This document shows, piece by piece, positions 1 to 64,000 of a stretch of DNA of 64,000 nucleotides. Under the pieces are notes generated by a model. The model worked only from the letters and a program-made list of their open reading frames with translations, was not told the DNA's origin and searched no databases. Numbering within the stretch: position 1 is the first letter of the stretch; each line of letters starts with the position of its first letter. The DNA is taken from positions 115,925 through 179,924 of the forward strand of contig CAWBYW010000016.1 of NCBI GenBank assembly GCA_963792965.1. Direction: 5' to 3'. The position numbers and the translations under genes were made by a program. This DNA is from an uncultured delta proteobacterium (GTDB lineage: Bacteria; Desulfobacterota; Zymogenia; Zymogenales; Zymogenaceae).

Positions 1-45
1 TAGGGGACATAGGCGTTATACTTAAAGTATGGTTGTTGTTAATAC

Positions 46-231
46 ATGAAGGAGGGTACTATGGCCAAAGTCAATGTCTCAAATAAGGTCTTCTGGTGGG
101 TTGCGCTGATCCTGCTCATTGTCGGAGGCGTCTCTTTCATTCTCGAACAGCTGGGCGCATTCGCGCTGCCGTATGAGCTAACGGGGTGGCTGCTGTTGAT
201 TTCAGCGCTCCTTTTTGCTTTCGTGGTCTGA
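46..231 (+). CDS. small hydrophobic membrane protein (hypothetical)
   Basis: 61-aa ORF with two predicted transmembrane segments. No recognizable family. The ATG is preceded by a GAAGGAGGG ribosome-binding site. Confidence 0.35.
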   Translation: MKEGTMAKVNVSNKVFWWVALILLIVGGVSFILEQLGAFALPYELTGWLLLISALLFAFVV

Positions 232-339
232 CGCCAGCGTCGCTCGCCGGCGCGTCAGCCTCACAAAGCGATTTATCAGAGTGTTTCCAAGGTGACCCTT
301 CAACGGGTCACCTTTTTATTTTCCCGGTTACCCCCCCAC

Positions 340-570
340 TCAGCGCTTTTTGACTGCCGCGACAACGAGGAGGATAATCCCTCCGGTCAGTGCGACGACT
401 CCCAGTATCGGCGGGAGGGGAAGCGTTTTGGTCTTCTCCGCGGTCACGTGCAAGGGACCGAGCTCGACGACATTCTCCTGGGTTTTATAGGTAATGCCGT
501 GATAGGCCAGCGCCACGACCCCTAACACGATCAGAATAATCGCAACGACAATCATGACTTTTGGCTTCAT
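340..570 (-). CDS. small two-TM membrane protein (hypothetical)
   Basis: 76-aa ORF with an N-terminal hydrophobic helix (MIVVAIILIVLGVVALAY) and a C-terminal helix. No family recognized. Confidence 0.35.
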   Translation of the reverse strand: MKPKVMIVVAIILIVLGVVALAYHGITYKTQENVVELGPLHVTAEKTKTLPLPPILGVVALTGGIILLVVAAVKKR

Positions 571-786
571 CCAGACCTCCCATTCCCTTGCTTCTGGTAA
601 CCGCTTTACCCGCCATGATCATCCCTGGATGGCGCGACTAACGCCGGGATAGCGGCATCCCCTGCTACGTCGACCCTTGCTTAAAGTATTATTTACGCGA
701 TACGTTACGGTCCCTTTGAACTCTGCGTCGAGCGGAGTGTAGGTTTCGGTGAGAAGGGACGGCTGCGCCGGCGCGGCCGTGACGTC

Positions 787-2193
787 TCACGTGCGGGCCG
801 TGCGAATCCTCCCGAGGACTTCCGTAAACTCCCGGATGTCCTTCATCTCATCGATTCTCATGGCGGATTCATAGATCTCCCGCCATTGGCCGTCGGAAAG
901 GAAGTTTCTCGTGCAGACGAGGAGCTTTTCCCGGATATCGATCGGGTTCTTGTAGGAGCCCTTCATCGCCTCGGTGAACTTCGAAAACGTCGCACCGTTC
1001 TTCATCACGAAGGTGACCTCGCCCGAATTGATTCCCTCCTGCATCTCCCTGACGTCAAGAGACGGATCGGCGGTGAACTCTATTTTATCGAAGAAGGCGT
1101 GGAGTCTCTTGTCCGCCATCCTCTTCTTCGTAAACTGGGCCTCCGTCAGCTCACCGTCGAGGATCGCCGCCGCCAGCGGATAGACCGAATTGAAGAAGAG
1201 CGGCACCGCGGTCAGGTAATCGGTCTTGACGATCTCGCCTATCAGATCGACCAGCTCGTCGGTAGGCTTGTTGAGGAGCAGCGTCACCGTGGGGCACCGC
1301 ACCTGGACCCGGTCGATCGCGTCGCGGTCGATCCCGTGCTCTCGGATCAGGTCAAGGGCGCTGTCCACCAGGGCGTCCAGCCACCCGCAGCAGGGATAGA
1401 GTTTGGGTGAGTGCGTGTCCGTGCGCCAGTCGGTGCCGAGGTCCTTGACCATCTCCGTCAGGTCGTACCGGTCAAAAATCGCGTTGGAGAAGCCGTCGGG
1501 GTGCTCGATGATCTTCCGAAAGCCGTGGAGCCCGCTCTTGGCCAGCGACGCACCGAGGATCCCCGCGTAGACCGGGGCCCCGGTGATGAACCCCTTGCTC
1601 GGGGAAAACCATCCGGCAAACGACTGGGTCATCGGCGGAAAACACGAGATCCCCACCGCGTCCATTATCTGTTCCTTCGTGAGACGGAAGAGTTTCCCGG
1701 CCACGAAGGCGGCATCGATCTGGTGGTTCGGGCACGAGTTGGTGAAAAGACGGCTCTTGATGTAGGCGTGGCCCGTCCTTCCGGAGATCTCGTTGCCGAC
1801 GATCAGCGCCGTCAACAGCTCACGGCCGGATGCCCCGACCGCCTCCGCCACCGCCAGGGCGCAGGGGACGGTGGACGCGCCGGAGTGCTGGGACCTGAGG
1901 TAATCCTCCCACTCGAGCGTCTGGGCGGCCACCGCGTTGGCCATCCCGGCGTGGCGCATGCTGCTCTTGGTGCCACGGCCGATGAGGGTCGATTCTTCGC
2001 GGTCTCCGAACGACTCGACGCCGGCAAAGAGCGGCGCGAGCTCATCCGTGCGGCTCCCGGCAAGGATCGCCGCGACGATGCCGATCACCTGCTCCTTGGC
2101 GCAGCCGACGGTCTTTTTCGGAATATCGGTAAACGCGAGGCCGGACGCCCATTCGCTCAGGATCTCCGTTACCGCAATGCCTTTCTGTGTCAT
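787..2193 (-). CDS. MmgE/PrpD family protein (2-methylcitrate dehydratase-like)
   Basis: Intact 468-aa ORF whose length and composition match MmgE/PrpD family proteins. Substrate cannot be assigned. Confidence 0.65.
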   Translation of the reverse strand: MTQKGIAVTEILSEWASGLAFTDIPKKTVGCAKEQVIGIVAAILAGSRTDELAPLFAGVESFGDREESTLIGRGTKSSMRHAGMANAVAAQTLEWEDYLRSQHSGASTVPCALAVAEAVGASGRELLTALIVGNEISGRTGHAYIKSRLFTNSCPNHQIDAAFVAGKLFRLTKEQIMDAVGISCFPPMTQSFAGWFSPSKGFITGAPVYAGILGASLAKSGLHGFRKIIEHPDGFSNAIFDRYDLTEMVKDLGTDWRTDTHSPKLYPCCGWLDALVDSALDLIREHGIDRDAIDRVQVRCPTVTLLLNKPTDELVDLIGEIVKTDYLTAVPLFFNSVYPLAAAILDGELTEAQFTKKRMADKRLHAFFDKIEFTADPSLDVREMQEGINSGEVTFVMKNGATFSKFTEAMKGSYKNPIDIREKLLVCTRNFLSDGQWREIYESAMRIDEMKDIREFTEVLGRIRTART

Positions 2194-2207
2194 GACAAAT
2201 CCTCCGA

Positions 2208-2606
2208 TTATCCGAGCGGAAGGAGCACCATCGCCTGCATGACCGACGAGAAGCGCTCGACCAGCGCCATATCCTTCAGGGCGACGACGTCACGGACCGG
2301 GTCAAGCTCAAAGCGGAAGACCGTGGCGTAGGTCTTCTTCCCGGTCAGGATTTTCTCCCACTGGTCGCGCGTGGTGACAAGGCGCGCGTGGCAAAACGGG
2401 TCGTCCCCATCTGTGACGGTCATCCCCTCGGGGGTGATCGTCACGGTATACGCCCGCCCCCCGGCCTCGGCGAGCACGACCTTCTTGTGGAGGAGGTCCT
2501 CCACGATGCCCATCTGCAGCATGACGGGGATGAGCATATTGAAACGGTCTTTTACCCTGCCGAGCAATTCCAAGAGTCGTTCATTGTTTTTCACCGGGTT
2601 CTTCAT
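2208..2606 (-). CDS. SCP2 sterol-carrier-like domain protein
   Basis: 132-aa ORF directly downstream of the PrpD-like gene. Weak resemblance to SCP2 lipid-carrier domains. Confidence 0.4.
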   Translation of the reverse strand: MKNPVKNNERLLELLGRVKDRFNMLIPVMLQMGIVEDLLHKKVVLAEAGGRAYTVTITPEGMTVTDGDDPFCHARLVTTRDQWEKILTGKKTYATVFRFELDPVRDVVALKDMALVERFSSVMQAMVLLPLG

Positions 2607-2666
2607 GGCCCATTCTCGCTAAAGGGATGAGATAAACGGCAACCCGCGCCCTTCCCGGGCCGAGGC

Positions 2667-3985
2667 CTATTTCAATCGTTTGACGATCTCAAAGACTTTT
2701 GCCAACGCCTCCCCCTCGTCGAACGTGAGGATCTTCCCCCAGTGATGGACGACCCGCCCCCCACGATCGTGGTCTTGACATCGAGCCCCCGCGCGGAATA
2801 GACGAGGTGGGACTCGTACGAGAAGAGCGGCGCGGCATGGGGACGCGACAGGTCGACGACGATCAGGTCCGCGGCCATGCCCGGCGCAAGGCTCCCCACC
2901 TCCGTTTCCAGCCCGAGGGCCTCGGCGCCAAGGAAGAGCGAGAGCGAGAGGACGGTTTTGGCGTCCATCTGGGCGGGGTCCTTCGAGGCAAGCTTATGCC
3001 CCTTGGCGCAGAAGTCCATCTCGTAGAAGAGGTCCTGGCGGTTGTTGGAGGCCGGCCCGTCGGTGCCGAGCCCCACAGGGATGCCGGCCGCCAACATCGC
3101 CGGCACCGGGGCAAGGCCGTTGCCGAGCTTGGCGTTGCTGCCCGGGCAGTGTACCACGGACGCGCCGTACTCGGCCAGGATATCGATCTCCTCGGGCTCG
3201 ACGTAGACGGCATGCACCGCGATAAAGGTATCGGAAAGAATACCCTCCCGCGCGAGGAGGCGCACGGGTGTCGCCCCGTATTTCTGCGTGACCGTCTTCA
3301 CCTCCGCCTCCGACTCGGCAAGGTGGGTGAAGAGCGGCACTCTGTACTCGTCGCACAGCTCCTTTACCGTGCGGTATGTCCGGGGGGAGGCGGTGTAGGG
3401 GGCGTGAACGAAGAGGGCCGGGGTCACGAGGCCGCCGCCCTTCTTTTTCGTTTCTTCGAGGAATTGCCTGAGGACCGATAGGCGCCCGCCGTCGTCCTTC
3501 CACTGGGGCTGCGGCCCATCGATGACTCCCTGGGCCGAGATCGCCCTTATCCCCGCGGCGCCGAAGGCCTCGGCGGCAGAGGAGGCAAAGAAATAGGCGT
3601 CGGCGCACGTGGTGATGCCCGAGCGCAGCATCTCGGCGGCCGACACGAGGCTCCCCCAGTAGACCATGTCGCGTCCCATGAGTTTTTCTTCGGCGGGTAT
3701 GATCCGATTAAATAGCCAGGTGTCAAACGGGAGGTCATCGGCATAGCCGCGCAGGACCGACATGGCGGCGTGGGTGTGGCCGTTGATGAGCCCCGGCATG
3801 ACGAGGTCGCCCCCGGCATCTAAGGTGCGCTCGGCCTCAAATCCGTGGCCGATCTCGAATTCGTCGCCGACCGCGACAATCACCCCGTCTTTTATGCAGA
3901 CGATGCCGCTCGGAAAGCGGCTCCCCCGCTCATCGAAGGTGAGGACCGGACCACCCTTGACGATGAGGTCGACCTTCTCGGTCAT
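2667..3985 (-). CDS. MtaD-like amidohydrolase (5'-methylthioadenosine/S-adenosylhomocysteine deaminase family), frameshifted near 2770
   Basis: N-terminal metal-binding motif LINGHTHAAMS and amidohydrolase-wide similarity. After ...VKTTIVG the frame turns to junk. The alternate frame gives RVVHHWGKILTFDEGEALAKVFEIVKRLK followed by TAG at 2667-2669. A 1-bp indel in a C-run near 2769-2779 explains the break. Confidence 0.75.
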
Positions 3986-4380
3986 ACGACCACCGACTCG
4001 TCATCGGCGCGCCAGGCCGGGTCAACGATGCAATAGAAGACGAGGTCGGAATTGCCCGTGTTCTCGGTCCACTGCAGCGCCCCGGGGGGGACGTAGACGA
4101 GGCTGCCCGCCGAGACCTCGGCCGCCTCATCATTCACGTGCATGATGCCCCGTCCCTCGGTGACGATGAAGACCTCGGAGGACGATTTCAGCCGGTGGGG
4201 CAGGTTCCGGGAGCCCTTCGGCATGCGCGCGACGGCGATCGAGTAATGCGTCGCGACGGGGTCCTTCATGGGCGACATGAGCTCCTTGATCGGCGTCGTG
4301 TCGGCGGCCGTGATGCCCGGCGTCTTATGCGGTTCAACGATTTTCATTTGTTCTACCCGATTAGAGGATTTTGGTGACAC
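3982..4380 (-). CDS. cupin domain protein
   Basis: 132 aa with cupin_2-like beta-barrel motifs (EVFIVTEGRG...LVYVPPGA). Overlaps the downstream deaminase gene by 4 bp (ATGA). Confidence 0.6.
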   Translation of the reverse strand: MSPKSSNRVEQMKIVEPHKTPGITAADTTPIKELMSPMKDPVATHYSIAVARMPKGSRNLPHRLKSSSEVFIVTEGRGIMHVNDEAAEVSAGSLVYVPPGALQWTENTGNSDLVFYCIVDPAWRADDESVVV

Positions 4381-4426
4381 TCTACTTAATTAAGACTCTA
4401 TAAATTGACGGGGTAGATCTCAATTA

Positions 4427-4453
4427 AAATTAAGCATGGTGTCCCCCTAATTC
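4427..4453. repeat. 27-bp palindromic repeat unit, copy A (aaattaagcatggtgtccccctaattc)
   Basis: Near-identical to copy C at 4945-4971 (23 of 27 positions). The ends of the unit are self-complementary (gaattaag / cttaattc). Confidence 0.6.
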
Positions 4454-4860
4454 TACTTCCTTCTCCCGCACTCAGAACAAACACCTTTATGAACACAAAT
4501 AGTCCCACCACAATCGGGACATGTCCATCTTGATTTTTCGTTTAGTAGAAATTTTGTAATACCCAATTTTTCAATATTCCCGAGATTTTCAATCATGCTC
4601 ATAGTATACTTTGTTCTATATCTTTTGTCCAAATGCTTCAATGTATCGCAGGGAAAATCATTGCATTGAAAACAAAACGTTGCCTTTCCATTCTTGAGGA
4701 CTTCGCAGATTTTGATTTTGCATGTGGTGCGGGTAATCGGCTTGCCAACATCCGAGCCTCTGCATCCACGACATTTGTTACTTTCTCTCAGATATGCTAA
4801 GCAAACACCGCAATTCATCCCACAGGGGGCGATGAGCAAAGCTGCGCCTAATGATGCCAT
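4453..4860 (-). CDS. DUF3795-like cysteine-rich protein
   Basis: 135 aa with N-terminal CGMNCGVCLAY...KCRGCRG and further CxxC motifs typical of DUF3795. Lies in an AT-rich (about 40% GC) island in a 62% GC background. Confidence 0.55.
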   Translation of the reverse strand: MASLGAALLIAPCGMNCGVCLAYLRESNKCRGCRGSDVGKPITRTTCKIKICEVLKNGKATFCFQCNDFPCDTLKHLDKRYRTKYTMSMIENLGNIEKLGITKFLLNEKSRWTCPDCGGTICVHKGVCSECGRRK

Positions 4861-4887
4861 GCTATTACTATATATTATTTCCCAAAA

Positions 4888-4971
4888 GAATTAAGGGGAC
4901 ACAATACTTAATTCACTTTTCTTTGCTTATCCTGAAGGCCCGTTGAATTAAGTATTGTGTCCCCTTAATTC
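4888..4971. repeat. pair of perfect inverted 27-bp repeats (copy B 4888-4914, copy C 4945-4971) forming a long hairpin
   Basis: gaattaaggggacacaatacttaattc and gaattaagtattgtgtccccttaattc are exact reverse complements, separated by 30 bp. Confidence 0.7.
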
Positions 4972-4973
4972 GC

Positions 4974-7162
4974 TTACCCCACCGACTTCCTCACCCTCCC
5001 CGACAGCTCCCGCGCCTTAGCCATGATGTCGGCCGCATCCGCCTTCGTTAGCTTGCCGTCGTGCACCAGCACGTCCCCGTTGACCAGCACGTCCCGCACG
5101 TCGGTGGATTTTGCGGCGTAGACGAGGTGCGAATAGGGGTTGTAGACAGGCGTCAGGTGGGGCTTATTGAAATCGACGATGATGAGGTCGGCCTTCTTGC
5201 CGACGGCGAGCGTCCCCACCAGCTCACCGAGCCCGAGGGCTCGCGCGCCGTTTTTTGTGGCGGTCTGGAGGACGGTCTTTGCCTCCATGTGCGTCGGGTC
5301 CGCATCGTAGACCTTGTGGAGCTTTGCCAGCGTATCCATCTCCCCGAAGAGGTCAAGGTCGTTGTTGCTGGCGCATCCGTCCGTGCCCAGCCCCACGACG
5401 ATCCCCCGCCCAAGGTACTTGTGCACCGGCGCCCATCCCGAGGCGAGCTTCATGTTGCTCTCGGGGTTGGTGACGACGGTAACATTCCTTTCACGCATGA
5501 TCTCCATCTCGGCATCATCCACCCAGACGGCGTGGAGCGCCGTGAATCTCTCGTTGAGGACGCCCAGGTCGTCCAGATACTCAAACGAGCTCTTGCCGTG
5601 CTTCTTCTTCACGTCCTCGATGTTTGCACGGGACTCCGCCACGTGGACGATGCAGCGCACCCCAAACCCGTCCGAAATCTCCTTTGCCCGCACGAAGAGC
5701 TCCGGCGAGCAGGTGTCCAGCGCGTGGGGCTGGATGGAGGGAACGATAAGGGGGTCGCTCTGCCACTTCTTGATGAAGTTTTCCGTATACTCGAATCCCT
5801 TCTCGATGGGCCCGTAGTTCGGGGAGGGAAAGTCATAGAGCACCTCGCCGAGCACCCCCCGCATCCCCATCTCTTTGGCGGCTCTCGCCGCCGAGTCCTC
5901 GAAGAGGTACATGTCACAAAAGGTCGTCACCCCCCCGAGCAGCATCTCCGCGCAGGCGAGCTTCGTCCCCCAGTAGACGAAGTCGTCGTCGAGGTTGGCC
6001 TTCTCGGCCGGAAAGATATAGTCGCATAGCCACCGCTCCAGCGGCAGGTCGTCGGCGATCCCCCGAAAGAGGCTCATGGCCGCATGCGTGTGCCCGTTGA
6101 CCAACCCCGGCATCACGACGCATCCCGTCGCGTCAATCTCGGTTCTTGCCGCCCAGCGACGGGCGGCATCGCTCCGTTTCCCCACGAAAGCGATCGCGTC
6201 GCCTACGACCACGACCGCGCCGTCTTCAATCGGGACCCCGTCCTCCATCGTCAGGACGATCCCGCCCGAAATAACTACGTCCGCGCCGATTCTCTCCGTC
6301 ATTCCTCTTTTGTTTCTCCTATCCGCCGGATTACCGCGGCGATCAGTCTGATGAGGTCCGGACCGGTCCTCTTCTCCCGTGGCGATGATATCGTCGATCA
6401 GGATGGGAGCCATGGCGTCGGGGAGGTTAACGTTGGCCACGAGCGAAAAGCCCAACACCCGCATCCTCACGTGCGCCGCGGTGATCACCTCCATAACCGT
6501 CGACATGCCCAGGGCGTCGGCACCGAGGCCGCGAAACATCCTGGTCTCGGCCGCCGTCTCGAGGCTCGGGCCCAAGACCCCGATATAGACCCCCCGGTTG
6601 ACGTGGATGCCCAGCCTGAGCGCCTCCTCTTCGGCGATCTCGATGAGCTCCCGATCATAGGCCTTCGTCATGTCGGGAAAGCGGGGGCCCAACGTGTCGA
6701 GATTGGGGCCGACGAGCGGGTTACGGCCCGTGAAGTTGATCTGGTCGTGGATAACCATGATCTCCCCCGGCCGAAAGAGCGGATTGAGGCCGCCGGCCGA
6801 ATTGGTGATGATGAGGGTGTTGATCCCAAGGGCGAAGAGGGCCCGGACGGCAAAGGCGATCTCGGGGGCCGTATACCCCTCGTAGAGGTGGAACCGGCCC
6901 TCCATGGCCGCCGTCTCCACCCCGGCGATCCTCCCGATATGCAAAATCCCCGCATGACCCTCCGCGGTCGAGACGGGGAAGTGGGGGATCTCCCCATACG
7001 GGATCGAAACCTCCGTCTCCATGACCGCGGAAGTACCGGAAAGTCCCGTGCCGAGGATCACGGCCACGCGCGGACGGAGGTTTGTCTTGATGAGGATGTG
7101 ATCGGCCGCCTCGTGGATCTCTTTGATCGCTTTGTCTGCATCGCGGGGGGGCTGGACTGTCA
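4974..7162 (-). CDS. PNP-family nucleoside phosphorylase (MTA/MTI phosphorylase-like) fused in frame to an MtaD-like deaminase
   Basis: Residues about 37-300 carry PNP family-1 motifs (ILGTGLSG, GHAGILHIG, GMSTVMEV). Residues about 325-765 are an amidohydrolase with VNGHTHAAMS. The likely start is the ATG at 7162 (MTVQPP...), preceded by GGAGGGAG. An internal ATG at 6301 is preceded by AGGAG. The linker between the two domains is Arg-rich and low in complexity. Confidence 0.7.
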
Positions 7163-7313
7163 TGGTATGACTCCCTCCACTGAGATAGACCGCTGGACCG
7201 GACGGACACAAACGGTCCGTCTGCGGCGCACGGGTGAGTGGCATACGGTCAGCCGGGCCGCATGAGCACACGGCCCATCGCGTCCGCGCGGCGCACCGTG
7301 CCCGAAAGTATCT

Positions 7314-10300
7314 TTACTTTGCGTTCGGCCGTATGGGCTTGGGCGGGATCGGGGTTTTCTTCTCCTCTTTTGGGATCTTTTCGTCGACCGTGGAGAGAAG
7401 CTCGGTGATCTCCGCATCGTCGGGGAGCCCGTTTTTAGCCAGCTTCAGGTACTTCTTTGCCTCGGTATAGTTCTTCATCTGAAAATAGATGAGCCCGAGC
7501 GCTTTTTCCGCCGGCGCGTTTTCGGCCTTGAGGACGAGGGATCGATTGGCCAGCTTCAGCGCCCTATCGAGCTTCTTGTTTTCTTTCGCGTACAGGAGTG
7601 CCGTGTCGGACCAGACCGAGTAGTCGCTCGGGTCAAGCGCGAGCGATTTCTCGTAATATTTGAGGGCCTCCGACACCTTTCCGTTCCTGAGGTAGTAATC
7701 GCCGATGGTACGGAAGGTGGCATAGTCGTTCGGCTTGAGCTTGACCAGCGCAAGGTAGGCCGCCTCCGCCTTTTCGGGGTCGGGTTTGGCCTCATAGGTC
7801 TCGGCAAGCCCGAGCATCGCGGGGTAGTTGTCCGGTTTTGTCGCCAGCGCCGCCGTCAACAGCTCAACCGCTTTGTCATACTGCCCCGTGCGGGAATAGC
7901 ACTGGCCCAACAGATAGTAGACATCGGTGTTGTCGGGGGCCATCTCCCGCGCCTTTTCGAGATACCCGATGGCTTCATCAAACTTCCCGGCGATCCTCAG
8001 CCCGTCGCCAAGGTCGATGTAGGGCCTCGGGTCGTCGGGGTAGCTCTTCATGAGGTTGGTGTTGAATTCACGCAGCTTATCGAGCGCAACGTCGTAATCC
8101 GGCTTTATCGAGAGACAACGCTTGAGGGAGAGCATCGCCTCTTCCGACCATCCCCGCACGGCGAAGATGACGCCGAGGTTGTAGTGGGCCTTGTAGTTTT
8201 CGGGCTGGATGCGCACGACGTTGTTGAAGGCCGAGATCGCCTCGTCATAGGAGCCGAGCTTGACGTAGTTGGTGCCGAGGACGAAATAGAGGTCGGCGTT
8301 GTCCGGCTCGATCTCAAGCGCTTTCCAGATCGTATCGACGGCGAGCTTGTATTGGCCGGTGTTGGAGTAGCACTCGGCGACGTAGAGCATTGCCTGGATG
8401 TTTTTCGGATCCCGTGAGATCACGTCCGCAAAGACCCCGAGCGCCTTCTCGTAGAGTCCCCCGTCGAAATAGGTCTGCCCGAGCAGTATCTGCGCGTCGC
8501 TATAATCCGGCTTGACTTCAAGCGCCTTTCCGAGGGCCTTGGCCGCTTCGTCGTAGTTGGCCAGTTGGTGATAGGCAAGCCCGAGCATGAACAGGCCGTC
8601 GACGTATTCCGGGGAGTAGGAGACCGCCTTCTTGAAATATTCGAGGGCTTCCGGCGTCTTGCCGCCTTCCATCTTCAGAATACCGATCTGATAGTAGGCC
8701 AGGTAGTTATCCGGGGACTGCTCGATCGATTTTTCGTAGTTCAGGGTGGCATTGTCGGTATCTCCGAGCTTCCAGTAGACCTGGCCGAGGCTGTAATAGA
8801 CCAAAAACTGGTTGGGATCGAGCTTGAGCGACTCCTCGTAGGCCGCAATCGACTTGTCGTATTCTTCCCGGTAGTAGTAGACCTTACCGACCCCCTTGTA
8901 GGAGCGGGGGTTGGCCGGATCGATGTCTTGCGCGCGCTCGTAGTAGTCCATGGCCTTGTCGAGCTCACGGTTATCGAGGTAGGTCTCGGCCATGAGGATC
9001 AGCGCATCAAAAAAGCGGGGGTCGATCTTGACTGCCATATCCAAGAGCGCCATGCCGTTGGTCTTTTCTCCCTTTGCGATATAGATATCCGCAAGCGAGT
9101 AGAGGGCCGTCGTGTTCTTCGGGTCGATCTCGACGACCTTCCGGAAGGTCTCGATGGCCGTGTCCTTCTGGCCCAGAAAGGCATAGAGATTGCCGAGGGC
9201 GAGGTAGGCGTCGACATACTTCGGATCCGTGTCGATGGCCTTCTTAAGTATGCGACGATGGCCGATTTCACGTCGCCGGCCTCGACATAGATCCTGGCCC
9301 TGTTATAGTATCCGGGCGCGTATCCCGGTTGTATCTTTATGGCCTTATCGATCGCGGCGATCGCCTTTTTCTTCTCCCCCATGGCAAGGTAGACACGCGA
9401 GAGCTCCACGTAGGCCTCGTAGTAGTCGGGCTTGAGCTTGATGGCCCGCTCCAGCGTGGCGACGGCATCACCGAACCTGCCGAAGGACGCATACGACCTG
9501 CCGATGGCAAGGTACGCCGGGTAGAAATCGGGCTTTATCTTCAACACGCCCTCATAGACCGATATCGCCCGGTCGATATCGCCGATGGCCAGCGCCACTC
9601 TCCCGATGTGGTCGTATCCGTCCACGAAATCGGGCCTGAGCTCCACGGCCTTCAGGTATGCCGCCAGGGCGTCCCGTGATTTCCCCTGGGCCTCCAGCAC
9701 CGCCCCGAGCTCGTCGTATGCCAGGTAGTGGTGGAATCCAGGGCGACGGCCTCGTTGAGGAACTGCTCGGCCATGACGTATTCGCCCTTCTTGAAGTAGG
9801 CGACGCCGAGGCCGTAGTCTATATCGGCATCCTTCGCGTCAAGGGCGAGTGCTCGGGAGAAGACCCCGATGGCGTTATCGGTGTCGCCCGTCAAAAGGTA
9901 GATCGTCCCGAGCTCGGAGAGGACCTTCGGGTTGTCCCCGGCAAGGGCCAGCGCCCGGGTAAGGACTGTCACCGCCTCGGCGTATTCCTTCTGAGCGGAG
10001 AAGACTTCGCCCTTGAGGATATAGATGGAAGGATCGGCGGGGCGCAGCTTCTCGGCCCTCGCGAGAAAGGAGAGCGCACCCTCAAGGTTCCCCGAGGCCA
10101 CCGCGTTTCTTGCCGAGAGGATGAGCGCGTCGAAGTGGTTGGGATCGATGGTCAACAGCGCGTCGAGCGCCGTTTTGGCCCCGGCGAAGTCTCCGAGGTC
10201 ATACGACAGCTTCGCCATGAGGAGGAGCCCCTCCGGGGAATCCTTCGCCGTCTCGGCCGCCTTCTTATACGCGGCGAGGGCTTCTTTCGTCAGGCCCTCG

Positions 10301-10836
10301 GACGCCAGGAGTTTTCCTATCTTGATATATGCCTCGGTATAGTCAGGCTTGATGTCGACGGCCCGATTGTAGGCCTCAAGCGCCCCGTCGCGGTCGCCCG
10401 CGCCCGCCAGCGCATCGCCAAGGTAGTTGTAGGCAATGAACGAATCGCCGACGATATCGACGGCCTTTTTCAGCGGGTCCGTGGCCTCATCAAACCGTTT
10501 GTCCTCGAGGTAGGTCTTGCCGAGGTTGAAAAAAGCCTCGAAGAACTTCGGGTCAATGGTGACGGCCTCCCGGAAGGCCCGGGTAGCATTCTCGTGATCT
10601 CCCATCGCGAGGTAGACGAGTCCGATCTTATTCTCCGGGCGGGGATCACCGGGGGTGAGGCGGTAGGCGGTTTCAAATTCCTTGAGGGCTTCCTGATACT
10701 CGGCGTTGTTCAGGTAAAAATCGCCCTGGCTCATGGCCGAGAGGAACTCGGTATCGTCGGTCTGGCCCACGAGAGGAGGGACTAGGGAAAGAAGAAGCAT
10801 CACACACAAGGCGCACATCCAAACGGTTCGTTTCAT
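7314..10836 (-). pseudogene. giant periplasmic TPR-repeat protein (about 1170 aa), split by two frameshifts (near 9250 and 9740)
   Basis: Three consecutive ORFs (9652-10881, 8999-9700, 7314-9053) are all TPR repeats. The junk tail of each is continued by real TPR sequence in the next frame (...SAIVAY / LKKAIDTDPKY and ...EAVALDS / HHYLAYDELG). Signal peptide MKRTVWMCALCVMLLLSLV. The start ATG at 10836 overlaps the stop of the upstream gene (ATGA). Confidence 0.7.
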
Positions 10837-13625
10837 CTCTGTTCGCTCACAAAATCGCTTAAGAAAATAACGGTAGTCCATCCTATCGGGGAGCCCGACC
10901 CCATACCCTGTGCAAGATCGCGGACGGTCTGGGCATAGCCGTCAAGAAGAGGGGCCTTCCTGGACGCGGTAATCATTCGAGACAGAAAAGGGGATACCTC
11001 GTCCGGGCGCGCCCCCCGGGGGATCAGCAGATAGGGTGCATCCTTCATGAAGGCCAGGTATTCTATCTGGAAAAACTCCCCGGGAGCGGAGTCTTCGTCG
11101 ATGTCCGATACAACGACGAGGGGTGCCTCCTGCTCCCACCACGCCCGGTCGCCCGGATGCGCGAGGAGGAGCACGGTTGGGGCTCCCACGCCCGTCTCTT
11201 TCGTGTCTGGGTCCGGGAGTCGCCTCACGTCCGTAAAGAGGTCTAATAATCCCTTGTCGACAGGGCCGGCGTCTCCGACGACGGTCACGCTATCCGGCAT
11301 CGTCGGGAGGGCCTGAGGGATCATCGACCGGGGAGAAAGACAGGACGTAAGGAATACGGCGTATTCGGCCGCAAGCGGCACGAACGTCCCGTCCCCGGGA
11401 CTATGCCCGAGGGCGTTGAGCGGAAGTGATGAAAGACGAGGCCCGGGAGATATCCCGAGCGTGGTGACGCCGTCGAGCTCCCCGATCAGAGGGGCAATCA
11501 GTATTGAGTAGAGGTGGTCCGATGCCGCGGCAAATGGGGGAAGCGCGGCCGCCGTCGACCCCTCGGGGGCGGGAGCGGCGACGGGGGGTGTGGAGATTTC
11601 CTTCTTTAGGTCCCGCACAAGCCCCGCGGCTTCCTCCTGTGTTGTCCCGAGTTTTACGACGGATGTCCCCCGTGATGTGACCACGAATGCAAATGCGGCC
11701 TCCCCGTCAAAGTAGTAGTGGACGAAGGCCGCGCCGTTCGGCACGATCCGCGCAAGGTCGCCCGCGTCGGGCGGCCCGATGCCCATGAAGGCGGCAAGCC
11801 GAGGGGACCGCCGCGCGATCGAGGACACGGCGTCGGAAAGCGCCGCGTTTGCCTCATCGCGGCGTCGGATGATGTCCGTGCGCGAGGATTCGGCAAGCTT
11901 GGTGAAGTCACCCGACAAAAAGACCCCTTGGGCCGCGATCGCGCGCATCGCCGCGTCCCGAAAAAGGCCCACGAGCTCCGCGTCTGTTTTCTTCAGGACG
12001 GGTGGAGACTGAAAGATCCCTCGCGCCACCCACGATCCCTCGGACGAAATGAGGGCCTCAAGCCCCTCCCTCTCTTCCCCGAGCTCCGCACAGAGGCCCA
12101 GGAGCTTATTAAGGGCTCCCGCACGCTCCTCTGTTCCGAAGGAAAGGAGCGCTGCTTCCGGCACATCCGTCCTGATGTCCTCCGAGGTTCGGACGCAAGA
12201 GGCCAGCGCGTCGAAGGCCTTCTCTTTTTGACCGAGGGCGATCCTCACTTCGGCCTCGGCTAAAAGCGCCGCGGCGCGCGTGAGCGGGACATCCTCGGAA
12301 AACGCGAGCGTATGGGCCGAAAGGGCGGCCGCCTCGGCCCCCTTGAGATCGCCCATGGCGATGAGAACCCGCGCCGTCTCGCAGTAGACCGCCGTCTCGC
12401 CGAGGGTCCAGCCGAGATCCTTTGCCACCATAAGGGCGTCCTTCAGGAACAGCGAGGCCGCCTTTGAATCGCCGGCCTTGCGGTAGGCCGTCGAGAGCCC
12501 TATGAGGGCGGTTTCTCTGACCACTTCGTCCTCGATTCTTTCCCCGAGGGTCTCGGCGACCTTGTAGGCCGCTATGGCACCGGGGAAGTCCCCCTCGCCG
12601 GCGAGGATCCGGCCGAGCGTCAGATAAGCACGGCCCAGCCGCCCGGCATCGGCCAGTCTCTCAAAGATCGTGATCGCCTCTCTGATCTTCGCCTCTCCCT
12701 GTTTGTTCTCTTGCTGGGCGGCGTCAATCTCGGCGCCCAGCATGAGGACATCGCCGACGTCAGGCGCCGGCCCCGATGCCCCCACCTCTTTGAGAGTCTC
12801 ATCGGCCTGGCGCTTTGCGGCCTCTCGATCACCCGTGAGGAAGAGAAGCCGCGCCTGCGCAAGCCCGGCTTCGGCGACGTACTCGGGCCTGCCGAGGGTG
12901 CGTGATAGCTCTTGGGCCGCGGCCAGGTCGTCCCGCGCGCCTGCCGCGTCGCCAAGGGATATCCGTGCCCTCGCCAGCCCCATCAGGCACTGATAGATCC
13001 CTTCATCGTTTTCCGCCGTCCGAAAGATATTCTCCGCGGAGAGGTACGACTCGATGCCCCGAACGCGATCCAGGAGGATGTCGGAGGCGACCTCCGCCTG
13101 GATGAAGATCGCCTGGGCCTTGGAGACGAGGATCTCCTTTTCCGGGGCGGAGAGCTTGGCCGGCGTGAGGGGTTTTGTCTTGAGGTCGGCGATATTATTG
13201 AGGTAGGCCGAAAGGGTGGCGGCATCTATCGTGACCCTGGCCGTCACCAATACCATATCGGAGGTAGGGAACGGGGTGGAAGAGACGACCTCGGTTTTCT
13301 TGATATATTTCTTGTAGTCGGGGATGACCAGGGCGTCCAGCGCGTCCTGGAGGCGGAAGAATTCATCTTCGCCGAGGGTCTGGAAGATAGACGTGACAAG
13401 CGCCCTTTTTTCGGCGTCATCGACGGCGGTCGGAAGCGGCGGCTCCGCATCCGAAGGTGTCTTCTGAGCGGGCGCGCCCAGGCCGAGGGAAAAAATGGTG
13501 ACCCCGTCTTCGCCTCCGTTGCCGGCGCCGAAGAGCGGATGCGCGCCGAATGAGACGAATAGAAGGATAAGGAGCACGACTATGCGGTACGTAGTATGGA
13601 TAATAGCCCGAGAAAAAAAGGTCAT
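10833..13625 (-). CDS. large TPR-repeat protein with C-terminal CHAT-like domain and N-terminal membrane anchor
   Basis: TPR-like helical repeats in the middle. The C-terminal region (LYSILIAPLIGEL...LSSLPLNAL) resembles a CHAT domain, but the expected catalytic Cys context reads LVVVSD, so it may be inactive. The probable start is the ATG at 13625, preceded by GAGGAT. Confidence 0.5.
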   Translation of the reverse strand: MTFFSRAIIHTTYRIVVLLILLFVSFGAHPLFGAGNGGEDGVTIFSLGLGAPAQKTPSDAEPPLPTAVDDAEKRALVTSIFQTLGEDEFFRLQDALDALVIPDYKKYIKKTEVVSSTPFPTSDMVLVTARVTIDAATLSAYLNNIADLKTKPLTPAKLSAPEKEILVSKAQAIFIQAEVASDILLDRVRGIESYLSAENIFRTAENDEGIYQCLMGLARARISLGDAAGARDDLAAAQELSRTLGRPEYVAEAGLAQARLLFLTGDREAAKRQADETLKEVGASGPAPDVGDVLMLGAEIDAAQQENKQGEAKIREAITIFERLADAGRLGRAYLTLGRILAGEGDFPGAIAAYKVAETLGERIEDEVVRETALIGLSTAYRKAGDSKAASLFLKDALMVAKDLGWTLGETAVYCETARVLIAMGDLKGAEAAALSAHTLAFSEDVPLTRAAALLAEAEVRIALGQKEKAFDALASCVRTSEDIRTDVPEAALLSFGTEERAGALNKLLGLCAELGEEREGLEALISSEGSWVARGIFQSPPVLKKTDAELVGLFRDAAMRAIAAQGVFLSGDFTKLAESSRTDIIRRRDEANAALSDAVSSIARRSPRLAAFMGIGPPDAGDLARIVPNGAAFVHYYFDGEAAFAFVVTSRGTSVVKLGTTQEEAAGLVRDLKKEISTPPVAAPAPEGSTAAALPPFAAASDHLYSILIAPLIGELDGVTTLGISPGPRLSSLPLNALGHSPGDGTFVPLAAEYAVFLTSCLSPRSMIPQALPTMPDSVTVVGDAGPVDKGLLDLFTDVRRLPDPDTKETGVGAPTVLLLAHPGDRAWWEQEAPLVVVSDIDEDSAPGEFFQIEYLAFMKDAPYLLIPRGARPDEVSPFLSRMITASRKAPLLDGYAQTVRDLAQGMGSGSPIGWTTVIFLSDFVSEQR

Positions 13626-13705
13626 CGGATAGATCCTCGCCCCGGCCCGATACGGCCTCAGTTCATCGTCGAACATCACCGATAGATGATCTCGTGTTCC
13701 CCGTG

Positions 13706-14275
13706 CTATAACCCGAGCTCCCCCGCAATCGTCCCCATCGCCTCGATGCTGAGGGTGACGAACTCCTCAAGCGGTATCCCGATCTCCTCACAGAGCCTGA
13801 TCCCCTCGCGGCTGACGGACCTGGCGAAACCCTTCTCTTTCATCCGCTTGACGACGGAGGAGGGTTTCACCTGGGCGATCTTCTTGTCCGGCTGCACGAG
13901 GGCCGTGGCCACAATCAGCCCGGTGATATTTTCCGCGGCGGTGAGGGCGAAATGGAACGTGTCGGTGCGGGAAATCCCAAGGGCCTCGGCGTTGTGGCTC
14001 TTGATCGCCTCGATGATCTCGGGGCTTACCCCCTTTTCGACGAGGATCTTTTCAGTCTCGAGTCCGTGGCGCTCGGGGGTATCCTTGGTCGTCGCGTAGT
14101 CAAGGTCGTGAAGCAGGCCCGCGACTCCCCATACCTCGGGGTCTTTTCCGAACCGCGCCGCAAGCCGCCTCATGATCGCCTCGGTGGCCAGGCTGTGCTT
14201 GATCAGGGCCTGATCCGTGACTTTTTCTTTCACGAGCGCCCACGCCTCGTCTCTTGTTACCGTGCGGCCGCTCAT
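13706..14275 (-). CDS. HD/HDIG domain metal-dependent phosphohydrolase
   Basis: H...HD motif (LLHDLDY), about 190 aa, typical HDIG architecture. Confidence 0.8.
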   Translation of the reverse strand: MSGRTVTRDEAWALVKEKVTDQALIKHSLATEAIMRRLAARFGKDPEVWGVAGLLHDLDYATTKDTPERHGLETEKILVEKGVSPEIIEAIKSHNAEALGISRTDTFHFALTAAENITGLIVATALVQPDKKIAQVKPSSVVKRMKEKGFARSVSREGIRLCEEIGIPLEEFVTLSIEAMGTIAGELGL

Positions 14276-14733
14276 CGATATCGATTCTCCTTTTCCGTTC
14301 TTTTTTGTTTGTCTTCCAGCATCTTTGCCGTACAGTAGGTGTCGGCCAGCTCACAGGCCTTCGTAATGTCGGCATCGGCCTTATCGGCAAGCCCCATCAT
14401 GTTGTAGCAGCCGCCCCGCTGGTAGAGGGCCTCGGCGTCGTTCGGGTAAAAGCCCAATACCATGGAGAAATCATCCGAGGCCTCTTTCCATTTGAAAAGC
14501 TTTTTATAAGAGAGCCCCCGGTTGAAATAGACGGTCGACAGATCGATCCCCTCTGTCGTTGTGCCGGAAGATGCCGCCTCGATTACGCTCGTCCACAGCT
14601 CGATCGCAGTCCCATAGTCGCCCCTTCTGAAGTGCCGCTGGGCATCGTCATTGACATCTTTAACGCTGGCGGCCGCGGCTATCGAGGCCGCCAGCGAGAG
14701 GATCAGAAGAGAAACACATACGCGCTTTTTCAT
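14272..14733 (-). CDS. small secreted TPR-like protein
   Basis: Signal peptide MKKRVCVSLLILSLAASIAAA followed by TPR-like helical pairs. 4-bp overlap with the HD gene. Confidence 0.5.
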   Translation of the reverse strand: MKKRVCVSLLILSLAASIAAAASVKDVNDDAQRHFRRGDYGTAIELWTSVIEAASSGTTTEGIDLSTVYFNRGLSYKKLFKWKEASDDFSMVLGFYPNDAEALYQRGGCYNMMGLADKADADITKACELADTYCTAKMLEDKQKRTEKENRYR

Positions 14734-15026
14734 GCTCTGCACCCGCATCGGTAAGATCGGCCTTCTCCCCGGCAATATCTGGTAGTTATCCACAATAATA
14801 TACACAACATGTGGATAGAATAGCGAAAAACAGGGGAAAATTGTTACTTATCATGATGATACGCTGAAATTGTTTTATGATACTGTATTGTGAGAGTATA
14901 GTCAAGCTTTTCCCTTGACGATGACTCCTGCTTATGATATTTAATTATATTTATACACACGGCACTGTTCGGTCTGACACACGGCGTGCGGTATCTTTTC
15001 GGGCCGACGGCTCGATGGGGTCAACG

Positions 15027-15458
15027 ATGAAACAGCTCCTGCTGGTGGATGACCGCAACAAATATTCGAAGATCATCACGAGCTTCTTCACGAAGCGCGG
15101 CTACCTGGTCGACCGCGCCGTCTCCGCCAGAGAGGGGATCAGACTCCTGGGCGAAAGAGGGCTGGATTACTATTGTGTCGTGGTCACGGACATCACCATG
15201 GAGCATCAGCTGGCCGGCCTGACGGTGATCCTGTATCTACACCGAAAGAGGTTTTCGGGGACGGTTGTCATGGCGAGCACCGGCTTCGACGTATTTTTCG
15301 GGATGTTCTTCTCCAAGCTCTTCATGGGAATTTTCGGCGTGCACTATCTCGTTCCCAAGACCACGGTGTTGAAGCACGATTTTGATTTTTACCCGGCCCG
15401 GCTCGGCTCGCAACCGCAAAAAGAGTTCACCGAGGTTACCGCCGCACTCGGGGCTTGA
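15027..15458 (+). CDS. stand-alone receiver (REC)-like domain protein with C-terminal hydrophobic extension
   Basis: LLLVDD acidic pair, phospho-acceptor context VVVTDITM, conserved T (ASTG) and K (LVPK). Coordinates use the ATG at 15027; an upstream ATG at 15015 (MGSTMKQ...) is also possible. Confidence 0.5.
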   Translation: MKQLLLVDDRNKYSKIITSFFTKRGYLVDRAVSAREGIRLLGERGLDYYCVVVTDITMEHQLAGLTVILYLHRKRFSGTVVMASTGFDVFFGMFFSKLFMGIFGVHYLVPKTTVLKHDFDFYPARLGSQPQKEFTEVTAALGA

Positions 15459-15575
15459 CCGTAGGATCGTAGCTGCGATTGAGCCCTCAGAATCATCACC
15501 ACAGCAAACCTCCTCGTAAGGGGCGGTGAGTGTCGACAAAATAAAGTACATAATCTATTAAGAAAGGAGCATCCT

Positions 15576-16589
15576 ATGAAACGGTTTGTACTTCTTACGT
15601 TAGTGGCGGCCCTGATCGTCCCCCTGGCCTTCGGGATCACCGGCTGCGCGAAGGAAAAGAAACATTACCTCATCGGCATCTCCCAGTTCGTCGAGCACCC
15701 GGCGCTTGATGCCGTTCGCAACGGATTCATCGACTACCTCAAGGAGAACGGCTACGTGGAAGGGGAGAACGTGACGTATGATATTAATCTGGCCCAGGCC
15801 GATTTCGGAACGGCGGCGCAGATCGCGGAGAAGCTTGTCGGGATGAAGCCGGATCTGGTTCTTACCATCGCCACTCCCTCCTCCCAGGCCATGGTCAAGG
15901 CGACCGCGGAAATCCCCATCGTCTTTTCCGCCGTGACCGACCCGGTCGGAGCGGGGTTGGTGAGCTCGCTTTCCGGCGGCGGGAAGAACGTGACCGGGAC
16001 CTCGGACCTCTCCCCCGTAGACAAGCAGCTTGAGCTCATCAAGAAGATCGTACCGAACATCAAGAAGCTCGGCTTTATCTACAACGCCGGCGAGTCCAAC
16101 TCCCTGACTTCTCTCAAGCAGGCCAAGGAAGCGGCCGCCAAGCTCAACATTGAGATCGTCGAGGCCACCGTCACCAACTCAAGCGAGGTCTTGATGGCGG
16201 CTCAATCCCTGGTGGGCAAGGTGGACGCCATTCACGTCCCCACGGACAACACCGTCGTTTCCGCCTTTGAGGCGATCACCAAGGTCTGCATCGACAATAA
16301 GATCCCCCTCTTCGCGGCGGACGTCGATTCGGTCCCGCGGGGCGCCGTCGCGGCCCTCGCGATTGACTACTATCGCCTCGGCCAGCAGACAGGCAGGATG
16401 GCCATCGAAATCCTCAAGGGAAAGAAACCGGGCGACATGCCGGTCGAAACCCTCGAAGATCTGCTGCTTTATGTCAACCTCGATTCCGCCAAGAAGATGG
16501 GCGTGACGATCCCGGCCGACGTGCTTGATAAGGCCGACAAGAAGATCGAAGAAATCTCGGCGCCGACGCCCGCGGAAGAAAAGAAGTAG
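15576..16589 (+). CDS. ABC transporter substrate-binding lipoprotein (ABC_sub_bind / BMP-like family)
   Basis: Lipobox LAFGITGC. Sequence typical of the uncharacterized ABC substrate-binding family that pairs with BPD_transp_2 permeases. Confidence 0.8.
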   Translation: MKRFVLLTLVAALIVPLAFGITGCAKEKKHYLIGISQFVEHPALDAVRNGFIDYLKENGYVEGENVTYDINLAQADFGTAAQIAEKLVGMKPDLVLTIATPSSQAMVKATAEIPIVFSAVTDPVGAGLVSSLSGGGKNVTGTSDLSPVDKQLELIKKIVPNIKKLGFIYNAGESNSLTSLKQAKEAAAKLNIEIVEATVTNSSEVLMAAQSLVGKVDAIHVPTDNTVVSAFEAITKVCIDNKIPLFAADVDSVPRGAVAALAIDYYRLGQQTGRMAIEILKGKKPGDMPVETLEDLLLYVNLDSAKKMGVTIPADVLDKADKKIEEISAPTPAEEKK

Positions 16590-16690
16590 GCGCACGTGCG
16601 CAGACGGATACCGCCGGAAGTCGCCGTCGGCGCTCCGACCGGTCGATACCGGTGCCGAGTCGGGAGTTTTCGAACATCGAAGGTAAAACG

Positions 16691-16731
16691 AGACGGGGTG
16701 GGATATCGATTCTCACCCCGTCTCTTTTTTT
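16691..16731 (+). terminator. Rho-independent terminator after the substrate-binding gene
   Basis: agacggggtg...caccccgtct stem followed by a T8 run. Sits between the binding-protein and permease genes. Confidence 0.8.
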
Positions 16732-16852
16732 GTCACGACGGCGGCGCCGGGCTTTTCCCTTGACCATATAAAGTTATTGTGATATTTAACTACTTTTAAT
16801 AATTGATTTTCGAGCCCGGCCTTTCAAGTACCGTGACCTGGAGGTGGCGCAC

Positions 16853-17788
16853 GTGTCGTTGTATGCCCTCATGGGTGCGATCTCACAGGGCCTCGTCTAT
16901 TCCCTGATGGCGCTCGGGGTTTACCTTACGTTTCGGGTCTTGGATTTCCCCGACCTCACGGTGGACGGCAGCTTCCCGCTCGGGGCTTCGGTGAGCGCCG
17001 TGTTGATCACACACGGGGTAAACCCGTTCCTGACGCTCCCCGCGGCCATAGCCGCCGGGATGCTGGCCGGCCTCGCCACGGGCTTTCTCTCCACGAAGCT
17101 GCACATCCTTAATCTCCTGGCCTCGATCCTAACGATGATCGCACTCTATTCCATCAACTTGAGGATCATGGGCAAGCCAAACATCTCCCTCCTCAACAGG
17201 AAGACCGTCTTTGACTACTTTTCGGCCCTCAGGGATTTCATGGTGGGTCTCGGCATCCCCGAGTCGGTGATGGTCCCCCTTCTCTTCCTTGCGATCATCA
17301 TCCTCGTCAAGATCGCCCTTGATTTCTTCCTCCACACGGAGCTCGGATTGGCGCTGCGCGCCACCGGCGACAACCCCCATATGATCCGGGCGCAGGGCGT
17401 CAATACGAACTTCACCATCATGCTGGGCGTTGCGATCTCAAACGGCCTTGTCGCGTTGTCCGGGGCGCTCTTTTCCCAGAACCAGGGGAGCGCGGACGTC
17501 AACATGGGGGTAGGGACGATCGTGGCGGGGCTCGCTTCGGTGATCGTCGGGGAGGCCGTCATAGGAGAGATGACCGTATTTCGGGCGACGATCGGCGTTA
17601 TCATCGGGTCGGTCATCTACCGACTCGCCATCGCCGTGGCCCTGCAGATCAAGATCGGAAGCCTCCAGATCACCCCGAGCGACCTGAAGCTCATCACGGC
17701 GATTCTCGTGATCATCGCACTGACCCTTCCCACGTTCAGGAATAAGATCAAGATCGGCATCTTCCGAAGGGGAGGGACCCAACAATGA
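16853..17788 (+). CDS. ABC transporter permease (BPD_transp_2 family)
   Basis: About 9 transmembrane segments, typical permease composition. GTG at 16853 with GGAGGTG 7 nt upstream is preferred over the ORF-track start at 16844. Confidence 0.8.
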   Translation: MSLYALMGAISQGLVYSLMALGVYLTFRVLDFPDLTVDGSFPLGASVSAVLITHGVNPFLTLPAAIAAGMLAGLATGFLSTKLHILNLLASILTMIALYSINLRIMGKPNISLLNRKTVFDYFSALRDFMVGLGIPESVMVPLLFLAIIILVKIALDFFLHTELGLALRATGDNPHMIRAQGVNTNFTIMLGVAISNGLVALSGALFSQNQGSADVNMGVGTIVAGLASVIVGEAVIGEMTVFRATIGVIIGSVIYRLAIAVALQIKIGSLQITPSDLKLITAILVIIALTLPTFRNKIKIGIFRRGGTQQ

Positions 17789-18591
17789 TCAGGGTACGCG
17801 ATCTCACCAAGATCTTCAATCCGGGCAGCGTCAATGAGAACCTTGCCCTGGACGACGTAACCCTCGATATCAAGAAGGGCGACTTCATCACCGTCATCGG
17901 CTCCAACGGCGCCGGGAAATCGACGCTGCTCAACCTCATCGCGGGCGTCTATCCTCCGGAGCGGGGCCGAATCGTCATCGACGGCGTTGACGTCACTTCC
18001 TTGAGGGAGTACGAGCGGGCCAAGTTTATCGGCCGCGTATTCCAGGATCCGATGATGGGGACTTCCGCCGCAATGACCATCGAGGAGAACTTCTCCATCG
18101 CCCTGGCGCGTGGCAGGAGGCGGACCCTTCGGTTCGGCGTGAATCACCGGACGAGAGACCTCTTCAAGAGCCGCCTGGCCCTGTTGGGGCTGGGGCTTGA
18201 GAACCGCCTCAAGGATAAGGTGGGCCTCCTTTCCGGAGGGCAGCGCCAGTCGCTCACCCTCCTCATGGCGACCCTCAACTCCCCGAAGGTGCTCCTCCTT
18301 GACGAGCATACGGCGGCGCTTGACCCCAAGACGGCGAAGCTCGTCATGGACATCACCACAAAGATCATCGAAAAGTACGAGCTGACAACCATCATGATCA
18401 CCCACAACATGCAGCAGGCCCTGGCCAACGGAAACCGGCTCATCATGATGCACCTGGGCAAGATTATCCTCGACGTACGGGGCCCGGAGAGGGACAACCT
18501 GACGGTGGAGGACCTCCTGGAGCAGTTCGGCAAGCTCAGGGGGAGCCTGACGGACAAGACCCTCCTTTCGATCAAGTCCGAGGCGCCGTAA
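17785..18591 (+). CDS. ABC transporter ATP-binding protein
   Basis: Walker A GSNGAGKST, signature LSGGQRQ, Walker B LLLDEHTAALD. ATGA overlap with the permease. Confidence 0.85.
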   Translation: MIRVRDLTKIFNPGSVNENLALDDVTLDIKKGDFITVIGSNGAGKSTLLNLIAGVYPPERGRIVIDGVDVTSLREYERAKFIGRVFQDPMMGTSAAMTIEENFSIALARGRRRTLRFGVNHRTRDLFKSRLALLGLGLENRLKDKVGLLSGGQRQSLTLLMATLNSPKVLLLDEHTAALDPKTAKLVMDITTKIIEKYELTTIMITHNMQQALANGNRLIMMHLGKIILDVRGPERDNLTVEDLLEQFGKLRGSLTDKTLLSIKSEAP

Positions 18592-18596
18592 AGACA

Positions 18597-18624
18597 CCCC
18601 AAAAATGCTTCGCATTTTTCGGGG
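18597..18624 (+). terminator. terminator-like hairpin after the ABC operon
   Basis: ccccaaaaatgc-ttc-gcatttttcgggg inverted repeat 6 nt after the stop. No separate downstream U-tract. Confidence 0.4.
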
Positions 18625-18746
18625 CCCCGTCAGAGAGGGGATAAAAGTGACAACGGTCTAAGAATAATGTGCCCAGTCATTAAACTCTCAGTACCTAGTT
18701 GGACGATCGTAGTATTAGAAAGATAGACCTTTCTTATTCCAGGTGT

Positions 18747-20117
18747 ATGTCAAAAAAAACCAAGACCCATTTCATTTGCCAGTCATGTGGATTTACCGTG
18801 CCACGCTGGGTGGGCAGGTGCCCCCAGTGCAACGAGTGGAACACCATCGTCGAGGAGGCCGTGCCGGAGAAGACACTGGCGACGTCGAGGGCCGCCCCCC
18901 GAAGCAGTGCGGTCTTCCTCTCGGCGGTAGACAGGACCGAGGTCTCCCGCATGGTCATCGGGATCGGAGAGCTTGACCGCGTGCTCGGCGGCGGGCTCGT
19001 GCCCGGCTCCGTGGTGCTCGTGGGAGGAGACCCCGGCGTCGGCAAGACGACGCTCTTGATGGAGGCGCTCTCCCGTCTGGCATCACACGGGGTCAAGACC
19101 CTCTATGTCTCGGGAGAAGAATCGGGGGCGCAGCTTGCCGTCCGCGCGGAGCGCCTGGGCCTTGATCCCGCCAAGATGCTCGTCCTTTTCACAACCGCGC
19201 TTTCCGACATCATGGATGCCATGGAGCGGCTCTCCCCGCGGGTCGTGGTCGTCGACTCGATCCAGACCACGGCCGACGACGAGGTCGAGTCGGCTCCAGG
19301 GGGCATCGGGCAGATCCGTGAGGTCGCCCAGAAGCTGACGCAGGCGGCCAAGGAAAAAGGGACCGCGATTTTTCTCGTGGGACACATCACCAAAGAGGGC
19401 GCCATCGCCGGGCCCAAGGTGTTGGAGCATCTTGTCGATACCGTCCTCTATTTCGAGGGGGGGACCCATTACCCCTATCGAATCCTCAAGGCCCACAAGA
19501 ACCGTTTCGGTCCCACCCACGAGGTGGGGATTTTTGAGATGCGAGAGCGGGGGCTTGTGGAGGTGACAAACCCCTCGGAGCTCTTCCTCACCCGGCGCGA
19601 CGAGCCGGTCTCCGGCGGCAGCGTTACCGCGGCGATCGAGGGAACCAGGACCATCATGGTCGAGGTGCAGGCCCTGACCACCCCGAGCGCGCTGGCCGTG
19701 CCGCGCCGGACGTCTCTCGGCATCGACTATAACCGGACCAACATCATCGCCGCGGTGCTCGAGAAAAAGGGGGGCGTCAACCTGTCGGGGCACGATATCT
19801 TCGTCAACGTCGCCGGCGGCATCAGGCTTTCCGAGCCCTCCGTGGATGCGGCGCTGGCCGCAAGCCTCATATCGAGCTTTTCAGACATACCGGTCGCCTC
19901 CGACACCGTCTTGTTCGGGGAGATCGGGCTCTCGGGAGAGATCATGGGCGTCTCTCAGGGAGCGCAAAGGATCGCGGAGGCCAAACGGCTCGGCTTTTCG
20001 AGGGCCATCGTGCCGGCCAAGAACGCGGAGGAAAAGGGGATGCCCTCCCAGATCGAGGCCGTCGGCGTGAGAACGGTCCGGGAATTGATCGACATCCTCT
20101 TTAAGGGCAAGAAGTAA
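18747..20117 (+). CDS. radA: DNA repair protein RadA/Sms
   Basis: N-terminal C4 zinc finger (CQSCGF...CPQC), RecA-like P-loop GGDPGVGKTTLL, Lon-protease-like C-terminal domain. Start taken at the ATG for MSKKTKTHF rather than the upstream TTG. Confidence 0.9.
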   Translation: MSKKTKTHFICQSCGFTVPRWVGRCPQCNEWNTIVEEAVPEKTLATSRAAPRSSAVFLSAVDRTEVSRMVIGIGELDRVLGGGLVPGSVVLVGGDPGVGKTTLLMEALSRLASHGVKTLYVSGEESGAQLAVRAERLGLDPAKMLVLFTTALSDIMDAMERLSPRVVVVDSIQTTADDEVESAPGGIGQIREVAQKLTQAAKEKGTAIFLVGHITKEGAIAGPKVLEHLVDTVLYFEGGTHYPYRILKAHKNRFGPTHEVGIFEMRERGLVEVTNPSELFLTRRDEPVSGGSVTAAIEGTRTIMVEVQALTTPSALAVPRRTSLGIDYNRTNIIAAVLEKKGGVNLSGHDIFVNVAGGIRLSEPSVDAALAASLISSFSDIPVASDTVLFGEIGLSGEIMGVSQGAQRIAEAKRLGFSRAIVPAKNAEEKGMPSQIEAVGVRTVRELIDILFKGKK

Positions 20118-20169
20118 GGCGTCGTTGGGTAGGGCGATGCCCCGGCGGTTTCGGAGCCTCATCAAAGGC

Positions 20170-23100
20170 TTACTTGGCGATGAGCTCGTCCAGCCGCTCG
20201 ATGAGTAATTCGACGCTGAAACGGCTTTTCGACGAACGGGCTTCCCGTAATCTTCAGGAAGGCCTGGGTGTCTTTTCCGAGGACGTCACCGGTGATAAAG
20301 AGAACCCTGTTGGAAAGGCCGGGGTGATATTTCTGAATAAAGGTATAGAGCTCTTTTCCGCCGATACCGGGCATCTTCATGTCCGAGATCACCACGTCAT
20401 ATCGCTTGCCGTTGATAGCCTCGATGGCCTCCTCGCCGCCCGTGCATAGATCCACCCGATGCCCCTCGTCGGCCAACGCTTCAAACAGGAGGTCCCTCAC
20501 GGATTTCTCATCTTCGACCACAAGCACCGACTTTCCGTTTCGCGGTCCGGCCGCCTTTTTCTGCATGGGCCGCTCCGTGCGTTCTTCCTCACTCGTGACG
20601 GGGAGCTCGATGCTAAAGCGTGTCGCCTTCCTTGGGGAGCTTGTCACGTCGATTTTCCCGCCATGCTCACCTATGATGCCGTAGACGATGGCAAGGCCCA
20701 AGCCCGTCCCCTTTCCGACCTCTTTGGTCGTGAAAAACGGATCAAAGATGTAGTTGATGATATCCTTGGGTATGCCCGGCCCGTCGTCCTCAAATTCGAT
20801 CGAGATGGCGCCGTTTTTCAGTACCGAGCGGATCACGAGCGTGCCCCCGCCGGCCGTGACCAGGGCGTCGTGGGCATTGTTGATGAGGTTGATGAAAACC
20901 TGCTGCAGCTGGTAGGGGTCGGCCGAGGTCTTGGGTATATCCTCGGAAAGATCCGTCTGAATCACGACGTTGTCCACCCGCAGCTCATATTCCCTGAGCC
21001 GGTACGATTCCATGATCACGTCGTTGATGGATATCATTTTTCGCTCGGGCTTGTGCTCGCGCGCAAAGGCCAATAGTCCCTGGATGATCTTCGACGAGCG
21101 GAAGGACTCTTTACGGATGATTTCGAGCTTTTCCCGTATGTGGGCCGGTATCTCCTTTCGCATCATCAGATCGGCGTGGCCGATGATGGAGGTCAGGGGG
21201 TTGTTCAGCTCGTGGGCCACCCCGGACAGGATCCCCCCGAGGCTCGAGAGCTTCTCGGCCTGGGCGAGCTGTCGCTCCATTTTCTTTCTCTCGGTGATGT
21301 CCTTGAGGAAGCCCTGGTAGCCGATGATCGCGCCCGACTTGTCCTTCCTGACGACCGCCGTCATCAGGCAGTCGAGCAACTGGCCGTCTTTTCGCGTGAA
21401 CGATATCTCGTGGTCCTTAACGAAACCCCTTTCCGCAAGAAGACGAATAATCCGGTCTCTTTCGTCCGACGGTGAATAGACCTCGGTGAGGTCCAGGCTC
21501 AAGAGCTCTTCCCTCGTGTATCCGGTGAGTTGTTCCGCCGCCCGATTGATGTCGATGATCCGGGCCTCTCTATTCGTCACGACGATGATATCCCGGGAAG
21601 TCTCGAAGATACCGCGGTACCTTTCTTCAGACTCTTTGATTGCCTCTTCGGCCTCTTTTCGCTCGGTGATGTCTCTGATGGTCCCCTGGTAGCCGACGAT
21701 AGCTCCTTTCCTGTCCCTCCTGGCCGCCGCGGTCATGAGGCAGTCCGCATACGTCCCGTCTTTTTTCCGCATAGTCAATTCAAAATCCTTGATAAACCGT
21801 GTCTTTCTATGGTCTCCTTGAATCGATTGCGCTCCGTGAGGATCCTTATAGAAGTAGCTGACGTTTCTGGAGAGGGTCTCCTCCCTCGTGTAGCCGAGGA
21901 TCGTTTCAAACGCCGGATTGACGTCAAAGATAGCTCCTTCTGGCGAGGTAATGAAGACGATATCCTGGGACGTCTCGAAAAAGCCGCGGTATTTCTCCTC
22001 GGACTCTTTGAGGGCCTCCTCGGCCCTTTTGCGCTCCTGTTCGCTCTCAATAGACCGACAGGGCAAATGCGATATCTCCGGCTACTTCCACGAGCAGGGA
22101 TGCTTCCTCATTATCGAAGACGTCGGCCTGGTCCCCATAAACCCCCAGCGCGCCGAAGACCTGTGTACCGACCACAATGGGCAGCGCCATGCATGAGCGG
22201 TAACCCCTTTTCAGCGCCTCCTTCCGCCAGGGCAGGAAGTCCGGATCATGGGCGGTATCATTGGTTATCCACGGGCGCTTCGTTTTGATCGCCGTCCCCA
22301 TCGGGCCCCTTGCCGGTTTTCGTGCTCATCCCAGGTTACGGTGATGTTCTTGAGATATCCGTCCTCAAATCCCCAGTAGGCCGCCGGGATGACTCGTTTG
22401 TGCCCCTCTTCGACCAGGCCGATCCAGACGAAGTGGTAGCCGCTCACCTCGCACAGGATCTCGCATGCTCCCTCAAGGATCGTATCTTTATCCTTTCACC
22501 TTCGCGATCAACTGGTCGATGTTCCTCAGCGACCGGAGGAGCCGGTTGAGGTGGGCGATCCGCTCCTGCGCCCGCTTCCATTCGGTGATGTCCCTCCCGA
22601 GGCCGTGCGCCTCGACGACTTTCCCGTCCTTCCAGATCAGGGTTTCCCTCATCTCCACCGTCCTGATTTCTCCGCCCTTATCAACAATGGAAAGATCGAA
22701 GGGGCCGATATCCTCGCCCTTTCGCTGTCTCTCGAAGAGCTCGGGAATCTTTTTCACTGATTCCGGGGCCAAGAGCTCAATGTAGTTTTTCCTGATCAGC
22801 TCATCCCGGGTATACCCGGAGACCCGCGCGAGGGCCCGGTTGAGATAGAGTATCTTTCCGGTTCCGTCCGTCACGTAGACGATGTCGTCGATGTTCTCCA
22901 CCAGCTCCCGATAGCGCCGTTCCGACTCCCTGAGCGCATCCTCCGCCCTCTTACGCTCGGTGATGTCGCGCCCGATCCCCTGAAATTCCACGATGCGATT
23001 TCCGCTCCAAACCAGTTTTTCCCGGGTCTCGATGGTCTTCAGCGTAACCGTCGGCATCAAAGACATCAAGGCGGAAGATCCCGACATCCTCACCGGCGCG

Positions 23101-24495
23101 CTGGCGCGCTGAAGACGTCGGCGGCGGTCTCCAATGAGCCGGGCGCAAGGAAATCGGCGAAGCTCCGTCCAATCACCTCCTCCCGTCGACGTCCGATAAA
23201 CTCCTCCGCCGCGCTGTTCAGAAAAGTGATTTTCCCCTGCTCGTTGGTAACGTAGACGATATCCGCGATATTCTCGACCAGCTCCCGGTAGCGTTGTTCC
23301 GACTCCCTGAGAGCCAGCTCGGCCTCCTTGCGCCTGCTGATATCCGTTACGATAACCTGAACAGCCGGCTTTCCCCGATACGTGAGAGGTGTCGCAAGGA
23401 CATCGACGGGAACGGCGGTGCCATCCAGCCTGACGTAGACATTCTCCGCCGGGTAGAGCCCTTCCTCTCCGGACAACATCCGCTTAATCCGGTCCTCGGC
23501 ATCTTTCAGATAGTCGGGGTGGATGATCTGCTTAATATCACGGCCGGTTATCTCGTCGGGGGATCCCGCGCCGAGGATCTTTGCCCCCTCCATATTCGTG
23601 AAAACGATCTTCCCCTCGGACTGGACGGCTATACCCACGGGGGCGATCTCAAGGAGTTTACGGTAACGCTCCTCGCTCTCGCGGAGGGCTTCCTCGGCCT
23701 CCCTGCGCTCCGTAGTGTTTCTTCCCACGCCCAGAAAGCCGGAGGGCCGCCCGTCGGCGTCCCTGAGGAGCGTCACGTTGATCTCGCCCCAGAAGGTGGA
23801 ACCGTCCTTCCGACAAAACTCGAGCTCCATCGTTCGGGATATCTTCACGTTCGGGTCGTAAAGCCGCTCAGGCGTCAGGTCTTCCGCCATCGCCCCGGCG
23901 GCGATCCGATACGAATCGGGGGCCATGCTTTTTTCAAGAGGAAGGTCACGGAGCTCCTCGAGGCTGTACCCCCGGTTGAATGCGACCGAAGGATTCGAGT
24001 ACGTCGTGCGAAAGTCCATGTCCATCATCCAGACGGTGTCGTTCATATTCTCGGTGATGATGCGGTAGCGCTCGTCTTTTTCGCGCAGGGCCGCCTCGGC
24101 GCGCTCTTTTTCGATCCGGAGCCTTTTTTGTTCGAGGGCGACGGCGACGGCGGGCCCCAGCCCTTCATATGCTCCTTGATGACGTAGTCGGCCGCGCCCG
24201 CCTTCATGCACTCGACGGCGGTGTCCTCGTTTTGCGATCCGGTCAGGATGATCACGGGCGTTATCGGCGCGCGCTCAAGGGTAAGTTTGAGCGCCGTCAG
24301 CCCGTCAAAGGAGGGGAGCTTGAAGTCCGAGACGATGAGGTCGGGACGGAACGCCTCGAGGGCCGCGAGGAACTCCTCGCGCGTCTCGACCGTCCGGAAG
24401 ACACACTTCTTGCAGCTCTTGCCGATCTCCCGCTCGGCCAATTCCGCGTCCGTCGGGAGGTCTTCGACGATCAGGATGCGCGTGGGCTCATCCAT
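20170..24495 (-). pseudogene. hybrid sensor histidine kinase (REC, 5 or more PAS, GAF, HisKA, HATPase, C-terminal REC; about 1440 aa), broken by at least 7 frameshifts as assembled
   Basis: ORFs 24043-24495 (REC), 23090-24211, 22951-23172, 22488-23093 (PAS), 22265-22447 and 22047-22301 (GAF), 20162-22066 (PAS, AHELNNPL HisKA, HATPase, REC). Each ends in junk while the domain continues in the next ORF's frame, for example ...IAKVK / DKDTILEGACE, ...DIAFALS / SIESEQERK, and a C-terminus ...KPFSVELLIERLDELIAK* in an alternate frame. Breaks are near 24150, 23095, 23040, 22460, 22300, 22055 and 20220. Confidence 0.7.
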
Positions 24496-24543
24496 TGGGT
24501 TTCACCTTCGCTTCATTGATAAGAAGGGATGCCGTCGGCCCGC

Positions 24544-24988
24544 CTAAGAAGGGGGCTGATTCACCAGCAGCCAGTAGAGCCCGAGGTTGCTCATCGCCTG
24601 AAAGAACTGGTCGAAATCGACCGGTTTGACCACGTAGCTGTTGGCGCCGAGGGCGTAGGCCTCCTTGATGTCCGGGTCTTCCCGCGAGGAGCTCACGACG
24701 ACGACGGGGATGCTTTTCGTCCGCTCGATGCCCTTGATCACCCGCAGAACCTCAAGACCGTTCATCTTGGGGAGCTTCAGGTCAAGGAGCACCACCTTGG
24801 GAAGCTTCATCGTCTTTCTTTCCGCGTATTCCCCCTGGGCCAGGAGGATATCCAGCGCCTGCGCCCCGTCCTGCGCAACATAGATCTGGTTTGCCAGATG
24901 GTTTTTCTTGAGTGCCCTGACCGTCAGCTCGGCATCATTGGGATTATCCTCCACCAGGAGGATGTCTAATCGGTTCGATGTTGCTCAT
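24544..24988 (-). CDS. single-domain response regulator (CheY-like receiver), one frameshift near 24973
   Basis: Receiver motifs [28 protein letters not shown]. The true start is MSNIE at the ATG 24988, which overlaps the stop of kinase 2 (ATGA). Reaching the receiver frame needs a 1-bp correction. Confidence 0.7.
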
Positions 24989-27508
24989 GAAGTCCCCCCT
25001 TCATTGAGTAGGGCAAAGTAAAACGCGGCGCCTTTTTCCACTTCTCCTTCGGCCCAGACCCGCCCGCCGTGGCGGTGGATCACCCGCTGGACGATAGCGA
25101 GGCCGACGCCGGTGCCCGGAAATTCCCGCTCGCCGTGGAGCCGCTGAAAAACCCCGAAGAGCTTGTCCGAATAGCGCATGTCAAAGCCGGCGCCGTTGTC
25201 CCTGACGGAGTAGATCGCCTCGCCGTTCTGTATTTCTCCGTTTACCTCGATTACCGCCCGCTCTTTCTTGGACGAAAACTTAACCGCGTTCGATATGAGG
25301 TTCACCCACACCTGCCGAATCATCGTCGGGTCTCCCTCGAAGCGCGGCAATTTCCCCACCCGAAAGTCGATGCGTCCGCGGCCTTCCTCGTTCGTCAGCT
25401 CGAAAAAGACGGAGCGCGCCAGAATCCCCATATCGATCGGGGCGGCCTGCATCTCGACGCGCCCGATGCGCGAGAACGCCAGCAGATCGTCGATGAGCCT
25501 GCCCATTTTGTTCGTGTTATCGCGGATGATCGCGCTCAGGCGCCTTCCCTCCTCGTCCAGAGACGCCTCGTGCTCCTCGAGAAGGACCTTGGTGAACCCG
25601 TCGATGGCGCGCAGCGGGGCGCGCAGGTCGTGCGACACCGAGTAGCTGAAGGCCTCGAGCTCCTTGTTGGAGGCCTCCAGCTGCGCCGTGCGGTCGCGCA
25701 CGCGCTGTTCCAGCTCCTTGTTGAGCGTCTGAATTTCTTCCTCCGCCCGCCTGCGGTCGGTGATATCGAGCGCCGAAGACAGCGCACCCGTCACCTTTCC
25801 GCTTTCGTCTTTGAGCACACGGCACCACCAACCGAGCAGTCGACTTTGGCCGTCACTGCGCCGCTGCCAGCTCTCGACGTAGAAAACGTTTTCAACACCG
25901 TCAAAGAGTGGCTGCACCACGGTCATAGGTTTCCTGCTCACCGACGAAGTAACCGGCCGCTTCTTTCCCGATTACGTCCTCCCCGAAGAACTCGAGGCCC
26001 GCCTGATTGGCCCAGGTATAGACCTTGTTGTTGTCCACCTCCATGATGATGTCGCTAACGGCGTCCAGGATGGCCTCCTGGCGATTAGACAACGCCCGCA
26101 AATTCTCCTCGGCGCGTTTTTTTTCGGTGATGTCTCGTAGGACGGACCGGCTATAGAGGATTTTGCCCTTCGCGTCTCTCACCGCGCTGGTGCTGAGCAT
26201 GACGTCGATCGTCGTCCCGTCCTTTCGCAGTATCTTGAGCTCTTCGCCGTGCACCTCTCCCGTCTTCAGAAAGGTCGGGAACACCACCTTGCCGGGAACG
26301 TTCGGCGCTGTCCGGATGATATATTTCAAAGACGGGGCGGCCGATGATCTCGTCCTTCGTGTACCCCGCTTGCCCTGGCAAACGTCTCGTTGCAGCTTGA
26401 TGATTTTCGCCGTTTTTGCGTCCACCGATACGAACATGTCGGGGGCGTTTTCGTAGAGGTCCTCGTATCGTGCCTCCGACTCCCTGAGCGCCTCTTCTGC
26501 CCGCTTGCGCTCCGTTACGTCCCTCCCGATTCCGTGGACTTCCTTGGCTCTCCCTTGTTCCCAAATGAGCCGCTCTCTTGTTTCGACCGTGTGGATAGCG
26601 CCGCCCTTACCGTGTAGTTTGACTTCAAACGGGCCGACATTTTCCCCGGCGAGTTGTCGTTTATATACACGCGTAATATCCTTATACGAGTCGGTTGTGA
26701 GGAGGCTCTTCGTATTGAGCCTGAGGAACTCTTCCCTCGAATATCCCAGTTTTGACGCGGCGGCGCTGTTGACGAACGTTATGTTTCCCTTATCGTCAAA
26801 GACATAGATAATGTCCTCGATATTTTCTACGATATTGCGGTAGCGCTCTTCGCTTTCCTCGATCCGGCGCAGCATCGGAGACGAGACCCGCAGGAAGAGA
26901 AAGGCGCCGACAAGCGCCAACAGGAGCGCAATGGAACCCGCGGTCAGGCCCGCCCGGACGAAGGGGGCTTTGACCTCCGCAAGGTCGATCTTGGCCACGA
27001 CGCCGAGGCCCAGCGCCTGCACCGGCTCGTAGGCCGCCAGCACCTTCTCCCCCCGGTAGTCGATGCCGACCATCGTCCCGGAAAGCCCCGAGAGGGCGCG
27101 TCGCATTGGCTCGGCCACGGGGGAATCGAGTGGGAGGATCGTCGGCGCCTGGGCCTTCTCGGCGAATCTTCCTGCGAACAGGAAGACCATCGAGTCTCCC
27201 TCGCGACGGGCGACGACGACCTCCCCGCTCACTGTTTCGGGATGATAATGGATGTGAGACTCAAGGAGCTCCCGGAGCTTTGCGTCGTCTATTTTTTTGA
27301 CTCGACTCCCGGCCACTATTCCATTTGCGCGGGTGATCTCCTCAAAGTGCAACGCCTGGCTCCGCGCGATCTCTGACAGGCGCTGCTTCTGCTCCTCGAT
27401 AGCCGCCCGGTAGAGCATGCTGATCGTGACGCCGAGGACGACGAGAATAATCGCGGTCATGATGAGGATGAGGATGGCGATTCTTCTTCCGCTCTCTTCA
27501 CGGTCCAA
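24985..27508 (-). pseudogene. membrane-anchored PAS sensor histidine kinase 2, with at least 4 frameshifts as assembled
   Basis: ORF 25901-27508 has a TM helix, a periplasmic sensor region, a second TM helix and PAS domains. ORF 24985-25941 carries HisKA (SHDLRAPL) and HATPase_c. A PAS domain between 26290 and 26380 switches frame three times (KTAKIIK / CNETFAR / QAGYTKDEIIGRPVFEIYHPDS / KVVFPTFLKTGEV). There is a further break near 25930. Confidence 0.7.
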
Positions 27509-27969
27509 GACCTCGCTGTTTATCTTTTAGAATGCAGAGTGAACACGAATCCGCCGCCCACGTCTTGTCGGGATCTTTGAGAACAAACCAATACGTTAGT
27601 TAGTGCCGTGAATTGAGACTACCCTCCGAGAGCATGCCGTGCCGTCTCCGAGCACGGATTTCACCGCGTAAAGTCAGTTCGACCGATGGCCCGCCGCGAG
27701 AGGTCGCTGTGGAAGTTGAATAGTAAGACGGTACTGATAGTCGCCACGAATGTGAGCTGATGGAGGGAGCGGTAACATACAACGTGCCCCGGTCTCTCTT
27801 GATTAACCAATAACGATTCTTATGATATTATCCGCCGTTTTATTTGATTATGCAAACAGTATTTTGGATATCCTTTCACTATCATATCAGATTAGTATAC
27901 GCATGCCCGTTTTTGCGCTTCATGCTCGGATAAGAAACGGCCATTCATGCGCCTTCCTTCTCTCCCCAA

Positions 27970-28614
27970 TCACAGCCGGATCACGATGGTGTCGCATATC
28001 ATGTCGTGCCACCCCTGCCGCTCCTCGTCCCAGATGATCCACAGGAATCCGACGAAGAGCAAGAGCCCCGATGGAATATAGCACACAAGCCTTAGGGCGG
28101 AGATCGGAAAGGATACCGCCCTTCCATCACTCATGACCACCCTGATGCCCATGATCATCTTCCCCACGGTCTGCCCGAACAGGGTAGTCATCACGATGAA
28201 GTAGAGGGGCGGAACGGCAATCCCGACAAGGAGTCCCGCTTTCAGGAGGGGAGAAAGGAATCCAAGGAACTCCAGGCCCTGGCTCGTGAGTATCATGTCT
28301 ACAATCCCCGTGGTCTTATCTATGAGAAGCGCCGCTCCCAATAGGAGCGCCAGGTCGAACATGAAGACAAAGAGGATATCGAAGGCCATCGCAAACGACC
28401 GGATGAAGAAACCGGCTCGCCTGAAATCGGCGATATTCTTCTTTGGAACAGGGGCATCATGCCGCGCCGGAACAGTCGCCTTCCTCCGACGGACGAGCGG
28501 CTCTCTTTTCGGGCTTTTCACGGCAACCGCCTGTCGGCCGGGCAACAGGGCGCCGCATGAGCGGCAGCGCAGCGCGTCGGCCCTGTTATAGTAGTCGCAC
28601 TCGGGGCATTTCAT
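27970..28614 (-). CDS. RDD family membrane protein with N-terminal zinc-ribbon
   Basis: MKCPECDYYNRADALRCRSCG zinc ribbon followed by an RDD-like multi-TM region. Start taken at the MKC ATG. Confidence 0.6.
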   Translation of the reverse strand: MKCPECDYYNRADALRCRSCGALLPGRQAVAVKSPKREPLVRRRKATVPARHDAPVPKKNIADFRRAGFFIRSFAMAFDILFVFMFDLALLLGAALLIDKTTGIVDMILTSQGLEFLGFLSPLLKAGLLVGIAVPPLYFIVMTTLFGQTVGKMIMGIRVVMSDGRAVSFPISALRLVCYIPSGLLLFVGFLWIIWDEERQGWHDMICDTIVIRL

Positions 28615-28618
28615 CGTC

Positions 28619-29341
28619 TCAGCGCCACCCCCACTCGTATTGAACGATCGCGGCCGCCACCAGCGGCGCGGTCTCCGCCCGAAAAATGAGCCCGCCGAGG
28701 CCCGCCACAATAAGGCCGGCCTCCCGTGCGCCGGCGATCTCGGCACCCGAGAAACCGCCCTCCGGGCCGGTGAAAAGGGAGATCGTGCCGGGGGGGTCCG
28801 TCACCTCTCCGATGATCTCCTTTATTCCCCTGGTCTCCTCCTCCGAGAGGATGAGGGAAAGGCCCCCGCGAAGCTCGACGGCCTCCGAAAAAGCGAGGGG
28901 GGAATGCACCTCCAGCGCGCGGTTTCGCCGCGCCAGCCGGGACTCCTCCTCGGCGATCTTCTTCATTCGCGCAAGCTTCATGTCGCCGATATCACGCACG
29001 ATCGTCCGTGATGAAACAAAGGGAGTCACCGACGAAACGCCAAGCTCGGCCGCGTCCCGAACGAGGCGCTCCATCTTTTTCCCCTTCAGAAGCCCGATAA
29101 AGAGGTGAACGGCAAGCGAGGCCTCGGGGTGCGGCGGCATCTCTTCAATAACGACGAGCGACACCATCTTCCGTGAGACGGCCGCCGTCCGCGCCGCGAA
29201 CTCGTGCCCCCTCTCGTCCACAAGGCAGATCGTATCGCCGACCGAAAGCCTCAACACATCCCTGATATAGTGGGCCTGCTCGGACGAAGGCATGATCGCC
29301 GCCCCCGAGGAGAGCGTCCCCTTAACGAAGAGCCGCTTCAT
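28619..29341 (-). CDS. rsmE: 16S rRNA (uracil1498-N3)-methyltransferase RsmE
   Basis: RsmE-family length and conserved PEGGFS...E motif. Start at MKRLFVKG. Confidence 0.8.
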   Translation of the reverse strand: MKRLFVKGTLSSGAAIMPSSEQAHYIRDVLRLSVGDTICLVDERGHEFAARTAAVSRKMVSLVVIEEMPPHPEASLAVHLFIGLLKGKKMERLVRDAAELGVSSVTPFVSSRTIVRDIGDMKLARMKKIAEEESRLARRNRALEVHSPLAFSEAVELRGGLSLILSEEETRGIKEIIGEVTDPPGTISLFTGPEGGFSGAEIAGAREAGLIVAGLGGLIFRAETAPLVAAAIVQYEWGWR

Positions 29342-31316
29342 CTTCTGCCCCGCCTGTTCCCAGCAGCTCGTAAATCCCCACGGCCTGTTCCTTCCCCTTG
29401 ACGTTGACCTGGCCCAGATCACGGGTCACGAAATCTCCCGCCTTCTTTAGCGTAAACTCGCTGATGATGATCGTCGTGCCGAACTCCTTGTTCAGCCCCT
29501 CCAGTCGCGAAGCCAGATTGACGCTGTCGCCAATGACGGTATAATCCATCCGTCGCTCCGAGCCGATATTACCGACGACCACTTCGCCGCTGTTGATGCC
29601 GATGCCGATCTGCATGGGCGGTATCCCCTCCGTCATGAGGCGCTCGTTGACTTTTTTGAGCTCTTGCTTCATGGACAGGGCGCAGAGACACGCCTTGCGC
29701 GCGTGGTCGGGGGCTTGTTTCGGCGCCCCGAAAAACGCCATGATGGCGTCGCCGACGTATTTGTCGAGGGTTCCGTCGAATCGGAAGACCACCTCGACCA
29801 TGGCCTTGAAATAGATATTCAGGCGCCGCACCACTTCCTCGGGGGGGAGCTTCTCGCTCATGGAAGTAAAGCCCCGGATGTCCGAAAAGAGGATCGAGAT
29901 ATCCCTGCGCTCGCCGCTATCGAGCTTCAGGTCCTCGATGTTCTTGCTGATCTCTTCGGCCACCTGGTGGGAGACATACTTCGCGAAGGCTTCCTTGAAC
30001 TTCTTTTTTGTCCTCCCTTCGGTAACATAGTTGAAGACGAGCGTCGAGACAAAGGAGAGAAATATCGCCGACGTCGGCGCGATATAGTCCATCATGACCC
30101 TCTCCCAGCGAAAGAGGTAGCCGACGATAAGCGTAAAGACGATGAGGATTACGAAAAGCGAGAGGATGCCGTACGCGGCGGACGAGGCCCTGAGCGAGAC
30201 CGCCGCCACCAACAGGGAGAGGATGACAATGACCGCCACGCCCTCCGCCCGCGGGAGGCTTTTCACATGGTCGTTATTGAGGATATTGTCAAGTGCCGTG
30301 GCGTTGAGCTCCACCCCCGGGTAGACCGGCGAAAAGGGGGTCGCCCGCAGGTCGAAGAGCGATACGGCGGTCGTCCCCACCAGGACGATCCTGCCGGCGA
30401 AGGTCTCGGCGGGGATGCGTGGGGGCTGCCCCCTCCGGAGTGCCGCCATCGATTCGATAATGTCGCCGATCGAGTAGTATTCATAGGTACGGTACGGGCC
30501 GTGCCAATTGACGGCCATCCTCCCGTCGGGAGACAGCGGAATGGTAATCGGCCCAGCGAGGAGCGTTCGATTCTTCGTGATGACGATTGACTCCTTTTTC
30601 GGGTCGACTCCAAGGTACTTCAGGGCGGATATGAGACAGAGAGACGGATAATAGCGGCCCTGGTACAGAAAGAGGGGATAGACGGCGCGCGAGGGCCCGT
30701 CGGGGTCGGCCACGAAATTGATGCATCCCGTCCCCGATGAGGCGGCCAACAGCCCGAGGTAAGGCAGCGTGGCCGACCGGTATTGTGAAAGGGTGATATC
30801 GCTTCTGTTCTCCACCGGGACACTGAAGTGCTCCGCCAGATAGAGGTGCTCCATGAGCGCCTCATAGGTCTCGGTCCCGGTTTCCGGGCCCGGCAGAAAG
30901 ACCGTCGAGGTGATGGCCTTCCCGAAACCGGAGGCGGCCCGAGCGAATGCGGCATCGGATGTCGGGTTTTTTATGTCGGGCTCAGCGAAGATGAGGTCGA
31001 AGGCCACCAGCCGCGCCCCGCCGGCTTTCAGGTAGTCCAGCAGTGCCCCAAAGACCTCCCGGGGCCAGGGCCACGTACCCAGGTCGTTCCGATAGAAGTT
31101 GAGGCTCTCCTCATCGAGCGTGATGATGACGATGCGGTCGTCATGGCGCTTCGGGTCGGAAAAGATCCTGAAGCGGACGTCGCCGGTCTTGTTCTCAAGT
31201 GAGGTCAACAATCCCCCGAGATGGGCGGACAGGACCACCGCGCTTACCACAGCGCCGATCACTGCACCCATCAGGAATCGATAGAGAGCGGGATATGTTT
31301 TCCTAATATTCTTCAT
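29322..31316 (-). CDS. CHASE2 sensor domain-containing adenylate/guanylate cyclase
   Basis: N-terminal TM helix, CHASE2-like periplasmic domain, TM helices, and a class III cyclase domain (ILFSDIRGFT, VGDAIMAFFGAP). Confidence 0.8.
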   Translation of the reverse strand: MKNIRKTYPALYRFLMGAVIGAVVSAVVLSAHLGGLLTSLENKTGDVRFRIFSDPKRHDDRIVIITLDEESLNFYRNDLGTWPWPREVFGALLDYLKAGGARLVAFDLIFAEPDIKNPTSDAAFARAASGFGKAITSTVFLPGPETGTETYEALMEHLYLAEHFSVPVENRSDITLSQYRSATLPYLGLLAASSGTGCINFVADPDGPSRAVYPLFLYQGRYYPSLCLISALKYLGVDPKKESIVITKNRTLLAGPITIPLSPDGRMAVNWHGPYRTYEYYSIGDIIESMAALRRGQPPRIPAETFAGRIVLVGTTAVSLFDLRATPFSPVYPGVELNATALDNILNNDHVKSLPRAEGVAVIVILSLLVAAVSLRASSAAYGILSLFVILIVFTLIVGYLFRWERVMMDYIAPTSAIFLSFVSTLVFNYVTEGRTKKKFKEAFAKYVSHQVAEEISKNIEDLKLDSGERRDISILFSDIRGFTSMSEKLPPEEVVRRLNIYFKAMVEVVFRFDGTLDKYVGDAIMAFFGAPKQAPDHARKACLCALSMKQELKKVNERLMTEGIPPMQIGIGINSGEVVVGNIGSERRMDYTVIGDSVNLASRLEGLNKEFGTTIIISEFTLKKAGDFVTRDLGQVNVKGKEQAVGIYELLGTGGAEDEAALR

Positions 31317-31393
31317 ATGTTATACATACCAATAAAAGCAGTCGGAGGCAATAATTTTTATACAACGGGGACGCCTTTCCTCGCTCGTGACGA

Positions 31394-31422
31394 TTGACAT
31401 GATATAAAGAACGGGGTACTAT
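31394..31422 (+). promoter_or_regulatory. sigma70-like promoter for the glycosyltransferase gene
   Basis: TTGACA, a 17-bp spacer, then TACTAT, about 60 bp upstream of the GTG start. GGGAGG lies 8 nt before the GTG. Confidence 0.45.
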
Positions 31423-31483
31423 TTACGGCATTACATAATCTTCATGTATTCTTGATGGTAAGCGACAGAGGGAGGCCGCGCTC

Positions 31484-33072
31484 GTGTACGGAACGGATGA
31501 AGGATACGACGGGTGGGAGGGATATCTTGCCTTATTCATGATTTTCGCGGTCGGCACCGCCCTCAGGGCGGTCATGCTTTTTCACCAGACCGTTATCTCG
31601 CCCGATAGTCCCGGGTATATTTATAATGCCCTCGCAATCGGTAAGGAAGGGCTGAAAAGTCTCTTCGCAGGCGGTTTCGCCGGGAATTTCTCCATCTACC
31701 CCATCTTCATCTACCTTACCAATCTCGTGATCGGCGATCCGGTATTGTCCGGTCAGCTGGTCTCGCTCGTATTCGGTTCGCTCGCTATTTTGCTCGTTTA
31801 TCCCATCACGAAAGAGATAATGGGTGCGCGGGCCGGGCTCATCGTCGCCTTTCTCGTGGCCGTTCATCCGCACCTGATCAGGTATTCGGGGATGGTCCTG
31901 AAAGACTCGACCCTGATCTTCTTCGCCCTCGGGGCTGTGGCCCTGGGTCTGTTTGGGTGCACGAGAAGGAACAGGCTCCTCATCGTCCTTGCCGGGATCT
32001 TGGCATGGACCACGGCGGTCGTGCGTCTGTATGGCATCATCGTCGTCCCCTCGCTCGCTCTCGCCATCGTTGTCTATACCCTTTTTCAGAGGGAAGGGAT
32101 AAAGGAGACGCTCCTTCGTCTGGCCCTCTTTCTCTTTCCCCTGCCCGTCGTGGGGTACATCGCGTTCCTCATCTTTATCGGGCCCCACAATGAATTCTTC
32201 ATCGAGAGTTTCCTGAAGGTCCTCACCATTGTCGTATCCTTTGTTCATCAGACCGGGACCTACCGGGACCTGCTTTTGCGTGGCAATCCCGAAATCAGTC
32301 GTGGTTATCTGGACGTGATAACCCGCTATCCCCGGGTTTCGGCCGCCGTTCATTTCGTTGCTGTTTTTGGAACCGCGTTCTTTTTTTTCTTTTTCGTCCT
32401 TTTTCTGTTGGGCATCTACATTGACAGGAAAAATCTCCTCAACAAGGGCCCGCGCCTCTTCATTCTTTCGTTTGCCTCGGTATACATCTTTTTCGATCTT
32501 GCCATTCTCATGGTCTTCTTCTTCCTCACGAAAAGGCAGCTCATGCCGCTCGTTATCGTTCTTCTCCCCTGGTCGGCGCTCACGTTCGAAAGGGGCATCA
32601 CGTGGCTCACGGACTATTCGCGTGCCCGCGCAGAAGAAGAACGCGGCAGATCCTTCGGGCGACAGTTCCGCTCCTCGCCGTTATCTGGATCGTCGGCGCC
32701 TTCTCTTACACAAGTTCTCCGACCGCGGAAGGTGCGCTGCTCGGGTACAAAAGGGCGGCGGGCGAGTATATCAAGGAGACGGCAGGCGGCCATCCCCTGA
32801 TTCTTCTTCCCCACGCCGATGCCGAAGGACTGGTCGTCTTCTATGCGGGCGCCGAGGGCATATCCTTCGATGACCCGGCCACAATCGAGAAGATGATCGA
32901 TACCGATGACCCCAATATCATCTTGTGGGATACGGTCCTCGGCCCCCTGCCGAAGGAGTTTCCTCTGCTGGTTGAGCACGGCAAAATCGAGCATATCACG
33001 ACGATACCGGGCTCAGGCACCAATGTTATCTATATCTATCGGAATACCCGAAACGAAACCGGCAGGCGGTAG
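31484..33072 (+). CDS. PMT/ArnT-family membrane glycosyltransferase (GT39/GT83-like), frameshift near 32650
   Basis: About 11 TM helices typical of polyprenyl-phosphate-sugar transferases. The C-terminal periplasmic domain continues in ORF 32602-33072 in another frame (...RQ / ILRATVPLLAVIWIVGAF). Confidence 0.65.
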
Positions 33073-33176
33073 GCGCCACGGAAGGCCCGCAAAAAAGGGG
33101 CTGGAGAAAACTATCCCCAACCCCTCTTGTTTCCCACGACTCGCCCCGCCGAGCGGCGGCGTCCCAAAATCTCAGA

Positions 33177-33800
33177 TCAGTTGGTCGCCGGGACCACGTT
33201 GAAGGCCACGGAGGTGTAGTATTCATTGTCAAAATAGATGTCCCAGCGCCACTGACCCGTGGGGTCACCCGAGGGATTAAACCCCCAGTAGCTGGTAAAG
33301 ATGTCGCTGTCCGGCGTCAGCGTGGTGCTATAGACGGCGCGGTTCTCCGCCGGGTAGGTTTTATAGCTTCCCTCGCTCCCCTCCCAGAGGGTCCAGTTCT
33401 GGGGCGCATAGGGGAAAAACTCCTCTTCACGGTAGGAAACCGGATGTCCGCTGTTGCTTTTGTATTTGAATGAGATGCCGAAATAGGTGCTCGGGATGTA
33501 CGGTATGGTAGTCGCGTCCTCATACACGTAGAGATTTCCCGAGCCGTCGTCCTTCATCTTGCCCATCCTGAATTCAGTGATGACACACGTCGTGAGGGCT
33601 TGCGGGGGCGACATCCCGGGCCCGACCACGCTCGGCACTCCGGGCTGGGACGGCGCGCCATACGGCTGCGGGCCCGCGGGCCCCGCCTGTCCGGGTCCCC
33701 CGGCTCCTATCCCGAGCATCTGTTTGATCCTGTCGCATCCCGTCCCCGCGAAGGCCAGCGCAAGCACAAGGAGGGACAAAATAATCAGGTTCTTTCTCAT
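33177..33800 (-). CDS. lipoprotein with Gly/Pro-rich linker (hypothetical)
   Basis: Lipobox LAFAGTGC and a low-complexity GPG/PQP linker. The terminal gene of the macroglobulin-locus strand block. Confidence 0.45.
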   Translation of the reverse strand: MRKNLIILSLLVLALAFAGTGCDRIKQMLGIGAGGPGQAGPAGPQPYGAPSQPGVPSVVGPGMSPPQALTTCVITEFRMGKMKDDGSGNLYVYEDATTIPYIPSTYFGISFKYKSNSGHPVSYREEEFFPYAPQNWTLWEGSEGSYKTYPAENRAVYSTTLTPDSDIFTSYWGFNPSGDPTGQWRWDIYFDNEYYTSVAFNVVPATN

Positions 33801-33932
33801 ATCGTGCTCCTTTATCTATAGTCTATCATAGGCCGAAAAGTAGATGTTTTTCGTATAGTAATGAAATCGGGGTCCCCTGTCAAGGGGGGAAAGACCCGAC
33901 CCACCGTTTTGACGGACGACACCGGACCCGAT

Positions 33933-34580
33933 TCAGGGCAACCGTTCCCCCCGCGTGGACGCCCGGCCCTGCCCCCCGATAACCTTTACCGCCTCCTCAT
34001 AGGCCAGCACATACCCCCACCGATTTTTCTCCCTGTCCGTCCGCTCCGAAAGGAGCGCGTCGATCTCGCCGGTGTTCCGGGTGACGGGCTTGGGTCCCGA
34101 AAGGCCCTTTTTCAACGCGTCGATCTCGCCGGCATAGTAGACCGCGAGTCCCTCCGAAAACCAGAGCGGCACGTGGGTGCCGAAACGAAGCCGGAGAAGC
34201 GCGAGACACACCTCATGGGCGACGGTCGACTTCAACACCCCGCGCTCTTTCAGGACGTTCACCGGCTGCAGGTAGATCGATCCGTCGATCATCGCCGAGG
34301 CCGACCAGAACGGCAGCCTCGTCTGGGCCGTGAAATCTCCGGTCTCCTTGAAGATCACCACGTCGATGGGACGGCCCGCGCCGCTCCCAACCCTCGTTTC
34401 CATCGCGGTGTATGCCGATTCGAGGGCGTCCTTTACCTCCGAGAGCTCGCCGGCCCGAAGGGTCTCGGCGAAATAGATATTGAAATGCCGTGTCTGGGTC
34501 TGGGCAAAGTCAAGGGCGCCTGCCTCTCGGCTGATGACGAGAAGAAGGCACGAGATCAGAAATAGGAACGGTCTTCTCAA
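33933..34580 (-). CDS. secreted hypothetical protein
   Basis: Signal peptide MRRPFLFLISCLLLVISREAGA. No confident family. 4-bp overlap with the PBP gene. Confidence 0.45.
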   Translation of the reverse strand: MRRPFLFLISCLLLVISREAGALDFAQTQTRHFNIYFAETLRAGELSEVKDALESAYTAMETRVGSGAGRPIDVVIFKETGDFTAQTRLPFWSASAMIDGSIYLQPVNVLKERGVLKSTVAHEVCLALLRLRFGTHVPLWFSEGLAVYYAGEIDALKKGLSGPKPVTRNTGEIDALLSERTDREKNRWGYVLAYEEAVKVIGGQGRASTRGERLP

Positions 34581-35605
34581 TCCGTATGCACGCCTCCGAA
34601 ATAGACGCGGAAAACCTCCCGGGCCACCGGCGCGGCATCCTCACCCCCCCGGCCGTGGTAGAGGAAGACGACCACGGCGATCTCGGGGTTCTCGGCGGGG
34701 GCAAAACCCAAGAACCAGGCGTGAGTCGCCCAGCTGGAGCCGAGGAACTCGCCGGTGCCGGTTTTGCCCATAATCTCGTGCCCGTCCGGCGTCCCCTTGA
34801 CGGCGGTTCCGTACGCCGCCGCATCGCGCATTCCCTCGGCGAGGATCGGCGCCGCGCGGGAAACCTCTACCTTCCTGTTGAGTCTCGGCGAAAATGAACC
34901 GATATCGTCTGCGGTGGGGGTCACGCGGGGAACCCAGATACTGCCCCCGTTCACGAGGGCCGAAAGATTCACGATCACCTGAAGGGGCGTCGCCGTGACG
35001 TTGTCGGTGTCTCCGATGACATACTCACGGGCAAACGCCGGCTCGGGGGGGATGAGCCTTCCCGCCTCCTCCTGTGGAAGGTTGACCCCGGTCTTTTCTC
35101 CAAACCCGAGCTCGGAAAGCCCCCGGTAGGTGGTGTCGGCGCCCAGCGTCTCGGCAAGGGAAAGGAAATAGAGATTACACGAGTAGGCGATCCCGCGGAC
35201 AAGGTTGAGATCACCGTGTCCGGGGGGGTACCAGCAATCGTATTTCGTTCCCGATATAACGGCACTCCCGGTACACCTGAAGCGAGCGTCGGGAGAGATA
35301 CGCTTCTCTTCGATCCCTTTCCAGACGCTCACAAGCTTGACGAGCGAGCCGGGGGGAAAGGCCCAGCGTGTCGCCATGTCGGGCCCCACCATCGCTCTGA
35401 TGCGTCCCGTCTTCACGTCCATGACGACGACCGCCCCGGTCCGGCCCGCCAGGGCGTCGGATGCCGCGCTTTCGAGGAGGGCGTCGCCTTTCAACACCTG
35501 TTCCGGGCCCGGCCTGCAACCCGAGGCGAAGAGAAATAAAAGGGCGACCCCCCCGATGAGGGGTCGCCGAAAGAGTAAACGAATCCGCCGCCGGATCCCC
35601 GTCAT
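34577..35605 (-). CDS. penicillin-binding protein, transpeptidase domain only (lipoprotein)
   Basis: SxxK (SLVK), SxN (SCN) and KTG (KTGT) motifs. Lipobox LFASGC. ATGA overlap with the upstream macroglobulin gene. Confidence 0.75.
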   Translation of the reverse strand: MTGIRRRIRLLFRRPLIGGVALLFLFASGCRPGPEQVLKGDALLESAASDALAGRTGAVVVMDVKTGRIRAMVGPDMATRWAFPPGSLVKLVSVWKGIEEKRISPDARFRCTGSAVISGTKYDCWYPPGHGDLNLVRGIAYSCNLYFLSLAETLGADTTYRGLSELGFGEKTGVNLPQEEAGRLIPPEPAFAREYVIGDTDNVTATPLQVIVNLSALVNGGSIWVPRVTPTADDIGSFSPRLNRKVEVSRAAPILAEGMRDAAAYGTAVKGTPDGHEIMGKTGTGEFLGSSWATHAWFLGFAPAENPEIAVVVFLYHGRGGEDAAPVAREVFRVYFGGVHTD

Positions 35606-38600
35606 TTCCCCTCGGTGATGACAAGGCTTGAGCTTCCCGTCCTTCCGAAGCGGTCCGGGAAGTACATCAGGTACGCCTCGGCCGGCATGACACCGTAGGT
35701 CCCCGGGTTTTGGGCGCGGAGGATATACTTGAAGACATAGGTCCCCACGTCGACGTAGTCCATCGATAGAGCGATCCGCTCATCCCGGAATTCCCTTCCG
35801 GCAAACCACCAGTCCGCATCGCCGGTATAGAGATCGTCCCCGGAGATGACATAGTTTTTATCGTCGCTGATGGCCTCATAGCCCGCCGGGTAGTAGTCCT
35901 CCAGCAGGAAGTATTGGGCCTTCTTGTCGGTCGTGACCGAAAGCTCCACGAGGATCTCGTCCCCGCTACTGACCGGGCCGCTGAGCGGCACCTTCGCGTA
36001 GATGAGCTCTCCCTTCTTGGGCACCTTCTTGAGGAGGTAGTACTTTCTGCTCACGGCAAATCCGGCGTTCAGCGGGGCTATCGAGGGGGCCGCGCTGTAG
36101 TGCGTGAAGGTCGAGGAATAGTAGAGGCTACCCGGCCCGTCCTTCTTGATGACGATCGTATTGGGGCCGGTCTTGAGATCCCCTTCCTTGACGGTAATCG
36201 TTCCCCCCTCGGTGAGCATCGTCTCCTTGGTGATGTGGCTCTTCTTGAGCTGTTTGCCGTTGAGGGTAAGCGTCATGGTGTAGTTCGGCTTGATCTCCCC
36301 GGTCCGGGTGATGTAGTCCGTCAGGGCATAGATGATCTTCCCCGTGGCCTTGGTGGAGCGCCAGTAGCTTCCGGTCCGGTTGATGATAAGCCAGCGGATC
36401 GTCTTGGGGATGAGGGGATTATTGACGTCGCGCATGGCCATCACCCGCAAAACGTACGCGGTGGTCTCCAGGGGATCGGCCTCCCAGTCCCACCAATAGA
36501 AGTCCTCTCCGACGTAACCCCAGTGAACATAGCCGTTCTCCTGGATCTTTTCCTTCATGAGCAGGTCATACAGGACGTTGGCCTTCTCCCGGATCCCCTC
36601 GTTCTCGTAGGCCAACAGCAGCATCGCCTGAGAAATGGGGGTGAGCTTGTCGCGCTTCTCGAACATCTCGTCGAGCCACGCGGTCTTGAGCTTGTCCGTG
36701 TAGGACAAGACGTAGAGGGCGTAGACCTTGACGGAGTCCTGATCGATCTTGCTCAGCTGAGAGATGAGGGACGCGGTGCCGCGCTTGATGACGCCCTCGT
36801 CCACGGTGATGGGAATGCCTGCCTCGGGAAGGAGGCGTTTCGCTTCGAGGAGCCCGTACAACACGTAGGCGGTCATGTAGGGATCGGTCTCGTCGAACTC
36901 GTACCACCCCCAGCCGTTATCGTCGTGCTGCCGTTTGTAGAGCACCATGAGCCCGCTCTTGATGTAGGCGGGGAGGTCCTTCTCTACGCTCTTATCGGAA
37001 AGGTCAAGCTTCTTTAATACCGACGCGACCATGACTGATGGCAAGAACCTTGCCATTACCTGCTCGTTTCACCCATAGGGGTAGCCGACGAGGAATGGTA
37101 TAGCGGCAAGCATTGTGTTGACGAGCGATGGACTGGTGGTAATGGTGAGCTCAGCAGCGTTCTTTATCGTGTTGGCGGGCTTGTTGACCGTCACCGTGAG
37201 CGTCCCGGAGTCCTTGATGATCTCTCCCATATCGTTCTTTGTCTCTTTGATGCCGAGCGGGAGGATCGGCACCTTTATCTCCATTCCGTCGGAGACCTCG
37301 TTGGTCATCGCCTTTGCCGTGAGAACGGCACTTCCCACGAGGTCCGCCCTGACGTGCCAGTCGACGCGCTTCTCTCCGTTTTTCGGGACGATTGCATCGA
37401 CCGGAACGCCGGAAGCGAGCGTCAATCCCTTTGCGTCGAACGTGAAGTGCACCTTCTTGTCGGTCGACAGGTAATTATGGGCGATGGTGGAGATTACGAG
37501 GTCGTCCCCCTGGCGCAGAAATCGCGGCGCCTCTATGCGGACGAGTAAGTCCTTGCGCTCGATGACCCGGTAGGTAGTCTCCCCCATGCTGTCGCCCGTG
37601 GTCACCCCCCGGACCGTCGCACGCCAACGCGTCAGGTTGTCCGGGAAGGTGACGGTGACCGTGGCCATACCCTTTGCGTTGGTCGTGATCGTGGGCGACC
37701 AGTACATCGTGTCCTTGAAGTCCTTTCGGATCAGCGGTTGAACGAGCGTGTCTCCCTTGAAGTCGGCAAGCTTCGTCTCTTTTTCCGGAAGTCCCGCCAG
37801 GAGTCCTTTCCGGTGAGAGTATCCGTAAAAGCGGAAGTAGAGGGATGACGACGTGTCCACGGAATGATAGCGCAGCGAGTAGAAATACTTCTGGATTTCG
37901 TCGACAAGCTCCGGTGAGATGGCGTAGATGGCGTCGTCCACGACGCCGAGCGACACCTCTGCCGACACGGGTTTGCCTGTGCTGTCCGTCGTCTTTATCG
38001 TAAAGGTGCCCTTTTCTTGCGGCTCGTACGTCGCCTTATTGGAGGTCACCTCGACGTTGATGAACTTTTCGGTCGGTGGGATGATGATGTTCTTGCTGTC
38101 CGAATAGAGCTCATCGTTGAAGATCGCGGCAACCGAGAGGTAGATGTTGGGGGTGTATCTCTCCTTTATGGGGAGATCCAGCATCGCCGTGCCACCCGTG
38201 GCTTTGATGACTCGGCTATCAAGGATCGAGTCTCCCTCGGTGGTAATCAACAGATAGGTATCCTTCACCGGCGCGGCGATCAGGATGTGGGCGGTATCGC
38301 CCACCGCGTAGGTATCCTTGTCGGGGATAATCGTGACGCCGCCCTCCGACGTCCCGCCGTAGGCATACCCCTCCGTAAAGGAATACGATGAGTCCTTGGC
38401 CGTGGTGGAGTTGCCCGCGTTATCGAAGACCGTGGCGATGAAATTGACGTCGCCCACGTTTTTCACCGTATATTCGATGACGGCGTCCCCACCGGAGTTC
38501 GTCCTTCCCGAAAGGGTGGCCGAGCTCGTGACCTTGCCCCCCTGCCAGTCGGTCTCCGTGACGATGAGCGTCACCGGCACATTCGCCACACCCTTGTTGT

Positions 38601-40242
38601 CAAAGTCGGAGACGTTGACCGTGATCCGCGCCTTATCCCCCGGCGCGTAGACCCAGCGGTCGGGACGTAGCGAAACGGTGTAGTTTGACCGAACGACCTT
38701 GACGACGCTGCTGGTGGTAACCACCCGGCGCGAGAGATCGGTAACGTTGGCCTCGATGGTGAAGGTATAGTCGTTGTCGGGCGACTCAAGGTATTGCGAC
38801 GTGTCTACCGTGAGCCTGAGCTTCCCGGCGTTGTCGAGCATAGCCGTGCCACTGTCCACCATGACCTTCTCGGTGGCGGTCCAGTAGTCTTCGTCCATGA
38901 AGTACCAGCCCCAGTCGTACCCCCACCACCAGGGGCGCTCGTAGACCGACCGGTAGACCGTATAGTCCACCTTGGCCTCCGTTACGGGGCTGCCGAAGTA
39001 GTAGCCCGCCTCGATATCGGCCGTGATCGTGTCGCCCCGGATGTAGACGTTCTTATCCGTCCTGATCTTGACCTCGTATTCGGGCTTCTTGTACTCCTCC
39101 ACCTTGAAGCTGTTGTAGTAGTTCTGTCCATTCAGTCCCACGACGATCTGATATTCGCCGAGCGAGGGCTCCTCTCCGAGGGTGAAGTCCCCCGAGAGGC
39201 TCCCGTACTTATTAATCTTATAGTTGTTCCGGAAGACCTCGTCGCCCTTGGCGTCGTCGATGATGACCAGGTAGTCGTCGCCGGTGTCGGGAACCTTCAG
39301 CCCCGAGTCGGTGGCGTTTCTCAGGATCGAGCGAAAATGCACCGTGTCGCCGGGACGGTAGACGGGTCGGTCGGTGTAGGTGTAGACCTTGTCGCTTGCT
39401 TCCCCTTCCCCGTAGGCATAGGGGTCGGCCAGGGTGAAGTTCTCGCCGTCCTGGGCGAAGACATAGATGACGTCACTCTCGGTCGCTTTCACCTTGGAGT
39501 AGTAGATCCCGTCGGAGTCCGTCTTCCCCTTGAAGAGGAGTTTTTTCTGGTTGTCGTAGACCGATACCTTAACGCCTTTCATCGGTTTGCCGGTTACCCG
39601 GTCGGCCACGTAGATAAGGCTGTCGGTGCTCGAGTTCTTCACGACAAACGACATGGGGGTAACGACGACCATCGTATAGGCCACCGAATCCTCAAAGACC
39701 GCCTCGACGAGGTAGCACCCCGGTTTCGGGACTTTGACGTCTATGTTGTGGTACTCCCACTGTCCACTGCCCGAGATGACCAACTTCTCCTGCCAGCGGT
39801 TGAGGAGCTTGAACTGGGTCAGGATCGGGAAGAGCTCGTAGGTCTGTGGCGCGGGTGAGACGGGCTCCTGGGCGTGCGGCAGGCCGAGTGCCGAGACGAC
39901 ATCGTCTCGGATGTTGTCGGAGAGTTTTGAGCGATAGTCGTCCCGGAAGAGTTCTACCCCCTTCCGTTTGATCGCCCCAACCATCTCGGCGGGGGCCGAT
40001 GTCCCCCGTTTCGTCGTCACCACCGGCGAGTGGACGTCATCGAGCCCGAGGAAGTACGATTTCGGATCGTCTACCCGGTAGAGCCGGATATCGAGGGACG
40101 GGACATCCATGGAGGAAACGGTGACGGTGACGGGCTCCCCCGGAGCGAAGATCTTGTCCGTGGAGAGCTCAAAGGAGCCTGCGAGCGTCACGGCCGGCAG
40201 TGTTAAGAGCAATACGATCGAAAGAATAAGGGACTTTTTCAT
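35602..40242 (-). CDS. alpha-2-macroglobulin family thioester-type protein (1547 codons) with an in-frame TGA at the thioester cysteine codon (37069-37071)
   Basis: ORFs 37069-40254 and 35602-37056 are in the same frame, separated only by TGA. The context GYPYG-[TGA]-NEQVMARFLPSVMVASVL aligns with PYG-C-GEQNMVLFAPNIYVL of macroglobulins. Downstream motif DDNGWGWYEF...TAYVLYGLLEA matches the thioester domain. Signal peptide present. Start ATG at 40242 is preceded by GAGGGA. Confidence 0.8.
37038..37056 (-). promoter_or_regulatory. stem-loop 12 nt downstream of the in-frame UGA (candidate bacterial SECIS)
   Basis: mRNA reads UGA AAC GAG CAG GUA then AUGGCAAG-GUU-CUUGCCAU, a perfect 8-bp stem with a GUU apical loop. 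The loop begins 20 nt after the UGA. Confidence 0.35.
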
Positions 40243-40485
40243 AGTTTCCCTCAAAGAATGGAGTATATCGTTGTTTGGTCTGTCACCGTGAGAGTGCGCG
40301 GCGACCGCGGCAATCCCCGGCTGTCGTTACCGATACGGAGGTAATAAGGATCCTTCCTCGAGAATCAGGGCTCGCCTCGTTGTGCCACATCGCCTGGCCT
40401 CCCACGATTCGGGCAGGAACGTTCCCCTGCAATGACCGAGAAGAGCTCCCACGATACTTTGGACCTCAAAAGCACCTATAAAGCT

Positions 40486-41583
40486 TTAGTTCAGTATCTT
40501 GAACCGATAATAACCCAAAAAATGGTCGTTCTCTCTTACCGGCCGCCAGCGCTCGTCCGGATGCACTTTGAGCGTGGCGAGCCTGACCTTCCTCACGTCC
40601 CCGTTATCGTGGGAGCGCGGGCCGGTGTGATAGACGAGCCAATCTTCGTTTACGTCCGAATCGCTCTCCTTTCCCCACTCGCCGAGGTAGATCATCATAT
40701 GGGAGGGCATCCGGGGGTTTTCCGGGTTGAAGAAAAAGAGGAGATCACCGGGAAGAATACCCTTCTCGGTTCGCCCGAGGAACACGACGTTGTACTGAAG
40801 CAGCGCCTCGGCCGATGCCGCCGCAGAAAAGTTGACGCCGATATCGGAAGGGACAAACGGCCCCGGCGCCGTCCGAAAGACATCGACTCCCAGCAGCGGC
40901 ACGTGGGGATAGGTGTACTTCTTCACGTCGGGATTTGCGGGGCTGACCAGCGTCGCGTAGGAGGAAAAGAAAGCGTCGTCGTGGCGCTTGAGCGCCTCGA
41001 CATAGGCAAAACGCACAAGCCCCGCACAGTCCCGGTTGATCTGGTCCCAGTGGCGGTTCTTCTCGTAGACTTGAGATTCCGCGATGGCGCAGAGCCACCG
41101 CCGGAAGTTGAGGCGGTCTGTGTCGCCGAAGAGCTCCACCACATCGGGAAACCCGTCCCCGTCCCGGTCACGCATGTCGGGGATAACATTCACCTGTGCC
41201 CGGGCAGGCGCCACCCCCGGAGACTCGGCCCGGATCGTGAGGTCACCCGTCTCGAAGGTCGAGATGAGCGTGAGGGAGGCCGTTCCGCGGACAAACGCGA
41301 GCGGTCCTGTTTCCACCCTTGTCGTCGCCGGGCCGACAAGCGTCACCGTAAGGGGTGCGCCGCAGCCGCGCGCAACATTCCCCCTGTCGGTCTTTGCAAG
41401 GATCGTGATCTCCACGGTATCTTCCTTGTTGGCCCAGAGCGTCTGCTTTGACACGGCGATCTCGATGCTTTTGGCCTTTGCGCACGACGTGATCAAACAG
41501 GCCAACAGGAGCGTCGAAAGGATCGCCGCTCCGCCTTTAATCCAGGTCCTTGACCCTGATCTTAAACCCGCCTTGAATTGCAT
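40486..41583 (-). CDS. DUF1175 (YfaT)-like lipoprotein with papain/NlpC-P60-like Cys-His core
   Basis: Lipoprotein signal (LLLACLITSC). DCAGLVRFAY resembles the NlpC/P60 catalytic Cys context and HMMIYLGEWG the His context. Immediately upstream of the macroglobulin gene, as yfaT is in yfaS loci. Confidence 0.5.
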   Translation of the reverse strand: MQFKAGLRSGSRTWIKGGAAILSTLLLACLITSCAKAKSIEIAVSKQTLWANKEDTVEITILAKTDRGNVARGCGAPLTVTLVGPATTRVETGPLAFVRGTASLTLISTFETGDLTIRAESPGVAPARAQVNVIPDMRDRDGDGFPDVVELFGDTDRLNFRRWLCAIAESQVYEKNRHWDQINRDCAGLVRFAYVEALKRHDDAFFSSYATLVSPANPDVKKYTYPHVPLLGVDVFRTAPGPFVPSDIGVNFSAAASAEALLQYNVVFLGRTEKGILPGDLLFFFNPENPRMPSHMMIYLGEWGKESDSDVNEDWLVYHTGPRSHDNGDVRKVRLATLKVHPDERWRPVRENDHFLGYYRFKILN

Positions 41584-43280
41584 CACCGCTGAAGTTGACC
41601 CCCCCGTAGCATGAGACAAAAGATCTTCTGGTCAGTTCCACGAGCGGCACGAGCCGCTTTTCCGAATCCTGGTAGAGAAAGTATTTATAGTTTGCCGAGA
41701 TGTTGACGAGATAACCCTCGATCAACGACATGGCGTTGTTCCCGTCTACGTAGAGATAGAGGTCGTAGGCGTCTTTCGGCATGTCTTTTTGCGCCGAGAT
41801 GAACGCGGGCGACTTCACGAGAAAATCGCGGTCAAAAAGGCCGCCCGCCCCCGTCATCGAGGAAATAACAGAGAGGTCGTTGAGCTGCTCCATCGTCGAA
41901 AGGTCCCAGAAGAGGAAGAGCCTGTCATCCTTGAGCGCAAAACCAGGATTAGGCTTGACGGAGGCGACGTACGACGTCCCGTTCCAATCGAGGCTCTTTT
42001 CCCTGAACTGGCCCATATAGGAGATGTGAGCGGCGTCAAGCTCGAGGGGAGACGGGCCCGCATCTGAAGAATGAATAGCTGTAGAGCTTGCCGATATTGG
42101 TGGAAAGGGCCTCTTCTTTGCCCGGTGCCACCCCAACGGAGGCGATCGTCCTGAGGTACGGTTTTTCTCCCTCATACCCGATCCCGACGAGGGCCGCCAG
42201 CGCCCCCCTGCCGAGGTTGTTGATGATTCCACCCTCCAGGTCGAATCCGCCCTTGTCCTTCCATTTTTTCAGGATCGAGATGTAGTTTACCTTTTGGGCG
42301 ATGTCGGTAAACCAGACCTTCCCGAAATGGGTATAAAGGATGCCGGGGTCGAAGGCCCGAAACGCCACGAGCGCCGCCGTCTCGCCGGGCATCGCCGATA
42401 GGTCTATTGTCGCCTTATCGGAGAGCGACCCCAGCCCCGCCAGGAGGCTTTTCCCCTCGCCCCCGGTGTAGGGGGCAAAGAGCGTGATATCCGCGCCGGC
42501 CTCGGAAAAGGTGACCGAGAAAAGGAGCGCGTCCGTCCCCTTGAGAAGCCGTCTGGCATGGGCGACGATGCCCATCTCGGAGTCATCGGGGCTCATCGCC
42601 TTCGTTGAATAGAAAAGGATATGGTAGTCCTTTGGCAGGTGGGAGAGCCGATCCATGACGGCGGGGTTTCCGGAGAGGTTCTTTGGGTTTTGCCCCGTAA
42701 CGATGTCCCACTCGGATTTGAAGAGATCGGGGGAGTCGGAGACGATCGTATAGCCTTTGACGTTCTTGTAATAGATCTTCTTGTCTGTGCTCGCGACAAC
42801 CCAGACGGAATAGGAGCCCCAGTTTTCCTTCGTCACGTGGCTCGAAAAGATCGAAAAGAGGTTGATGAGAAAACCCTTAAACCAGCCCGTCTCAAGCAGC
42901 GCCGCCGAGGCCTCCTTTCCCTCGAGGGTCGTCCGATAGAAGACGGCCCGCGCACCTATGACCCACAGGAAGCGTTTCAGGGTCGGGCGAATCCCGGTCA
43001 TCTTCTCGATAGTCCCGAGCCTGGAGAGCATCGGGGCCGAGAGGTCGCTCTTGATCGGGCCCTCAAAGAGCGAAAGATCGCCGACTTCATCAAAATAATC
43101 GCTTGAGAGCAACGGCCTCAATCCTGCCCTGAGGTCCCTGAGGTAGACGAAGGAGTCTACGTTCTCCGGGATGATCTGATAGAGCTCGTAGGCGTCTCCG
43201 GCCACGGCACTAAGGGCCCCAAGCGAAAGGGCCGCGATAACGACCGCGCCGATCAGACATGCCCTGATCTTAGATCTCAT
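41537..43280 (-). CDS. large secreted protein, DUF2138 (YfaA)-like, one frameshift near 42045
   Basis: ORF 42036-43322 has a signal peptide and about 410 aa of real sequence. It continues in ORF 41537-42232 in another frame. Removing one C from a C4 run restores ...KLYSYSFFRCGPVSLELDAAHISYMGQF. Family call rests on size and locus context only. Confidence 0.4.
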
Positions 43281-43299
43281 GAATCCCTCCTTTTCTCCG

Positions 43300-43890
43300 C
43301 TATCGGCCGATGGGGCCCGCAAATGACTCGGGATCGGCCCCCGCCCGGAGGATCGTATTGTAGTACCTCAGCGTGACGATGTGAATCACCCGCTCGCGCA
43401 TAGTATCGGGGGTCGCCTTCATGAGAGCGGGGAGGTCCTTGTAGAAATCCTTCAGCGACTCGTTCACGTCGCTCTTCATCTCGGGCGTCGGCGCGCCGGC
43501 ACGACCGAGGCCCGGAGGTTCTTGTATTCGTCCCACTCGGCGTCAAGGATGACGTCCAGCGCGTCTCCCACGGCACCTGTGTCCGTCCCGCCGGGCTGGC
43601 TGTAGTCCGTACCCGACGGCGTCTCGGAGACCGTGGGAGGCACAAGCATCCTGGTCCCGGGCGGCGGCGATCATCTCCCACTCGTGGCGAGGGACGTCCG
43701 GATCTCGCTTTTGCGGCTTGGGATAGCCCGCCTTGATCTGATCGATCGCAAGGGTAACGTCGGCAAAGACCCCCCCGACCTTCGGACCCTTCTCTCCGGG
43801 CGCGGGCGCCTTTTTTTCGCAGGCCCACGAGAAGATCAAGAGAAACGAGAGGAGCCCAAGAATCGGCCAGAGCAGTCCCGGTCGGGCGCT
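43300..43890 (-). pseudogene. small lipoprotein-like hypothetical gene with two frameshifts and no canonical start
   Basis: Signal-like RKRRDGLSARPGLLWPILGLLSFLLIFSWAC. The frame begins directly after the upstream TGA. The body switches frames near 43620 and 43510 (...ARDQD / LVPPTVSETPSGTDYS...DEYKNLRASVVPA / TPEMKSDVNESLKDFYK...). Confidence 0.3.
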
Positions 43891-43911
43891 CAGTCCGTCC
43901 CGCCGTTTCCG

Positions 43912-44779
43912 TCAGGATCGGCCGAGCGCCGAGAGGATCTCGGCCAGCGCCCGATCCGAGCGATACGTATTGGTCTTGATGTTCCATCCCTTCTCCTTCA
44001 AACCGATTAAGAGCTGGGTAACCTCGGGCAGAAACGGCCTCACGCCGTCGAGCGCCGCCCGGTCGGAAAAGAGTTCTTCCGGGGTGCTGTCTAGTTTGAT
44101 CTTCCCCTTCTCGATAACGACGATCCGGTCGGCCACCCGGATGATTTCTTCCATGTCATGGGAGATGATGATGACGGTCTTGTTCTTGGCGTTGAGGGCC
44201 TTGATGTGCCGGATGGTCTCGGTCCTCGACTGGGGATCAAGTCCCTGGGTGGGCTCGTCGAATATGAGTATGGGAGGATCCATAGCGAGGATCGAGGCGA
44301 TGGCGACCTTGCGCTGCTCACCGCCGGAAAGGGTGAACGGCGAGCGCGTCCTGAGCCGGTCGATGTCAAGGTTGACGAGGCCTGCCGCATCACGACACTC
44401 GCCTTTCGACCTCCTCTTTCGAAAAACCCCCTCGGTTGACGAGGGAAAACGCGATCTCTTTCTCGACCGTCTCCTCAAAGAGCTGGTGCTCGGGATACTG
44501 AAAGACGAGCCCTACCATTTCCCGCAGCCTGCCGGTCTTCTTGGTGGCGGGCGTCAGGTCAAAATCACCGACGCGGACGCTCCCCTTCGCGGGCGTCAGC
44601 AGTCCGTTGAGGTGCAGCGCCAGCGTCGTCTTCCCCGAGCCGGTGCGCCCGATCAGCGCGACGAACTGGCCCTCCTCGATCGAGAGGTTCACCCCCGAGA
44701 GCGCCTCCTTTTCCAGCGGCGTATTGGGGAAAAAGACATGCGAGAGGTCTTTTATCTCGATGAGCGGTGCGGTCGTCAT
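43912..44779 (-). CDS. ABC ATPase of the EcfA/CbiO type, one frameshift near 44420
   Basis: N-terminal half (44390-44779) has Walker A GRTGSGKTTL. C-terminal half (43912-44478) has LSGGEQRKVAIASILAMDPPILIFDEPTQGLD. The two halves are in different frames. No EcfT partner gene is adjacent. Confidence 0.65.
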
Positions 44780-45033
44780 GAGACTTTGTAGACCATGTCG
44801 CCCGGCCGAACCCTGTCTTTGATCTTGATCCCCACGAGTGCGCCTGACGCGACCTCGGTTACCGGGGCGTTGTCGATCTGCATCGACTCCACCACTTCCG
44901 TGAAATCGGTCGTCGCACCCTTGAAGCGGAGCTCGTCCCCAACCTTGAGGGAGCCCTCGACCTTTATGGCGGCAACCGACGGCTTGGCAAAGAACTTGAT
45001 GACCTCTCCGATTTTTACCTCACTTGACATCAC
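44776..45033 (-). CDS. small (85 aa) EF-Tu/SelB domain II-like beta-barrel protein
   Basis: IGEVIKFF...VAAIKVEGSLKVGDELRFKG...ASGALVGIKIKDRVRPGDMVYKV resembles domain II of translational GTPases. ATGA overlap with the ATPase gene. Immediately downstream of selA, where selB normally sits. Confidence 0.5.
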   Translation of the reverse strand: MMSSEVKIGEVIKFFAKPSVAAIKVEGSLKVGDELRFKGATTDFTEVVESMQIDNAPVTEVASGALVGIKIKDRVRPGDMVYKVS

Positions 45034-45072
45034 ACTCCTCCTCCCGTGGTAGTCAGCATGATCTATCCTTAT

Positions 45073-46500
45073 TCATTCCCTTCTCATGGCCGACAGGATT
45101 CCGTTTGCGAGGTCCGTGACCTCCCTCTCCAGGACGGTTCGAGGATCGATGACGAGGCTCTCGTCCGAGATTCGTGCGATAATGGTCGGATGCTTGCGTC
45201 CTCAAGCGTCTCTCGAGCGCCTCGGGGCTCTCGGCCAGCGGAGCAATCGTTACCACCCTTGTCGGGATCTGTGCGGTGGGAAATGCCCCGCCGCCCACTC
45301 CCGAGAAGTCATCGGCGGTCGTGACGTGGAACTTCGGATGGGGCGTGGCCGCCAGCAGCTTCACGATCCTTTTGGCCCTTTTCTTCGTCTCGTCATAGGA
45401 CATCGTAATCATCGCCAGGACCGGGATCTTTTTTCGCGCATCAAACGGGTCCCGATAAATCATCAGGGTCGATTCGACGGCGGCAAGCGACAGCTTATCG
45501 ATCCTCACGGCCCGCGCCAGTGGGTTCTTTTTAATGCGGTCCGATCGGGTCCGCCTCCCCTACGATGAACCCCGCCTGGGCACCGCCCAACAGCTTATCG
45601 CCCGAAAAACGTAATGACATCGACGCCCGATTTAATCACTTCCGAGACGGTCGGCTCATGGGGGAGGCCCCAGGGCCCGAGATCCATGAGCGAGCCGCTG
45701 CCGAGGTCCTCCATGACCGGGATGTCATATTTTTTCCCGAGCCCGACGAGCTCGGCGGTCGACACTTCCTCGGTGAACCCGACGATCCGGTAATTGGAGG
45801 TGTGGACCTTGAGGAGGAGCGCGTCTGGCCGACCCGATGGCGCTCTCGTAGTCCGAAAGCCCTCGTCCGGTTCGTCGTGCCGACCTCTCTGAGGCGCGCG
45901 CCGCTCTTTTCCATGACATCCGGGATACTAAAAGCGCCGCCGATCTCCACCAGCTCTCCCCGTGAGACGATGACGTCCCTGCCGTCGGCAAGAGTATTGA
46001 GCGCAAGCAACACGGCCGCGGCGTTGTTGTTGACCGCAAGGCCCGCCTCCGCGGAGGTGATATGGGCGATCAGGTCGGAAACGTGGTCGTGGCGGGATCC
46101 CCGCTCTCCGCGCTCGACGTTGAATTCGAGATTGGAATAGCCCGAGGCGATGCGTACGATATGCTCGAGGGCCTCCGCGGCGAGGGGCGCGCGGCCGAGG
46201 TTTGTATGCAAGATAATCCCCGTGGCGTTGATGACGGGCGCAAGCTGACGGCGTGACCGATTTGATCAGCCACTGCTCGATGAGCGACAAGAGCTCCGGC
46301 TCCGAGACTTCGGCGGGATGCTCTTTGGACATGAGCTCTTTTCGCGCGGACAAAATGGCGCCTCTCACCGCCTCCTTTACCACCATCCTCGGAAAGCGCC
46401 TCGATAGTTCCGTGACCATGGGGTGAGCCAGCAGCTTATCCACCGCGGGGAGTTTGGCGAGAGGGGATTTTTGTGCCGGGTTTTCCGACTTTCTTGGCAT
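45073..46500 (-). pseudogene. selA: L-seryl-tRNA(Sec) selenium transferase (selenocysteine synthase) SelA, with at least 6 frameshifts as assembled
   Basis: Pieces match SelA along its whole length across frames. N-terminal [34 protein letters not shown]...[11 protein letters not shown]...[11 protein letters not shown]...[35 protein letters not shown]. Then [20 protein letters not shown]...ITF / [16 protein letters not shown] / RIDKLSLAAVESTLMIY. C-terminal PTIIARISDESLVIDPRTVLE...SAMRRE*. Breaks are near 46245, 45880, 45845, 45625, 45575 and 45185. Confidence 0.8.
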
Positions 46501-46787
46501 GGCGCCGCTCGAGATTTTTTCCATCTATACCATACTTTGACGGATTTCTCAAGGAAAATAAGGCTCTATGGGCGACGAACCTGACCCTCCCGCGCGGTTC
46601 TCAGTTCGGAAATGGAGATTTTGACCCTCAGGCGAGCGAAGGGCTCGGGGGGCCGAGCCCCGCCAAGACAAACGATTCCGCCGCTCATTATCTGACGGTA
46701 AAGGTAACTGAAGTCAGCTCCGCTCCACCCGAATCGGAGCCGTTCATGCGCAGGTCGTAGCTTCCGGGGGTCGTCGGGCCACAAGGC

Positions 46788-47792
46788 TTATAAATCCTCA
46801 ATTTCTTTAACCAGACTTCGGTCCAGCCGCGCCCCGTGGCTTGCCACCACCTGGGCGGAGATGTAGGCCGCGATCCTGCCGGCCCTCTCCATGTCTATTC
46901 CGTGCGTGACCCCGTAGAGGATTCCCGCCGCGTAGGCGTCCCCCGCCCCGTTGGTGTTGACGACCCGGACGGGGTAAATCGGCACCCTGATGACACGGTC
47001 GTCGGCCTTGATGAGGCTTCCCCGCTGCCCGAGCTTGACGACGGCCAGATCGCACAGCTCGTATATCAGAGACAGCGCCTGTTCCTCGTCATCCTTTCCG
47101 GTGAACGCCCTGGCTTCAAGCTCATTGACGAAAATGATATCGGCGTATTCCTTGACAAGGTCGCGGATCGGCTCAAGGTTCCTTCCGATGAGGGCGGGGT
47201 CGGCAAGATCGATGGAGACCCGTCCCCCCGACTCATGCGCGATTTTCATCGCGTGGACGCAGGTCTCCCTCAACAGGGGGTCCTCCAGCTGGTACCCCTC
47301 AATATGAAGGGTCTTGCTCTCCCTGATGTCCTCATCAAGGATATCTTCCTTCCTGAAATGGATTGCCGCGCCCAGATGCGTGGCAAACGTCCGCTCGGAA
47401 TCCGGGGTAATGAAGGTGATAGCGTGGCCGGTGCCTGCGGACTTGTGCCTGGAGAGCTTGGATGCGACCCCGTCTACGATCGTCCTCTGCTCATAGACCG
47501 TCCCGTGGTAGTCGTCGCCGATCTTGCCGAGGAAGACGGCGCTCCCCCCGAGGGCGCTGACGCCGGCCAGGGTGTTGGCCGATGAGCCCCCCGGGGCGGT
47601 CTTTACCGTGTAGCTCTCCAGCATCTTGAGGATCTTGGTGCTCTGGGCTTCGTCTATCAGGTGCATCTCGCCCTTCTTCATATCGATCTCGGCCAGCACT
47701 CCCTCGTCCACCTCGACGATGAAATCCAACAGCGGGCTCCCGATTCCGCAGACATCGTATCGCTTCACCGAATGTTCCTCAGGCTTCATCAT
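46788..47792 (-). CDS. PfkB-family carbohydrate/nucleoside kinase (ribokinase or adenosine kinase-like)
   Basis: Intact 334 aa. N-terminal GSPLLD...GGSSANT and C-terminal NTNGAGDAYAAG motifs are typical of PfkB kinases. Confidence 0.8.
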   Translation of the reverse strand: MMKPEEHSVKRYDVCGIGSPLLDFIVEVDEGVLAEIDMKKGEMHLIDEAQSTKILKMLESYTVKTAPGGSSANTLAGVSALGGSAVFLGKIGDDYHGTVYEQRTIVDGVASKLSRHKSAGTGHAITFITPDSERTFATHLGAAIHFRKEDILDEDIRESKTLHIEGYQLEDPLLRETCVHAMKIAHESGGRVSIDLADPALIGRNLEPIRDLVKEYADIIFVNELEARAFTGKDDEEQALSLIYELCDLAVVKLGQRGSLIKADDRVIRVPIYPVRVVNTNGAGDAYAAGILYGVTHGIDMERAGRIAAYISAQVVASHGARLDRSLVKEIEDL

Positions 47793-47832
47793 CGCCCCAC
47801 CGATACTCTATTACTGTGCATTCCGTCACACT

Positions 47833-49409
47833 CTACCGTCCGAGCAGGAGGCGACCGATAATCGACCGGATCGTCTCGTCATCACGCCCGGTCGAGTCGA
47901 CGCCGAGGGAATCGGGCCTCTCCGATGCGTCGAGTGGCTCGCGGAGCAGCTTTTGCTTCAGGTAGACCTCAAAGGTCGCGTCCGACGCGTTTTTCTCCTT
48001 CATCCGCTTGGCAATCCTTCTCTTGACCACGTCGTCCGGGCACGTGACGGCAACTATAAGGAAACGCGCCCCGGTCTTTTCGGCGACGCTCTTTGCCTCC
48101 TGCCTCTCTTTGTGCTTGAGGAAGCATGCGTCCAGGATCACGGATCGGTTGGCCCCGAGCGCTTTTTCGGCGCGCGCATACAGGGTAGCGTAGGTTTTCC
48201 TGGTCATCGTGGTCGAGTAGATCCCGGATCCGAAACGGTCGTAGTGGTGAGCCAGAGGGCTTTGCCCCGCCAGCTCCTTTCTCACCTCGTCGGAGCGATA
48301 GACAATGCTGTCCATTTCGTCGGCAAGATCGTCGGCGATTCGGCTCTTGCCCGTCCCGGCAAGGCCGAACATGATGATCAAGAACGGGCGCGTCTCCCTC
48401 ACCGCATAGTGATGGGCAAGGTGAAAATAGCCCCGGGCCCGCCCGGCCGCCTCTTCTTTTTCTTCTGAGTCGATCTCCGCCTCTCCCAGCTCGAAGCTCA
48501 GCACCTTTCCCCGGGTAAAGGCGTGGTAGCAGGCGTAAAAGTCTATCAGCTCGCCGAGCCGTGTGTCCCCCGAGAGCCGCACATATTCTTCGACGAAGAA
48601 GCGCGGCAAGTCCCGGATACCTGAAGGAGTCCAGATCCATCTTGAGAAAGGCGATATCCTGGGCCACGTCCCCCATCCGGAATCGCTCGTTGAACTCGAT
48701 GCAGTCATAGATATAGATATCCTTTGTGGTGATGCAGATGTTTCTCGAGTGGAGGTCTCCGTGCCCCTCCCTGATAAACCCGCCCGCGACCCTCTCCTCC
48801 AAGAGGTCGGCCTTCTCCCTGAAGAAGCGCTCGGTATAGTCCTTGATCGTCTCAAAGTCGAGGGGCGGTATCGTCTTTGAGATATACTTTTTCGTCTGGT
48901 TGAAGTTCTCGTCGCAGTTGAGCCCGATCACAGGGATCGTCCCGTATCGGTTGACGTGCTGGCCCGTGCGCGCGGCGCGGTAAAACGGGACGAGGACCCC
49001 GACTATCCGCGCGATGTCGCCTCTCCCGACCTTCCCCGCGGCAAGCCCCACGTCCATCATCCCCCGCGCCGGGAGCCGCCTCATCACGACGGCGAAGTCT
49101 ATGACGGTGCCCGCGCCCTCTGACCGCGATGCGTGTCCCGTCATCCGTAATCGGCACCACGCCGAGATAGACATCGGGGCAGAGCCGCGCGTTGAGCGCG
49201 ACTTCCTGCTCGCAGTAGAACTTACGCTTTTCCAGCGTGGTGAAATCGAGGAATCCGAAGTCCACCGGCTTCTTGATCTTGTAGACGAGGTCGCCGGCGA
49301 TAAATACGACCGAGATATGGGTCTGGATGACCTCGGCCCGCTTGGGCCAGTGGGGAAAGCTCCCGGGCTTGCTGAGCGACTCGATGAGCGCCGTCAGGGG
49401 CATGGACAA
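47833..49409 (-). pseudogene. APH-like phosphotransferase domain fused to a P-loop NTPase/kinase domain, two frameshifts (near 49135 and 48615)
   Basis: N-lobe in ORF 48852-49409. Catalytic loop GHGDLHSRN and [11 protein letters not shown] in ORF 47969-49174. C-terminal P-loop GLAGTGKS in ORF 47833-48855. Confidence 0.55.
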
Positions 49410-49493
49410 CTCCGATAGGGGAAAATAGCAAGGGGGAAAGACGGCTTCCCCCCACGTAACTCAGTCACAGGAATGATTCGCGCGCGCCTCTCA

Positions 49494-50567
49494 TTACGAG
49501 AAGAGGTCGTCGAAAAATCTTTTCTTCGTCTTGATTTTCAACAGACTGAAAATGTCCCGCTGAATGTCCCGGATGCTCTTTCCGGCCTCAACCATGACGT
49601 CCTGTTTGCGCCACTCGTCGAGCCGAAACGGGTGGTCCGACAGGCCCGACAGGTCAAAGCCCTCATCGTGGGCCTTCTGTACGAATCCCTGCGGCAGCTC
49701 GTTGGGAAGCGTCACGTCGTTCATGATCGCCCACACCATCGTCCAGAGCCGCGCCGTGTTGAAATGGTTGTAGCCGCCGCCCCCGAGCGCGATCCATCGC
49801 TTTGCGTTCTGGCGCATCTTCGTTACGGCGTGGACGTAGCCCTGGGTGGTGAGGTTGAGGTTTGCCAGGGGGTCGGTCAGCATCATGTCGCAGCCCACCT
49901 GGCTGACCAGGACGTCCGGGGAGAACTTCTCGATGACCGGGACAAAAATATCGTCAAAGGCCCACATAAAGGTCCGGTCGTCGGTCCCGTAGCGGAGCGG
50001 AACGTTGAGGGAATACCCTTTCCCCTTGCCGGCGCCGATCTCCTCGGTAAAGCCCGTCCCGGGGAAGAGGGACTTGCCGCTCTCGTGAAACGAGAGGGTA
50101 AGGACCCTGTCGGTATCGTAGAAGGCGGCCTGCACGCCGTCGCCGTGGTGCGCGTCGATGTCGACGTACATCACCTTGAGCCGCTTCTTGACCAGGTACT
50201 GGATCGCGATGACGATATCGTTGACGAAACAGAATCCCGCGGCCCGATCCTTCATGGCGTGGTGCATACCGCCGGCCATGTTGAAGGCGGCCCAGGCCTT
50301 GCCTTCGGCCACCGTCCGCGCCGCCGTCATCGTGTTCCCGAGGACCATCAGGGAAAAATCGAGGATGCCGGGGAAGACCGGGTTATCTCCCGGGCCGATG
50401 TTATATTTCGCGTGCTCGGGCAGGTAGGTGCCGTCGTTTGCGCTCTTCAACGCCTCCATATAGCCCGCGTCATGGTAGGAGAGGGCCTCCTCGATCGGCG
50501 CCGCCGACGAAGAGAGATAGAGGGAATTTTCGAGCTTATCCAGCCCATATGCGCGGATCAGCTCCAT
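49494..50567 (-). CDS. AcuC/histone deacetylase-family (arginase-deacetylase superfamily) protein
   Basis: Deacetylase motifs (VDIDAHHGDG, FHESGKSLFPGTG, GGGGY). The in-frame sequence extends about 34 codons upstream (LAIFKRSKKTALIIPEGFEKFNYGPGHPLKWERVTYA) with no ATG, GTG or TTG. AGGAGG lies 6 nt before an ATT codon near 50665. Confidence 0.75.
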   Translation of the reverse strand: MELIRAYGLDKLENSLYLSSSAAPIEEALSYHDAGYMEALKSANDGTYLPEHAKYNIGPGDNPVFPGILDFSLMVLGNTMTAARTVAEGKAWAAFNMAGGMHHAMKDRAAGFCFVNDIVIAIQYLVKKRLKVMYVDIDAHHGDGVQAAFYDTDRVLTLSFHESGKSLFPGTGFTEEIGAGKGKGYSLNVPLRYGTDDRTFMWAFDDIFVPVIEKFSPDVLVSQVGCDMMLTDPLANLNLTTQGYVHAVTKMRQNAKRWIALGGGGYNHFNTARLWTMVWAIMNDVTLPNELPQGFVQKAHDEGFDLSGLSDHPFRLDEWRKQDVMVEAGKSIRDIQRDIFSLLKIKTKKRFFDDLFS

Positions 50568-50756
50568 CGCGTAGGTAACCCGCTCCCATTTGAGCGGATG
50601 TCCCGGCCCGTAGTTGAACTTCTCAAACCCCTCGGGGATGATCAGGGCGGTCTTTTTTGAGCGCTTGAAAATAGCTAACCTCCTGAAATCCTGCCTCCCA
50701 ATCAGCTGTATTGAGACCCACCGATATCGACGCGGCGACCTTAGCTTCGCTCAGTC

Positions 50757-52086
50757 CTACGGGGCGCCGAACGCCATGCTGGCGAAGGTGACGGTGGAAT
50801 CCGCGCTGTCCATCACCGTGCTGTCGTAGGAGAGGAGCCTCCCCTTCTTGTTTTCCAGCACCCTGAGCATCGTATAGATCGCCGGAAAGCCGCAGATCCT
50901 GCGTTTGTCGTCGTCCGACGCGATATGCTCGAGGAATCGATCCGCGTCTCCCGACGCGATCACCTCGATCATCTCATGGTCCCTTTCCCCGACGGTGGCC
51001 AGGTGCTCCCGCGTGGGGGGATGCTCGTCCCCGTATTTCACCCCGACGTGGGCAAAATCGACCGAGGCAATCAGCACGACCCTTCCCCGAAACGACGCCA
51101 CGGCCCCCTTGAGGGCGGCGATGAAATCCTCCACGACCGTCTTGACCGGCGCCAGCCGCTCCGAATAGAAGATCGAGTGGGGAAAGGAGGTGAGGATCGG
51201 CGCGATGGTAAACGGCGCATCGCCCAGCACGTACTTGAGAAAGACGGTCTGAAACTCGACGGTGTGCTCCGTGCGGTGGATCATCTCGCCGGTAAAGAGC
51301 CGGTCCCCGAAGCGCGCGCCCAGATCGTCCATGAACTCACGGTTCGTCCGGGCAACTCCGAACGGCGTCATGAAGTCCTTTTTCGTCCCGGCATAAAGCT
51401 GTTCGATCCCGGCGTGGCCGACGCCGAGCACCACGTAGAGGTCCGCCCTCGGCGCGCGCGCCAGCGCCGAGTAGGCGTGGGCGAAGCAGGTCCCCCGGAG
51501 GCGATGCTGATGTGGGGGGCAAGGAGCGCCGAAAGCCCGTCCCGGTCGGCGCCTGTACCATTGATCGGGTCCCCACGGCCGCCCCACCGTCGACCCCCGC
51601 GAAGTAGGAGGAGAACTCCTCTTTGAGCTTCTCAGGATCGGTCTGGTACCCGGCGCCCATATGGACCGCGGGACGGATCTGTGCGCGGAAAAAATCCCCC
51701 TCTATACGCCGCTTCTCTTTCAGGAACGATTCGCTCACCAGGAAATAGCTCTTGTCCAGCTCTTCGGCCACCTTCCTGATGTCTTCCAGGTCAAGGGTCG
51801 CGCCTGAATGCTTTTCTACTTCGGCCTGGATCTCCCGGAAGGTCTTGGTGCCGTCAAAAAATTGCATAACGGCCACGACCTCCCGGGGGACAAAGAGAAC
51901 CCGGTCCGTGTAAAGTAAGGGGTCCCTGAGCACGAGCCCCTCCTTGCCGCCGACGCTCATCGGGACGAACTCGACGTTTCTGAGCTTGGGATAGTCGTTA
52001 TCGGCCAAATCTGCACCTTTCTCGAATCGCGTGAGACCGCAAACTCGGAAAGTCCGGTTAAAGGGACTCTTTCTATTACGTATCAC
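50757..52086 (-). pseudogene. MEMO1-family (AmmeMemoRadiSam system protein B-like) protein with N-terminal extension, at least 2 frameshifts
   Basis: C-terminal ORF 50757-51587 carries MEMO-like motifs after a junk N-terminus. The alternate frame gives ...LAPHISIASGG / TCFAHAYSALARAPRADLYVVLGVGH (the PHAGY...AHAY context). N-terminal ORF 51337-52086 is real until ...FAGVDGGAAVG. Breaks are in G-runs near 51575 and 51490. Confidence 0.5.
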
Positions 52087-52243
52087 ACCACAAGGCTTTG
52101 GTCAAGCCCAAAACAGGCGCGTGCCCCGACACACCGCGAGCGCAGTGGCGCGCGATAGAGCGCCGGACCCGTGTCAACTCAATGTTATTGAAACCACGCC
52201 CATCATCTGATATGATGGCTCAGGTTTTTTTACAGGGTGTCTC

Positions 52244-53839
52244 ATGAAAATCACCTTCATCGGCGGGGCGCGGACCGTCACCGGCTCTTCGTTCCTGCTG
52301 TCCACAGACGGCGCCAATATCCTGGTCGACTGCGGGATGTTTCAGGGCGGGCGCGAGCTCATCGCCCGAAACTACCTCGAGCCGATCTACGACCCCAAAG
52401 ACATCGACGCGGTCGTGCTGACGCACGCCCACATCGACCACAGCGGGCTGATCCCGAAGCTCGTGCGCGGCGGATTTTCCGGAAAAATCTATACGACCAA
52501 GGCGACGGCCGACCTCTGCGAGCTGATGCTGCTGGACTCCGCGCACATCCAGGAGATGGACGCACGCTGGAAAACCAGAAAGAACCTCAGGCGCGGGCTG
52601 GCCGAGATGCCCCCTCTCTATACCGTCGACGACGCGCAGAAGTCGCTGCCTCACTTTTCGCGCGTAACGTACGACCAGACCTTCTCTCCCGCGCCGGGCA
52701 TCGAGGTCGTCTTCCGCGACGCCGGCCACATCCTCGGCTCGGGAATGATCGAGATGACCTGTCCCGTTGACGGCGGCACAAAAAGGAAGCTCGTTTTCTC
52801 AGGAGACATCGGGACGAGCGACCAGCCCATCATCCGGGACCCGAGCACGATTTCCGAGGCCGATTTTCTCTTCATCGAATCGACCTACGGAAACCGCACC
52901 CACCGGACCATCGAAGAGAGCAAGGAAGAGTTCACCGAGGCGCTGCTGTCGACCACGCGGCTGGGCGGCAAGGTCATCATCCCGTCGTTTGCCGTGGGCC
53001 GTACCCAGGAGATCATCTATTATCTGGCGGAGCTCACGCGAGCGGGCAGGCTCCCGGCCCTCCCCATTATCGTCGACAGCCCCATGGCCACCTCGGCCAC
53101 GAAGATCATGGAGAACAACCCCGACTGTTTCGATCAAGAAACGAAAGACCTCATCGCCGGCGGGAAGGACCCGCTGGAAATCCCGACCCTGAAATTCACG
53201 CGGTCCACCGAGGAGTCGATGGCGATCAACACGATGAAGGGAAGTGCGATCATCATCTCGTCCTCCGGCATGTGCGACGGGGGGCGCATCAGGCACCACC
53301 TGCGCCACAACCTCTGGCGGCCGGAGACCACGGTGATCTTCGTCGGCTACCAGGCCGAGGGGACCCTCGGCCGCCAGATCGTCAACGGAGACCAGGAGGT
53401 CAGGATCTTCGGCGAAGAGGTACAGGTCAAGGCGAAGATCTACACGATCAACGGCCTGTCGGCCCACGCCGACCGGGACGGGCTGCTGGACTGGGCGTCT
53501 CATTTTCGGGGCGCGGCCCCGACGACGTTCGTGATCCACGGCGAGGAGCGCTCCGCGCTCGATTTCTCCGAGACCCTCAAGGCGGAGCTGTCGCTGACGA
53601 CCTACGTGCCCTCCTGGAGGGAGACGGTGGAGCTTTCCCCGGATAAGAGCTTCCGGTCGCTACCGGCGGCCGAGGCGGGCAAAGAGATCCCGATATTCGC
53701 AAAGAAATATGAGGGTGACCTTGCCTCCATCAAGGAGAAGCTGGCGAGCCTCGAAAAGAAGGGGATCACGGGGAAGAAAGAAGTCGCAGACCGCTTGGGG
53801 GCGATCAAGAATATTTTGAGTGAGATCGAGGACGAGTAG
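52244..53839 (+). CDS. beta-CASP family MBL-fold metallo-hydrolase (RNA-metabolising ribonuclease)
   Basis: Intact 531 aa. HxHxDH (THAHIDHSG) and beta-CASP motifs. Coiled-coil C-terminal extension. Confidence 0.8.
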   Translation: MKITFIGGARTVTGSSFLLSTDGANILVDCGMFQGGRELIARNYLEPIYDPKDIDAVVLTHAHIDHSGLIPKLVRGGFSGKIYTTKATADLCELMLLDSAHIQEMDARWKTRKNLRRGLAEMPPLYTVDDAQKSLPHFSRVTYDQTFSPAPGIEVVFRDAGHILGSGMIEMTCPVDGGTKRKLVFSGDIGTSDQPIIRDPSTISEADFLFIESTYGNRTHRTIEESKEEFTEALLSTTRLGGKVIIPSFAVGRTQEIIYYLAELTRAGRLPALPIIVDSPMATSATKIMENNPDCFDQETKDLIAGGKDPLEIPTLKFTRSTEESMAINTMKGSAIIISSSGMCDGGRIRHHLRHNLWRPETTVIFVGYQAEGTLGRQIVNGDQEVRIFGEEVQVKAKIYTINGLSAHADRDGLLDWASHFRGAAPTTFVIHGEERSALDFSETLKAELSLTTYVPSWRETVELSPDKSFRSLPAAEAGKEIPIFAKKYEGDLASIKEKLASLEKKGITGKKEVADRLGAIKNILSEIEDE

Positions 53840-53870
53840 CCGCCCGGCAGACGTGGACGAAGACCCGTAG

Positions 53871-53890
53871 GGGCGGCATATATGCCGCCC
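53871..53890 (+). terminator. terminator-like GC hairpin after the ribonuclease gene
   Basis: gggcggcat-at-atgccgccc perfect palindrome 30 nt after the stop. No U-tract. Confidence 0.35.
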
Positions 53891-53936
53891 GTCTCCAGCC
53901 CGCGATGACGAATAGACAAATGCTGAGGAACCATCC

Positions 53937-54689
53937 ATGGACCTGAAAGAAGAAATAAGGGAAAAGGCGCGCGAGCAGGGCTTTGCCCTCTTCGGCGTGG
54001 TGGACTCCAAAGACATGGAAGAGGTGGAGACGCCCCCCGGCCGGGGGATCGCCAGGCCCTCCGAGGTGGCGCCGTGGGCGCGATCGGTCATGGTGCTGGG
54101 GATCCGCGTGGCCGATGAGGCGATGAACGTCTCGATCTCAATACCTGTCCCCGGCGGCAAAGACACCTACTATAATTTCTATTACGAGATCACGGAGAGC
54201 CGCGCCTGGCGCCTGATCCGGTGGATGCGGGAGGAGAAGGGGATCAGGGCCGTGCCCTCCCACCGGATCGCCATGAAGCCCGCGGCGATGCTTGCCGGAA
54301 TCGGTTTCATCGGCCACAACACGCAGGTCATCACGCCCGACTTTGGCCCGCGCGTCCGGTTCGTGGCCGTCCTTACCGACAAAGAGCTTGAGCCCGACCG
54401 TCCCTTTGCCCGCGACCTCTGCGAGGAGGAGCCCGCCTGCCGGGACAAATCGCTCTGCGTGCAGGCCTGCCCCTACCGCGCCATCATCCCCGGCCCGTCA
54501 CAGGGCGTCCCGGCGGGGGAGAAGGTGCTGCTCGAAAAATGCGTCGTCTATCACGTGCAGGATAGGGAGATAGGTAAACGCTGGGAGAAGTATATCCGCC
54601 GCCTGACGAACCGCGGCTTCCTCGAATGCACCCTCTGCAACCTCGCCTGCCCGTACGGGGAGAGGGGGAGAGAAGAGCGGTTGACGTAA
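53937..54689 (+). CDS. 4Fe-4S cluster protein with QueG/epoxyqueuosine-reductase-like N-terminus (DUF1730-like)
   Basis: MDLKEEIREKAREQGFALFGVVD N-terminus. C-terminal ferredoxin-like Cys motifs (C-x5-C-x4-C-x3-CP and CxxCxxxCP). Confidence 0.45.
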   Translation: MDLKEEIREKAREQGFALFGVVDSKDMEEVETPPGRGIARPSEVAPWARSVMVLGIRVADEAMNVSISIPVPGGKDTYYNFYYEITESRAWRLIRWMREEKGIRAVPSHRIAMKPAAMLAGIGFIGHNTQVITPDFGPRVRFVAVLTDKELEPDRPFARDLCEEEPACRDKSLCVQACPYRAIIPGPSQGVPAGEKVLLEKCVVYHVQDREIGKRWEKYIRRLTNRGFLECTLCNLACPYGERGREERLT

Positions 54690-54730
54690 GGACTTACCGA
54701 AACCCCTACGAACCGATAACGAACCTTGAC

Positions 54731-55321
54731 TTATAGCTTCCTGCAGACAAGCTCTCCGTTGCCCACGGGCACCACCATGGCGTCGACCCGGACGTCGGAC
54801 AGCACATAGTCGAGCATTTCCTTTAGCGCCACCTTATGGTTGATCGCGTTGTCGGCCACCAGAATCCCGCCCTCTACCATCCTTGGAATGAGCAGTTTAT
54901 AACAATCGAGATACACGTCCTTTTCGGCATCGAGGAAGCAGAACGATATCTTTTCGTAATCGGCCAGCTTCAGCCGTGCGTCACCATGAATGAGCCCAAC
55001 GGTGTCATCCATACCCGTGAGCCGAAACGTCTCTTCGGCTATCTTCACTTTCTCCTCAAGCACCTCGAAGGTGGTAAGCTTTCGCCCGATCTCACGACAC
55101 GCAAGCCCAATCCAAAGGGCCGAATATCCGCCGCTCGTGCCTATTTCGACGTAGTCGCCGGCCGGCGCACACCGCGCCAAAAGAGAAATGAATTTGCCCG
55201 TTTCAGCCGGAATCTGCCGGAGGCGTGAAAGCATCGGGGTGCCGTCCGCCCTGTCATGGGCGTCAATATTTTCGAGATAACGCATTCTCTCAAGGACGAT
55301 GGGAGGGATCGTATGAAACAT
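54731..55321 (-). CDS. class I SAM-dependent O-methyltransferase (family 3, caffeoyl-CoA OMT-like)
   Basis: [13 protein letters not shown]-binding motif. Length 196 aa. Confidence 0.7.
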
Positions 55322-55719
55322 TGATTTCCTCCGTCAGTTTTGTTTCTCTCGGCGGATTCACATGCCTTAGCAATCATAGAAGCAGCCGATATCCGCTCAT
55401 GCAATGGTATATCGTGAAATTGTGGGAGTCAATCTCTATTAAGAGGCGCCTGCGAACCCAAGACGCTCCGAGAGACCCAGCAGCTTACCAAAAGGGCGCC
55501 GCAGCATTCTATAATGTCTTATATATAATGTGACAGCCTGAAAGTCGGCTTCCATGGCGTTTTCGTTTGATTTCATCCGGTGACGAGGATAGAATCTACT
55601 ACCGAAATGGTGACGTGACCATCGTTGAGCGAGCAGCACCGGGCCTTTCGAGGGCATTGAGCTGAATGACCCCATGTCAGTGGTTCATAGGGGGAATCTC
55701 GGATAAAAGGAGATCCGAT

Positions 55720-57072
55720 ATGAAAACCGTAATGAAAAGGGACAGGCTGAGTCTTTCCACGAAGATATTCTACCTCTTCGGCGACATCGGAGTATCGATG
55801 TGCCTGGCTACCGTGGGGTTCTTCATCCTCTTCTATTATGCCGACGTTGCCAAGATCAATCCTGCCCTCGTCGGCACGGCGCTGCTCCTGGGGAGGCTCT
55901 GGAACGCCGTAAACGATCCCCTGTTCGGTTGGTTTTCCGATCGGACGAGATCGCGCTGGGGAAGGCGAAAAGTATATCTCTATTTCGCCTCGATCCCCCT
56001 CGGGATCTCCTTTGCCGTCCTCTGGATGGTCCCAAAAGGACTCACCAACGTCACGGCCACCCTCTGGATCCTCGGGACCTTCTTTTTCTACTATACCCTC
56101 ATCAACGTCGTGGCGGTATCCTACTACGCCATGACGCCCGAGCTGACGCGCGACTATGACGAGCGCACCAATCTCACCACCTTCCGCATGATCGGCGGGA
56201 CGATCGGGTACATGTCCGGCGCGGCGTTTCCTCCCTTTATCGCGGGGCTTTTCATTACCGAGCAGATCGGTTGGAGCATGGTCGGTATCATGTTCGGTGC
56301 CTTTGCGGTCGTCTGCATATTTATAACCGCCTTCGGAGTCAAGCAGCGCAAGGAATTAGAGGGCGCTCCTTCGACGATCCCGGCGCTGAAATCCATCATG
56401 TTCTGTTTCAAGAACAGGCCCTTCGTCTATCTTCTGATCCAGGCCGTCGCGGCCGGGGTCTGTTTCACGCTGGTAATGTCGTATATGGCATTCTTCCTTA
56501 CGTACCAAATGGAAATGAAGGCCAAGATTCCTCTTATCATGACGCTTCTTCTGGTGACGATCGGCGCGTTTCTCTTTTTCTGGAAATGGTTGACGGACAA
56601 ATGGGCAAAGGGGCCCACCTACGCCCTCGGCCTCTTCATCGCCTTCGGTGCGATCGCCTGCTCGTTCCTGCTCCCCCAGGGGGAGAGCATCTGGATATAC
56701 GTCATCGTCTTTATCGCGGGCTTCGGGTTTTCCGCCCAGTGGGTTTTGCCCTGGTCAATCCTCCCGGATGTCGTGGAACACGACGAGCTTTTGACCGGCC
56801 AGCGGCGGGAGGGGATCTATTACGGGGTAAAAGGGTTTGTCGACAACACCTCCAGCGCCTTCGGCCTCTTCATCGGGGGATGGGTATTGTCACTGTTCGG
56901 GTACGTCCCCGAGGCGGTACAGACCAAGACGGCGCTGTTGGGTATTCGGCTCTTCTTCGGCCCCCTCCCTGCGCTCCTGGCGTTCATAAGCCTCCCGCTC
57001 CTCATCTGGTTTCCGATAACACGGAAGACCCATACCGAGACCCTCGAAAAGCTCAAGGAGAAACGGGATTAG
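55720..57072 (+). CDS. MFS transporter, glycoside-pentoside-hexuronide:cation symporter family
   Basis: 12 TM helices. GPH-family signature region (GRLWNAVNDPLFGWFSDRT...GRRK). Start at MKTVMKRD. Confidence 0.75.
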   Translation: MKTVMKRDRLSLSTKIFYLFGDIGVSMCLATVGFFILFYYADVAKINPALVGTALLLGRLWNAVNDPLFGWFSDRTRSRWGRRKVYLYFASIPLGISFAVLWMVPKGLTNVTATLWILGTFFFYYTLINVVAVSYYAMTPELTRDYDERTNLTTFRMIGGTIGYMSGAAFPPFIAGLFITEQIGWSMVGIMFGAFAVVCIFITAFGVKQRKELEGAPSTIPALKSIMFCFKNRPFVYLLIQAVAAGVCFTLVMSYMAFFLTYQMEMKAKIPLIMTLLLVTIGAFLFFWKWLTDKWAKGPTYALGLFIAFGAIACSFLLPQGESIWIYVIVFIAGFGFSAQWVLPWSILPDVVEHDELLTGQRREGIYYGVKGFVDNTSSAFGLFIGGWVLSLFGYVPEAVQTKTALLGIRLFFGPLPALLAFISLPLLIWFPITRKTHTETLEKLKEKRD

Positions 57073-57135
57073 TGTAGTACGAGCGAGGACTTCTGTACGT
57101 GATTCCTCAATAGACCTTTAAGCGTAGAGCAAAGA

Positions 57136-57531
57136 ATGATAGTCTTAAGAGCCATTGCTATTTGGGTCGTTGTGATCTTCGCCGAGGTCCTTCACGGCGT
57201 CTGCGCGAACGCTATTTCTTGTGCCGTACGTGGGTGATTTCAGGGCGCGCCAGATCGGCGTATTCACGGGGTCCGTCATAATTTTTGCTATTGCTCTTAT
57301 ATCCGTGCGATGGATCAGCGCGTCCCGTGCCGCAGAATTGCTGGCGGTCGGATTTCTATGGCTTGGCCTGATGCTTGCCTTTGAGTTTCTCTTCGGACAT
57401 TTCGTCTTAGGCTATTAGCTGGCAGCGGCTCGCCGCAGACTACAACCTGACGAAGGGCGGCCTCATGTCGATCGGTATGCTGGTGCTGACGCTATCGCCC
57501 TTGATAGCCGGAAAGGTGCGGGGTCTGGTTT
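57136..57531 (+). pseudogene. small membrane protein split over three frames
   Basis: Three consecutive short ORFs with hydrophobic helices (MIVLRAIAIWVVVIFAEVL..., ...IGVFTGSVIIFAIALISV..., ...GGLMSIGMLVLTLSPLIAGKVRGLV*). They are joined by +1 shifts near 57225 and 57418. Confidence 0.3.
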
Positions 57532-57630
57532 GATTGACCCCCTTACAGCGTGTCGCAGAATGAGTCAAATCTACCCTTGGCGCTCTTTGCTCAAACTTTC
57601 GCTGAAGACATGCATCTGACGGAGAGAGAG

Positions 57631-58251
57631 ATGGGAAGAAATAGGATTGTCATAATGATGCTTCTTCTATCGCTCCTTGTTGTGTCAGCCGCTGGATACG
57701 CCCAAACCGTCAAGGATTGGTGCAATATTGGAGACTGTGCTGCTGCATCGGGGGATTATGCCAAGGCAATGAAGTGTTATAGCAAGGCCATCGAGCTCGA
57801 TCCGAAGTATGCCCCAGTCTACAGTGACCGGGGTAACATGTATCGACTTCAGGGCAAATACGATATGGCTTTTGCCGACTTCACCAGGGCCATCGAGGTC
57901 GACCCGAAGTATGCCCCCGCCTACGTTGACCGGGGGACAACGTATCGACTTCTGGGCAAATACGACCTGGCAATCGCCGATTTTAGCAGGGCCATCGAGG
58001 TCGATCCGAAGCTTGCCCCAGCCTACAATAGCCGGGGTATCGCCTATGGGTGTCTGGCCAAGTACGACCTGGGGATCACCGACTTCACAAGGGCCATCGA
58101 GCTCGACCCGAAAGACGCCCAGGGCTACTATAACCGGGGAAATGCCTATTACAATTCAGGAAGGATGAATGAAGCCTTCTCGGATTATAAAAAAGGCTGT
58201 GAATTAGGGTCTAAAGATTCTTGTAAAAGCTACGGTCTATTAAAGAGATAA
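57631..58251 (+). CDS. secreted TPR-repeat protein
   Basis: Signal peptide MGRNRIVIMMLLLSLLVVSAAGYA followed by five canonical 34-aa TPR units (AIELDPKYAPVY...). Confidence 0.7.
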   Translation: MGRNRIVIMMLLLSLLVVSAAGYAQTVKDWCNIGDCAAASGDYAKAMKCYSKAIELDPKYAPVYSDRGNMYRLQGKYDMAFADFTRAIEVDPKYAPAYVDRGTTYRLLGKYDLAIADFSRAIEVDPKLAPAYNSRGIAYGCLAKYDLGITDFTRAIELDPKDAQGYYNRGNAYYNSGRMNEAFSDYKKGCELGSKDSCKSYGLLKR

Positions 58252-58260
58252 TATCTTATA

Positions 58261-58286
58261 GGAATACTATGAAGAGCGAGTATTCC
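58261..58286. terminator. bidirectional terminator hairpin between convergent genes
   Basis: ggaatact...agtattcc 8-bp stem 10 nt after the TPR gene stop. Confidence 0.4.
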
Positions 58287-58350
58287 GAAACGAGCGTGAC
58301 GTAAAAGGGGGTAAATCTACCCCGCAAAACTTTAGCCTCCGCCCCCCCTC

Positions 58351-58983
58351 TCACCCGTTCTCCTCTCCCTCTTTCTTAGCGTCAAAGGAGATCACGATCT
58401 TGCACACGTCGTCCCCTTTGGCCCGGCACAGCACCTCCTTCACGTCGTGCTCGTCCCCCGTGGCCCACTTGGCCACCTCGGCGTTCAGCCCGACGTCGCC
58501 GAAGCAGATCGGTCCTTCGCTCTTGAGCCCCTTGCACCAGTAGCAGTCAAACAGCTCCAGGATAAACCCCTCCTCGCCCACGTAGAATCTCTGGTTTTCC
58601 CCAAAGACCTTGTTGGTCGATTCCGCGCCGATCTCCATCACCTTTTCGAGCCGTTTCCTTTTTGACAGGAGCTTGAGCCCAAGCCCCATGAACCCGATCA
58701 TCGCGGGGTTCTTTTCCATGACGAGCTGAAATCCCCTCCGCCCCGCTTTGTAGAGCAGGGGGCGGGCACCCTTCTCGCCGAAGACGTCTATGATGCTCCC
58801 CACGATCGCGCCGAAATCGCTCCCCGGCACTTCGAGCTTTTCGTCGTTGGGCGGGAAGTTATCCCGGTATTTGGTGAGCCCGGAATAGTTCAGTATCGAG
58901 TTGAGCCCGTTTTCACCTATGATGTCCTCCACGGTAAGCAGAGTAACATACATCATCGAATTCGGAATATACTCCTTGAGCAT
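58351..58983 (-). CDS. V4R (4-vinyl reductase-like) domain protein
   Basis: C-terminal ELFDCYWCKG...CFGDVG is typical of V4R small-molecule-binding domains. Start at MLKEYIPN. Confidence 0.5.
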   Translation of the reverse strand: MLKEYIPNSMMYVTLLTVEDIIGENGLNSILNYSGLTKYRDNFPPNDEKLEVPGSDFGAIVGSIIDVFGEKGARPLLYKAGRRGFQLVMEKNPAMIGFMGLGLKLLSKRKRLEKVMEIGAESTNKVFGENQRFYVGEEGFILELFDCYWCKGLKSEGPICFGDVGLNAEVAKWATGDEHDVKEVLCRAKGDDVCKIVISFDAKKEGEENG

Positions 58984-59253
58984 GTCTTTTCCCCCTGGAC
59001 AGGTCCCAGTTCTATTATCCCCCCCGGCAGGCGGGAAGTCAACGGGCACGGGTTGGAGGGGTCGAGTCTACACTTGTCTTGGTGATACGCGACGGCTGGC
59101 TCTACCTATCCACCAGCGACCGGGACGGCCGGGGGACGGTGCGACGCGGTGACGATCGCTCATCAGGATACGCCCGGTCGACATCAAAGGATTGCCGTGA
59201 AATCCGACGCATTGGCCGGACGGCCCTCTCGTGGCCGTCTCTACGCTCTGCCC

Positions 59254-59943
59254 TCACGTTCGGTCGCGTGTCAATCCCGCGTGATGTGGACAGACCGTTC
59301 GGCAGGTGTTACACGCGATCACCCATCCGCCTCCTTCCGTGGAGGAGATGGAGCGTGCCCTGCAGAGGTTCTGGTTAATCGTTGTCCCGTCCAGCGCCTG
59401 CTGCGGGCACGCGTCCAGGCAGATACTGCATCCGTCGTTACATCCGTTGTAAGAGGTGGCGGGGTCTCCCTCGAGCTCGGCGGAGACCAGCACGGCCCCC
59501 AGCCAGATCATGTTTCCGAACGTCTTATTAATCAGAAGCGTGTTCTTCCCCAGCGTCCCCATGCCTGCGAGCCACGCCGCGTGTTTCAGCGACAGGATGC
59601 CCCTCCCGTGGCTCCGATCCGGGTCCCAATAGTCGTACGGCTCGGCGGAGGGAATGGGGACCGAGCCGATACCCTCGGCCTCCAGCTCTTCAGACAGGCG
59701 AAAGGAGATCGCGTCGAGCTTTTCAACCATCTTGTTTCTGACAAAGGTATAGGGGGTGAGGCTCGGCAAGACGAGGGTGCTTGCCGGAAAGCGCGACGCA
59801 TAGACGATCACCGATCGGCATCCCTCGTGGATATCGCGCGGGTGAAACCCCTGCGGGGCATCGCTGAACCGGTCGACCGGGGCGATCCCGCAGATATCCG
59901 CCCCCAGGCCCAGCACCTTCTCCTTCACTTCTTTACAGTCCAT
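59254..59943 (-). CDS. 4Fe-4S cluster protein, QueG-like paralog
   Basis: MDCKEVKEKVLGLGADICGIAPVDRF N-terminus resembles the 53937 gene. CxxGCxxCxxxCP and CNTCRTVCP ferredoxin motifs. Confidence 0.45.
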   Translation of the reverse strand: MDCKEVKEKVLGLGADICGIAPVDRFSDAPQGFHPRDIHEGCRSVIVYASRFPASTLVLPSLTPYTFVRNKMVEKLDAISFRLSEELEAEGIGSVPIPSAEPYDYWDPDRSHGRGILSLKHAAWLAGMGTLGKNTLLINKTFGNMIWLGAVLVSAELEGDPATSYNGCNDGCSICLDACPQQALDGTTINQNLCRARSISSTEGGGWVIACNTCRTVCPHHAGLTRDRT

Positions 59944-60011
59944 CACAAGGCCTTTTCTTCCGTTCAGTTTTATCGTGTGATACCGACCGCAGAGGACCGT
60001 TCCCTTTGCCG

Positions 60012-60443
60012 TTATCCTCGGGCGAGTGCCGTCTTGACGCACGCGGCTCCCAACAGCACCACGATCACGGTCCCGACAATCTGGGGCGCGATGAAGAAAT
60101 AGACCCAGCCCAGCACGGCCACCGCGACGAAGCTCGCGAAGAGCGCCCAGGAGACGGGGAGCAGGGCCGCCCGTGCCTTTTCATCCAGCCCCCCGAGGTG
60201 CCACGTCAGCACCGCCGAGAAGAGCAGAAAAACCGAAAAGAGGAGCCCAAACCCAAGGTACATCCCGCCCCACGTAACGGTCGAGCCCATGATCTCAAAA
60301 TCGACTGACTTCATCAAGGAAAGCACGCCGTCGGCCGCCACCCCGTGGTCGGCGTGCGACAGCATCCCCCCGAACGTGTGGGAGAGGAAAAAGATGACCA
60401 ACAGATACGAACAGATCCGATAGAGATTGAAATACCTGGCCAT
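60012..60443 (-). CDS. small integral membrane protein (hypothetical)
   Basis: Four predicted TM helices downstream of MARYFNLY. The upstream part of the ORF is Arg-rich junk. Confidence 0.4.
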   Translation of the reverse strand: MARYFNLYRICSYLLVIFFLSHTFGGMLSHADHGVAADGVLSLMKSVDFEIMGSTVTWGGMYLGFGLLFSVFLLFSAVLTWHLGGLDEKARAALLPVSWALFASFVAVAVLGWVYFFIAPQIVGTVIVVLLGAACVKTALARG

Positions 60444-60601
60444 GCCATTCCTCCTTATACAGCGGTGACGGAAATACGTTTTGATTATATCACGATCTAT
60501 CGGGGCCACGACGCGGCCGGCGCGGAGAGAAATCTCCTTTCCGGCGCGACGATCCATAGGCGGAGTGGGGGACCCAGCAGAATCTCTGGACATGTGTCTG
60601 G

Positions 60602-61196
60602 TCACAGGAAGTCCGGCAGGACCCCACATAACGCCTCGACTGCGCGCCTGCGGTGGCTGATTTCGTTCTTCTCGGCCTCCGTCATCTCCGCGTAGGTCTT
60701 GCCGAGCGGCGGATAAAAGAAGATCGGGTCGTAGCCGAACCCTTTGCTCCCACGTGGCGCACGGATAATCTGCCCTGCGCACTCCCCCCTGACGACCATC
60801 TCCCTTCCATCGGGCGATACCAGCGCGATCACCGCCACGAAGCGCGCCCCTCTCTCCCCTTCCGGGACCCCGGAAAGCTCGCGCAACAGCTTCTCGTTGT
60901 TTTGCTCGTCGGAGGAGCCTTCCCCGGCGTATCGTGCCGACATCACCCCCGGTGCGCCGCCCAGGGCATCCACCTCTATGCCGGAGTCGTCGGCCAAGGC
61001 TACGTGCGCGGTGCGACGCGCCGCTTCCCGGGCCTTGATGAGGGCGTTTTCCTCAAACGTCTTGCCGGACTCGACCACGTCGGGATAATCGGGAAAGTCG
61101 GAAAGAGAACGCAGAGTGACGAGCCTCAGGAGCCCCAGTCCGTCCATGATCCGGCCGAGTTCGTTGAGCTTTCCCCGGTTCTTGGTGGCGACGACG
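60602..61196 (-). CDS. rdgB: non-canonical purine NTP pyrophosphatase RdgB/HAM1
   Basis: IVVATKNRGKLNEL and FGYDPIF motifs. Probable TTG start overlapping the rph stop, with GGAGAG upstream. Confidence 0.8.
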
Positions 61197-61199
61197 ATC

Positions 61200-61961
61200 T
61201 CAGGAGCGCTCAATGATCTCTCCGAGGAGCTCCTTCTGTTTTGCGATGAGCCGCGCGATCCCGTCCCGGGCAAGCTCCATCATCATATCGAGGGTCTTCT
61301 GATCAAACGGGTGGTTTTCCGCGGTGCCCTGGACCTCCACGAAGAGGCCGGATCCCGTGATGACGAAGTTCATATCGACCTCGGCGGCGGAATCCTCCTT
61401 GTAGTCGAGGTCCAGGAGTATCTTTCCGTCCACCACCCCCGCGCTGATTGCCGCGATATAGTCCCTGATCGGGAACCGGGAGATCTGCCCCGACTTCTTC
61501 AGCTTCAACAGCGCGTATGCCAGCGCCACGAAACCGCCCGTGATGGAGGCCGTCCTTGTGCCGCCGTCGGCGCAGATGACGTCGCAGTCGATCCAGATCG
61601 TCTTTTCGCTCAGGGCCGACAGATCGACCACCGCCCTGAGCGCCCTGCCGATGAGCCGCTGGATCTCAAGGGTGCGGCCCCCCGCCCGCCCCTGGGTGAC
61701 CTCGCGGGTCATCCGGGTTTCGGTCGAGCGGGGCAGCATCCCGTACTCCGCCGTCACCCACCCGTCCCCGGTGCCCTTGAGAAAGTTCGGCACCCGATCC
61801 TCCACGGAGGCGGTGACGACCACCCGGGTGAGCCCCATCTCGATGAGGACGCTCCCTTCCGCGTAGGGGATATAGTTGGGCGTAATGACAACGGGACGTA
61901 TGGCGTTAAGCTGCCTCCCGTTTCTCCTCATCCAGTCTACCTGCTTCGCATTCTTGTATGG
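61200..61961 (-). CDS. rph: ribonuclease PH
   Basis: RNase PH family ([41 protein letters not shown]). Start at [14 protein letters not shown]. Classic rph-rdgB pair. Confidence 0.85.
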
Positions 61962-62472
61962 TTTCAAGGCCCACCCTGTATACGTGAGGGTACGAATCAT
62001 ACTGGTTTCGCCTCTGCCTGTCAAGGGATAACGACCCTCCCGCCCAACGCTCGCGACGTGCCGCCGGAATACAGGAATATGAAGGAAAACAGGAATGGCG
62101 GGGAAAGCCGCTGCCGCACACAACCGACCGCATGCAACGGTACGGAAGATGACCTGCATCAGTGGAACAAAAGTGCAAGTTATTTTGCATCCTGGCAACA
62201 TCTCGTTATCATTAGAAATATCGGTATCTGTTCCTGACAGGATAAACTCGATGAAACACCGTTGAAACATGCATGCAACGCCTCAGAAACCGCGTTAAGA
62301 TGCTGTGCGATAACCTGCTGTAATCATTATAGTATTTGGCCACGGACATCGGGTGGATCGTGCCCGCATATAGGCATGGATATTGCTTAATATATGGCCA
62401 GACACATACGGTTTGGTATATGAGATCTCCGGCAACCGTGTGTATTCATGCAACGAGAGAAAGGAGGAGAGA

Positions 62473-63168
62473 ATGAATAAGAAAAGACTGATGGTGCTTG
62501 ATAACGATTCCCAATTCGTCGGCTCTCTCAACACCGCGTTGGGCAAGACCTATGACGTGCTGTGGGTCAAGGAAGTCGCCGCCGCCGTCCAGACCATTCA
62601 TTCATGCGAGGCGGACGTCATCCTCGTCAACTTCGCCGTCGGCGTCGAGGGGGGGTTCTCCGTAATCCGGGAGGCAAAGAAGTGGGCGATCCCATCGGTC
62701 GTCGTCACCCATCTCTCGACGGAGGAGATGGCCATCGAGGCCCTCAACTCCGGCGTCTCGTATTATATCAAGAAGCCGGTCCTTCTGGAGGACCTGGCAA
62801 AAGCCGTCAACCGGGTCGCGGGCATCCCGAGCGCCGATATGGATACCATCGAGCGCGTGAGATTCTTCATCGTAGAAAATTACATGAAAGACATCTCGGT
62901 CAACGACCTTTCGGACTCGGTCGGCATCAGGCGGCAGAAGATCTTCTACCACTTCAAGAAGCGGTACGGCAAGGGGATCAAGTCATATCTGCGCGACATC
63001 AGGATGCAGAAGGCGCAGGAGTTGCTGGAGACCACCGACCTTGCGATCTACCGTATCGCCAAGGCCGTCGGATATAATCACTTCGGCTATTTTTGTCGGG
63101 AATTCAAGCGCCTCTACCACCTGACCCCCAAAGAGATCAGGAGGGGCCGCTACCAGCAGGCCAGCTGA
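62473..63168 (+). CDS. AraC-family response regulator (receiver-like domain plus AraC HTH)
   Basis: N-terminal CheY-like fold. C-terminal AraC-type HTH (AKAVGYNHFGYFCREFKRLYHLTPKEIRR). AGGAGG ribosome-binding site 5 nt before the ATG. Confidence 0.7.
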   Translation: MNKKRLMVLDNDSQFVGSLNTALGKTYDVLWVKEVAAAVQTIHSCEADVILVNFAVGVEGGFSVIREAKKWAIPSVVVTHLSTEEMAIEALNSGVSYYIKKPVLLEDLAKAVNRVAGIPSADMDTIERVRFFIVENYMKDISVNDLSDSVGIRRQKIFYHFKKRYGKGIKSYLRDIRMQKAQELLETTDLAIYRIAKAVGYNHFGYFCREFKRLYHLTPKEIRRGRYQQAS

Positions 63169-63295
63169 TTCTTACTTGCTCAAGGCGCATGCCGGCTCCA
63201 GGGAGGGAAGGGGCCGTTGCCGGTGATCCGGGGAGAGGAGGATGACGCCGATCTTTCCGGCGCCGGGGACGTGAATAGAGGGGAGGACCGAGCCG

Positions 63296-64000
63296 TTATC
63301 CGTCCTGCTTCTGCCATTCATCGAGGCGGCAGCAGGAAACGCGGTGCCCTTTCTCCACTTCGACCATGGGCGGGACGAACTCGCAGCACGACGGGTCGTC
63401 CACCGGGCAGCGGGTATGAAACCGGCATCCCGGCGGCGGTGATATGGCCGACGGGATCTCTCCCCTCGGGATGGCGTGGGCCCTGCGCATCTTCGGGTCC
63501 GGCACCGGAACCGCAGACAGGAGGGCCCGTGTATAGGGATGCATCGGGTTGTGAAAAACCTGGTCCACCGTGCCGATCTCCACGATGATTCCGAGATACA
63601 TGATCGCGATCCGGTCGCAGATATATTTCGCGGTCGCAAGGTCGTGGGTCACAAAGAGGTAGGTGAGCGATAGATCTTCTTTCAGCTCTCGCATCATCTC
63701 GAGGATCAGCGCCCGCACCGAAACGTCCGCCATGGCGATCGGCTCGTCGGCCACCACCAGCTTGGGGGAAAGGACGAGTGCCCGCGCAAGGACCACCCTC
63801 TGCTTTTGCCCCCCCGAGAGGAGATGGGGATAGCGCTTGTAGATGTCGTTCACGGGGGTGAGCGCCACCCGCCTCATGACTTCCTTGACCCGCTCTTCCC
63901 GTTCTTTCTTATTTCCGATTTTCTGAATCACGAGAGAATAGCCGATATTATCGCCGACCGTCATGCGGGGGTTCAGCGACGCATGCGGGTCCTGAAACAC
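63296..64000 (-). CDS. oligopeptide/dipeptide ABC transporter ATP-binding protein (OppD/DppD-like), 5' end outside the window
   Basis: LSGGQKQRVVLARAL signature, Walker B LVVADEP, and a C-terminal oligo_HPY-like Cys-rich tail. The N-terminus (Walker A) lies beyond position 64000. Confidence 0.8.
   Translation of the reverse strand: MFQDPHASLNPRMTVGDNIGYSLVIQKIGNKKEREERVKEVMRRVALTPVNDIYKRYPHLLSGGQKQRVVLARALVLSPKLVVADEPIAMADVSVRALILEMMRELKEDLSLTYLFVTHDLATAKYICDRIAIMYLGIIVEIGTVDQVFHNPMHPYTRALLSAVPVPDPKMRRAHAIPRGEIPSAISPPPGCRFHTRCPVDDPSCCEFVPPMVEVEKGHRVSCCRLDEWQKQDG

Follow-up and report, generated by a model that had tools for sequence, protein, structure and literature searches.

Why does a low-GC gene for a small cysteine-rich protein lie between inverted repeats at this locus, and do the repeats belong to the gene or to the site? 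Within the window, i.e. the whole stretch of 64,000 nucleotides that was analyzed, the region in question extends from a cupin gene to a PNP_UDP_1/amidohydrolase ORF. The reading that we consider likely is that the repeats are residents associated with a TIRYT-type transposase, and that a foreign low-GC DUF3795 gene has come to stand in the place of the transposase in the lineage of the window. The features of the region are as follows.

3982–4347, minus strand: cupin gene, right-hand neighbor (121 aa, Pfam Cupin_2), syntenic with L115 and L072
4365–4454, minus strand: downstream repeat doublet, decayed (unit D, 4365–4391; 36-nt loop, 4392–4427; unit A, 4427–4454)
4453–4860, minus strand: DUF3795 gene, the foreign cargo (135 aa, cysteine-rich, GC 0.41, PF12675)
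4861–4887, minus strand: AT-rich spacer, 27 nt from the doublet to the DUF3795 start codon
4888–4971, minus strand: upstream repeat doublet (arms 4888–4915 and 4944–4971; 28-nt loop, 4916–4943)
4974–7271, minus strand: PNP_UDP_1 plus amidohydrolase (Pfam), left-hand neighbor, a single ORF of 765 aa

The low-GC gene and the repeats around it

The AT-rich island that a sequence-only reading of this DNA had pointed out is real. The GC content is 0.35–0.40 in 200-bp windows over 4401–4800, compared to about 0.60–0.66 in both flanks, and the bin 4401–4800 (GC 0.388) is the minimum among the 400-bp bins of the 64-kb window, with 0.477 for the runner-up. The sole plausible ORF of this stretch (4453–4860, minus strand) encodes 135 aa, and its suggested identity as a DUF3795 protein was borne out by a match to Pfam PF12675 (E 6.4e-9; 36.6 bits against a gathering cut-off of 22.6). 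The same domain is present in all 120 homologues listed. Altogether 1757 homologues were found, with 65–82% identity and distributed across bacterial phyla and archaea, and 15 cysteines are invariant in an alignment of 54 sequences. An exact-sequence look-up of the DUF3795 and cupin proteins of the window returned no record, and a PDB search with the DUF3795 protein at E up to 1 gave no relative. The AlphaFold2 model has a pLDDT of 60.7, with values below 50 in the N-terminal half, a quality too low for a fold search, and on the function of DUF3795 the literature yields one passing mention.

The earlier proposal that the gene was acquired laterally is supported by three lines of evidence, its low GC (0.41 versus 0.59 for the window), its absence from the corresponding junction in relatives, and the low-GC hosts of its homologues, which together point to a low-GC donor. 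The closest homologues (76–82% identical at the amino acid level) occur in hosts such as Phycisphaerae and Sedimentisphaerales, where the GC of the DUF3795 gene agrees with that of its flanks; no homologue above 82% identity turned up that could be the immediate donor. The spacer at 4861–4887 probably belongs to the imported DNA as well. It is similar to the DNA directly 5′ of the DUF3795 gene in the close relatives L005 and L128 (z about 4) and unlike the 5′ regions of TIRYT genes (z at most 1.3), and it contains neither a Shine-Dalgarno sequence nor the TIRYT promoter of the relatives, TTGAC(A/T)-17-TATACT. At the other end the stop codon of the DUF3795 gene abuts or overlaps repeat unit A. 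The foreign segment (approximately 4455–4887) thereby occupies the gap between the two doublets, and the strain-level relative L001 exhibits the same arrangement as the window.

All three repeat copies that had been recognized before (A, B and C) are genuine, but there is also a fourth, heavily degenerate copy, unit D at 4365–4391, and the four units form two inverted doublets, a perfect one at 4888–4971 and a decayed one at 4365–4454. Units B and C are indeed perfect reverse complements, with fully complementary (100%) arms of 28 nt each that are separated by a loop of 28 nt. Both arms of this upstream doublet equal the cross-phylum consensus GAATTAAGTATTGTGTCCCCTTAATTC, from which unit A departs by 4 mismatches. 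Unit A pairs with unit D over 27 nt with 74% complementarity across a loop of 36 nt, and the DUF3795 gene is therefore bordered by two inverted doublets. With up to 3 mismatches allowed, the 27-mer has 2 matches in the window and none in 100 shuffled sequences, and the units are confined to this locus within the 64 kb. On the gene strand, units B and C (GGGGACAC) and unit A (GGGGGACAC) all match the motif GGGGWSAS. The unit ends (GAATTAAG...CTTAATTC) are self-complementary, as had been observed, but the changes in 80 less biased copies are one-sided, with no compensatory variation, and an internal GAATTAAG/CTTAATTC hairpin is accordingly not claimed.

Two revisions concern the neighboring genes. 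The cupin gene was previously taken to start at 4380, but most likely starts at ATG 4347, because 121 aa is the length of every one of the 21 close homologues listed (orthologues 70–95% identical), and unit D is thus intergenic. The supposed single PNP-deaminase gene corresponds to two overlapping genes in relatives, PNP_UDP_1 and amidohydrolase, which appear as one merged ORF in the window owing to a frameshift near 6375. The upstream doublet begins 2 nt past the stop codon of this ORF. A promoter-like sequence, TTGAGA-17-TAGAGT (4423..4395, minus strand), is found in the loop of the downstream doublet, 5′ of the cupin gene. A scan of 3900–5400 against Rfam at E up to 1 gave two sub-threshold chance matches only.

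The repeat family and its transposase

A search with the pattern AATTAAGNANNGTGTCCCCNTAATT gave at least 120 stretches from MAGs of many phyla. These stretches contain 237 units at up to 6 mismatches, compared to 0 in shuffled sequence, and the 27-mer is present in MAGs of more than 10 phyla, mostly as hairpin doublets. Adjacent units have the polarity '-+' in 73 of 91 pairs, with loops of 0–61 nt. Conservation ends at the unit edges, 80 units outside the search pattern show at least 95% conservation of the core TGTCCC, and an exact 25-mer occurs in 47 identical copies, very distant phyla included. In one MAG the same loop is shared by doublets in both orientations at separate loci, and the doublet loops of L060 and L074 match. 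Covariation within doublets over all loci was mostly due to genome-specific sub-variants and was discarded, with the exception of the doublets from genomes that have two sub-variants, where the arms agree in every case (11 of 11). We therefore regard the doublet as the dispersed unit, multi-copy and non-coding. To that extent the earlier suggestion of a MITE was sound, but a MITE of the DDE type, although its inverted arms are present, was rejected since no target-site duplications were found at 72 doublets, where direct repeats are at chance level (k=2, 6 versus 4.5 expected; k=3, 1 versus 1.1; k≥4, none). The repeat had 1 match in viral contigs and no DNA match in plasmids, and plasmid TIRYT homologues are at most 40% identical.

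The sole recurrent protein near the repeats is a Y1_Tnp of 216–223 aa, found intact or fragmentary at 11 loci from many phyla (Pfam PF01797, E 1e-13 to 1e-14), and repeats flank it in five phyla besides the relatives that have it at the orthologous site. The proteins exhibit the motifs NH(V/M)H, WQ and Y(I/V)E(L/M)NP, and N59, H60, H62, W99, Q100, Y119, E121, N123 and P124 are invariant in the eight that adjoin repeats. They are only 52–60% identical, although the 27-bp repeat is almost unchanged across more than 10 phyla. Against the NCBIfam model REP_Tyr_transpos (NF047646) they score 64.5–70.5 bits, below the cut-off of 80.

As described by Di Nocera et al. (2013, PMC3733652), TIR-associated tyrosine transposases (TIRYTs) form an arrangement named TIRtron, with flanking repeats that share GGGG[AT][CG]A[CG] and constitute dispersed families, often as dimers or clusters. 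In Quentin et al. (2018, PMC6006769) TIRYT is equated with TnpA-Y1 subclass 2.1 and Bertels group 1, the subclass is characterized by NHVH, W[EQ] and YIELNP-type (Y---NP) motifs, about 240 aa and a C-terminal extension, and no REP-like sequences are reported for it. Judged by its motifs and the GGGGWSAS match, rather than by the authors' profiles, the transposase near our repeats fits subclass 2.1, and we take the 27-bp units to be the cognate repeats of this IS200-like Y1/HUH transposase of the TIRYT type.

The orthologous junction and the history of the locus

The window and L115 are syntenic, with 76–80% DNA identity over 824–6599 except between 4885 and 4314; the PNP_UDP_1/amidohydrolase side is 77% identical up to window position 4885, where the homology ends. 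In three related lineages (L115, L072 and L209/L210) the amidohydrolase/cupin junction carries a doublet, a TIRYT gene and a second doublet, the −35 element of the TIRYT promoter abutting a repeat unit. The TIRYT proteins of L115 and L072 are 81.5% identical, similar to the 67–81% of the flanking genes, which fits vertical inheritance. L001, and L115 at the orthologous site, have the arms of the upstream doublet without a difference, and the loop of this doublet resembles that of L209 (z 3.4) and, when inverted, that of L072 (z 4.6, 0 of 1000 shuffles). The downstream doublet aligns with its counterparts in L115 and L072, and a unit-D variant, GTGTCACCAAAA, is also found 5′ of the cupin gene in L208 and of a TPR gene in L072. 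Elsewhere the junction contains a single doublet (L215, 95 bp), 205 bp of remnants (L211/L212) or a 31-bp scar (L213/L214), states which indicate that the transposase was lost repeatedly.

The DUF3795 gene is present at the junction only in the lineage of the window, and absent in every relative examined. The empty-site comparison that the sequence-only reading had proposed thus finds TIRYT, a single doublet, remnants or the scar in the relatives, never the AT-rich gene, and the repeat is not unique to the site. Both outcomes speak in favor of that reading, which was to be refuted by a repeat confined to this place together with relatives that have the same gene there. The wider search with the 27-mer did not favor a cassette, since the one protein that recurs beside the other copies is TIRYT and there is no DUF3795 gene in the 120 loci listed. 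The idea that the repeats delimit the cassette or arrived with it is not supported: in relatives this very site has a Y1 transposase between the same doublets, the loop is homologous to those of L072 and L209, and the repeat is missing from 85 other loci that encode DUF3795 relatives. On the other hand, the observation that the window is without a transposase holds for the TIRYT family, as no TIRYT-like coding sequence was found in the 64 kb by tblastn (best E 1.8). With TIRYT at the orthologous site of the relatives, the window locus is a derivative and not an intact TIRtron.

The following course of events probably accounts for the locus. The lineage of the window (relatives of Ca. Zymogenaceae, 'Deltaproteobacteria') is likely to descend from an ancestor with a TIRtron between the amidohydrolase and cupin genes, which makes the repeats older than the cargo. 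A segment of about 0.68 kb with the promoter and the TIRYT gene was then probably lost in the window's lineage, and the low-GC fragment of about 0.43 kb now between the resident doublets comprises DUF3795 and, probably, about 25 nt that had preceded this gene in the donor. The swap may have proceeded, by the route that we favor, through a break at or beside the two hairpin-forming doublets, followed by illegitimate or microhomology-mediated joining to foreign DNA, and the break could have been made by the Y1 enzyme or by host processing of long palindromes. The swap junctions were placed to within a few nucleotides, by similarity of short AT-rich sequence. An exact ORF-for-ORF swap by microhomology (TIRYT ATGGCAAGATTA versus DUF3795 ATGGCATCATTA) was rejected because the 27-nt spacer looks donor-derived, which makes a left junction at the doublet edge more likely. 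The TIRYT and DUF3795 genes both end in ...AAGAAATA(G/A), and microhomology at the stop codon is a possible route for the right junction.

With no cognate transposase within 64 kb and a decaying downstream doublet, the doublets would now be passive hairpins, at most RNA or transcription-boundary elements between genes, although a cognate transposase could be encoded elsewhere in the genome, beyond the 64 kb searched. The intact consensus of the upstream doublet runs counter to regarding the repeats as orphaned and passive. The DUF3795 locus is, in our opinion, a case of fairly ordinary gene turnover at a repeat-flanked hotspot.

Alternative readings, known systems and implications

Another explanation is that the repeats and DUF3795 together make up a non-autonomous transposon, mobilized in trans by TIRYT, that inserted beside the resident element or replaced it by targeting its own repeats. 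DUF3795 does lie between inverted units in the same placing as TIRYT; at the same junction L072 has a second low-GC gene, for the TPR protein (GC 0.36 versus 0.56), between repeat units; and repeat-bounded segments of L066, L098 and L123 are 0.12–0.14 below the GC of their loci. Moreover, IS200/IS605-type enzymes insert beside sequences resembling their own ends. We nevertheless consider such a mobile element unlikely, since 80 metagenomic DUF3795 loci are without any TIRYT-like gene and, with up to 7 mismatches allowed, without any repeat unit closer than 2.5 kb, no matching inverted repeat is near the DUF3795 gene in L002, L003, L005 or L006, and the gene is absent from the 120 repeat-bearing loci listed. 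Furthermore, the upstream doublet is orthologous to that of the relatives by loop similarity, and the DNA homology to L115 continues through it. With the repeat lacking at the 85 other DUF3795 loci, no mobile repeat-DUF3795 cassette was found elsewhere. The same lack of DUF3795 relatives with the repeats argues against a homologous cassette exchange, in which DUF3795 would have arrived already placed between the same doublets and replaced TIRYT via 27–84 bp of repeat homology. Portable homology exists, as the 47 identical 25-mers in very distant phyla demonstrate, and both junctions are at unit edges, but no vehicle is seen, the repeat being nearly absent from viral contigs and absent from plasmids, and we hold this exchange to be highly improbable.

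The suggestion of an integron-type gene cassette with the B/C hairpin as attC can in practice be set aside. The one point in its favor is a small, promoterless-looking gene adjoining a hairpin-forming site. An attC site is an imperfect hairpin with R''/L''-L'/R' sites (RYYYAAC ... GTTRRRY) and extrahelical bases, while here all 28 bp of the stem pair perfectly and no base is extrahelical, a single GTTRRRY (4942) occurs in 650 bp with no paired R''/R' core sites, the unit sequence is conserved across phyla, as attC sites are not, and the repeats go with a Y1/HUH transposase instead of an integrase. Little more probability attaches to a chiefly regulatory role, i.e. an operator for a transcription factor, or a terminator or mRNA-stabilizing hairpin selected by the host, with the link to the transposase being secondary. 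In the window, L072, L209 and L215 the doublet follows the stop codon of the preceding gene at a distance of 0–2 nt, it folds as a very stable RNA hairpin followed by UUCUUUU, and the −35 element of TIRYT abuts a unit. However, a sequence-specific core is conserved across phyla with free loops, the doublets are dispersed, multi-copy and in both orientations, the same transposase family recurs beside them, and there is no Rfam match. These points leave room for regulation as a secondary function of the doublets.

Among the three earlier candidates a REP-like element with cargo comes closest, and is better put as a REPtron-like locus (TIRtron) with the transposase replaced. The likeness to TIRtrons is that the relatives have, at the orthologous site, a Y1/HUH gene between long inverted repeats with GGGGWSAS (GGGGACAC), that the repeats are moderately abundant and often dimers, and that the protein has about 220 aa with NHVH, WQ and YIE(L/M)NP. 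In contrast, the window has the foreign DUF3795 gene instead of a transposase, and the near-unchanged 27-mer in more than 10 phyla and the REPIN-like doublet are both features beyond the published TIRtron descriptions, in the parts drawn on here.

With REPIN-RAYT systems or REPtrons (Bertels & Rainey 2011, PMC3116915; Nunvar et al.; Ton-Hoang et al.) the locus shares a hairpin doublet of two inverted units as the dispersed, extragenic, multi-copy unit, doublets on either side of an IS200-like transposase gene that is present once and is inherited at a constant place in the chromosome, and lineages that lose the transposase and keep the repeats. It differs in that the consensus GAATTAAGTATTGTGTCCCCTTAATTC is without GT[AG]G on either strand, whereas a canonical REP has a 5′ GT[AG]G foot, that the 27-bp unit is built around a sequence-specific core rather than as a GC-rich imperfect palindrome, that the TIRYT protein scores below the NCBIfam RAYT cut-off, and that the repeat sequence is common to phyla and not lineage-specific. 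HUH/Y1 chemistry, the lack of target-site duplication and hairpin-forming ends are shared with IS200/IS605 elements. Such elements can bear genes besides the transposase; however, nothing was found to indicate that the DUF3795 block is mobile, tnpB is absent, and the ends are near-identical inverted units rather than distinct left-end and right-end hairpins.

A more far-reaching interpretation, to which we assign a low probability, is that doublets of the TIRYT family serve as a gene-capture platform, where the transposase, or breakage directed by the hairpins, would empty the slot and allow single foreign genes to refill it. The independent low-GC genes at the same junction, DUF3795 in the window and TPR in L072, hint at this, as do the low-GC repeat-bounded segments at other loci. 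If true, the doublets would be an HUH-based functional analogue of the integron cassette site, and the near-invariant 27-mer a portable recombination handle across phyla. REP/RAYT-type systems are generally described as lineage-specific, vertically inherited repeat populations with one domesticated transposase.

The reading that we prefer, replacement of the transposase between resident doublets, does not overturn current views and provides a useful, well-resolved example rather than a new kind of system. At one orthologous site there is a natural series (intact, single doublet, remnants, scar and refilled) from which the course of locus decay can be followed, and a transposase slot can come to be filled by a gene from horizontal transfer. 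Annotation is affected, since an AT-rich gene between repeats may be mistaken for an integron or MITE cassette, and hairpin doublets may be hotspots for gene gain. The TIRYT branch has been little studied. With a 27-bp repeat that is nearly unchanged while the proteins are 52–60% identical, the family is a clean candidate for working out the DNA recognition code of TIRYT-class enzymes.

Layout of the low-GC island

In 200-bp windows the GC content is 0.35-0.40 across 4401-4800, against about 0.60-0.66 on both sides, and this bin is the GC minimum of the entire 64-kb window (0.388 in 400-bp bins; runner-up 0.477), which bears out the trough noted in the sequence-only reading. As proposed there, the only convincing ORF inside it (4453-4860, minus strand, 135 aa) encodes a DUF3795 protein, scoring above the Pfam threshold. 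The three copies of a 27-bp repeat noted around this gene are also real. Copies B and C form perfectly complementary arms of 28 nt each (4888-4915 and 4944-4971) separated by 28 nt, and copy A (4427-4453) is diverged; a fourth, degenerate copy, D (4365-4391), had been missed. Since D pairs with A (74% complementarity, 36-nt loop), the gene sits between two inverted doublets. The 27-mer is absent from shuffled sequence. All 21 close cupin homologues among the matches listed are 121 aa long, pointing to the ATG at 4347 as the most likely cupin start instead of 4380, as first placed; D would then be intergenic.

Features of the island in gene-strand order
4974, amidohydrolase stop
4888-4971, perfect upstream doublet (B and C)
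27-nt spacer
4453-4860, minus strand, DUF3795 gene
decayed downstream doublet (A and D)
4347, probable start of the cupin gene

The upstream doublet begins 2 nt past the amidohydrolase stop, and its predicted fold is a very stable hairpin followed by UUCUUUU; it might plausibly mark a transcript boundary. Beyond this island the window has just one further short-range inverted repeat of 18 nt or longer (16685-16729; 19-nt arms, 7-nt loop, then a T run), which looks like an ordinary intrinsic terminator.

A dispersed repeat and an associated transposase

The repeat was searched for with the degenerate pattern AATTAAGNANNGTGTCCCCNTAATT, which has 21 fixed bases, in a collection with one genome per species. 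At least 120 stretches matched, and among the matches listed they come from Omnitrophota, 'Deltaproteobacteria', Alpha- and Gammaproteobacteria, Aminicenantes, Planctomycetia, Bacillota, Nitrospirota, Nitrospinota, Elusimicrobia, Actinomycetes, Calditrichaeota and others; these listed loci hold 47 exact copies of the 25-mer from arms B and C of the window. Conservation breaks off sharply where the unit ends, and neither flanks nor loops are related from one locus to the next. Because the pattern itself fixes most positions, 80 units caught only by a mismatch-tolerant scan were re-scored separately: conservation of the core TGTCCC in them is 95% or higher, and their self-complementary ends vary on one side without compensation. 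The same unit scan found no units in shuffled sequence.

The same polarity (GGGGACAC arm, 0-61-nt loop, GTGTCCCC arm) was observed in 73 of 91 neighbouring unit pairs. Whole doublets recur within single MAGs at different loci, with the same loop and in both orientations (e.g. L026/L083 versus L061/L107; L060 with L074), and in two MAGs holding two sub-variants each of the 11 doublets has the same sub-variant in both arms. From this polarity, recurrence and arm concordance it follows that the doublet is a dispersed, hairpin-forming, non-coding element with REPIN architecture. No target-site duplications were seen at doublets. The 27-mer matched once in 2.9 million viral contigs; plasmids gave no DNA match, and the transposase homologues found there are at most 40% identical, so that the family looks chromosomal. 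The integron-like cassette with an attC-type site, initially a candidate, fails on every testable feature.

When every ORF lying up to 1.5 kb from a repeat was clustered, a single recurrent family emerged (216-223 aa, N-terminus MARLARVV...PHH..QRGNRRQ), present intact or as fragments beside repeats in 11 loci among the matches listed, with hosts in Nitrospiria, Gamma- and Alphaproteobacteria, Bacillota (Dethiobacter), 'Deltaproteobacteria', Planctomycetota (Jettenia) and Calditrichaeota. The protein is a good match to Pfam Y1_Tnp (IS200-like), scores 65-70 bits with the NCBIfam RAYT model, under its cut-off of 80, and in an eight-copy alignment has invariant NH(V/M)H, WQ and Y(I/V)E(L/M)NP. 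Passages of Quentin et al. 2018 (PMC6006769) equate TnpA-Y1 subclass 2.1 with the TIRYTs of Di Nocera et al. 2013 (PMC3733652), and passages of the latter describe TIRYT genes flanked by long inverted repeats sharing GGGGWSAS, some of them families found in dimers ('TIRtrons'). The motifs, protein length and repeat motif in these passages match those found here, and the window's unit contains GGGGACAC. Because it has no GT[AG]G foot as canonical REPs do, the unit is filed, on its sequence features, under the TIRYT branch as those passages present it rather than with canonical REP/RAYT. The earlier statement that the window holds no transposase stands for TIRYT-like coding sequences, none of which lies anywhere in the 64 kb.

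A second sub-family of units, (G)AATTAGGTACGTGTCCCCGTAATTC, is found in relatives (L115 2428-2509; L050, L051, L209 and L215), where it makes up the TIRtron's downstream doublet and turns up as scattered single copies too. In L115 the TIRYT frame extends into such a unit, with the stop codon within the repeat.

The orthologous junction and its foreign occupant

Two unit-bearing loci are syntenic with the window: L115, from a 'delta proteobacterium' MAG (MFD05674.bin.2.3) with DNA 76-80% identical over 824-6599, and L072, from a Ca. Zymogenaceae MAG. Homology with L115 spans the upstream doublet, ends at 4885 and restarts within the cupin gene; between those points both loci carry a promoter (TTGACA-17-TATACT) adjoining a repeat unit, a TIRYT gene and a second doublet. 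A third lineage, found via cupin homologues (L209/L210), has the same doublet-TIRYT-doublet order with an intact 216-aa TIRYT. The TIRYTs of L115 and L072 are 81.5% identical and the flanking genes 67-81%, a similarity that fits inheritance at the junction rather than repeated insertion. Further relatives exhibit decay states.

Decay states of the junction
L215, a 95-bp gap taken up by a single doublet
L211/L212, three degenerate units in 205 bp
L213/L214, 31 bp, only ...CCTCTAATTC... kept

Among the relatives examined, DUF3795 occupies this slot in L001 alone, as it does in the window; L001 is a strain-level relative that differs from the window 9 times over 913 bp. L208 also has unit D, at which its contig ends. 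The junction in the other relatives lacks the gene and holds doublet-TIRYT-doublet, a single doublet, remnants or a scar. The loop of the upstream doublet (4916-4943) shows significant similarity to its positional counterparts in L072 (672-701; z 4.6, inverted) and L209 (286-315; z 3.4), and the doublet is on this evidence resident DNA and not imported. This loop is homologous between lineages yet inverted, the expected product of recombination between two doublet arms, and the same flip is seen among doublet copies within MAG B21D1T1.

The relatives have PNP_UDP_1 and amidohydrolase as two genes with a 4-bp overlap (e.g. L211 107-970 and 967-2295). The window's merged 765-aa ORF, which reflects either a genuine frameshift fusion or a mistake in sequencing or assembly, deviates at 6300-6380 (minus strand): it departs from the ancestral PNP frame past ...LIDDIIAT and continues into the amidohydrolase frame, and the +1 frame contains the conserved C-terminus ...LIRLIAAV...

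The DUF3795 gene has a GC content of 0.41 against 0.59 for the window. The 1757 homologues detected show unusually high cross-phylum identity (65-82%, including archaea), the best matches being in Phycisphaerae and Sedimentisphaerales; close relatives are mostly from hosts of 30-46% GC, where gene GC agrees with the flanks. The gene is foreign, as the idea of a lateral cassette held, but the repeats are resident and not its own. No DUF3795 gene at the other loci covered goes with the 27-mer: units within 2.5 kb and TIRYT-like genes were each found at 0 of 80 metagenomic DUF3795 loci, an inverted-repeat scan found no matching repeat near the gene in L002, L003, L005 or L006, and none of the 120 repeat-bearing loci among the matches listed has a DUF3795 gene. 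The 27-nt spacer resembles (z about 4) what precedes DUF3795 in the gene's closest relatives and not the TIRYT promoter region (z at most 1.3), and the DUF3795 stop codon abuts or overlaps unit A; the imported segment, at about 4455-4887, thus fills the inter-doublet space to within a few nt.

The gene has no recognisable promoter or Shine-Dalgarno sequence. Proteins of this subfamily from very distant bacteria and archaea are 63-81% identical to that of the window. Fifteen cysteines are invariant in the alignment (A3), including CX3CX2C and a C-terminal zinc-ribbon-like CxxC...CxxC, which suggests metal or Fe-S binding. A relative of solved structure was not found, the AlphaFold2 model was too poor for use, and nothing usable on the function of this subfamily was found in the literature. 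Seven of the 9 differences from L001 fall within DUF3795 (4560-4807; 5 non-synonymous, 2 synonymous) and the arms of both doublets do not differ between the two strains; from 9 differences only, this is a weak hint of relaxed constraint. Another DUF3795 gene (L134 1290-2285; 68% identical, GC 0.36) lies in a low-GC island of a 60% GC host, adjoining parA/parB, with a small membrane protein and an IS5-like transposase fragment and without 27-mer repeats. The family seems to be often transferred.

Replacement of the transposase

The repeats are resident TIRYT-type doublets, the transposase was the ancestral occupant and the present one is foreign; the locus is a TIRtron-derived site whose transposase was replaced by a laterally acquired DUF3795 gene. 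The two hairpin-forming doublets would be natural break points, cut by a Y1 enzyme, a superfamily that cuts single-stranded DNA beside hairpins, or alternatively by host nucleases acting on long palindromes. The inter-doublet segment, evidently lost frequently at this junction to judge from the decay states, would have been lost and a foreign fragment captured by repair in one lineage, the joining being either enzyme-made or illegitimate. An 11-nt identity between the gene ends of the L072 TIRYT and the L002 DUF3795, AAAAAGAAATA, could have aided the right junction. As the upstream doublet is still perfect consensus and the downstream one decayed, a TIRYT encoded elsewhere in the genome might or might not still act on this site.

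The immediate donor lies outside the sampled sequences, and a mobile, repeat-bounded element carrying DUF3795 as cargo therefore keeps some weight, as does homologous exchange with a donor cassette already flanked by repeats. Three findings weigh against both: the upstream doublet is resident, relatives have the transposase at this site, and the repeat is missing from 85 other loci encoding a DUF3795 relative. We regard the mobile element as unlikely and the exchange as very unlikely.

The TIRYT/TIRtron family is already described, though sparsely studied. Compared with the passages cited, three things are new: the 27-mer hardly varies across phyla, its doublets behave like REPINs, and the site passes through a series of states, one of them a refilled slot. 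That doublets serve as a general gene-capture platform, with a slot refillable by foreign genes, is very unlikely; it is kept alive by three other repeat-bounded segments elsewhere, 0.12-0.14 under locus GC (raw differences), and by a gene in L072. At the same junction, L072 has an extra gene for a 252-aa TPR protein (1502-2286; GC 0.36 against 0.56 for the locus) between a degenerate unit at 1500-1525 and a further one at 2287-2313; like DUF3795, and independently of it, this is a low-GC gene enclosed by these repeats.

Follow-up and report, generated by a model that had tools for sequence, protein, structure and literature searches.

What reads as one long phosphorylase-deaminase gene in this 64,000-nucleotide stretch of DNA (the window) is, with a probability of about 0.9, a locus of two separate overlapping genes that have been merged on paper by one surplus base. 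The two genes would be a PunA-type trimeric purine nucleoside phosphorylase (PNP; 7163-6299, 287 aa) and an MtaD/DadD-like deaminase (6302-4974, 442 aa), both belonging to one operon. A single surplus base at about 6367-6382 would shift the last ~25 PNP codons out of frame and hide the PNP stop, so that reading continues into the deaminase frame. What results would be a pseudo-fusion of 765 codons whose Arg-rich "linker" is read out of frame. We find the frame break itself, the hidden C-terminus with its stop, and separate genes in all relatives. The features of the locus are the following:

7164 to 7271, minus strand: upstream 36 codons of the mechanically called open reading frame (ORF), with no counterpart in any ortholog; probably a non-coding 5' leader
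6299 to 7163, minus strand: punA-like purine nucleoside phosphorylase gene, 287 aa after removal of one surplus base; frame broken near 6367-6382 as assembled
6367 to 6382, minus strand: interval of the surplus base (the frameshift site); a DNA alignment puts the base at 6367, within GAGGACCGG
6299 to 6302, minus strand: ATGA overlap of the PNP stop (TGA 6301-6299, +1 frame) and the deaminase start (ATG 6302-6300), visible in the sequence itself
4974 to 6302, minus strand: MtaD/DadD-like amidohydrolase (deaminase 1), 442 aa, intact; collinear in one frame with 442-aa orthologs at 79-82% identity
3982 to 4347, minus strand: cupin gene, 121 aa, Pfam Cupin_2; 85% identical to the ortholog in locus L001, start at 4347
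2667 to 3985, minus strand: second MtaD-like amidohydrolase gene, encoding about 439 aa, with a frame break at a G6 run near 2753-2765

As assembled, the minus strand has an open frame that begins with GTG at 7271 and closes with a stop at 4974, and the single frame of 765 codons described by the earlier note is confirmed directly from the sequence of that strand. In Pfam, residues 68-299 match PNP_UDP_1 (E 3e-43) and residues 385-734 match Amidohydro_1 (E 6.5e-70), the latter as a complete domain (profile positions 1-344 of 345). Chance cannot account for an open frame of this length in which two such domains are matched. The two domains that had been seen in this frame differ in their state, however: the deaminase is complete, whereas the PNP is incomplete and its C-terminal helix sits in the +1 frame. 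At the 5' end, residue 1 of the orthologs corresponds to ATG 7163, and a Shine-Dalgarno-like motif (GGAGGGAG) stands 5' of this codon.

In the frame of the ORF (frame 0), the PNP match ends at position 258 of 274 in the NCBIfam model NF006054, and at position 216 of 249 in TIGR01700. Three-frame translation of the junction reveals that the last ~25 PNP residues, lost from the ORF frame, are intact in the +1 frame, where the protein ends with TGPDLIRLIAAVIRRIGETKEE followed by a stop. This +1-frame tail is an amphipathic helix of the type that ends trimeric PNPs, and the TGA that closes it overlaps the deaminase ATG. In a MAFFT DNA alignment of the junction from the window, L001 and L002, both orthologs have one 1-base gap, meaning that the window carries exactly one additional base, and the four bases of the ATGA are invariant in all three. 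Any single-base deletion within ~6367-6382 yields a 287-aa PNP with an ortholog-like C-terminus. The corrected protein matches NF006054 over positions 5-273 of 274 with 334.6 bits (cutoff 218), a gain of ~12 bits over the 322.8 bits of frame 0, and TIGR01700 over positions 2-248 of 249.

When aligned with 13 homologs, the corrected tail matches residue for residue (orthologs read ...IIATVGK-TGxxLIxLIAAV...), while the frame-0 tail, DRSGPHQTDRRGNPADRRNKRG, has no match in the same alignment. Because the one tail aligns with the homologs and the other does not, we read the Arg-rich "linker" as the conserved helix translated out of frame. The 30-aa junction is as Arg-rich as the earlier note had said, and its caveat, that a frameshift at the PNP 3' end was plausible in an error-prone assembly, is strongly supported by the one surplus base relative to two orthologs. 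The deaminase also has its own ATG with an AGGAG (6320-6316) 13 nt 5' of it, as had been noted, although the first base of this ATG is 6302 rather than 6301.

The two genes are separate wherever we find them in related genomes. PF01048 is the one domain in each of the top 120 homologs of the corrected PNP (51-72% identity), which are 206-315 aa long and in many cases exactly 287 aa; the closest are 286-291 aa. In L001, L002, L003 and L004, a 287-aa PNP and a 442-aa amidohydrolase are called separately with a 4-nt overlap (the PNP being the same in L003 and L004), and in a more distant Syntrophobacterales locus, L005, the two genes lie 14 nt apart. We assembled a set of 85 loci with PNP homologs of 45-71% identity, comprising L001-L005 and 80 loci from a genome-contig scan. 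In 52 of the 85, the next gene downstream is MtaD-like and lies on the same strand as the PNP gene. None of these 52 pairs is fused in a stop-free shared frame, and 13 pairs overlap by 4 nt, those of L001-L004 and L008 among them. The earlier note had named a stop codon or frame change between the domains, seen consistently in orthologs, as grounds for refuting a fusion; with all 52 pairs separate, this is the result obtained. ATGA stop/start overlaps usually bring translational coupling, and this conserved PNP-deaminase gene pair is probably translationally coupled. The association of the two genes at the operon level is real, conserved and ordinary in kind.

The idea that had drawn attention to the locus was an evolved bifunctional PNP-MtaD fusion that channels methylthioinosine. 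In its favor, the 765-codon frame is uninterrupted, a known pathway uses the two activities one after the other (PMC6302742), and rare predicted two-domain proteins of a similar general kind do occur. These came from an exhaustive phmmer search of the 765-aa ORF against 1.84 billion cluster representatives, whose top matches are single-domain deaminases of about 440 aa. Both domains are present in three of the best 150 matches (P0131, P0232 and P0264), whose identity to the window ORF is 36-38%; among the 1.84 billion representatives, the search found no two-domain protein closely related to the ORF. In P0131 (731 aa), the deaminase comes first and the PunA-like domain second, the latter being divergent (GSWLL instead of GTGLS); this protein is known from an identical gene in two NCBI MAG assemblies plus a 98.8% variant. 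P0232 (701 aa; three near-identical members) has a complete MTAP-type domain (profile positions 1-238 of 240) with the deaminase starting at residue 250, and P0264 is a eukaryotic gene model with an MTAP-type domain followed by a deaminase. The loci L006 (1974-4169) and L007 (1952-4147) belong with these proteins. Each of P0131, P0232 and P0264 recurs in one to three sequences, and may be either a true fusion or, like the window ORF, an artefact of gene calling.

Like the window ORF, these proteins combine the two Pfam domains in a single chain, but they are distant from it, and differ in having either the reverse domain order (P0131) or an MTAP-type instead of a PunA-type N-terminal domain (P0232 and P0264). 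As predicted two-domain proteins, they indicate that the idea of a fusion is not absurd, and have no bearing on the window locus. A described fusion of MTAP or PNP with a deaminase was not found in the literature, within the searchable texts; the only fusions mentioned in PMC6302742 are MtnAK and MtnBD. At the window locus itself, the PNP is incomplete in the ORF frame, its real C-terminus and stop are in the +1 frame, and the supposed linker is a conserved helix read out of frame. Together with the absence of fusion in all 52 related pairs and the one additional base in the window relative to L001 and L002, this overturns the proposal of a bifunctional enzyme, to which we assign a negligible probability.

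If the genes are two, the surplus base requires an explanation, and we infer that it most probably arose as an indel in sequencing or assembly. Using ortholog proteins as rulers, we find at least three further frame breaks within 8 kb. A TPR gene (window 7314-10881, minus strand) is present as three overlapping ORFs of 409, 233 and 579 aa that correspond to one 1167-aa gene in L001-L004; two frameshifts split it, one near 9735 and one near 9230, and the displaced frames still match the ortholog. The second amidohydrolase is broken as well. One frame accounts for aa 1-410 of the ortholog; the tail, GGRVVHHWGKILTFDEGEALAKVFEIVKRLK followed by a stop, corresponds to the end of the ortholog but is read in another frame. 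This break falls at about 2753-2765, inside GTGGGGGGCGGG, which contains the G6 run, and the true stop is at 2667. At every frame break checked, the displaced frame still encodes ortholog-like sequence, and the indel rate in the checked region is roughly one per 2 kb.

Alternatively, the additional base could be a real recent mutation, in which case the strain would have either a chimeric protein, in which an Arg-rich segment read out of frame links a PNP without its C-terminal helix to the deaminase, or a PNP pseudogene with the deaminase started from the internal ATG. The break in the PNP lies in GAGGACCGG, a site with no long homopolymer, unlike the break in the second amidohydrolase, and exact look-ups gave no second assembly of the strain with which the base could be compared. 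Specifically, none of the exact-protein look-ups, which covered the deaminase (442 aa), the cupin (121 aa) and the fused products of 765 and 729 aa, had a match in the collections, nor did an exact 38-mer scan have any in metagenome contigs. These two points leave some room for a mutation. Any such mutation would have to be very recent, however, because the sequence past the shift is still fully ortholog-like, and the three similar breaks within 8 kb in conserved genes, including the one in the G6 run, point to a technical error rate. For a set of four recent breaks in conserved genes, of which one falls in a homopolymer, a technical indel rate is a far better fit than four simultaneous pseudogenes. 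We regard a real mutation as unlikely, and a real frameshift from which the strain makes a chimeric protein as somewhat less likely still.

Programmed +1 ribosomal frameshifting near 6370 would also reconcile the sequence with a full-length PNP: it would be needed to make that protein, and the fused product would be the alternative. Indeed, the full PNP can be read in the given sequence only by a change of frame. In the orthologs, however, the extra base is absent and one frame suffices for the whole PNP; a recoding site is therefore not conserved, and unrelated neighboring genes carry similar breaks. We reject this candidate on the grounds that the orthologs have no extra base, and consider it hardly credible.

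Two overlapping genes joined by a technical indel are a familiar pattern. Artefactual "Rosetta-stone" fusions in draft and long-read assemblies likewise arise where two genes overlap and the upstream one has an indel of one base close to its 3' end, with the stop lost, the frames joined and other conserved genes nearby frame-broken. We see no notable difference between these and the present locus, which belongs to the same category. Were the fusion accepted as it stands, databases would list a new bifunctional enzyme and a "Rosetta-stone" link. The proper annotation is two genes, or else a frameshifted PNP and an intact deaminase. Given roughly one indel per 2 kb, other odd long or split ORFs in the window merit equal suspicion.

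The phosphorylase is of the PunA type. Once its frame is corrected, it gives full-length matches above the cutoffs to models of PunA/PNPH-type trimeric PNPs (NF006054 and TIGR01697), the type of human PNP and Bacillus subtilis PunA. The match to TIGR01697 covers positions 1-246 of 247 (273.5 bits; cutoff 197.1), whereas the score against TIGR01700, the equivalog model for inosine/guanosine-specific PNP I, is below its cutoff (279.4 bits against 293.35). The closest solved structures are 4m1e (E 5e-81), 6tk9 and 4lna, and trimeric PunA-type structures score 218-275 bits compared with ~46-47 bits for MTAP. No MTAP/MTIP model (TIGR01694, NF006599) matches the corrected PNP at E<=1e-20. Of the earlier assignment to a family-1 purine nucleoside/MTA(MTI) phosphorylase, membership of the MTAP/MTIP family is rejected, with no such model at that threshold and MTAP structures at ~47 bits.

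Several positions of human PNP, with numbering verified against PDB 1ULA, are kept: His86, Tyr88, Glu201, Met219 and Asn243 are conserved in the window PNP. Glu201 and Asn243 specify 6-oxopurines in human PNP. The equivalent of Glu201 is present in 85 of the 85 clade members (L001-L005 and L008-L087), and that of Asn243 in 81 of the 85. Two positions depart from the human enzyme. That of Phe200 is Leu or Met in the clade, and that of His257, which contacts the 5'-OH in human PNP structures, is Ile256 in the window PNP. The His257 position is I, L, V, M, F or Y in every one of the 85 members, and is hydrophobic whether or not a deaminase is adjacent. Most of the clade has an MtaD-like deaminase as the next gene downstream, another feature by which it differs from the PunA/PNPH type. 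The loss of the His that binds the 5'-OH hints at 5'-modified nucleosides as substrates, and the clade may be a PunA subfamily specialized for 5'-modified inosine analogues.

The gene at 4974-6302 is predicted to encode an MtaD/DadD-type nucleoside deaminase of the amidohydrolase superfamily (cog0402 group). Its translation contains GHTHAAMS, an HxH metal motif, together with the Amidohydro_1 fold. The closest solved relatives are 4f0r, annotated as a 5-methylthioadenosine/S-adenosylhomocysteine deaminase (E 1.5e-86), and 4dzh, 4dyk and 4gbd (E 1e-85 to 1e-89); Tm0936 (1p1m) matches at E 2e-54. The protein falls below the NCBIfam equivalog cutoffs for both MtaD (NF012037, 241.5 against 779) and DadD (NF005557, 376.3 against 522), and its best NCBIfam model, NF004701, scores 461.8 against a cutoff of 609.

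From their sequences, we infer that the gene pair fits a deaminase-first salvage of adenine nucleosides. The deaminase would turn adenine nucleosides (MTA, 5'-deoxyadenosine, and possibly SAH or adenosine) into their hypoxanthine forms, and the PNP would then cleave these to hypoxanthine and (5-substituted) ribose-1-phosphate. It is the retention of the Asn243 and Glu201 equivalents that leads us to predict cleavage of 6-oxopurine products by the PNP. In Pseudomonas aeruginosa, such a deaminase-first route converts MTA to MTI, and MTI to hypoxanthine and MTR-1-P (PMC6302742). The enzymes are the MTA deaminase PA3170 and the MTI phosphorylase PA3004 (Guan et al. 2011, 2012, cited by PMC6302742). 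Methanocaldococcus jannaschii follows the same salvage logic with DadD and MtiP (PMC6302742). An alternative role of such deaminases, described in PMC10978960, is SAH deamination feeding an S-inosylhomocysteine route.

The window pair shares the pathway logic of these two organisms, in that an MtaD-like amidohydrolase is likewise combined with a phosphorylase predicted to prefer 6-oxopurine nucleosides. It differs from P. aeruginosa in that the phosphorylase is of the PunA rather than the MTAP/MTIP family, and in that the genes are adjacent and stop/start-overlapped, with activities that are predicted. The functional link between deaminase and phosphorylase that the earlier note proposed is plausible at the level of the operon, the pair being present in 52 of the 85 loci, and falls away at the level of a single protein. 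This is a modest positive outcome: a widely conserved punA-like/mtaD-like pair supports the suspected functional association, at the operon level rather than the protein level. A more specific and decidedly tentative proposal is that the pair might be a dedicated deaminase-first module of Thermodesulfobacteriota and their relatives. Here, an MtaD-like deaminase would be translationally coupled to a phosphorylase of the PunA family, not the MTAP family, whose 5'-OH-binding His is replaced by Ile, Leu or Val. This phosphorylase would act as a methylthioinosine/5'-deoxyinosine phosphorylase, and would be a non-orthologous replacement of MtiP.

The genes downstream of the pair are also partly shared with relatives. 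The ORF list and Pfam bear out the earlier observation that a second MtaD-like gene (2667-3985) and a cupin gene are adjacent. The cupin stop and the start of the second amidohydrolase overlap as ATGA, and the second amidohydrolase is 44% identical to the first. This cupin and second-amidohydrolase pair is also kept in L001, L003 and L004.

Between deaminase 1 and the cupin gene lies a low-GC island (4381-4973; GC 0.39, compared with about 0.62 in the flanks), within which there is a Cys-rich DUF3795 gene (4453-4860, minus strand). The same slot is empty in L001, and is occupied by an IS200-type Y1 transposase and a TPR gene in L003 and L004, which suggests that it is a variable insertion hotspot. 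Finally, a 72-aa ORF in L001 (10598-10816) is 73% identical to the C-terminal part (window 805-1005, minus strand) of a 468-aa MmgE/PrpD-family ORF (787-2193). At the MmgE/PrpD position, either the window or L001 thus has a gene remnant or a gene that was called differently.

Follow-up and report, generated by a model that had tools for sequence, protein, structure and literature searches.

Genes interrupted by frameshifts are met with in several settings. Pseudogene-rich reductive genomes, such as those of Mycobacterium leprae and recent symbionts, are marked in addition by nonsense codons, larger deletions, and signs of relaxed constraint. In the contingency loci of, e.g., Neisseria, Haemophilus, and Campylobacter, each gene has a single long homopolymer tract, as a rule close to its 5′ end. 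In Nanopore-only assemblies, indel errors create a truncated-protein problem that the IDEEL test quantifies (Sereika et al. 2022, PMC9262707); R10.4 chemistry resolves homopolymers to ~10 bases, and bins below ~40-fold coverage still need polishing (PMC9262707). Here, we analyzed a 64,000-nucleotide stretch of a contig from an uncultured delta proteobacterium (the window), which contains about 32 to 34 reading-frame breaks. Very probably, these breaks are single-base errors left in the consensus of a long-read metagenome contig, most probably a Nanopore-only one produced with metaFlye and Medaka; in the organism itself, the genes are almost certainly unbroken.

The minus strand from 20165 to 27526 encodes three genes: the sensor kinase K2 (24988 to 27484; membrane N terminus, three PAS, HisKA, and HATPase), an intact single-domain receiver (24547 to 24984; Response_reg), and the hybrid kinase HK1 (20165 to 24495; REC, four PAS, GAF, two PAS, HisKA, HATPase, and REC), with all domains assigned by Pfam. 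HK1 is divided into at least eight frame segments, and K2 carries four frameshifts. In the syntenic IMG metagenome contigs L002 and L003, each of the three genes is one unbroken ORF (K2, 1132 and 844 aa; receiver, 147 aa; HK1, 1442 and 1315 aa), and a 147-aa receiver occupies the same place in a further assembly, L022. The HK1 genes of L002, L003, and L004 are free of frameshifts, and the gene order from the cyclase to the CHAT-like gene matches that of the window. A search for an independent, near-identical copy of the kinase region found none, so the kinase breaks were judged against orthologues at 50 to 62% identity. For HK1, a custom frameshift-aware alignment of the window with four orthologues (P0007, P0006, P0010, and P0004) was used; for K2, alignment to the L003 and L002 orthologues was combined with three-frame reading.

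HK1 has eight certain single-base frameshifts (at ~24161, 23110, 23046, 22496, 22324, 22311, 22055, and 20215) and a probable compensating pair (~21836 and ~21796). The first of the certain breaks (24161 to 24163) is a missing base, AAG-GG-CTG, in the interval between the receiver and PAS1, and the other seven are each one extra base: in TTCAGCGCGCC, which has no homopolymer (23106 to 23110), in GACGG[TT]ACG (23046 to 23047), in GT[GAAA]GG (22494 to 22497), in GA[GC]ACG (22324 to 22325), in GG[CAA]GG (22310 to 22312), in TC[GGT]CT at the end of the GAF domain (22054 to 22056), and in CA[GCG]TC, 12 codons ahead of the true stop (20214 to 20216), the last being supported by the restored ORF in addition to the orthologue alignment. 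Removing the extra bases at 22324 and 22311 together brings back the sequence TKTG (TPTG in the orthologues) and yields a full-length GAF domain. In the probable pair, one extra base at 21834 to 21839, seen in the P0007 alignment only, would be compensated ~40 nt downstream by a base missing from GGTTT (21794 to 21798), the latter being placed by orthologue alignment and the corrected PAS score; correction at the former raises the PAS score by 7 bits. The four K2 breaks (~26395, 26366, 26294, and 25924) are also extra bases: in AA[GC]TGC, without a homopolymer (26395 to 26396), probably within GGGG (26364 to 26367), in CCCGG (26292 to 26296), and in TA[TGAC]C (25922 to 25925), where the orthologue reads ...TY-TAVQPLF. 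The first three were located by three-frame reading and the corrected PAS2 domain, and the fourth by alignment and three-frame reading. The initial annotation had counted at least seven breaks in HK1 and at least four in K2, three of them within 90 bp; these counts hold, the K2 trio spanning ~105 bp.

After 10 single-base edits, HK1 becomes one ORF of 1439 codons, and the corrected reading contains no stop in 1435 codons. Each shifted segment is 39 to 81% identical to P0007, except the 19-aa segment between the probable pair (26%). The PAS and GAF domains reach full length after correction; PAS2 of K2, a PAS_9 domain, rises from 31 bits over half a domain to 68 bits over the full domain once the three close breaks are repaired. 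Misassembly of the PAS and TPR repeats, by collapse or chimerism, had been put forward on the basis of near-identical internal repeats and would find some footing in the kinases, where six to seven PAS modules with similar linkers recur at a spacing of ~375 nt. However, the modules share only 60 to 78% identity at the DNA level, which makes repeat collapse unlikely; once corrected, HK1 is colinear with its orthologues and of equal length (1439 versus 1442 aa), and selA, the APH-type kinase gene, and MEMO1 have the same errors with no repeats. We thus give this explanation next to no weight.

Outside the kinases, breaks were counted by a codon-usage Viterbi parse, and the counts agree with those first reported: six in selA, two each in the TPR gene, the APH-type kinase gene, and MEMO1, and one each in MtaD, PMT, and EcfA. 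Of the genes initially described as unbroken, the cyclase, radA, the macroglobulin, the ABC genes, and the CHAT-like gene likewise show no frameshift in this parse. In selA (45053 to 46461, minus strand), when the DNA is aligned to L025, an IMG contig with an intact selA, every gap proves to be an extra base in the window; five insertions are placed exactly (46246, 45858, 45825, 45609, and 45540, being A, T, G/A, T, and C/A, respectively), and the sixth lies at ~45196. In MtaD (2757 to 2762, minus strand), one G is missing, leaving G6 where G7 is needed; judged by alignment to the 91%-identical protein P0126, this is the clearest homopolymer deletion in the window. L001, a Logan contig of run ERR11596056, comes from an independently assembled strain that is 99.85% identical; over 5.8 kb of frameshift-free genes, the single indel between the two is an extra intergenic T in the window at 16704 (GGGA[T]ATC, plus strand).

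The absence of internal stop codons, also asserted in the initial annotation, fails in one place. The alpha-2-macroglobulin gene, which encodes MG2, bMG3, bMG5, bait-region, A2M, TED, and bMG10 domains and is followed by a penicillin-binding-protein gene, has an in-frame TGA (37069 to 37071, minus strand) at the position of the thioester cysteine (YPYG-TGA-NEQ), as aligned on the GCGEQ thioester motif. A SECIS-like hairpin, AUGGCAAG-GUU-CUUGCCAU, lies 12 nt 3′ of the TGA (37038 to 37056, minus strand; −17.6 kcal/mol, z = −2.05). The TGA and the 32 bases downstream are identical in six TGA-form genomes (the window and five relatives); the hairpin is unvarying in these six sequences, is present in L033 as well, and is absent from the one Cys-form relative. 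From these sequence features, the TGA is probably a selenocysteine (Sec) codon, neither a frameshift nor decay, and the macroglobulin is a probable selenoprotein of an apparently undescribed kind; we found no report in the literature of TGA or Sec at a macroglobulin thioester cysteine. A TGA with a SECIS-like hairpin at this position implies Sec and hence a selenoester in place of the thioester, in which case the Sec would serve as an acyl-transfer warhead for covalent trapping.

The events in the window comprise ~23 single-base insertions and ~9 deletions. The very uneven density remarked on at the outset exceeds chance (gene-level dispersion test, p ~0.0009), and the two kinases hold 14 of 32 events in 11.6% of the coding length (p ~5e-6). 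This clustering stems from the insertions alone, which are overdispersed (p ~3e-4), whereas the deletions are evenly spread (p = 0.48). The insertions crowd into two zones, ~20.2 to 26.4 kb (both kinases) and ~42 to 51.6 kb (DUF2138-like gene, lipoprotein, EcfA, selA, APH-type kinase gene, and MEMO1). The initial annotation had placed all breaks at G/C homopolymers, and pure length error at G/C runs, of the 454, Ion Torrent, or older nanopore type, is suggested by the MtaD deletion, by MEMO1 and the first HK1 break, both adjoining G/C runs, and by the deletions as a group, four of nine having a G/C run of at least 4 within 6 nt (background 17%, p ~0.05). For the insertions, this explanation is already contradicted: 10 of 23 have a G/C run of at least 3 within 6 nt (background 45%, no enrichment), none is near a run of at least 5, and the exactly placed insertions in selA consist of A, T, or bases that duplicate no neighbor. 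Among the 51 G/C runs of at least 6 nt, two coincide with an event and 49 are error-free; homopolymer error as the sole cause is therefore very improbable. Programmed frameshifting or phase variation has nothing to recommend it beyond the presence of frameshifts. With up to 10 shifts in a gene, most sites outside long repeat tracts (none of the 23 insertions near a G/C run of at least 5), and orthologues in frame throughout, its probability is close to negligible.

Three sister assemblies, L022, L023, and L024, have Flye-style "contig_N" names and belong to adjacent ENA analyses; L022 is contig_360 of the Microflora Danica MAG MFD03899.bin.1.137. The methods passages on the Microflora Danica long-read MAGs (PMC12313526) describe Nanopore reads, Flye, and one Medaka round, and short-read polishing is unmentioned in those passages. 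The window may come from this set too, to judge by its sources (NCBI and ENA) and its contig of 330 kb. Aligned over HK1, L024 has 33 events, L022 has 7, and L023 has 6, at least one in each of the latter two being an alignment artifact on inspection; many further genes are fragmented in L023 and L024. Isolated 1-nt coding gaps between L022 and L023 are mostly extra non-homopolymer bases on the side of the more fragmented assembly, indicating an insertion-biased error signature common to the window and its sisters, and the unbroken long homopolymers and residual non-homopolymer errors of the window fit the behavior of R10.4 chemistry and the need for polishing in low-coverage bins (PMC9262707). 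True inactivation, by which the kinases, selA, and other genes would be pseudogenes in this strain, accords with the presence of the breaks in the deposited sequence and with the frequent dispensability of sensor kinases. However, the breaks include no nonsense codon and no indel longer than one base, conservation is kept in all segments, and 14 hits in two adjoining genes with no other decay do not resemble pseudogene aging; a dead selA would be at odds with the conserved candidate Sec codon and SECIS in the same window, and the like signature of the sister assemblies scales with overall fragmentation. We consider inactivation highly unlikely. Since the orthologues are intact, the sister assemblies are similarly broken, and the shifted segments are conserved without stops, the cause is almost certainly technical, and the initial attribution to a low-coverage or strain-mixed MAG consensus, not decay, is supported; its homopolymer mechanism is not, most events being +1 insertions off homopolymers.

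The foremost alternative, though an unlikely one, is likewise technical but deterministic: basecalling or polishing may go wrong systematically in certain sequence contexts, for instance at a DNA-methylation motif of this organism, with neither coverage nor strain mixture involved. The insertion A[T]ATC recurs, at 16704 in the window (versus L001) and, in L022 as well as L023, at one orthologous HK1 codon that three other assemblies read in frame; this +1 site, common to two assemblies that are 92.6% identical to each other, is more in keeping with a systematic, context-specific error than with random noise from low coverage. In addition, 6 of 24 insertion sites have GCAAG/CTTGC no more than 7 nt away (background 3.9%, uncorrected p = 2.6e-4). 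This enrichment is nevertheless lost after correction for the ~2,700 k-mers examined, and the majority of GCAAG sites in the window are error-free; insertion contexts are otherwise heterogeneous, and a motif would not on its own account for two crowded zones separated by error-free genes.

The errors comprise two classes, a few evenly spread 1-base deletions, some in G/C runs, as in classical homopolymer undercalling, and a larger set of 1-base insertions at ordinary, non-homopolymer positions. These classes, along with their direction and crowding, are observed. As the reason for the crowding, we infer that polishing probably had poorer read support in the two zones, owing either to lower effective coverage or to reads of coexisting strains that differ there; if the reads carry two alleles at a site, both bases may end up side by side in the consensus. 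Several sites show this form, e.g., the selA third codon positions in TC[A][G] and GG[A][C]. Two further observations count against this explanation: selA is a housekeeping gene and no obvious candidate for high strain variation, yet has six insertions, and the base pairs at insertion sites are not mostly transitions, unlike what simple merged single-nucleotide polymorphisms would predict.

The breaks resemble the errors of Nanopore-only genomes and MAGs, in which single-base indels split gene calls, severity varies by assembly, and differently sequenced relatives are intact. They depart from the textbook case of genome-wide deletions in long homopolymers, being mostly +1 insertions off homopolymers that are regionally clustered. 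The window shares with reductive genomes a large number of frameshift-interrupted genes, whereas nonsense codons, larger deletions, and relaxed constraint are all absent at its breaks. As in phase-variable contingency loci, a 1-base length change switches the frame, but the genes of the window have up to 10 scattered sites and no tracts. The macroglobulin is similar to the CxEQ bacterial alpha-2-macroglobulins (Escherichia coli YfhM/ECAM, 4ziu; Salmonella A2M, 4u48) in its domains and in the match of YPYG-x-NEQ to GCGEQ, a likeness that extends to the eukaryotic thioester proteins TEP1 (2pn5), CD109, and human A2M; unlike all of these, it has at the thioester cysteine position a TGA codon accompanied by a SECIS-like hairpin. 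An in-frame UGA opposite Cys in a close homologue is also typical of Sec/Cys-pair selenoprotein families (e.g., formate dehydrogenase), and a conserved hairpin ~12 nt downstream with a loop G, together with a nearby selA, is shared with bacterial selenoproteins. Known bacterial selenoproteins are overwhelmingly redox enzymes, whereas the putative Sec of the window would trap its targets covalently by acyl transfer.

On the minus strand, the interval 27484-20165 encodes K2, a sensor kinase (24988-27484) with a membrane-anchored N terminus, three PAS domains, HisKA, and HATPase; a single-domain receiver of 146 aa; and HK1 (20165-24495), a hybrid kinase built of REC, four PAS, GAF, two PAS, HisKA, HATPase, and REC. 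As read, K2 falls into two long ORFs and HK1 into at least six. The gene order (cyclase, rsmE, RDD, kinase, receiver, hybrid kinase, radA, and ABC transporter) is kept in two metagenome contigs of relatives, L002 and L003, in which the kinase, receiver, and hybrid kinase are each a single ORF (1132, 147, and 1442 aa in L002; 844, 147, and 1315 aa in L003). A rough splice of the HK1 fragments yields 1440 aa, and 99% of its length matches the 1442-aa orthologues. The K2 orthologues themselves vary in their sensor modules: when window 24988-27484 is compared with L002 3763-7161, L003 4978-7512, and 3997-6909 of the sister assembly L022, their lengths are 1132 (L002), 844 (L003), and 970 aa (L022), and PAS and GAF modules are exchanged while the N-terminal and kinase parts stay colinear, so that the sensor region evolves by module swapping. 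An enoyl-CoA hydratase gene stands between the RDD gene and K2 in L002, L003, and L022; the corresponding window segment (27527-27969) is about 440 bp of non-coding DNA, and tblastn of the window found no remnant of that gene beside K2.

The breaks were placed by aligning four orthologues to the window with a home-written protein-to-DNA aligner in which skips of 1 or 2 nt are permitted. For HK1, all four concur on a missing base at about 24161 and on extra bases at about 23110, 23046, 22496, 22055, and 20215; all four also show a break at 22311-22324, best read as two extra bases because removal of both gives TKTG where the orthologues have TPTG. A compensating pair, with an extra base at about 21836 and a missing one at about 21796, appears with one orthologue alone and is graded as probable, since its correction adds just 7 bits to the PAS match. 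Ten single-base edits turn HK1 into one ORF of 1439 codons. In a three-frame reading of K2, the frame shifts by a single base at three points between 26396 and 26292 and again at about 25924; the first three corrections convert a half PAS match of 31 bits into a full one of 68 bits, and four edits restore the gene. An independent, near-identical copy of this region was sought: a metagenome scan gave nothing above 60% identity, and a protein search with the GAF region returned orthologues of at most 68% identity and the window's own fragment; because no such copy was found, the kinase breaks are placed to a few nucleotides, not exactly.

A Viterbi parse based on codon usage, homology-free and covering the whole window, assigned six breaks to selA, two each to the TPR gene, the APH-type kinase gene, and MEMO1, one each to the MtaD, PMT, and EcfA genes, and two to three across the lipoprotein and DUF2138-like stretch, with zero frameshifts in the macroglobulin gene, the CHAT-like gene, the cyclase gene, radA, and the ABC genes. 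Calls at 2213, 3987, 10907, 14307, 17766, 24967, 24996, 28633, 29360, and 35646 were treated as gene boundaries, and those at 41542, 43308, 44784, 60020, 61202, and 63301 were set aside as doubtful; both sets were left out of the count. The gene for a small membrane protein at about 57130-57500 (plus strand) has an apparent double frame change that this parse did not detect. Whether aligned to protein with frameshifts allowed or, as DNA, to L025, an IMG contig with intact selA, every break is a 1-nt skip or gap. The parse and the orthologue alignments together reproduce the per-gene counts of the initial annotation, which were accurate. Adjoining the separate MtaD-like amidohydrolase gene (2672-3985), a single 765-aa ORF (4974-7271, minus strand) joins a purine/uridine phosphorylase-family domain to an amidohydrolase domain.

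Everything points to the frame breaks being consensus error in genes that have not decayed, as the initial annotation had proposed. Corrected HK1 has no stops in 1435 codons, its shifted segments are as conserved as the rest (39 to 81% identity; 26% for one probable segment of 19 aa), and the domains of HK1 and K2 are full length once corrected. The genes are whole in independent assemblies: the kinases in L002, L003, and another relative's contig, L004; selA in L025; and MtaD in a relative protein, P0126. True pseudogenes do not fit: the lesions are of one base alone and conservation is full, with no nonsense codons, multi-base indels, or relaxed constraint among them, and a dead selA would be at odds with the selenocysteine codon proposed below for the macroglobulin gene. 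Phase variation or programmed frameshifting is not compatible with up to 10 scattered sites per gene, most of them away from any long repeat tract, in genes whose orthologues are in frame. Repeat collapse or chimeric assembly, suggested earlier on the strength of near-identical internal repeats, is unlikely: the PAS modules are in fact 60 to 78% identical in DNA, corrected HK1 is colinear with its orthologues (1439 versus 1442 aa), and repeat-free genes bear the same errors.

Breaks are also present in sister assemblies. Three assemblies with Flye-style contig names and neighboring ENA analysis accessions hold the same locus; L024 is broken nearly throughout (33 alignment events in HK1), L023 to a moderate degree, and L022 in HK1 only. 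For L022 and L023, some events near protein positions 702-756 and 895-925 were dropped as an alignment artefact of a difference in domain architecture. L022 is contig_360 of MFD03899.bin.1.137, a Microflora Danica Nanopore MAG, and L023 and L024 share its contig naming; the long-read MAGs of that project were built from Nanopore reads with Flye and one Medaka round (PMC12313526). According to the same laboratory, R10.4 chemistry resolves homopolymers to about 10 bases, but bins below about 40-fold coverage still need polishing (PMC9262707). When L022 and L023 (92.6% identical) are compared, most isolated 1-nt gaps in coding sequence prove to be additional bases outside homopolymers, on the side of the more fragmented assembly; this is the signature seen in the window. 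L001, a Logan contig (run ERR11596056) from a near-identical strain, is 99.85% identical to window 10948-16740, a frameshift-free stretch, and differs from it by 8 substitutions and one indel, an extra base in the window at 16704. We infer that the window, part of a 330,455-bp contig in NCBI and ENA, comes from the same data set as its sister locus L022.

The breaks had been described as unevenly spread, and their unevenness exceeds chance, with the signal coming entirely from insertions. Over 58.8 kb of coding sequence, 32 events were counted (gene-level dispersion test, p ~0.0009), 14 of them in the two kinase genes, which make up 11.6% of the coding length (p ~5e-6). Over-dispersion is seen for the 23 insertions (p ~3e-4) but not for the 9 deletions (p = 0.48); insertions and deletions number 18 and 2 in the three hottest genes, versus 5 and 7 elsewhere (Fisher p = 0.006, for a split made post hoc). 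The events fall into two zones, at about 20.2-26.4 kb and about 42-51.6 kb, and the 15 kb that separate them contain a single event, so that the clustering follows region and is not tied to the kinase genes as such. Locally poorer read support, through lower effective coverage or mixed strains, might produce such a pattern. In L022, otherwise a clean 765-kb contig, the HK1 orthologue (7396-11721) alone is split into three gene calls, and about 16 kb of neighboring genes have orthologue-like lengths; the same gene is thus an error hot spot in a second assembly.

As to mechanism, the initial annotation had placed all breaks at G/C homopolymers and favored homopolymer-length error. Such error would put indels in homopolymer runs, more often in longer ones. 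Deletions are weakly enriched at G/C runs, and some fit this model: the MtaD gene has G6 where the 91%-identical P0126 requires G7, and the deletions in MEMO1 and at about 24161 in HK1 adjoin G/C runs. The model does not fit the insertions, of which 10 of 23 are found no more than 6 nt from a G/C run of at least 3 (background, 45%) and none near a run of at least 5; moreover, among the 51 G/C runs of at least 6 in the window, 49 are clean and 2 coincide with an event. Homopolymer length is thus mostly not the cause. In selA, the alignment to L025 (86 to 91% identical) has gaps only where the window carries one base more: an A in GTC[A]GCT, a T in GC[T]TTCG, either G or A in CCA[G]ACG, a T within a T4 run, and either A or C in GG[AC]CGC.

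A systematic error of sequencing or polishing, tied to sequence context, is a less likely source of the insertions, favored by two details. One +1 site is common to L022 (~10752) and L023 (~6132), at an orthologous HK1 codon where three other assemblies are in frame, and its form, A[T]ATC where AATC is expected, recurs at window 16704, making three independent assemblies in all. A k-mer search covered 24 insertion sites; nothing in it survives multiple-test correction, not even its top result, GCAAG. A merged-allele reading may suit several sites, such as TC[A][G] and GG[A][C] at third codon positions, but any insertion can be written so, and transitions do not make up most of the base pairs.

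The frameshifts themselves are nothing new and no biological feature. ORF-based annotation would wrongly fragment about a dozen genes, including the two sensor kinase genes and selA, or call them pseudogenes, and homopolymer-aware fixes would leave most of the errors in place, since these are chiefly insertions outside homopolymers. The regional pattern suggests a link between local read support and the density of errors in long-read MAGs, and such clustering could serve to flag unreliable stretches.

The statement that no gene carries an internal stop fails at one site, outside the interval 20170-27508 to which the initial annotation was assigned. The alpha-2-macroglobulin gene (35602-40242, minus strand; MG/bait/TED/MG10 architecture by Pfam) is read as two ORFs, 37069-40254 and 35602-37056, in the same frame with a TGA between them at 37069-37071 (minus strand); no other in-frame stop was found inside coding regions of the window. 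The context, ...LVGYPYG-TGA-NEQVMARF..., is the cysteine position of the CxEQ thioester motif at the start of the TED, and alignment to solved structures sets the x of YPYGxNEQ on the Cys of GCGEQ in TEP1 (2pn5); further matches are Salmonella A2M (4u48), E. coli YfhM (4ziu), CD109, and human A2M.

A scan of species-representative genomes returned seven macroglobulin relatives (65 to 83% identity), all from Ca. Zymogenaceae or "uncultured delta proteobacterium" MAGs. Six cover the site, five with TGA, two of these on contigs with SPAdes-style NODE names, and one with TGT for Cys (Zod_maxbin.0311). By locus, the codon is TGA in the window, L026, L028, L029, L030, L032, and L033 and TGT in L027. 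The tblastn matches cover residues 1-500, across the codon; in the Cys form and all five relatives with TGA, the protein match runs 240 residues beyond it. A further six protein clusters, drawn from ENA and IMG metagenomes, stop exactly at ...GYPYG, and the contig of one of them (L033) has the same TGA and hairpin. L032, the MFD03899 copy, has a +1 insertion of its own about 60 nt past the TGA (CTTGAAG versus CTGAAG in relatives), an error of the insertion type.

A SECIS-like hairpin (37038-37056, minus strand), with a perfect 8-bp stem and a loop of GUU, begins 12 nt past the TGA. From the TGA through the 32 nt that follow it, the window and five relatives are identical; within these 32 nt, third codon positions are fixed at 10 of 10, versus 2 to 3 of 10 in flanking windows whose encoded peptide is just as conserved. 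In the Cys form, this stretch carries nine changes that abolish the stem. The hairpin offers no covariation, as the element never varies among the six genomes, and Rfam matched no SECIS family to it and nothing else in the window. selA lies at 45-46.5 kb, 8 kb from the TGA, and is broken by assembly errors alone; ARAGORN found no tRNA gene in the window.

The pairing of Sec and Cys codons in close relatives, a hairpin invariant in six genomes, and contigs assembled independently from several sources are strong evidence for recoding, and the whole is the standard comparative signature of a bacterial selenoprotein. We consider it quite likely that the TGA encodes selenocysteine in place of the thioester Cys (YPYG-U-NEQ). 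A Ca. Zymogenia-related clade would then make a selenoester macroglobulin, a more reactive covalent trap in which Sec has a non-redox role. Formation of the selenoester with glutamine, and its function, would follow from the thioester chemistry of the family. A full-text literature search that included a 2026 review of the prokaryotic selenoproteome, the deep-Sep publication and its supplements, and the paper describing BSepDB did not turn up any macroglobulin or thioester protein with selenocysteine, and the macroglobulin is probably a new selenoprotein. If so, it would found a new selenoprotein family and be a rare instance in which Sec serves acyl transfer instead of redox chemistry; annotation routinely, and wrongly, splits genes of this kind into two ORFs. 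The end of the macroglobulin gene overlaps by 4 nt a gene for a penicillin-binding-protein transpeptidase (34577-35605, minus strand). This arrangement recalls the known A2M-PBP1C pairing, although the window protein, of 342 aa, comprises the transpeptidase domain alone.

What the first reader, a model, noticed from the sequence alone, without database searches (positions are those of the whole stretch)
33177..43322. Composite alpha-2-macroglobulin locus mixing class-1 and class-2 partners
On one strand the locus reads DUF2138-like (YfaA-like), then DUF1175-like (YfaT-like, with a papain/NlpC-P60-type DCAGLV...HMMIYLGE Cys-His core), then the thioester-type macroglobulin, then a transpeptidase-only PBP (SxxK, SxN, KTG), then two small secreted proteins. 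All are linked by 4-bp overlaps.

In Budd et al. 2004 thioester macroglobulins pair with the bifunctional PbpC, and yfaS-type macroglobulins lacking the thioester pair with yfaA, yfaT, yfaQ and yfaP. Here a thioester-motif macroglobulin carries both kinds of partner. Its PBP lacks the glycosyltransferase domain.

The block has a lower GC content than its flanks and contains no frameshifts. That is consistent with a horizontally acquired periplasmic defence or repair module.
Basis: partly seen in the sequence, partly recalled or inferred. Interest (0 to 1): 0.55.

Follow-up and report, generated by a model that had tools for sequence, protein, structure and literature searches.

The report
Selenocysteine-coded bacterial alpha-2-macroglobulin operon
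A bacterial protease-trap gene (alpha-2-macroglobulin) has its reactive thioester cysteine encoded by a UGA codon followed by a selenocysteine-insertion hairpin, so it most likely carries selenium at its covalent "warhead", a use of selenocysteine absent from the 2026 selenoprotein catalogue I checked.

Summary
The gene row is real (minus strand, 43322 to 33177) and is conserved in Candidatus Zymogenaceae relatives.

The macroglobulin is not a clean ORF with CxEQ. Its thioester cysteine codon is an in-frame TGA (37069-37071), reading GYPYG-[TGA]-NEQ. Twelve nt downstream lies an 8-bp hairpin with a GUU loop that meets all four constraints of the published bacterial SECIS model.

- The same TGA occurs in 40 loci (23 distinct sequences) from at least four phyla.
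- In the window's clade the 33 nt after it are invariant while neighbouring synonymous sites vary.
- Five of its nine degenerate codons are rare in this gene.
- Two nested Cys forms (TGC, TGT) have lost the hairpin.
- selA lies five genes upstream.

Best reading: a selenocysteine-containing alpha-2-macroglobulin, presumably with a selenoester warhead. It is absent from a 2026 catalogue of 119 prokaryotic selenoprotein families.

Confirmed: DUF1175/MagC, a transpeptidase-only PBP and two small secreted proteins. Not confirmed: DUF2138, the lower GC (0.5904 versus 0.5906), "no frameshifts" (the first gene is frameshifted), and "all 4-bp overlaps" (2 of 5 junctions).

The parts
35602..40242 (-). 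Alpha-2-macroglobulin gene read through one in-frame TGA. It encodes 1546 aa from the ATG at 40242 to the TGA stop at 35602-35604. The N-terminus is a Sec-pathway signal peptide, MKKSLILSIVLLLTLPAVTLAGS, with no lipobox cysteine.
   Evidence: Both ORFs are in the same frame. Pfam finds bMG3, MG2, bMG5, A2M_BRD and A2M before the TGA, and TED_complement and bMG10 after it. The full-length Cys homologues P0002 and P0146 align end to end. The gene has no frameshift relative to L001.
37069..37071 (-). In-frame TGA at the position of the thioester cysteine (GYPYG-U-NEQ). This is the proposed selenocysteine codon, residue 1058 of the precursor.
   Evidence: Homologues carry GYPYGC[NV]EQ at this position. 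The same TGA is present in 40 loci, 23 of them distinct sequences. About 1000-1100 open codons precede it and about 470-510 follow it.
37038..37056 (-). SECIS-like hairpin AUGGCAAG-GUU-CUUGCCAU: an 8-bp stem and a GUU loop, with 20 nt between the UGA and the loop. The whole block 37037-37071 is invariant in the clade.
   Evidence: - Sequence and fold.
- It meets all four published bSECIS constraints at -9.1 kcal/mol, and only 3 of 300 synonymous recodings do as well.
- Within the block, 9 of 9 degenerate codons are nucleotide-invariant across 13 distinct sequences, against 2 of 20 outside it.
- Five of the block's nine degenerate codons are rare in this gene; the joint probability of the nine choices is about 1e-6.
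- The hairpin is lost in the Cys forms L008 and L044.
40486..41583 (-). MagC/DUF1175 lipoprotein. It has an Ig-like N-terminal domain and an NlpC/P60-like Cys-His domain. A lipobox (LITSC) is present. The likely start is the ATG at 41583; the ORF extends to a TTG at 41619.
   Evidence: Pfam DUF1175 E=5.4e-61, with weak NLPC_P60, Big_1 and Invasin_D3 hits. The start context is shown. The gene is conserved upstream of the A2M in relatives.
41540..43322 (-). Secreted protein of about 590 aa, at the position that yfaA/magF holds in Type II loci. In this assembly it is frameshifted near 42054-42064. It belongs to a narrow family distantly related to DUF3352, not demonstrably to DUF2138.
   Evidence: The frames are shown. 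It is a single ORF of 577-604 aa in relatives. No Pfam hit was found. Only 13 representatives exist among 1.84 billion proteins, and four of the nine relatives scanned (P0140, P0141, P0143, P0145) hit DUF3352, one of them below Pfam's cut-off. hhalign against YfaA is not significant.
34577..35605 (-). Transpeptidase-only penicillin-binding protein of 342 aa, with a lipobox-like N-terminus (FASGC) and SLVK, SCN and KTG motifs. It overlaps the A2M stop codon by 4 bp.
   Evidence: Pfam Transpeptidase E=3e-46 is the only domain found. The best NCBIfam match is the C-terminal transpeptidase part of PBP2/MrdA. It is conserved at 338-357 aa in relatives.
33933..34580 (-). Secreted 215-aa protein with conserved HExxL...EGLAxY motifs, a degenerate MA-clan metallopeptidase-like pattern. 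It overlaps the transpeptidase gene by 4 bp.
   Evidence: Weak Peptidase_MA_2 and flagellinolysin hits. Alignment of six orthologues shows the invariant residues.
33177..33800 (-). Putative 207-aa lipoprotein. Its orthologues carry a precomputed Pfam PF27186 (PM0630) label. It is the last gene of the conserved row.
   Evidence: Orthologues are labelled PM0630. tblastn identity to the L001 orthologue is 59%. The local Pfam copy gives no hit.
45076..46500 (-). selA (selenocysteine synthase), five genes upstream of the macroglobulin gene. In this assembly it is broken into at least three frames.
   Evidence: tblastn of L001 SelA maps to the window in three frames. SelA is intact (474-487 aa) at the syntenic position in L001, L005, L007, L008 and L044.

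Best explanation
The locus encodes a periplasmic alpha-2-macroglobulin whose thioester-forming cysteine is replaced by selenocysteine.

How the codon is read: during translation, the UGA at 37069-37071 is read as Sec. The hairpin that begins 12 nt downstream (37038-37056) acts as a bacterial SECIS, recruiting SelB bound to Sec-tRNA(Sec).

What the protein then does: the full-length protein of about 170 kDa is exported through its Sec-pathway signal peptide. On folding, the selenol is expected to attack the Gln of the U-N-E-Q motif, giving an internal selenoester in place of the usual thioester. Cleavage of the bait region by an invading protease would expose this bond, which then acylates a nucleophile on the protease and traps it covalently. 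A selenoester is a better acyl donor than a thioester, so trapping should be faster.

The partners: the gene is co-transcribed with a MagC/DUF1175 NlpC/P60-like lipoprotein, a transpeptidase-only PBP lipoprotein and three proteins of unknown function. Together these are best read as an envelope defence and peptidoglycan-repair module.

Basis of each step:
- Shown by sequence comparison: the TGA at the Cys position, the SECIS-like hairpin under RNA-level selection, Cys/Sec homologue pairs, selA in the genome, and the domain content.
- Inferred only: actual Sec insertion, selenoester formation, protease trapping, and the roles of the partners.
For: 1. The TGA lies in frame exactly at the Cys of GYPYG-C-xEQ.
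2. All eleven closest database homologues other than the window's own product (58-80% identity) are called as truncated proteins ending in ...GYPYG.
3. Pattern scans found the TGA form in 10 species genomes and 22 metagenome contigs. With the loci already held, that makes 40 loci and 23 distinct sequences. The labels include Thermodesulfobacteriota/Zymogenaceae, Armatimonadota and Planctomycetota. Long open frames lie on both sides of the TGA.
4. The hairpin meets all four constraints of the published bSECIS model: a 3-nt loop starting with G, an 8-bp stem, 20-nt spacing and -9.1 kcal/mol.
5. In 13 distinct clade sequences, the 11 codons from the UGA onward are nucleotide-invariant. Only 2 of 20 comparable codons outside that block are invariant.
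6. The block includes five codons that are each only 6-10% of their family in this gene, with a joint probability for the nine degenerate codon choices of about 1e-6.
7. Two Cys forms are nested inside the Sec clade: P0002 is 86% identical to Sec form L007, and P0146 is 79% identical to the window. They carry TGC or TGT and have lost the hairpin through 6-9 substitutions, including Ala to Ser.
8. All six Cys-form controls fail the model.
9. Other clades have their own hairpins at the same place. Changes within the Armatimonadota clade keep the pairs, for example G-C to A-U.
10. selA is syntenic and intact in relatives.
11. TGA is also the ordinary stop codon of four genes in the row, so it is not reassigned genome-wide.
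12. Selenoesters are faster acyl doners than thioesters: 14-fold in PMC11600164. The selenol pKa is 5.2 against 8.3 for the thiol (PMC13188914).
Against: - There is no experimental evidence. Every sequence comes from a MAG or a metagenome.
- selB, selC and selD were not seen. No tRNA-Sec lies in any held locus, and nothing of the kind turned up in the 20 window ORFs outside the finding that were scanned.
- selA in the window itself is frameshifted, although many neighbouring genes are too.
- Whole-segment folding energies are only weakly better than synonymous recodings, p about 0.03-0.2.
- Fixed-register covariation across clades is weak (65% of cells paired, 7 of 500 shuffles), and RNAalifold finds no consensus.
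- Two clades (C and E) have only 4-bp perfect hairpins at about -3 kcal/mol.
- It is not known whether a selenol can form and hold a stable ester with a Gln side chain inside a TED domain.
Confidence: 0.85

Rival explanations
1. The TGA is a genuine stop codon. The clade makes a split macroglobulin: an N-terminal protein of 1057 aa, plus a C-terminal TED/MG10 protein of 484 aa restarted at the AUG 12 nt downstream. It has no reactive cysteine and behaves like a non-covalent Type II trap.
For: Gene callers in every source database annotate it this way. An AUG follows 12 nt after the TGA. Type II macroglobulins can trap proteases without a thioester (PMC5764988).
Against: - The stop falls exactly on the Cys codon in at least seven sequence types from several phyla.
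- The four codons N/V/I-E-Q-x between the stop and the AUG remain in frame and conserved as the thioester motif.
- That AUG is the conserved Met of xEQxM, which is also present in Cys forms.
- The AUG is buried in the stem of the hairpin.
- No Shine-Dalgarno sequence is conserved across clades.
- The C-terminal part would lack a signal peptide for export.
Confidence: 0.06
2. Selenocysteine is inserted but does not form a stable selenoester. It stays a free selenol, or forms a selenenyl-sulfide, and serves a redox, metal-binding or other role. Alternatively, when selenium is scarce the UGA is read as Cys or Trp.
For: Most known selenoproteins are redox proteins (PMC13188914). Forming a selenoester from a Gln amide should be thermodynamically less favourable than forming a thioester (my inference from general chemistry).
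Against: The complete G-U-x-E-Q motif, including the acyl-donor Gln, is retained in every Sec form. Sec and Cys forms interchange within 79-86% identical orthologues in the same operon. That argues for the same function at this position.
Confidence: 0.2
3. The TGA is a sequencing or assembly error, or a recent inactivating mutation (a pseudogene), in an error-prone long-read MAG.
For: The window has many frameshifts in neighbouring genes: selA, the ECF ATPase, the 587-aa gene, AAA_33 and PMT_2. Microflora Danica MAG loci show the same fragmentation.
Against: The identical TGA is present in 23 distinct sequences from independent short-read assemblies (JGI, ENA, Logan, NCBI) at 28-87% pairwise protein identity among those compared. 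The 4.6-kb gene has no frameshift at all. The downstream 33 nt are under purifying selection at synonymous sites.
Confidence: 0.01
4. One reading: an ordinary thioester (Cys) macroglobulin in a recently horizontally acquired composite module that mixes Type I and Type II partners.
For: MagC/DUF1175 and a PBP flank a macroglobulin that has a TED domain. More distant Cys-type relatives lack these partners, so the combination is specific to this lineage.
Against: There is no Cys codon at the motif. GC does not deviate. Synteny with flanking housekeeping genes is conserved across the clade. DUF2138 is not detected. The PBP is of class B type, not PBP1c.
Confidence: 0.05

Closest known systems
Type I bacterial alpha-2-macroglobulins (E. 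coli YfhM/ECAM, Salmonella Sa-A2M; PDB 4ZIQ, 5A42, 4RTD, 4U48)
   Same: Multi-MG-domain periplasmic protein with a bait region, a TED domain carrying an xEQ reactive motif, and MG10. It is encoded next to a penicillin-binding protein (PMC5764988).
   Different: - The reactive Cys is encoded by UGA and followed by a SECIS-like hairpin.
- There is no lipobox cysteine, whereas YfhM is a lipoprotein.
- The partner PBP has only a transpeptidase domain and is of class B type, not bifunctional PBP1c.
- Extra partners are present (MagC, the 587-aa protein, the 215-aa protein, PM0630).
- Sequence similarity to YfhM is low (E=3e-14 over about 280 residues), lower than to eukaryotic A2M (5e-36).
Type II macroglobulin operons (P. 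aeruginosa magABCDEF; E. coli yfaA-yfaT-yfaS-yfaQ-yfaP)
   Same: A DUF1175/MagC gene lies directly upstream of the macroglobulin gene. It is preceded by a gene for a secreted protein of about 560-600 aa, in the same order as yfaA-yfaT-yfaS.
   Different: The macroglobulin here keeps a TED reactive motif. No DUF2135 (YfaP/MagA) or DUF2300 (YfaQ/MagB) gene is present. The upstream protein is not detectably DUF2138.
Bacterial selenoprotein genes with Cys homologues (for example FdhA, SelD, and the predicted families listed in PMC13188914 Table 1)
   Same: An in-frame UGA aligned with Cys in homologues. A stem-loop immediately downstream that fits the bSECIS model. A patchy Sec/Cys distribution with recent switches. 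The hosts are anaerobes of deltaproteobacterial type that have selA.
   Different: The Sec replaces an acyl-forming (thioester) cysteine in a non-catalytic, single-use protein warhead, not a redox-active or metal-ligand residue. The family is not among the 119 catalogued. The nearest chemical precedent in that table is the predicted glutamine-amidotransferase-like selenoprotein. There a Sec nucleophile would form only a transient gamma-glutamyl selenoester (my inference).
Eukaryotic thioester proteins (A2M, C3/C4, insect TEP1, CD109)
   Same: The same fold family and the same G-C-x-E-Q chemistry. These are the best PDB sequence matches.
   Different: They are always Cys-encoded in the entries seen. 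They are eukaryotic, secreted and glycosylated, and they do not sit in an operon.

Membership tests
Bacterial selenoprotein gene | In-frame UGA aligned with Cys (or Sec) in homologues | tested here: met
   The window reads GYPYG-TGA-NEQ where homologues read GYPYG-C-[NV]EQ. The TGA is conserved in 23 distinct sequences.
Bacterial selenoprotein gene | A bSECIS stem-loop downstream of the UGA, as defined in PMC13188914 Fig. 2: loop of 3-9 nt, stem of 4-16 bp, G in the first two loop positions, 16-37 nt spacing, MFE <= -7.5 kcal/mol | tested here: met
   The window hairpin has a GUU loop, an 8-bp stem, 20-nt spacing and -9.1 kcal/mol. Five of seven sequence types pass, two are weak, and six Cys-form controls fail. 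Synonymous-site invariance and rare-codon use support RNA-level selection.
Bacterial selenoprotein gene | Sec machinery (selA, selB, selC, selD) in the same genome | tested here: inconclusive
   selA is present: intact in five syntenic relatives and frameshifted in the window assembly. selB, selC and selD were not found in the DNA held. Whole genomes could not be searched.
Bacterial selenoprotein gene | Selenium shown in the protein (75Se labelling or mass spectrometry) | not testable with these tools
   This needs an experiment.
Type I bacterial A2M (thioester type, PMC5764988) | CXEQ thioester motif in a TED domain | tested here: not met
   The TED domain and xEQ are present, but the Cys codon is TGA. 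The feature is met only if the UGA is read as Sec, which gives UxEQ.
Type I bacterial A2M (thioester type, PMC5764988) | Adjacent gene for bifunctional PBP1c (glycosyltransferase plus transpeptidase) | tested here: not met
   The adjacent PBP has a Transpeptidase domain only. Its best NCBIfam match is the transpeptidase part of PBP2/MrdA.
Type II bacterial A2M / Mag operon (PMC5764988) | Macroglobulin without the reactive thioester motif | tested here: not met
   G-U-N-E-Q and a TED_complement domain are retained.
Type II bacterial A2M / Mag operon (PMC5764988) | Operon partners MagC (DUF1175), MagF/YfaA (DUF2138), MagA/YfaP (DUF2135) and MagB/YfaQ (DUF2300) | tested here: not met
   Only DUF1175/MagC is present. 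There are no DUF2138, DUF2135 or DUF2300 hits on any gene of the row or on intact relatives. The E. coli reference order is shown.
DUF1175 / MagC (PF06672) | Pfam model match above the gathering score | tested here: met
   206.4 bits against a cut-off of 27, E=5.4e-61, covering 222 of 226 model positions.
DUF2138 / YfaA (PF09909) | Pfam model match or profile similarity to E. coli YfaA | tested here: not met
   No hit at E<=10 for three intact orthologues. hhalign against YfaA gives probabilities of 0.14% and 3.6%. E. coli YfaA itself scores 968 bits. Four of the nine relatives scanned hit DUF3352 instead, one of them below Pfam's cut-off. The structure model was too poor (pLDDT 38.8) for a fold test.
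PBP1c (pbpC) | N-terminal GT51 glycosyltransferase domain and the PBP1c C-terminal domain | tested here: not met
   The 342-aa protein has a single Transpeptidase domain spanning residues 57-332. It is the same length (338-357 aa) in all relatives, so it is not a truncation.

The most novel reading that the evidence does not exclude
A natural protein with a stable internal selenoester. Selenocysteine replaces the thioester cysteine of a bacterial alpha-2-macroglobulin, giving a Sec-Gln selenoester as a faster-reacting covalent warhead against proteases. It has been gained or lost repeatedly across at least four bacterial phyla. This would be a non-redox, stoichiometric (single-use) role for selenocysteine and a new selenoprotein family.
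Probability: 0.5. Interest if true: 0.82.

Novelty: new variant of a known kind. Interest (0 to 1): 0.72.

Why it matters
Nearly all known selenoproteins use Sec as a redox or metal-ligand residue in a catalytic site. Why Sec is kept instead of Cys is still an open question (PMC13188914, section 8).

Here Sec would sit in an acyl-transfer warhead that fires once. The only plausible advantages are leaving-group quality and acylation speed. The natural Sec/Cys orthologue pairs, 79-86% identical in the same operon, therefore offer a clean test of what selenium buys outside redox chemistry.

For the macroglobulin and complement field, it would be the first variant of the reactive bond itself. For genome annotation, this macroglobulin gene is currently split into two "hypothetical proteins" in the NCBI, JGI and Logan gene calls I examined.

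The operon also adds a third partner arrangement for bacterial macroglobulins (MagC plus a transpeptidase-only lipoprotein PBP), beside the Type I and Type II schemes.

Tried and rejected
- Whole-segment MFE of the 36 nt after the UGA, compared with synonymous recodings, was only weakly significant (p about 0.03-0.2) and not significant in clades C, E and G. I replaced it with a test specific to the bSECIS model.
- Cross-clade covariation in a fixed register was weak: 65% of cells paired, 7 of 500 shuffles as high. RNAalifold found no consensus. The hairpins sit in slightly different registers in different clades, so I make no claim of a single homologous SECIS.
- Rfam gave nothing, either at gathering scores over the window or at E<=10 around the site.
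- ARAGORN found no tRNA-Sec in the window or in 28 loci.
- An exact look-up of the window's own protein P0001 found no record.
- The AlphaFold2 model of the 587-aa family had mean pLDDT 38.8. I ran no fold search on it.
- Pfam on 20 further window ORFs found no selB or selD.
- A scan for other in-frame TGA read-through candidates in the window found nothing comparable.
- GC-based evidence for horizontal transfer was rejected.
- Four literature searches that paired selenocysteine or selenoprotein terms with macroglobulin found nothing relevant. The selenoester search returned only synthetic ligation chemistry.

Full report
**What is at the coordinates**

On the minus strand, from 43322 down to 33177, lies a row of co-directional genes:
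- a gene for a secreted protein of about 590 aa, here split into 428-aa and 231-aa frames;
- a 377-aa DUF1175/MagC protein;
- a macroglobulin;
- a 342-aa penicillin-binding protein;
- two small secreted proteins of 215 and 207 aa.

Pfam confirms DUF1175/MagC (E=5e-61, plus a weak NlpC/P60 hit). On the macroglobulin it finds the bacterial set bMG3, MG2, bMG5, A2M_BRD, A2M, TED_complement and bMG10. On the PBP it finds a single Transpeptidase domain, and the SLVK, SCN and KTG motifs are visible.

- The first gene gives no DUF2138 hit at E<=0.01 for the window fragments or at E<=10 for three intact orthologues.
- Profile comparison with E. coli YfaA is not significant, with probabilities of 0.14% and 3.6%. 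YfaA itself scores 968 bits on DUF2138.
- The family is tiny: 13 representatives among 1.84 billion proteins. Four of the nine relatives scanned (P0140, P0141, P0143, P0145) hit DUF3352, one of them below Pfam's cut-off.
- Only the gene's position supports a YfaA-like role. It lies upstream of DUF1175 and the macroglobulin, as in yfaA-yfaT-yfaS.
- The gene is frameshifted by a 1-nt insertion near 42054-42064 relative to relatives, which have one ORF of 577-604 aa.
- Neighbouring genes are also frameshifted: selA, an ECF ATPase, AAA_33 and PMT_2. Loci from long-read Microflora Danica MAGs show the same fragmentation. An assembly artefact is therefore more likely than gene decay. This is inference.
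- Only two of the five junctions are 4-bp overlaps.
- GC of the block equals that of the window, 0.5904 against 0.5906.

**The key feature**

The macroglobulin is two ORFs in the same frame, 37069-40254 and 35602-37056. They are separated by one TGA, and read-through gives ...FLVGYPYG-[TGA]-NEQVMARFLPS.... Full-length homologues read GYPYG-C-[NV]-E-Q at this position. The stop codon therefore sits exactly on the thioester cysteine.

Twelve nt after the TGA begins the hairpin AUGGCAAG-GUU-CUUGCCAU (37038-37056). The published consensus for bacterial SECIS elements has four constraints (PMC13188914), and the window element meets all of them:

| Constraint | Required | Window element |
|---|---|---|
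| Apical loop | 3-9 nt | 3 nt (GUU) |
| Stem | 4-16 bp | 8 bp |
| G in the first two loop positions | yes | yes |
| Spacing from UGA to loop | 16-37 nt | 20 nt |
| MFE | <= -7.5 kcal/mol | -9.1 kcal/mol |

Only 3 of 300 synonymous recodings of the same peptide give an equally good element.

**Comparative evidence**

- The eleven closest database homologues other than the window's own product (58-80% identity) are all annotated as proteins of 1057-1063 aa ending in ...GYPYG.
- Their DNA shows the same TGA and an identical 35-nt block, TGAAACGAGCAGGTAATGGCAAGGTTCTTGCCATC. Synonymous sites vary on both sides of it.
- Across 13 distinct sequences of this clade, all 11 codons from the UGA onward are invariant at the nucleotide level, including 9 of 9 degenerate codons. 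Outside the block, 2 of 20 amino-acid-invariant degenerate codons are invariant.
- Only 64 of the 6912 synonymous encodings of MARFLPS form the 8-bp stem.
- The block uses GTA, GCA, AGG, TTG and CCA. Each makes up 6-10% of its codon family in this gene (GC3 = 0.82). The joint probability of the nine degenerate codon choices is about 1e-6.

**Natural controls**

Two Cys forms are nested within the Sec clade:
- P0002 (MBN1882752.1) is 86% identical to Sec form L007.
- P0146 (MBN2224360.1) is 79% identical to the window.

Both are labelled Candidatus Zymogenaceae and both sit in the same operon. They carry TGC or TGT. Within the 33 nt that are invariant in Sec forms, they have accumulated 6-9 substitutions that destroy the hairpin, including Ala to Ser. 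All six Cys-form genes held fail the bSECIS model, with best hairpins between +2.9 and -5.2 kcal/mol for five of them; the sixth, L044, has lost the hairpin by substitution.

**Breadth**

I scanned the genome and metagenome collections for GYPYG-TGA-xEQxM. The scans found 10 species-level genomes and 22 metagenome contigs. Together with the loci already held, that is 40 loci and 23 distinct sequences of at least seven types. The labels are:
- Thermodesulfobacteriota, "delta proteobacterium" and Ca. Zymogenus;
- Armatimonadota and Ca. Thermosaccharophagus;
- Planctomycetota;
- an unclassified bacterium.

Nearly all of them have about 1000-1100 open codons before the TGA and about 470-510 after it. 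No other in-frame TGA occurs in these genes, and TGA is the normal stop codon of four genes in the window's row. The codon is therefore not reassigned.

Each clade has its own hairpin at the same location. Examples are GGGACG-GUU-CGUCCC and GGGGCA-GUU-UGUCCC in Armatimonadota, where the closing pair changes from G-C to A-U. Another is AUGGGCA-AGUUUC-UGCCCAU in L034. Five of the seven types pass the model and two are weak.

A rough NJ tree and an identity matrix place the Sec forms in at least four separate lineages among Cys forms. This is the usual pattern for selenoprotein families.

selA lies five genes upstream of the macroglobulin gene. It is intact in L001, L005, L007, L008 and L044.

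**Limits**

- A fixed-register covariation test across clades is weak, and RNAalifold finds no consensus. I claim analogous hairpins, not one homologous hairpin.
- Whole-segment folding energy is only marginally better than that of recodings.
- selB, selC and selD were not seen in the DNA available.
- All of the data are metagenomic.

**Interpretation**

The best explanation (confidence 0.85) is that the UGA is decoded as selenocysteine and that the product is a full-length macroglobulin. The protein is exported by a Sec-pathway signal peptide. It has no lipobox, unlike YfhM, whose PDB entries name it a lipoprotein.

The whole G-U-x-E-Q motif is kept, and Sec and Cys interchange between close orthologues. 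The Sec residue therefore most likely does what the Cys does: it forms an internal ester with the Gln. Here that ester would be a selenoester.

Two chemical facts predict faster acylation of an attacking protease once the bait is cleaved:
- the selenol pKa is 5.2, against 8.3 for the thiol (PMC13188914);
- selenoesters transfer acyl groups faster than thioesters, 14-fold in PMC11600164.

This step is inference (about 0.6 given Sec insertion).

**The partners**

The partners are:
- a MagC lipoprotein with an Ig-like domain and an NlpC/P60-like domain;
- a lipobox-bearing transpeptidase of class B type;
- a protein with HExxL...EGLAxY motifs;
- a PM0630-type lipoprotein.

They are conserved as a block in the clade. 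They fit the published idea of a periplasmic module that traps proteases and repairs peptidoglycan (PMC5764988). One lineage (L003) lacks MagC and the 587-aa gene. More distant Cys-type relatives are tandem macroglobulin pairs with none of these partners.

**Novelty**

A 2026 review tabulates 119 prokaryotic selenoprotein families. It contains no macroglobulin, MG2 or thioester entry. Full-text searches that combined selenocysteine or selenoprotein terms with macroglobulin found nothing relevant, and the selenoester search returned only synthetic ligation chemistry. The NCBI, JGI and Logan gene calls I examined annotate the gene as two proteins.

I rate it a new variant of a known kind: a known protein family and a known recoding mechanism, but a new reactive chemistry and a non-redox role for Sec. 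The library searched is incomplete, so an earlier mention elsewhere cannot be excluded.

Noticed in passing
window 43900-49400 (minus strand) and 31500-33050 (plus strand): Many genes around the locus are broken by frameshifts relative to an 80%-identical relative: selA (3 frames), ECF ATPase (2), AAA_33 kinase-like (3), PMT_2 (2), and possibly the 198-aa gene. The 4.6-kb macroglobulin gene has none. Microflora Danica long-read MAG loci (L013, L016, L017) show the same fragmentation, which suggests indel errors in the assembly rather than gene decay.
   Followed up: partly
window 44785-45030 (minus strand); L001:5395-5649, L005:5196-5456: A conserved 84-86-aa protein lies directly downstream of selA in every relative. 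It has weak similarity to EF-Tu domain 2 (Pfam E=7e-4; precomputed EF-G_D2/GTP_EFTU_D2 labels in L005). It is followed by an ECF-type ABC ATPase and a protein of about 190 aa with no family assignment. A stand-alone translation-factor-like domain next to selA is odd and may relate to Sec decoding.
   Followed up: no
window 33933-34580 (minus strand): The 215-aa secreted protein keeps invariant HE, EGLAxY and WGYVLAYE motifs, but the second His of HExxH is Leu in all six orthologues. It may be an inactive or unusual MA-clan metallopeptidase-like protein. It is always encoded right after the transpeptidase gene.
   Followed up: partly
window 41540-43322; P0121-P0145: The secreted protein of about 590 aa upstream of MagC belongs to a very narrow family: 13 representatives at 50% identity among 1.84 billion proteins. 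Its most distant members reach Pfam DUF3352. AlphaFold2 with a shallow alignment gave an unusable model (pLDDT 38.8).
   Followed up: yes
L042:8001-17854 and L043:3279-12884: More distant Cys-type macroglobulins (about 34% identity) occur as tandem pairs. They lie beside an M28 peptidase with PDZ domains, an AhpC/Redoxin gene and a cupin gene, and have no PBP or MagC partner. This is a different conserved neighbourhood.
   Followed up: no
L014 (Planctomycetota MAG, CAYPNR010000009.1): The Sec-form macroglobulin here has about 1927 open codons upstream of the TGA, nearly twice the usual number. Its best model-compliant hairpin is further downstream (33 nt, -12.1 kcal/mol).
   Followed up: no
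window 34577-35605, 40486-41583 and 33177-33800: The transpeptidase (FASGC), MagC (LITSC) and the PM0630-like protein (AGTGC) all have lipobox-like N-termini, while the macroglobulin itself does not. In E. coli the situation is reversed, because there the macroglobulin is the lipoprotein.
   Followed up: no
L003/L004/L009/L021/L029 (Thermodesulfobacteriota MAG GCA_964542895.1 and JGI contigs): One lineage has the Sec-macroglobulin, transpeptidase, 215-aa and PM0630 genes but lacks MagC, the 587-aa gene and selA upstream. PadR and a flavodoxin-like reductase lie there instead. The core of the module is therefore the last four genes.
   Followed up: partly
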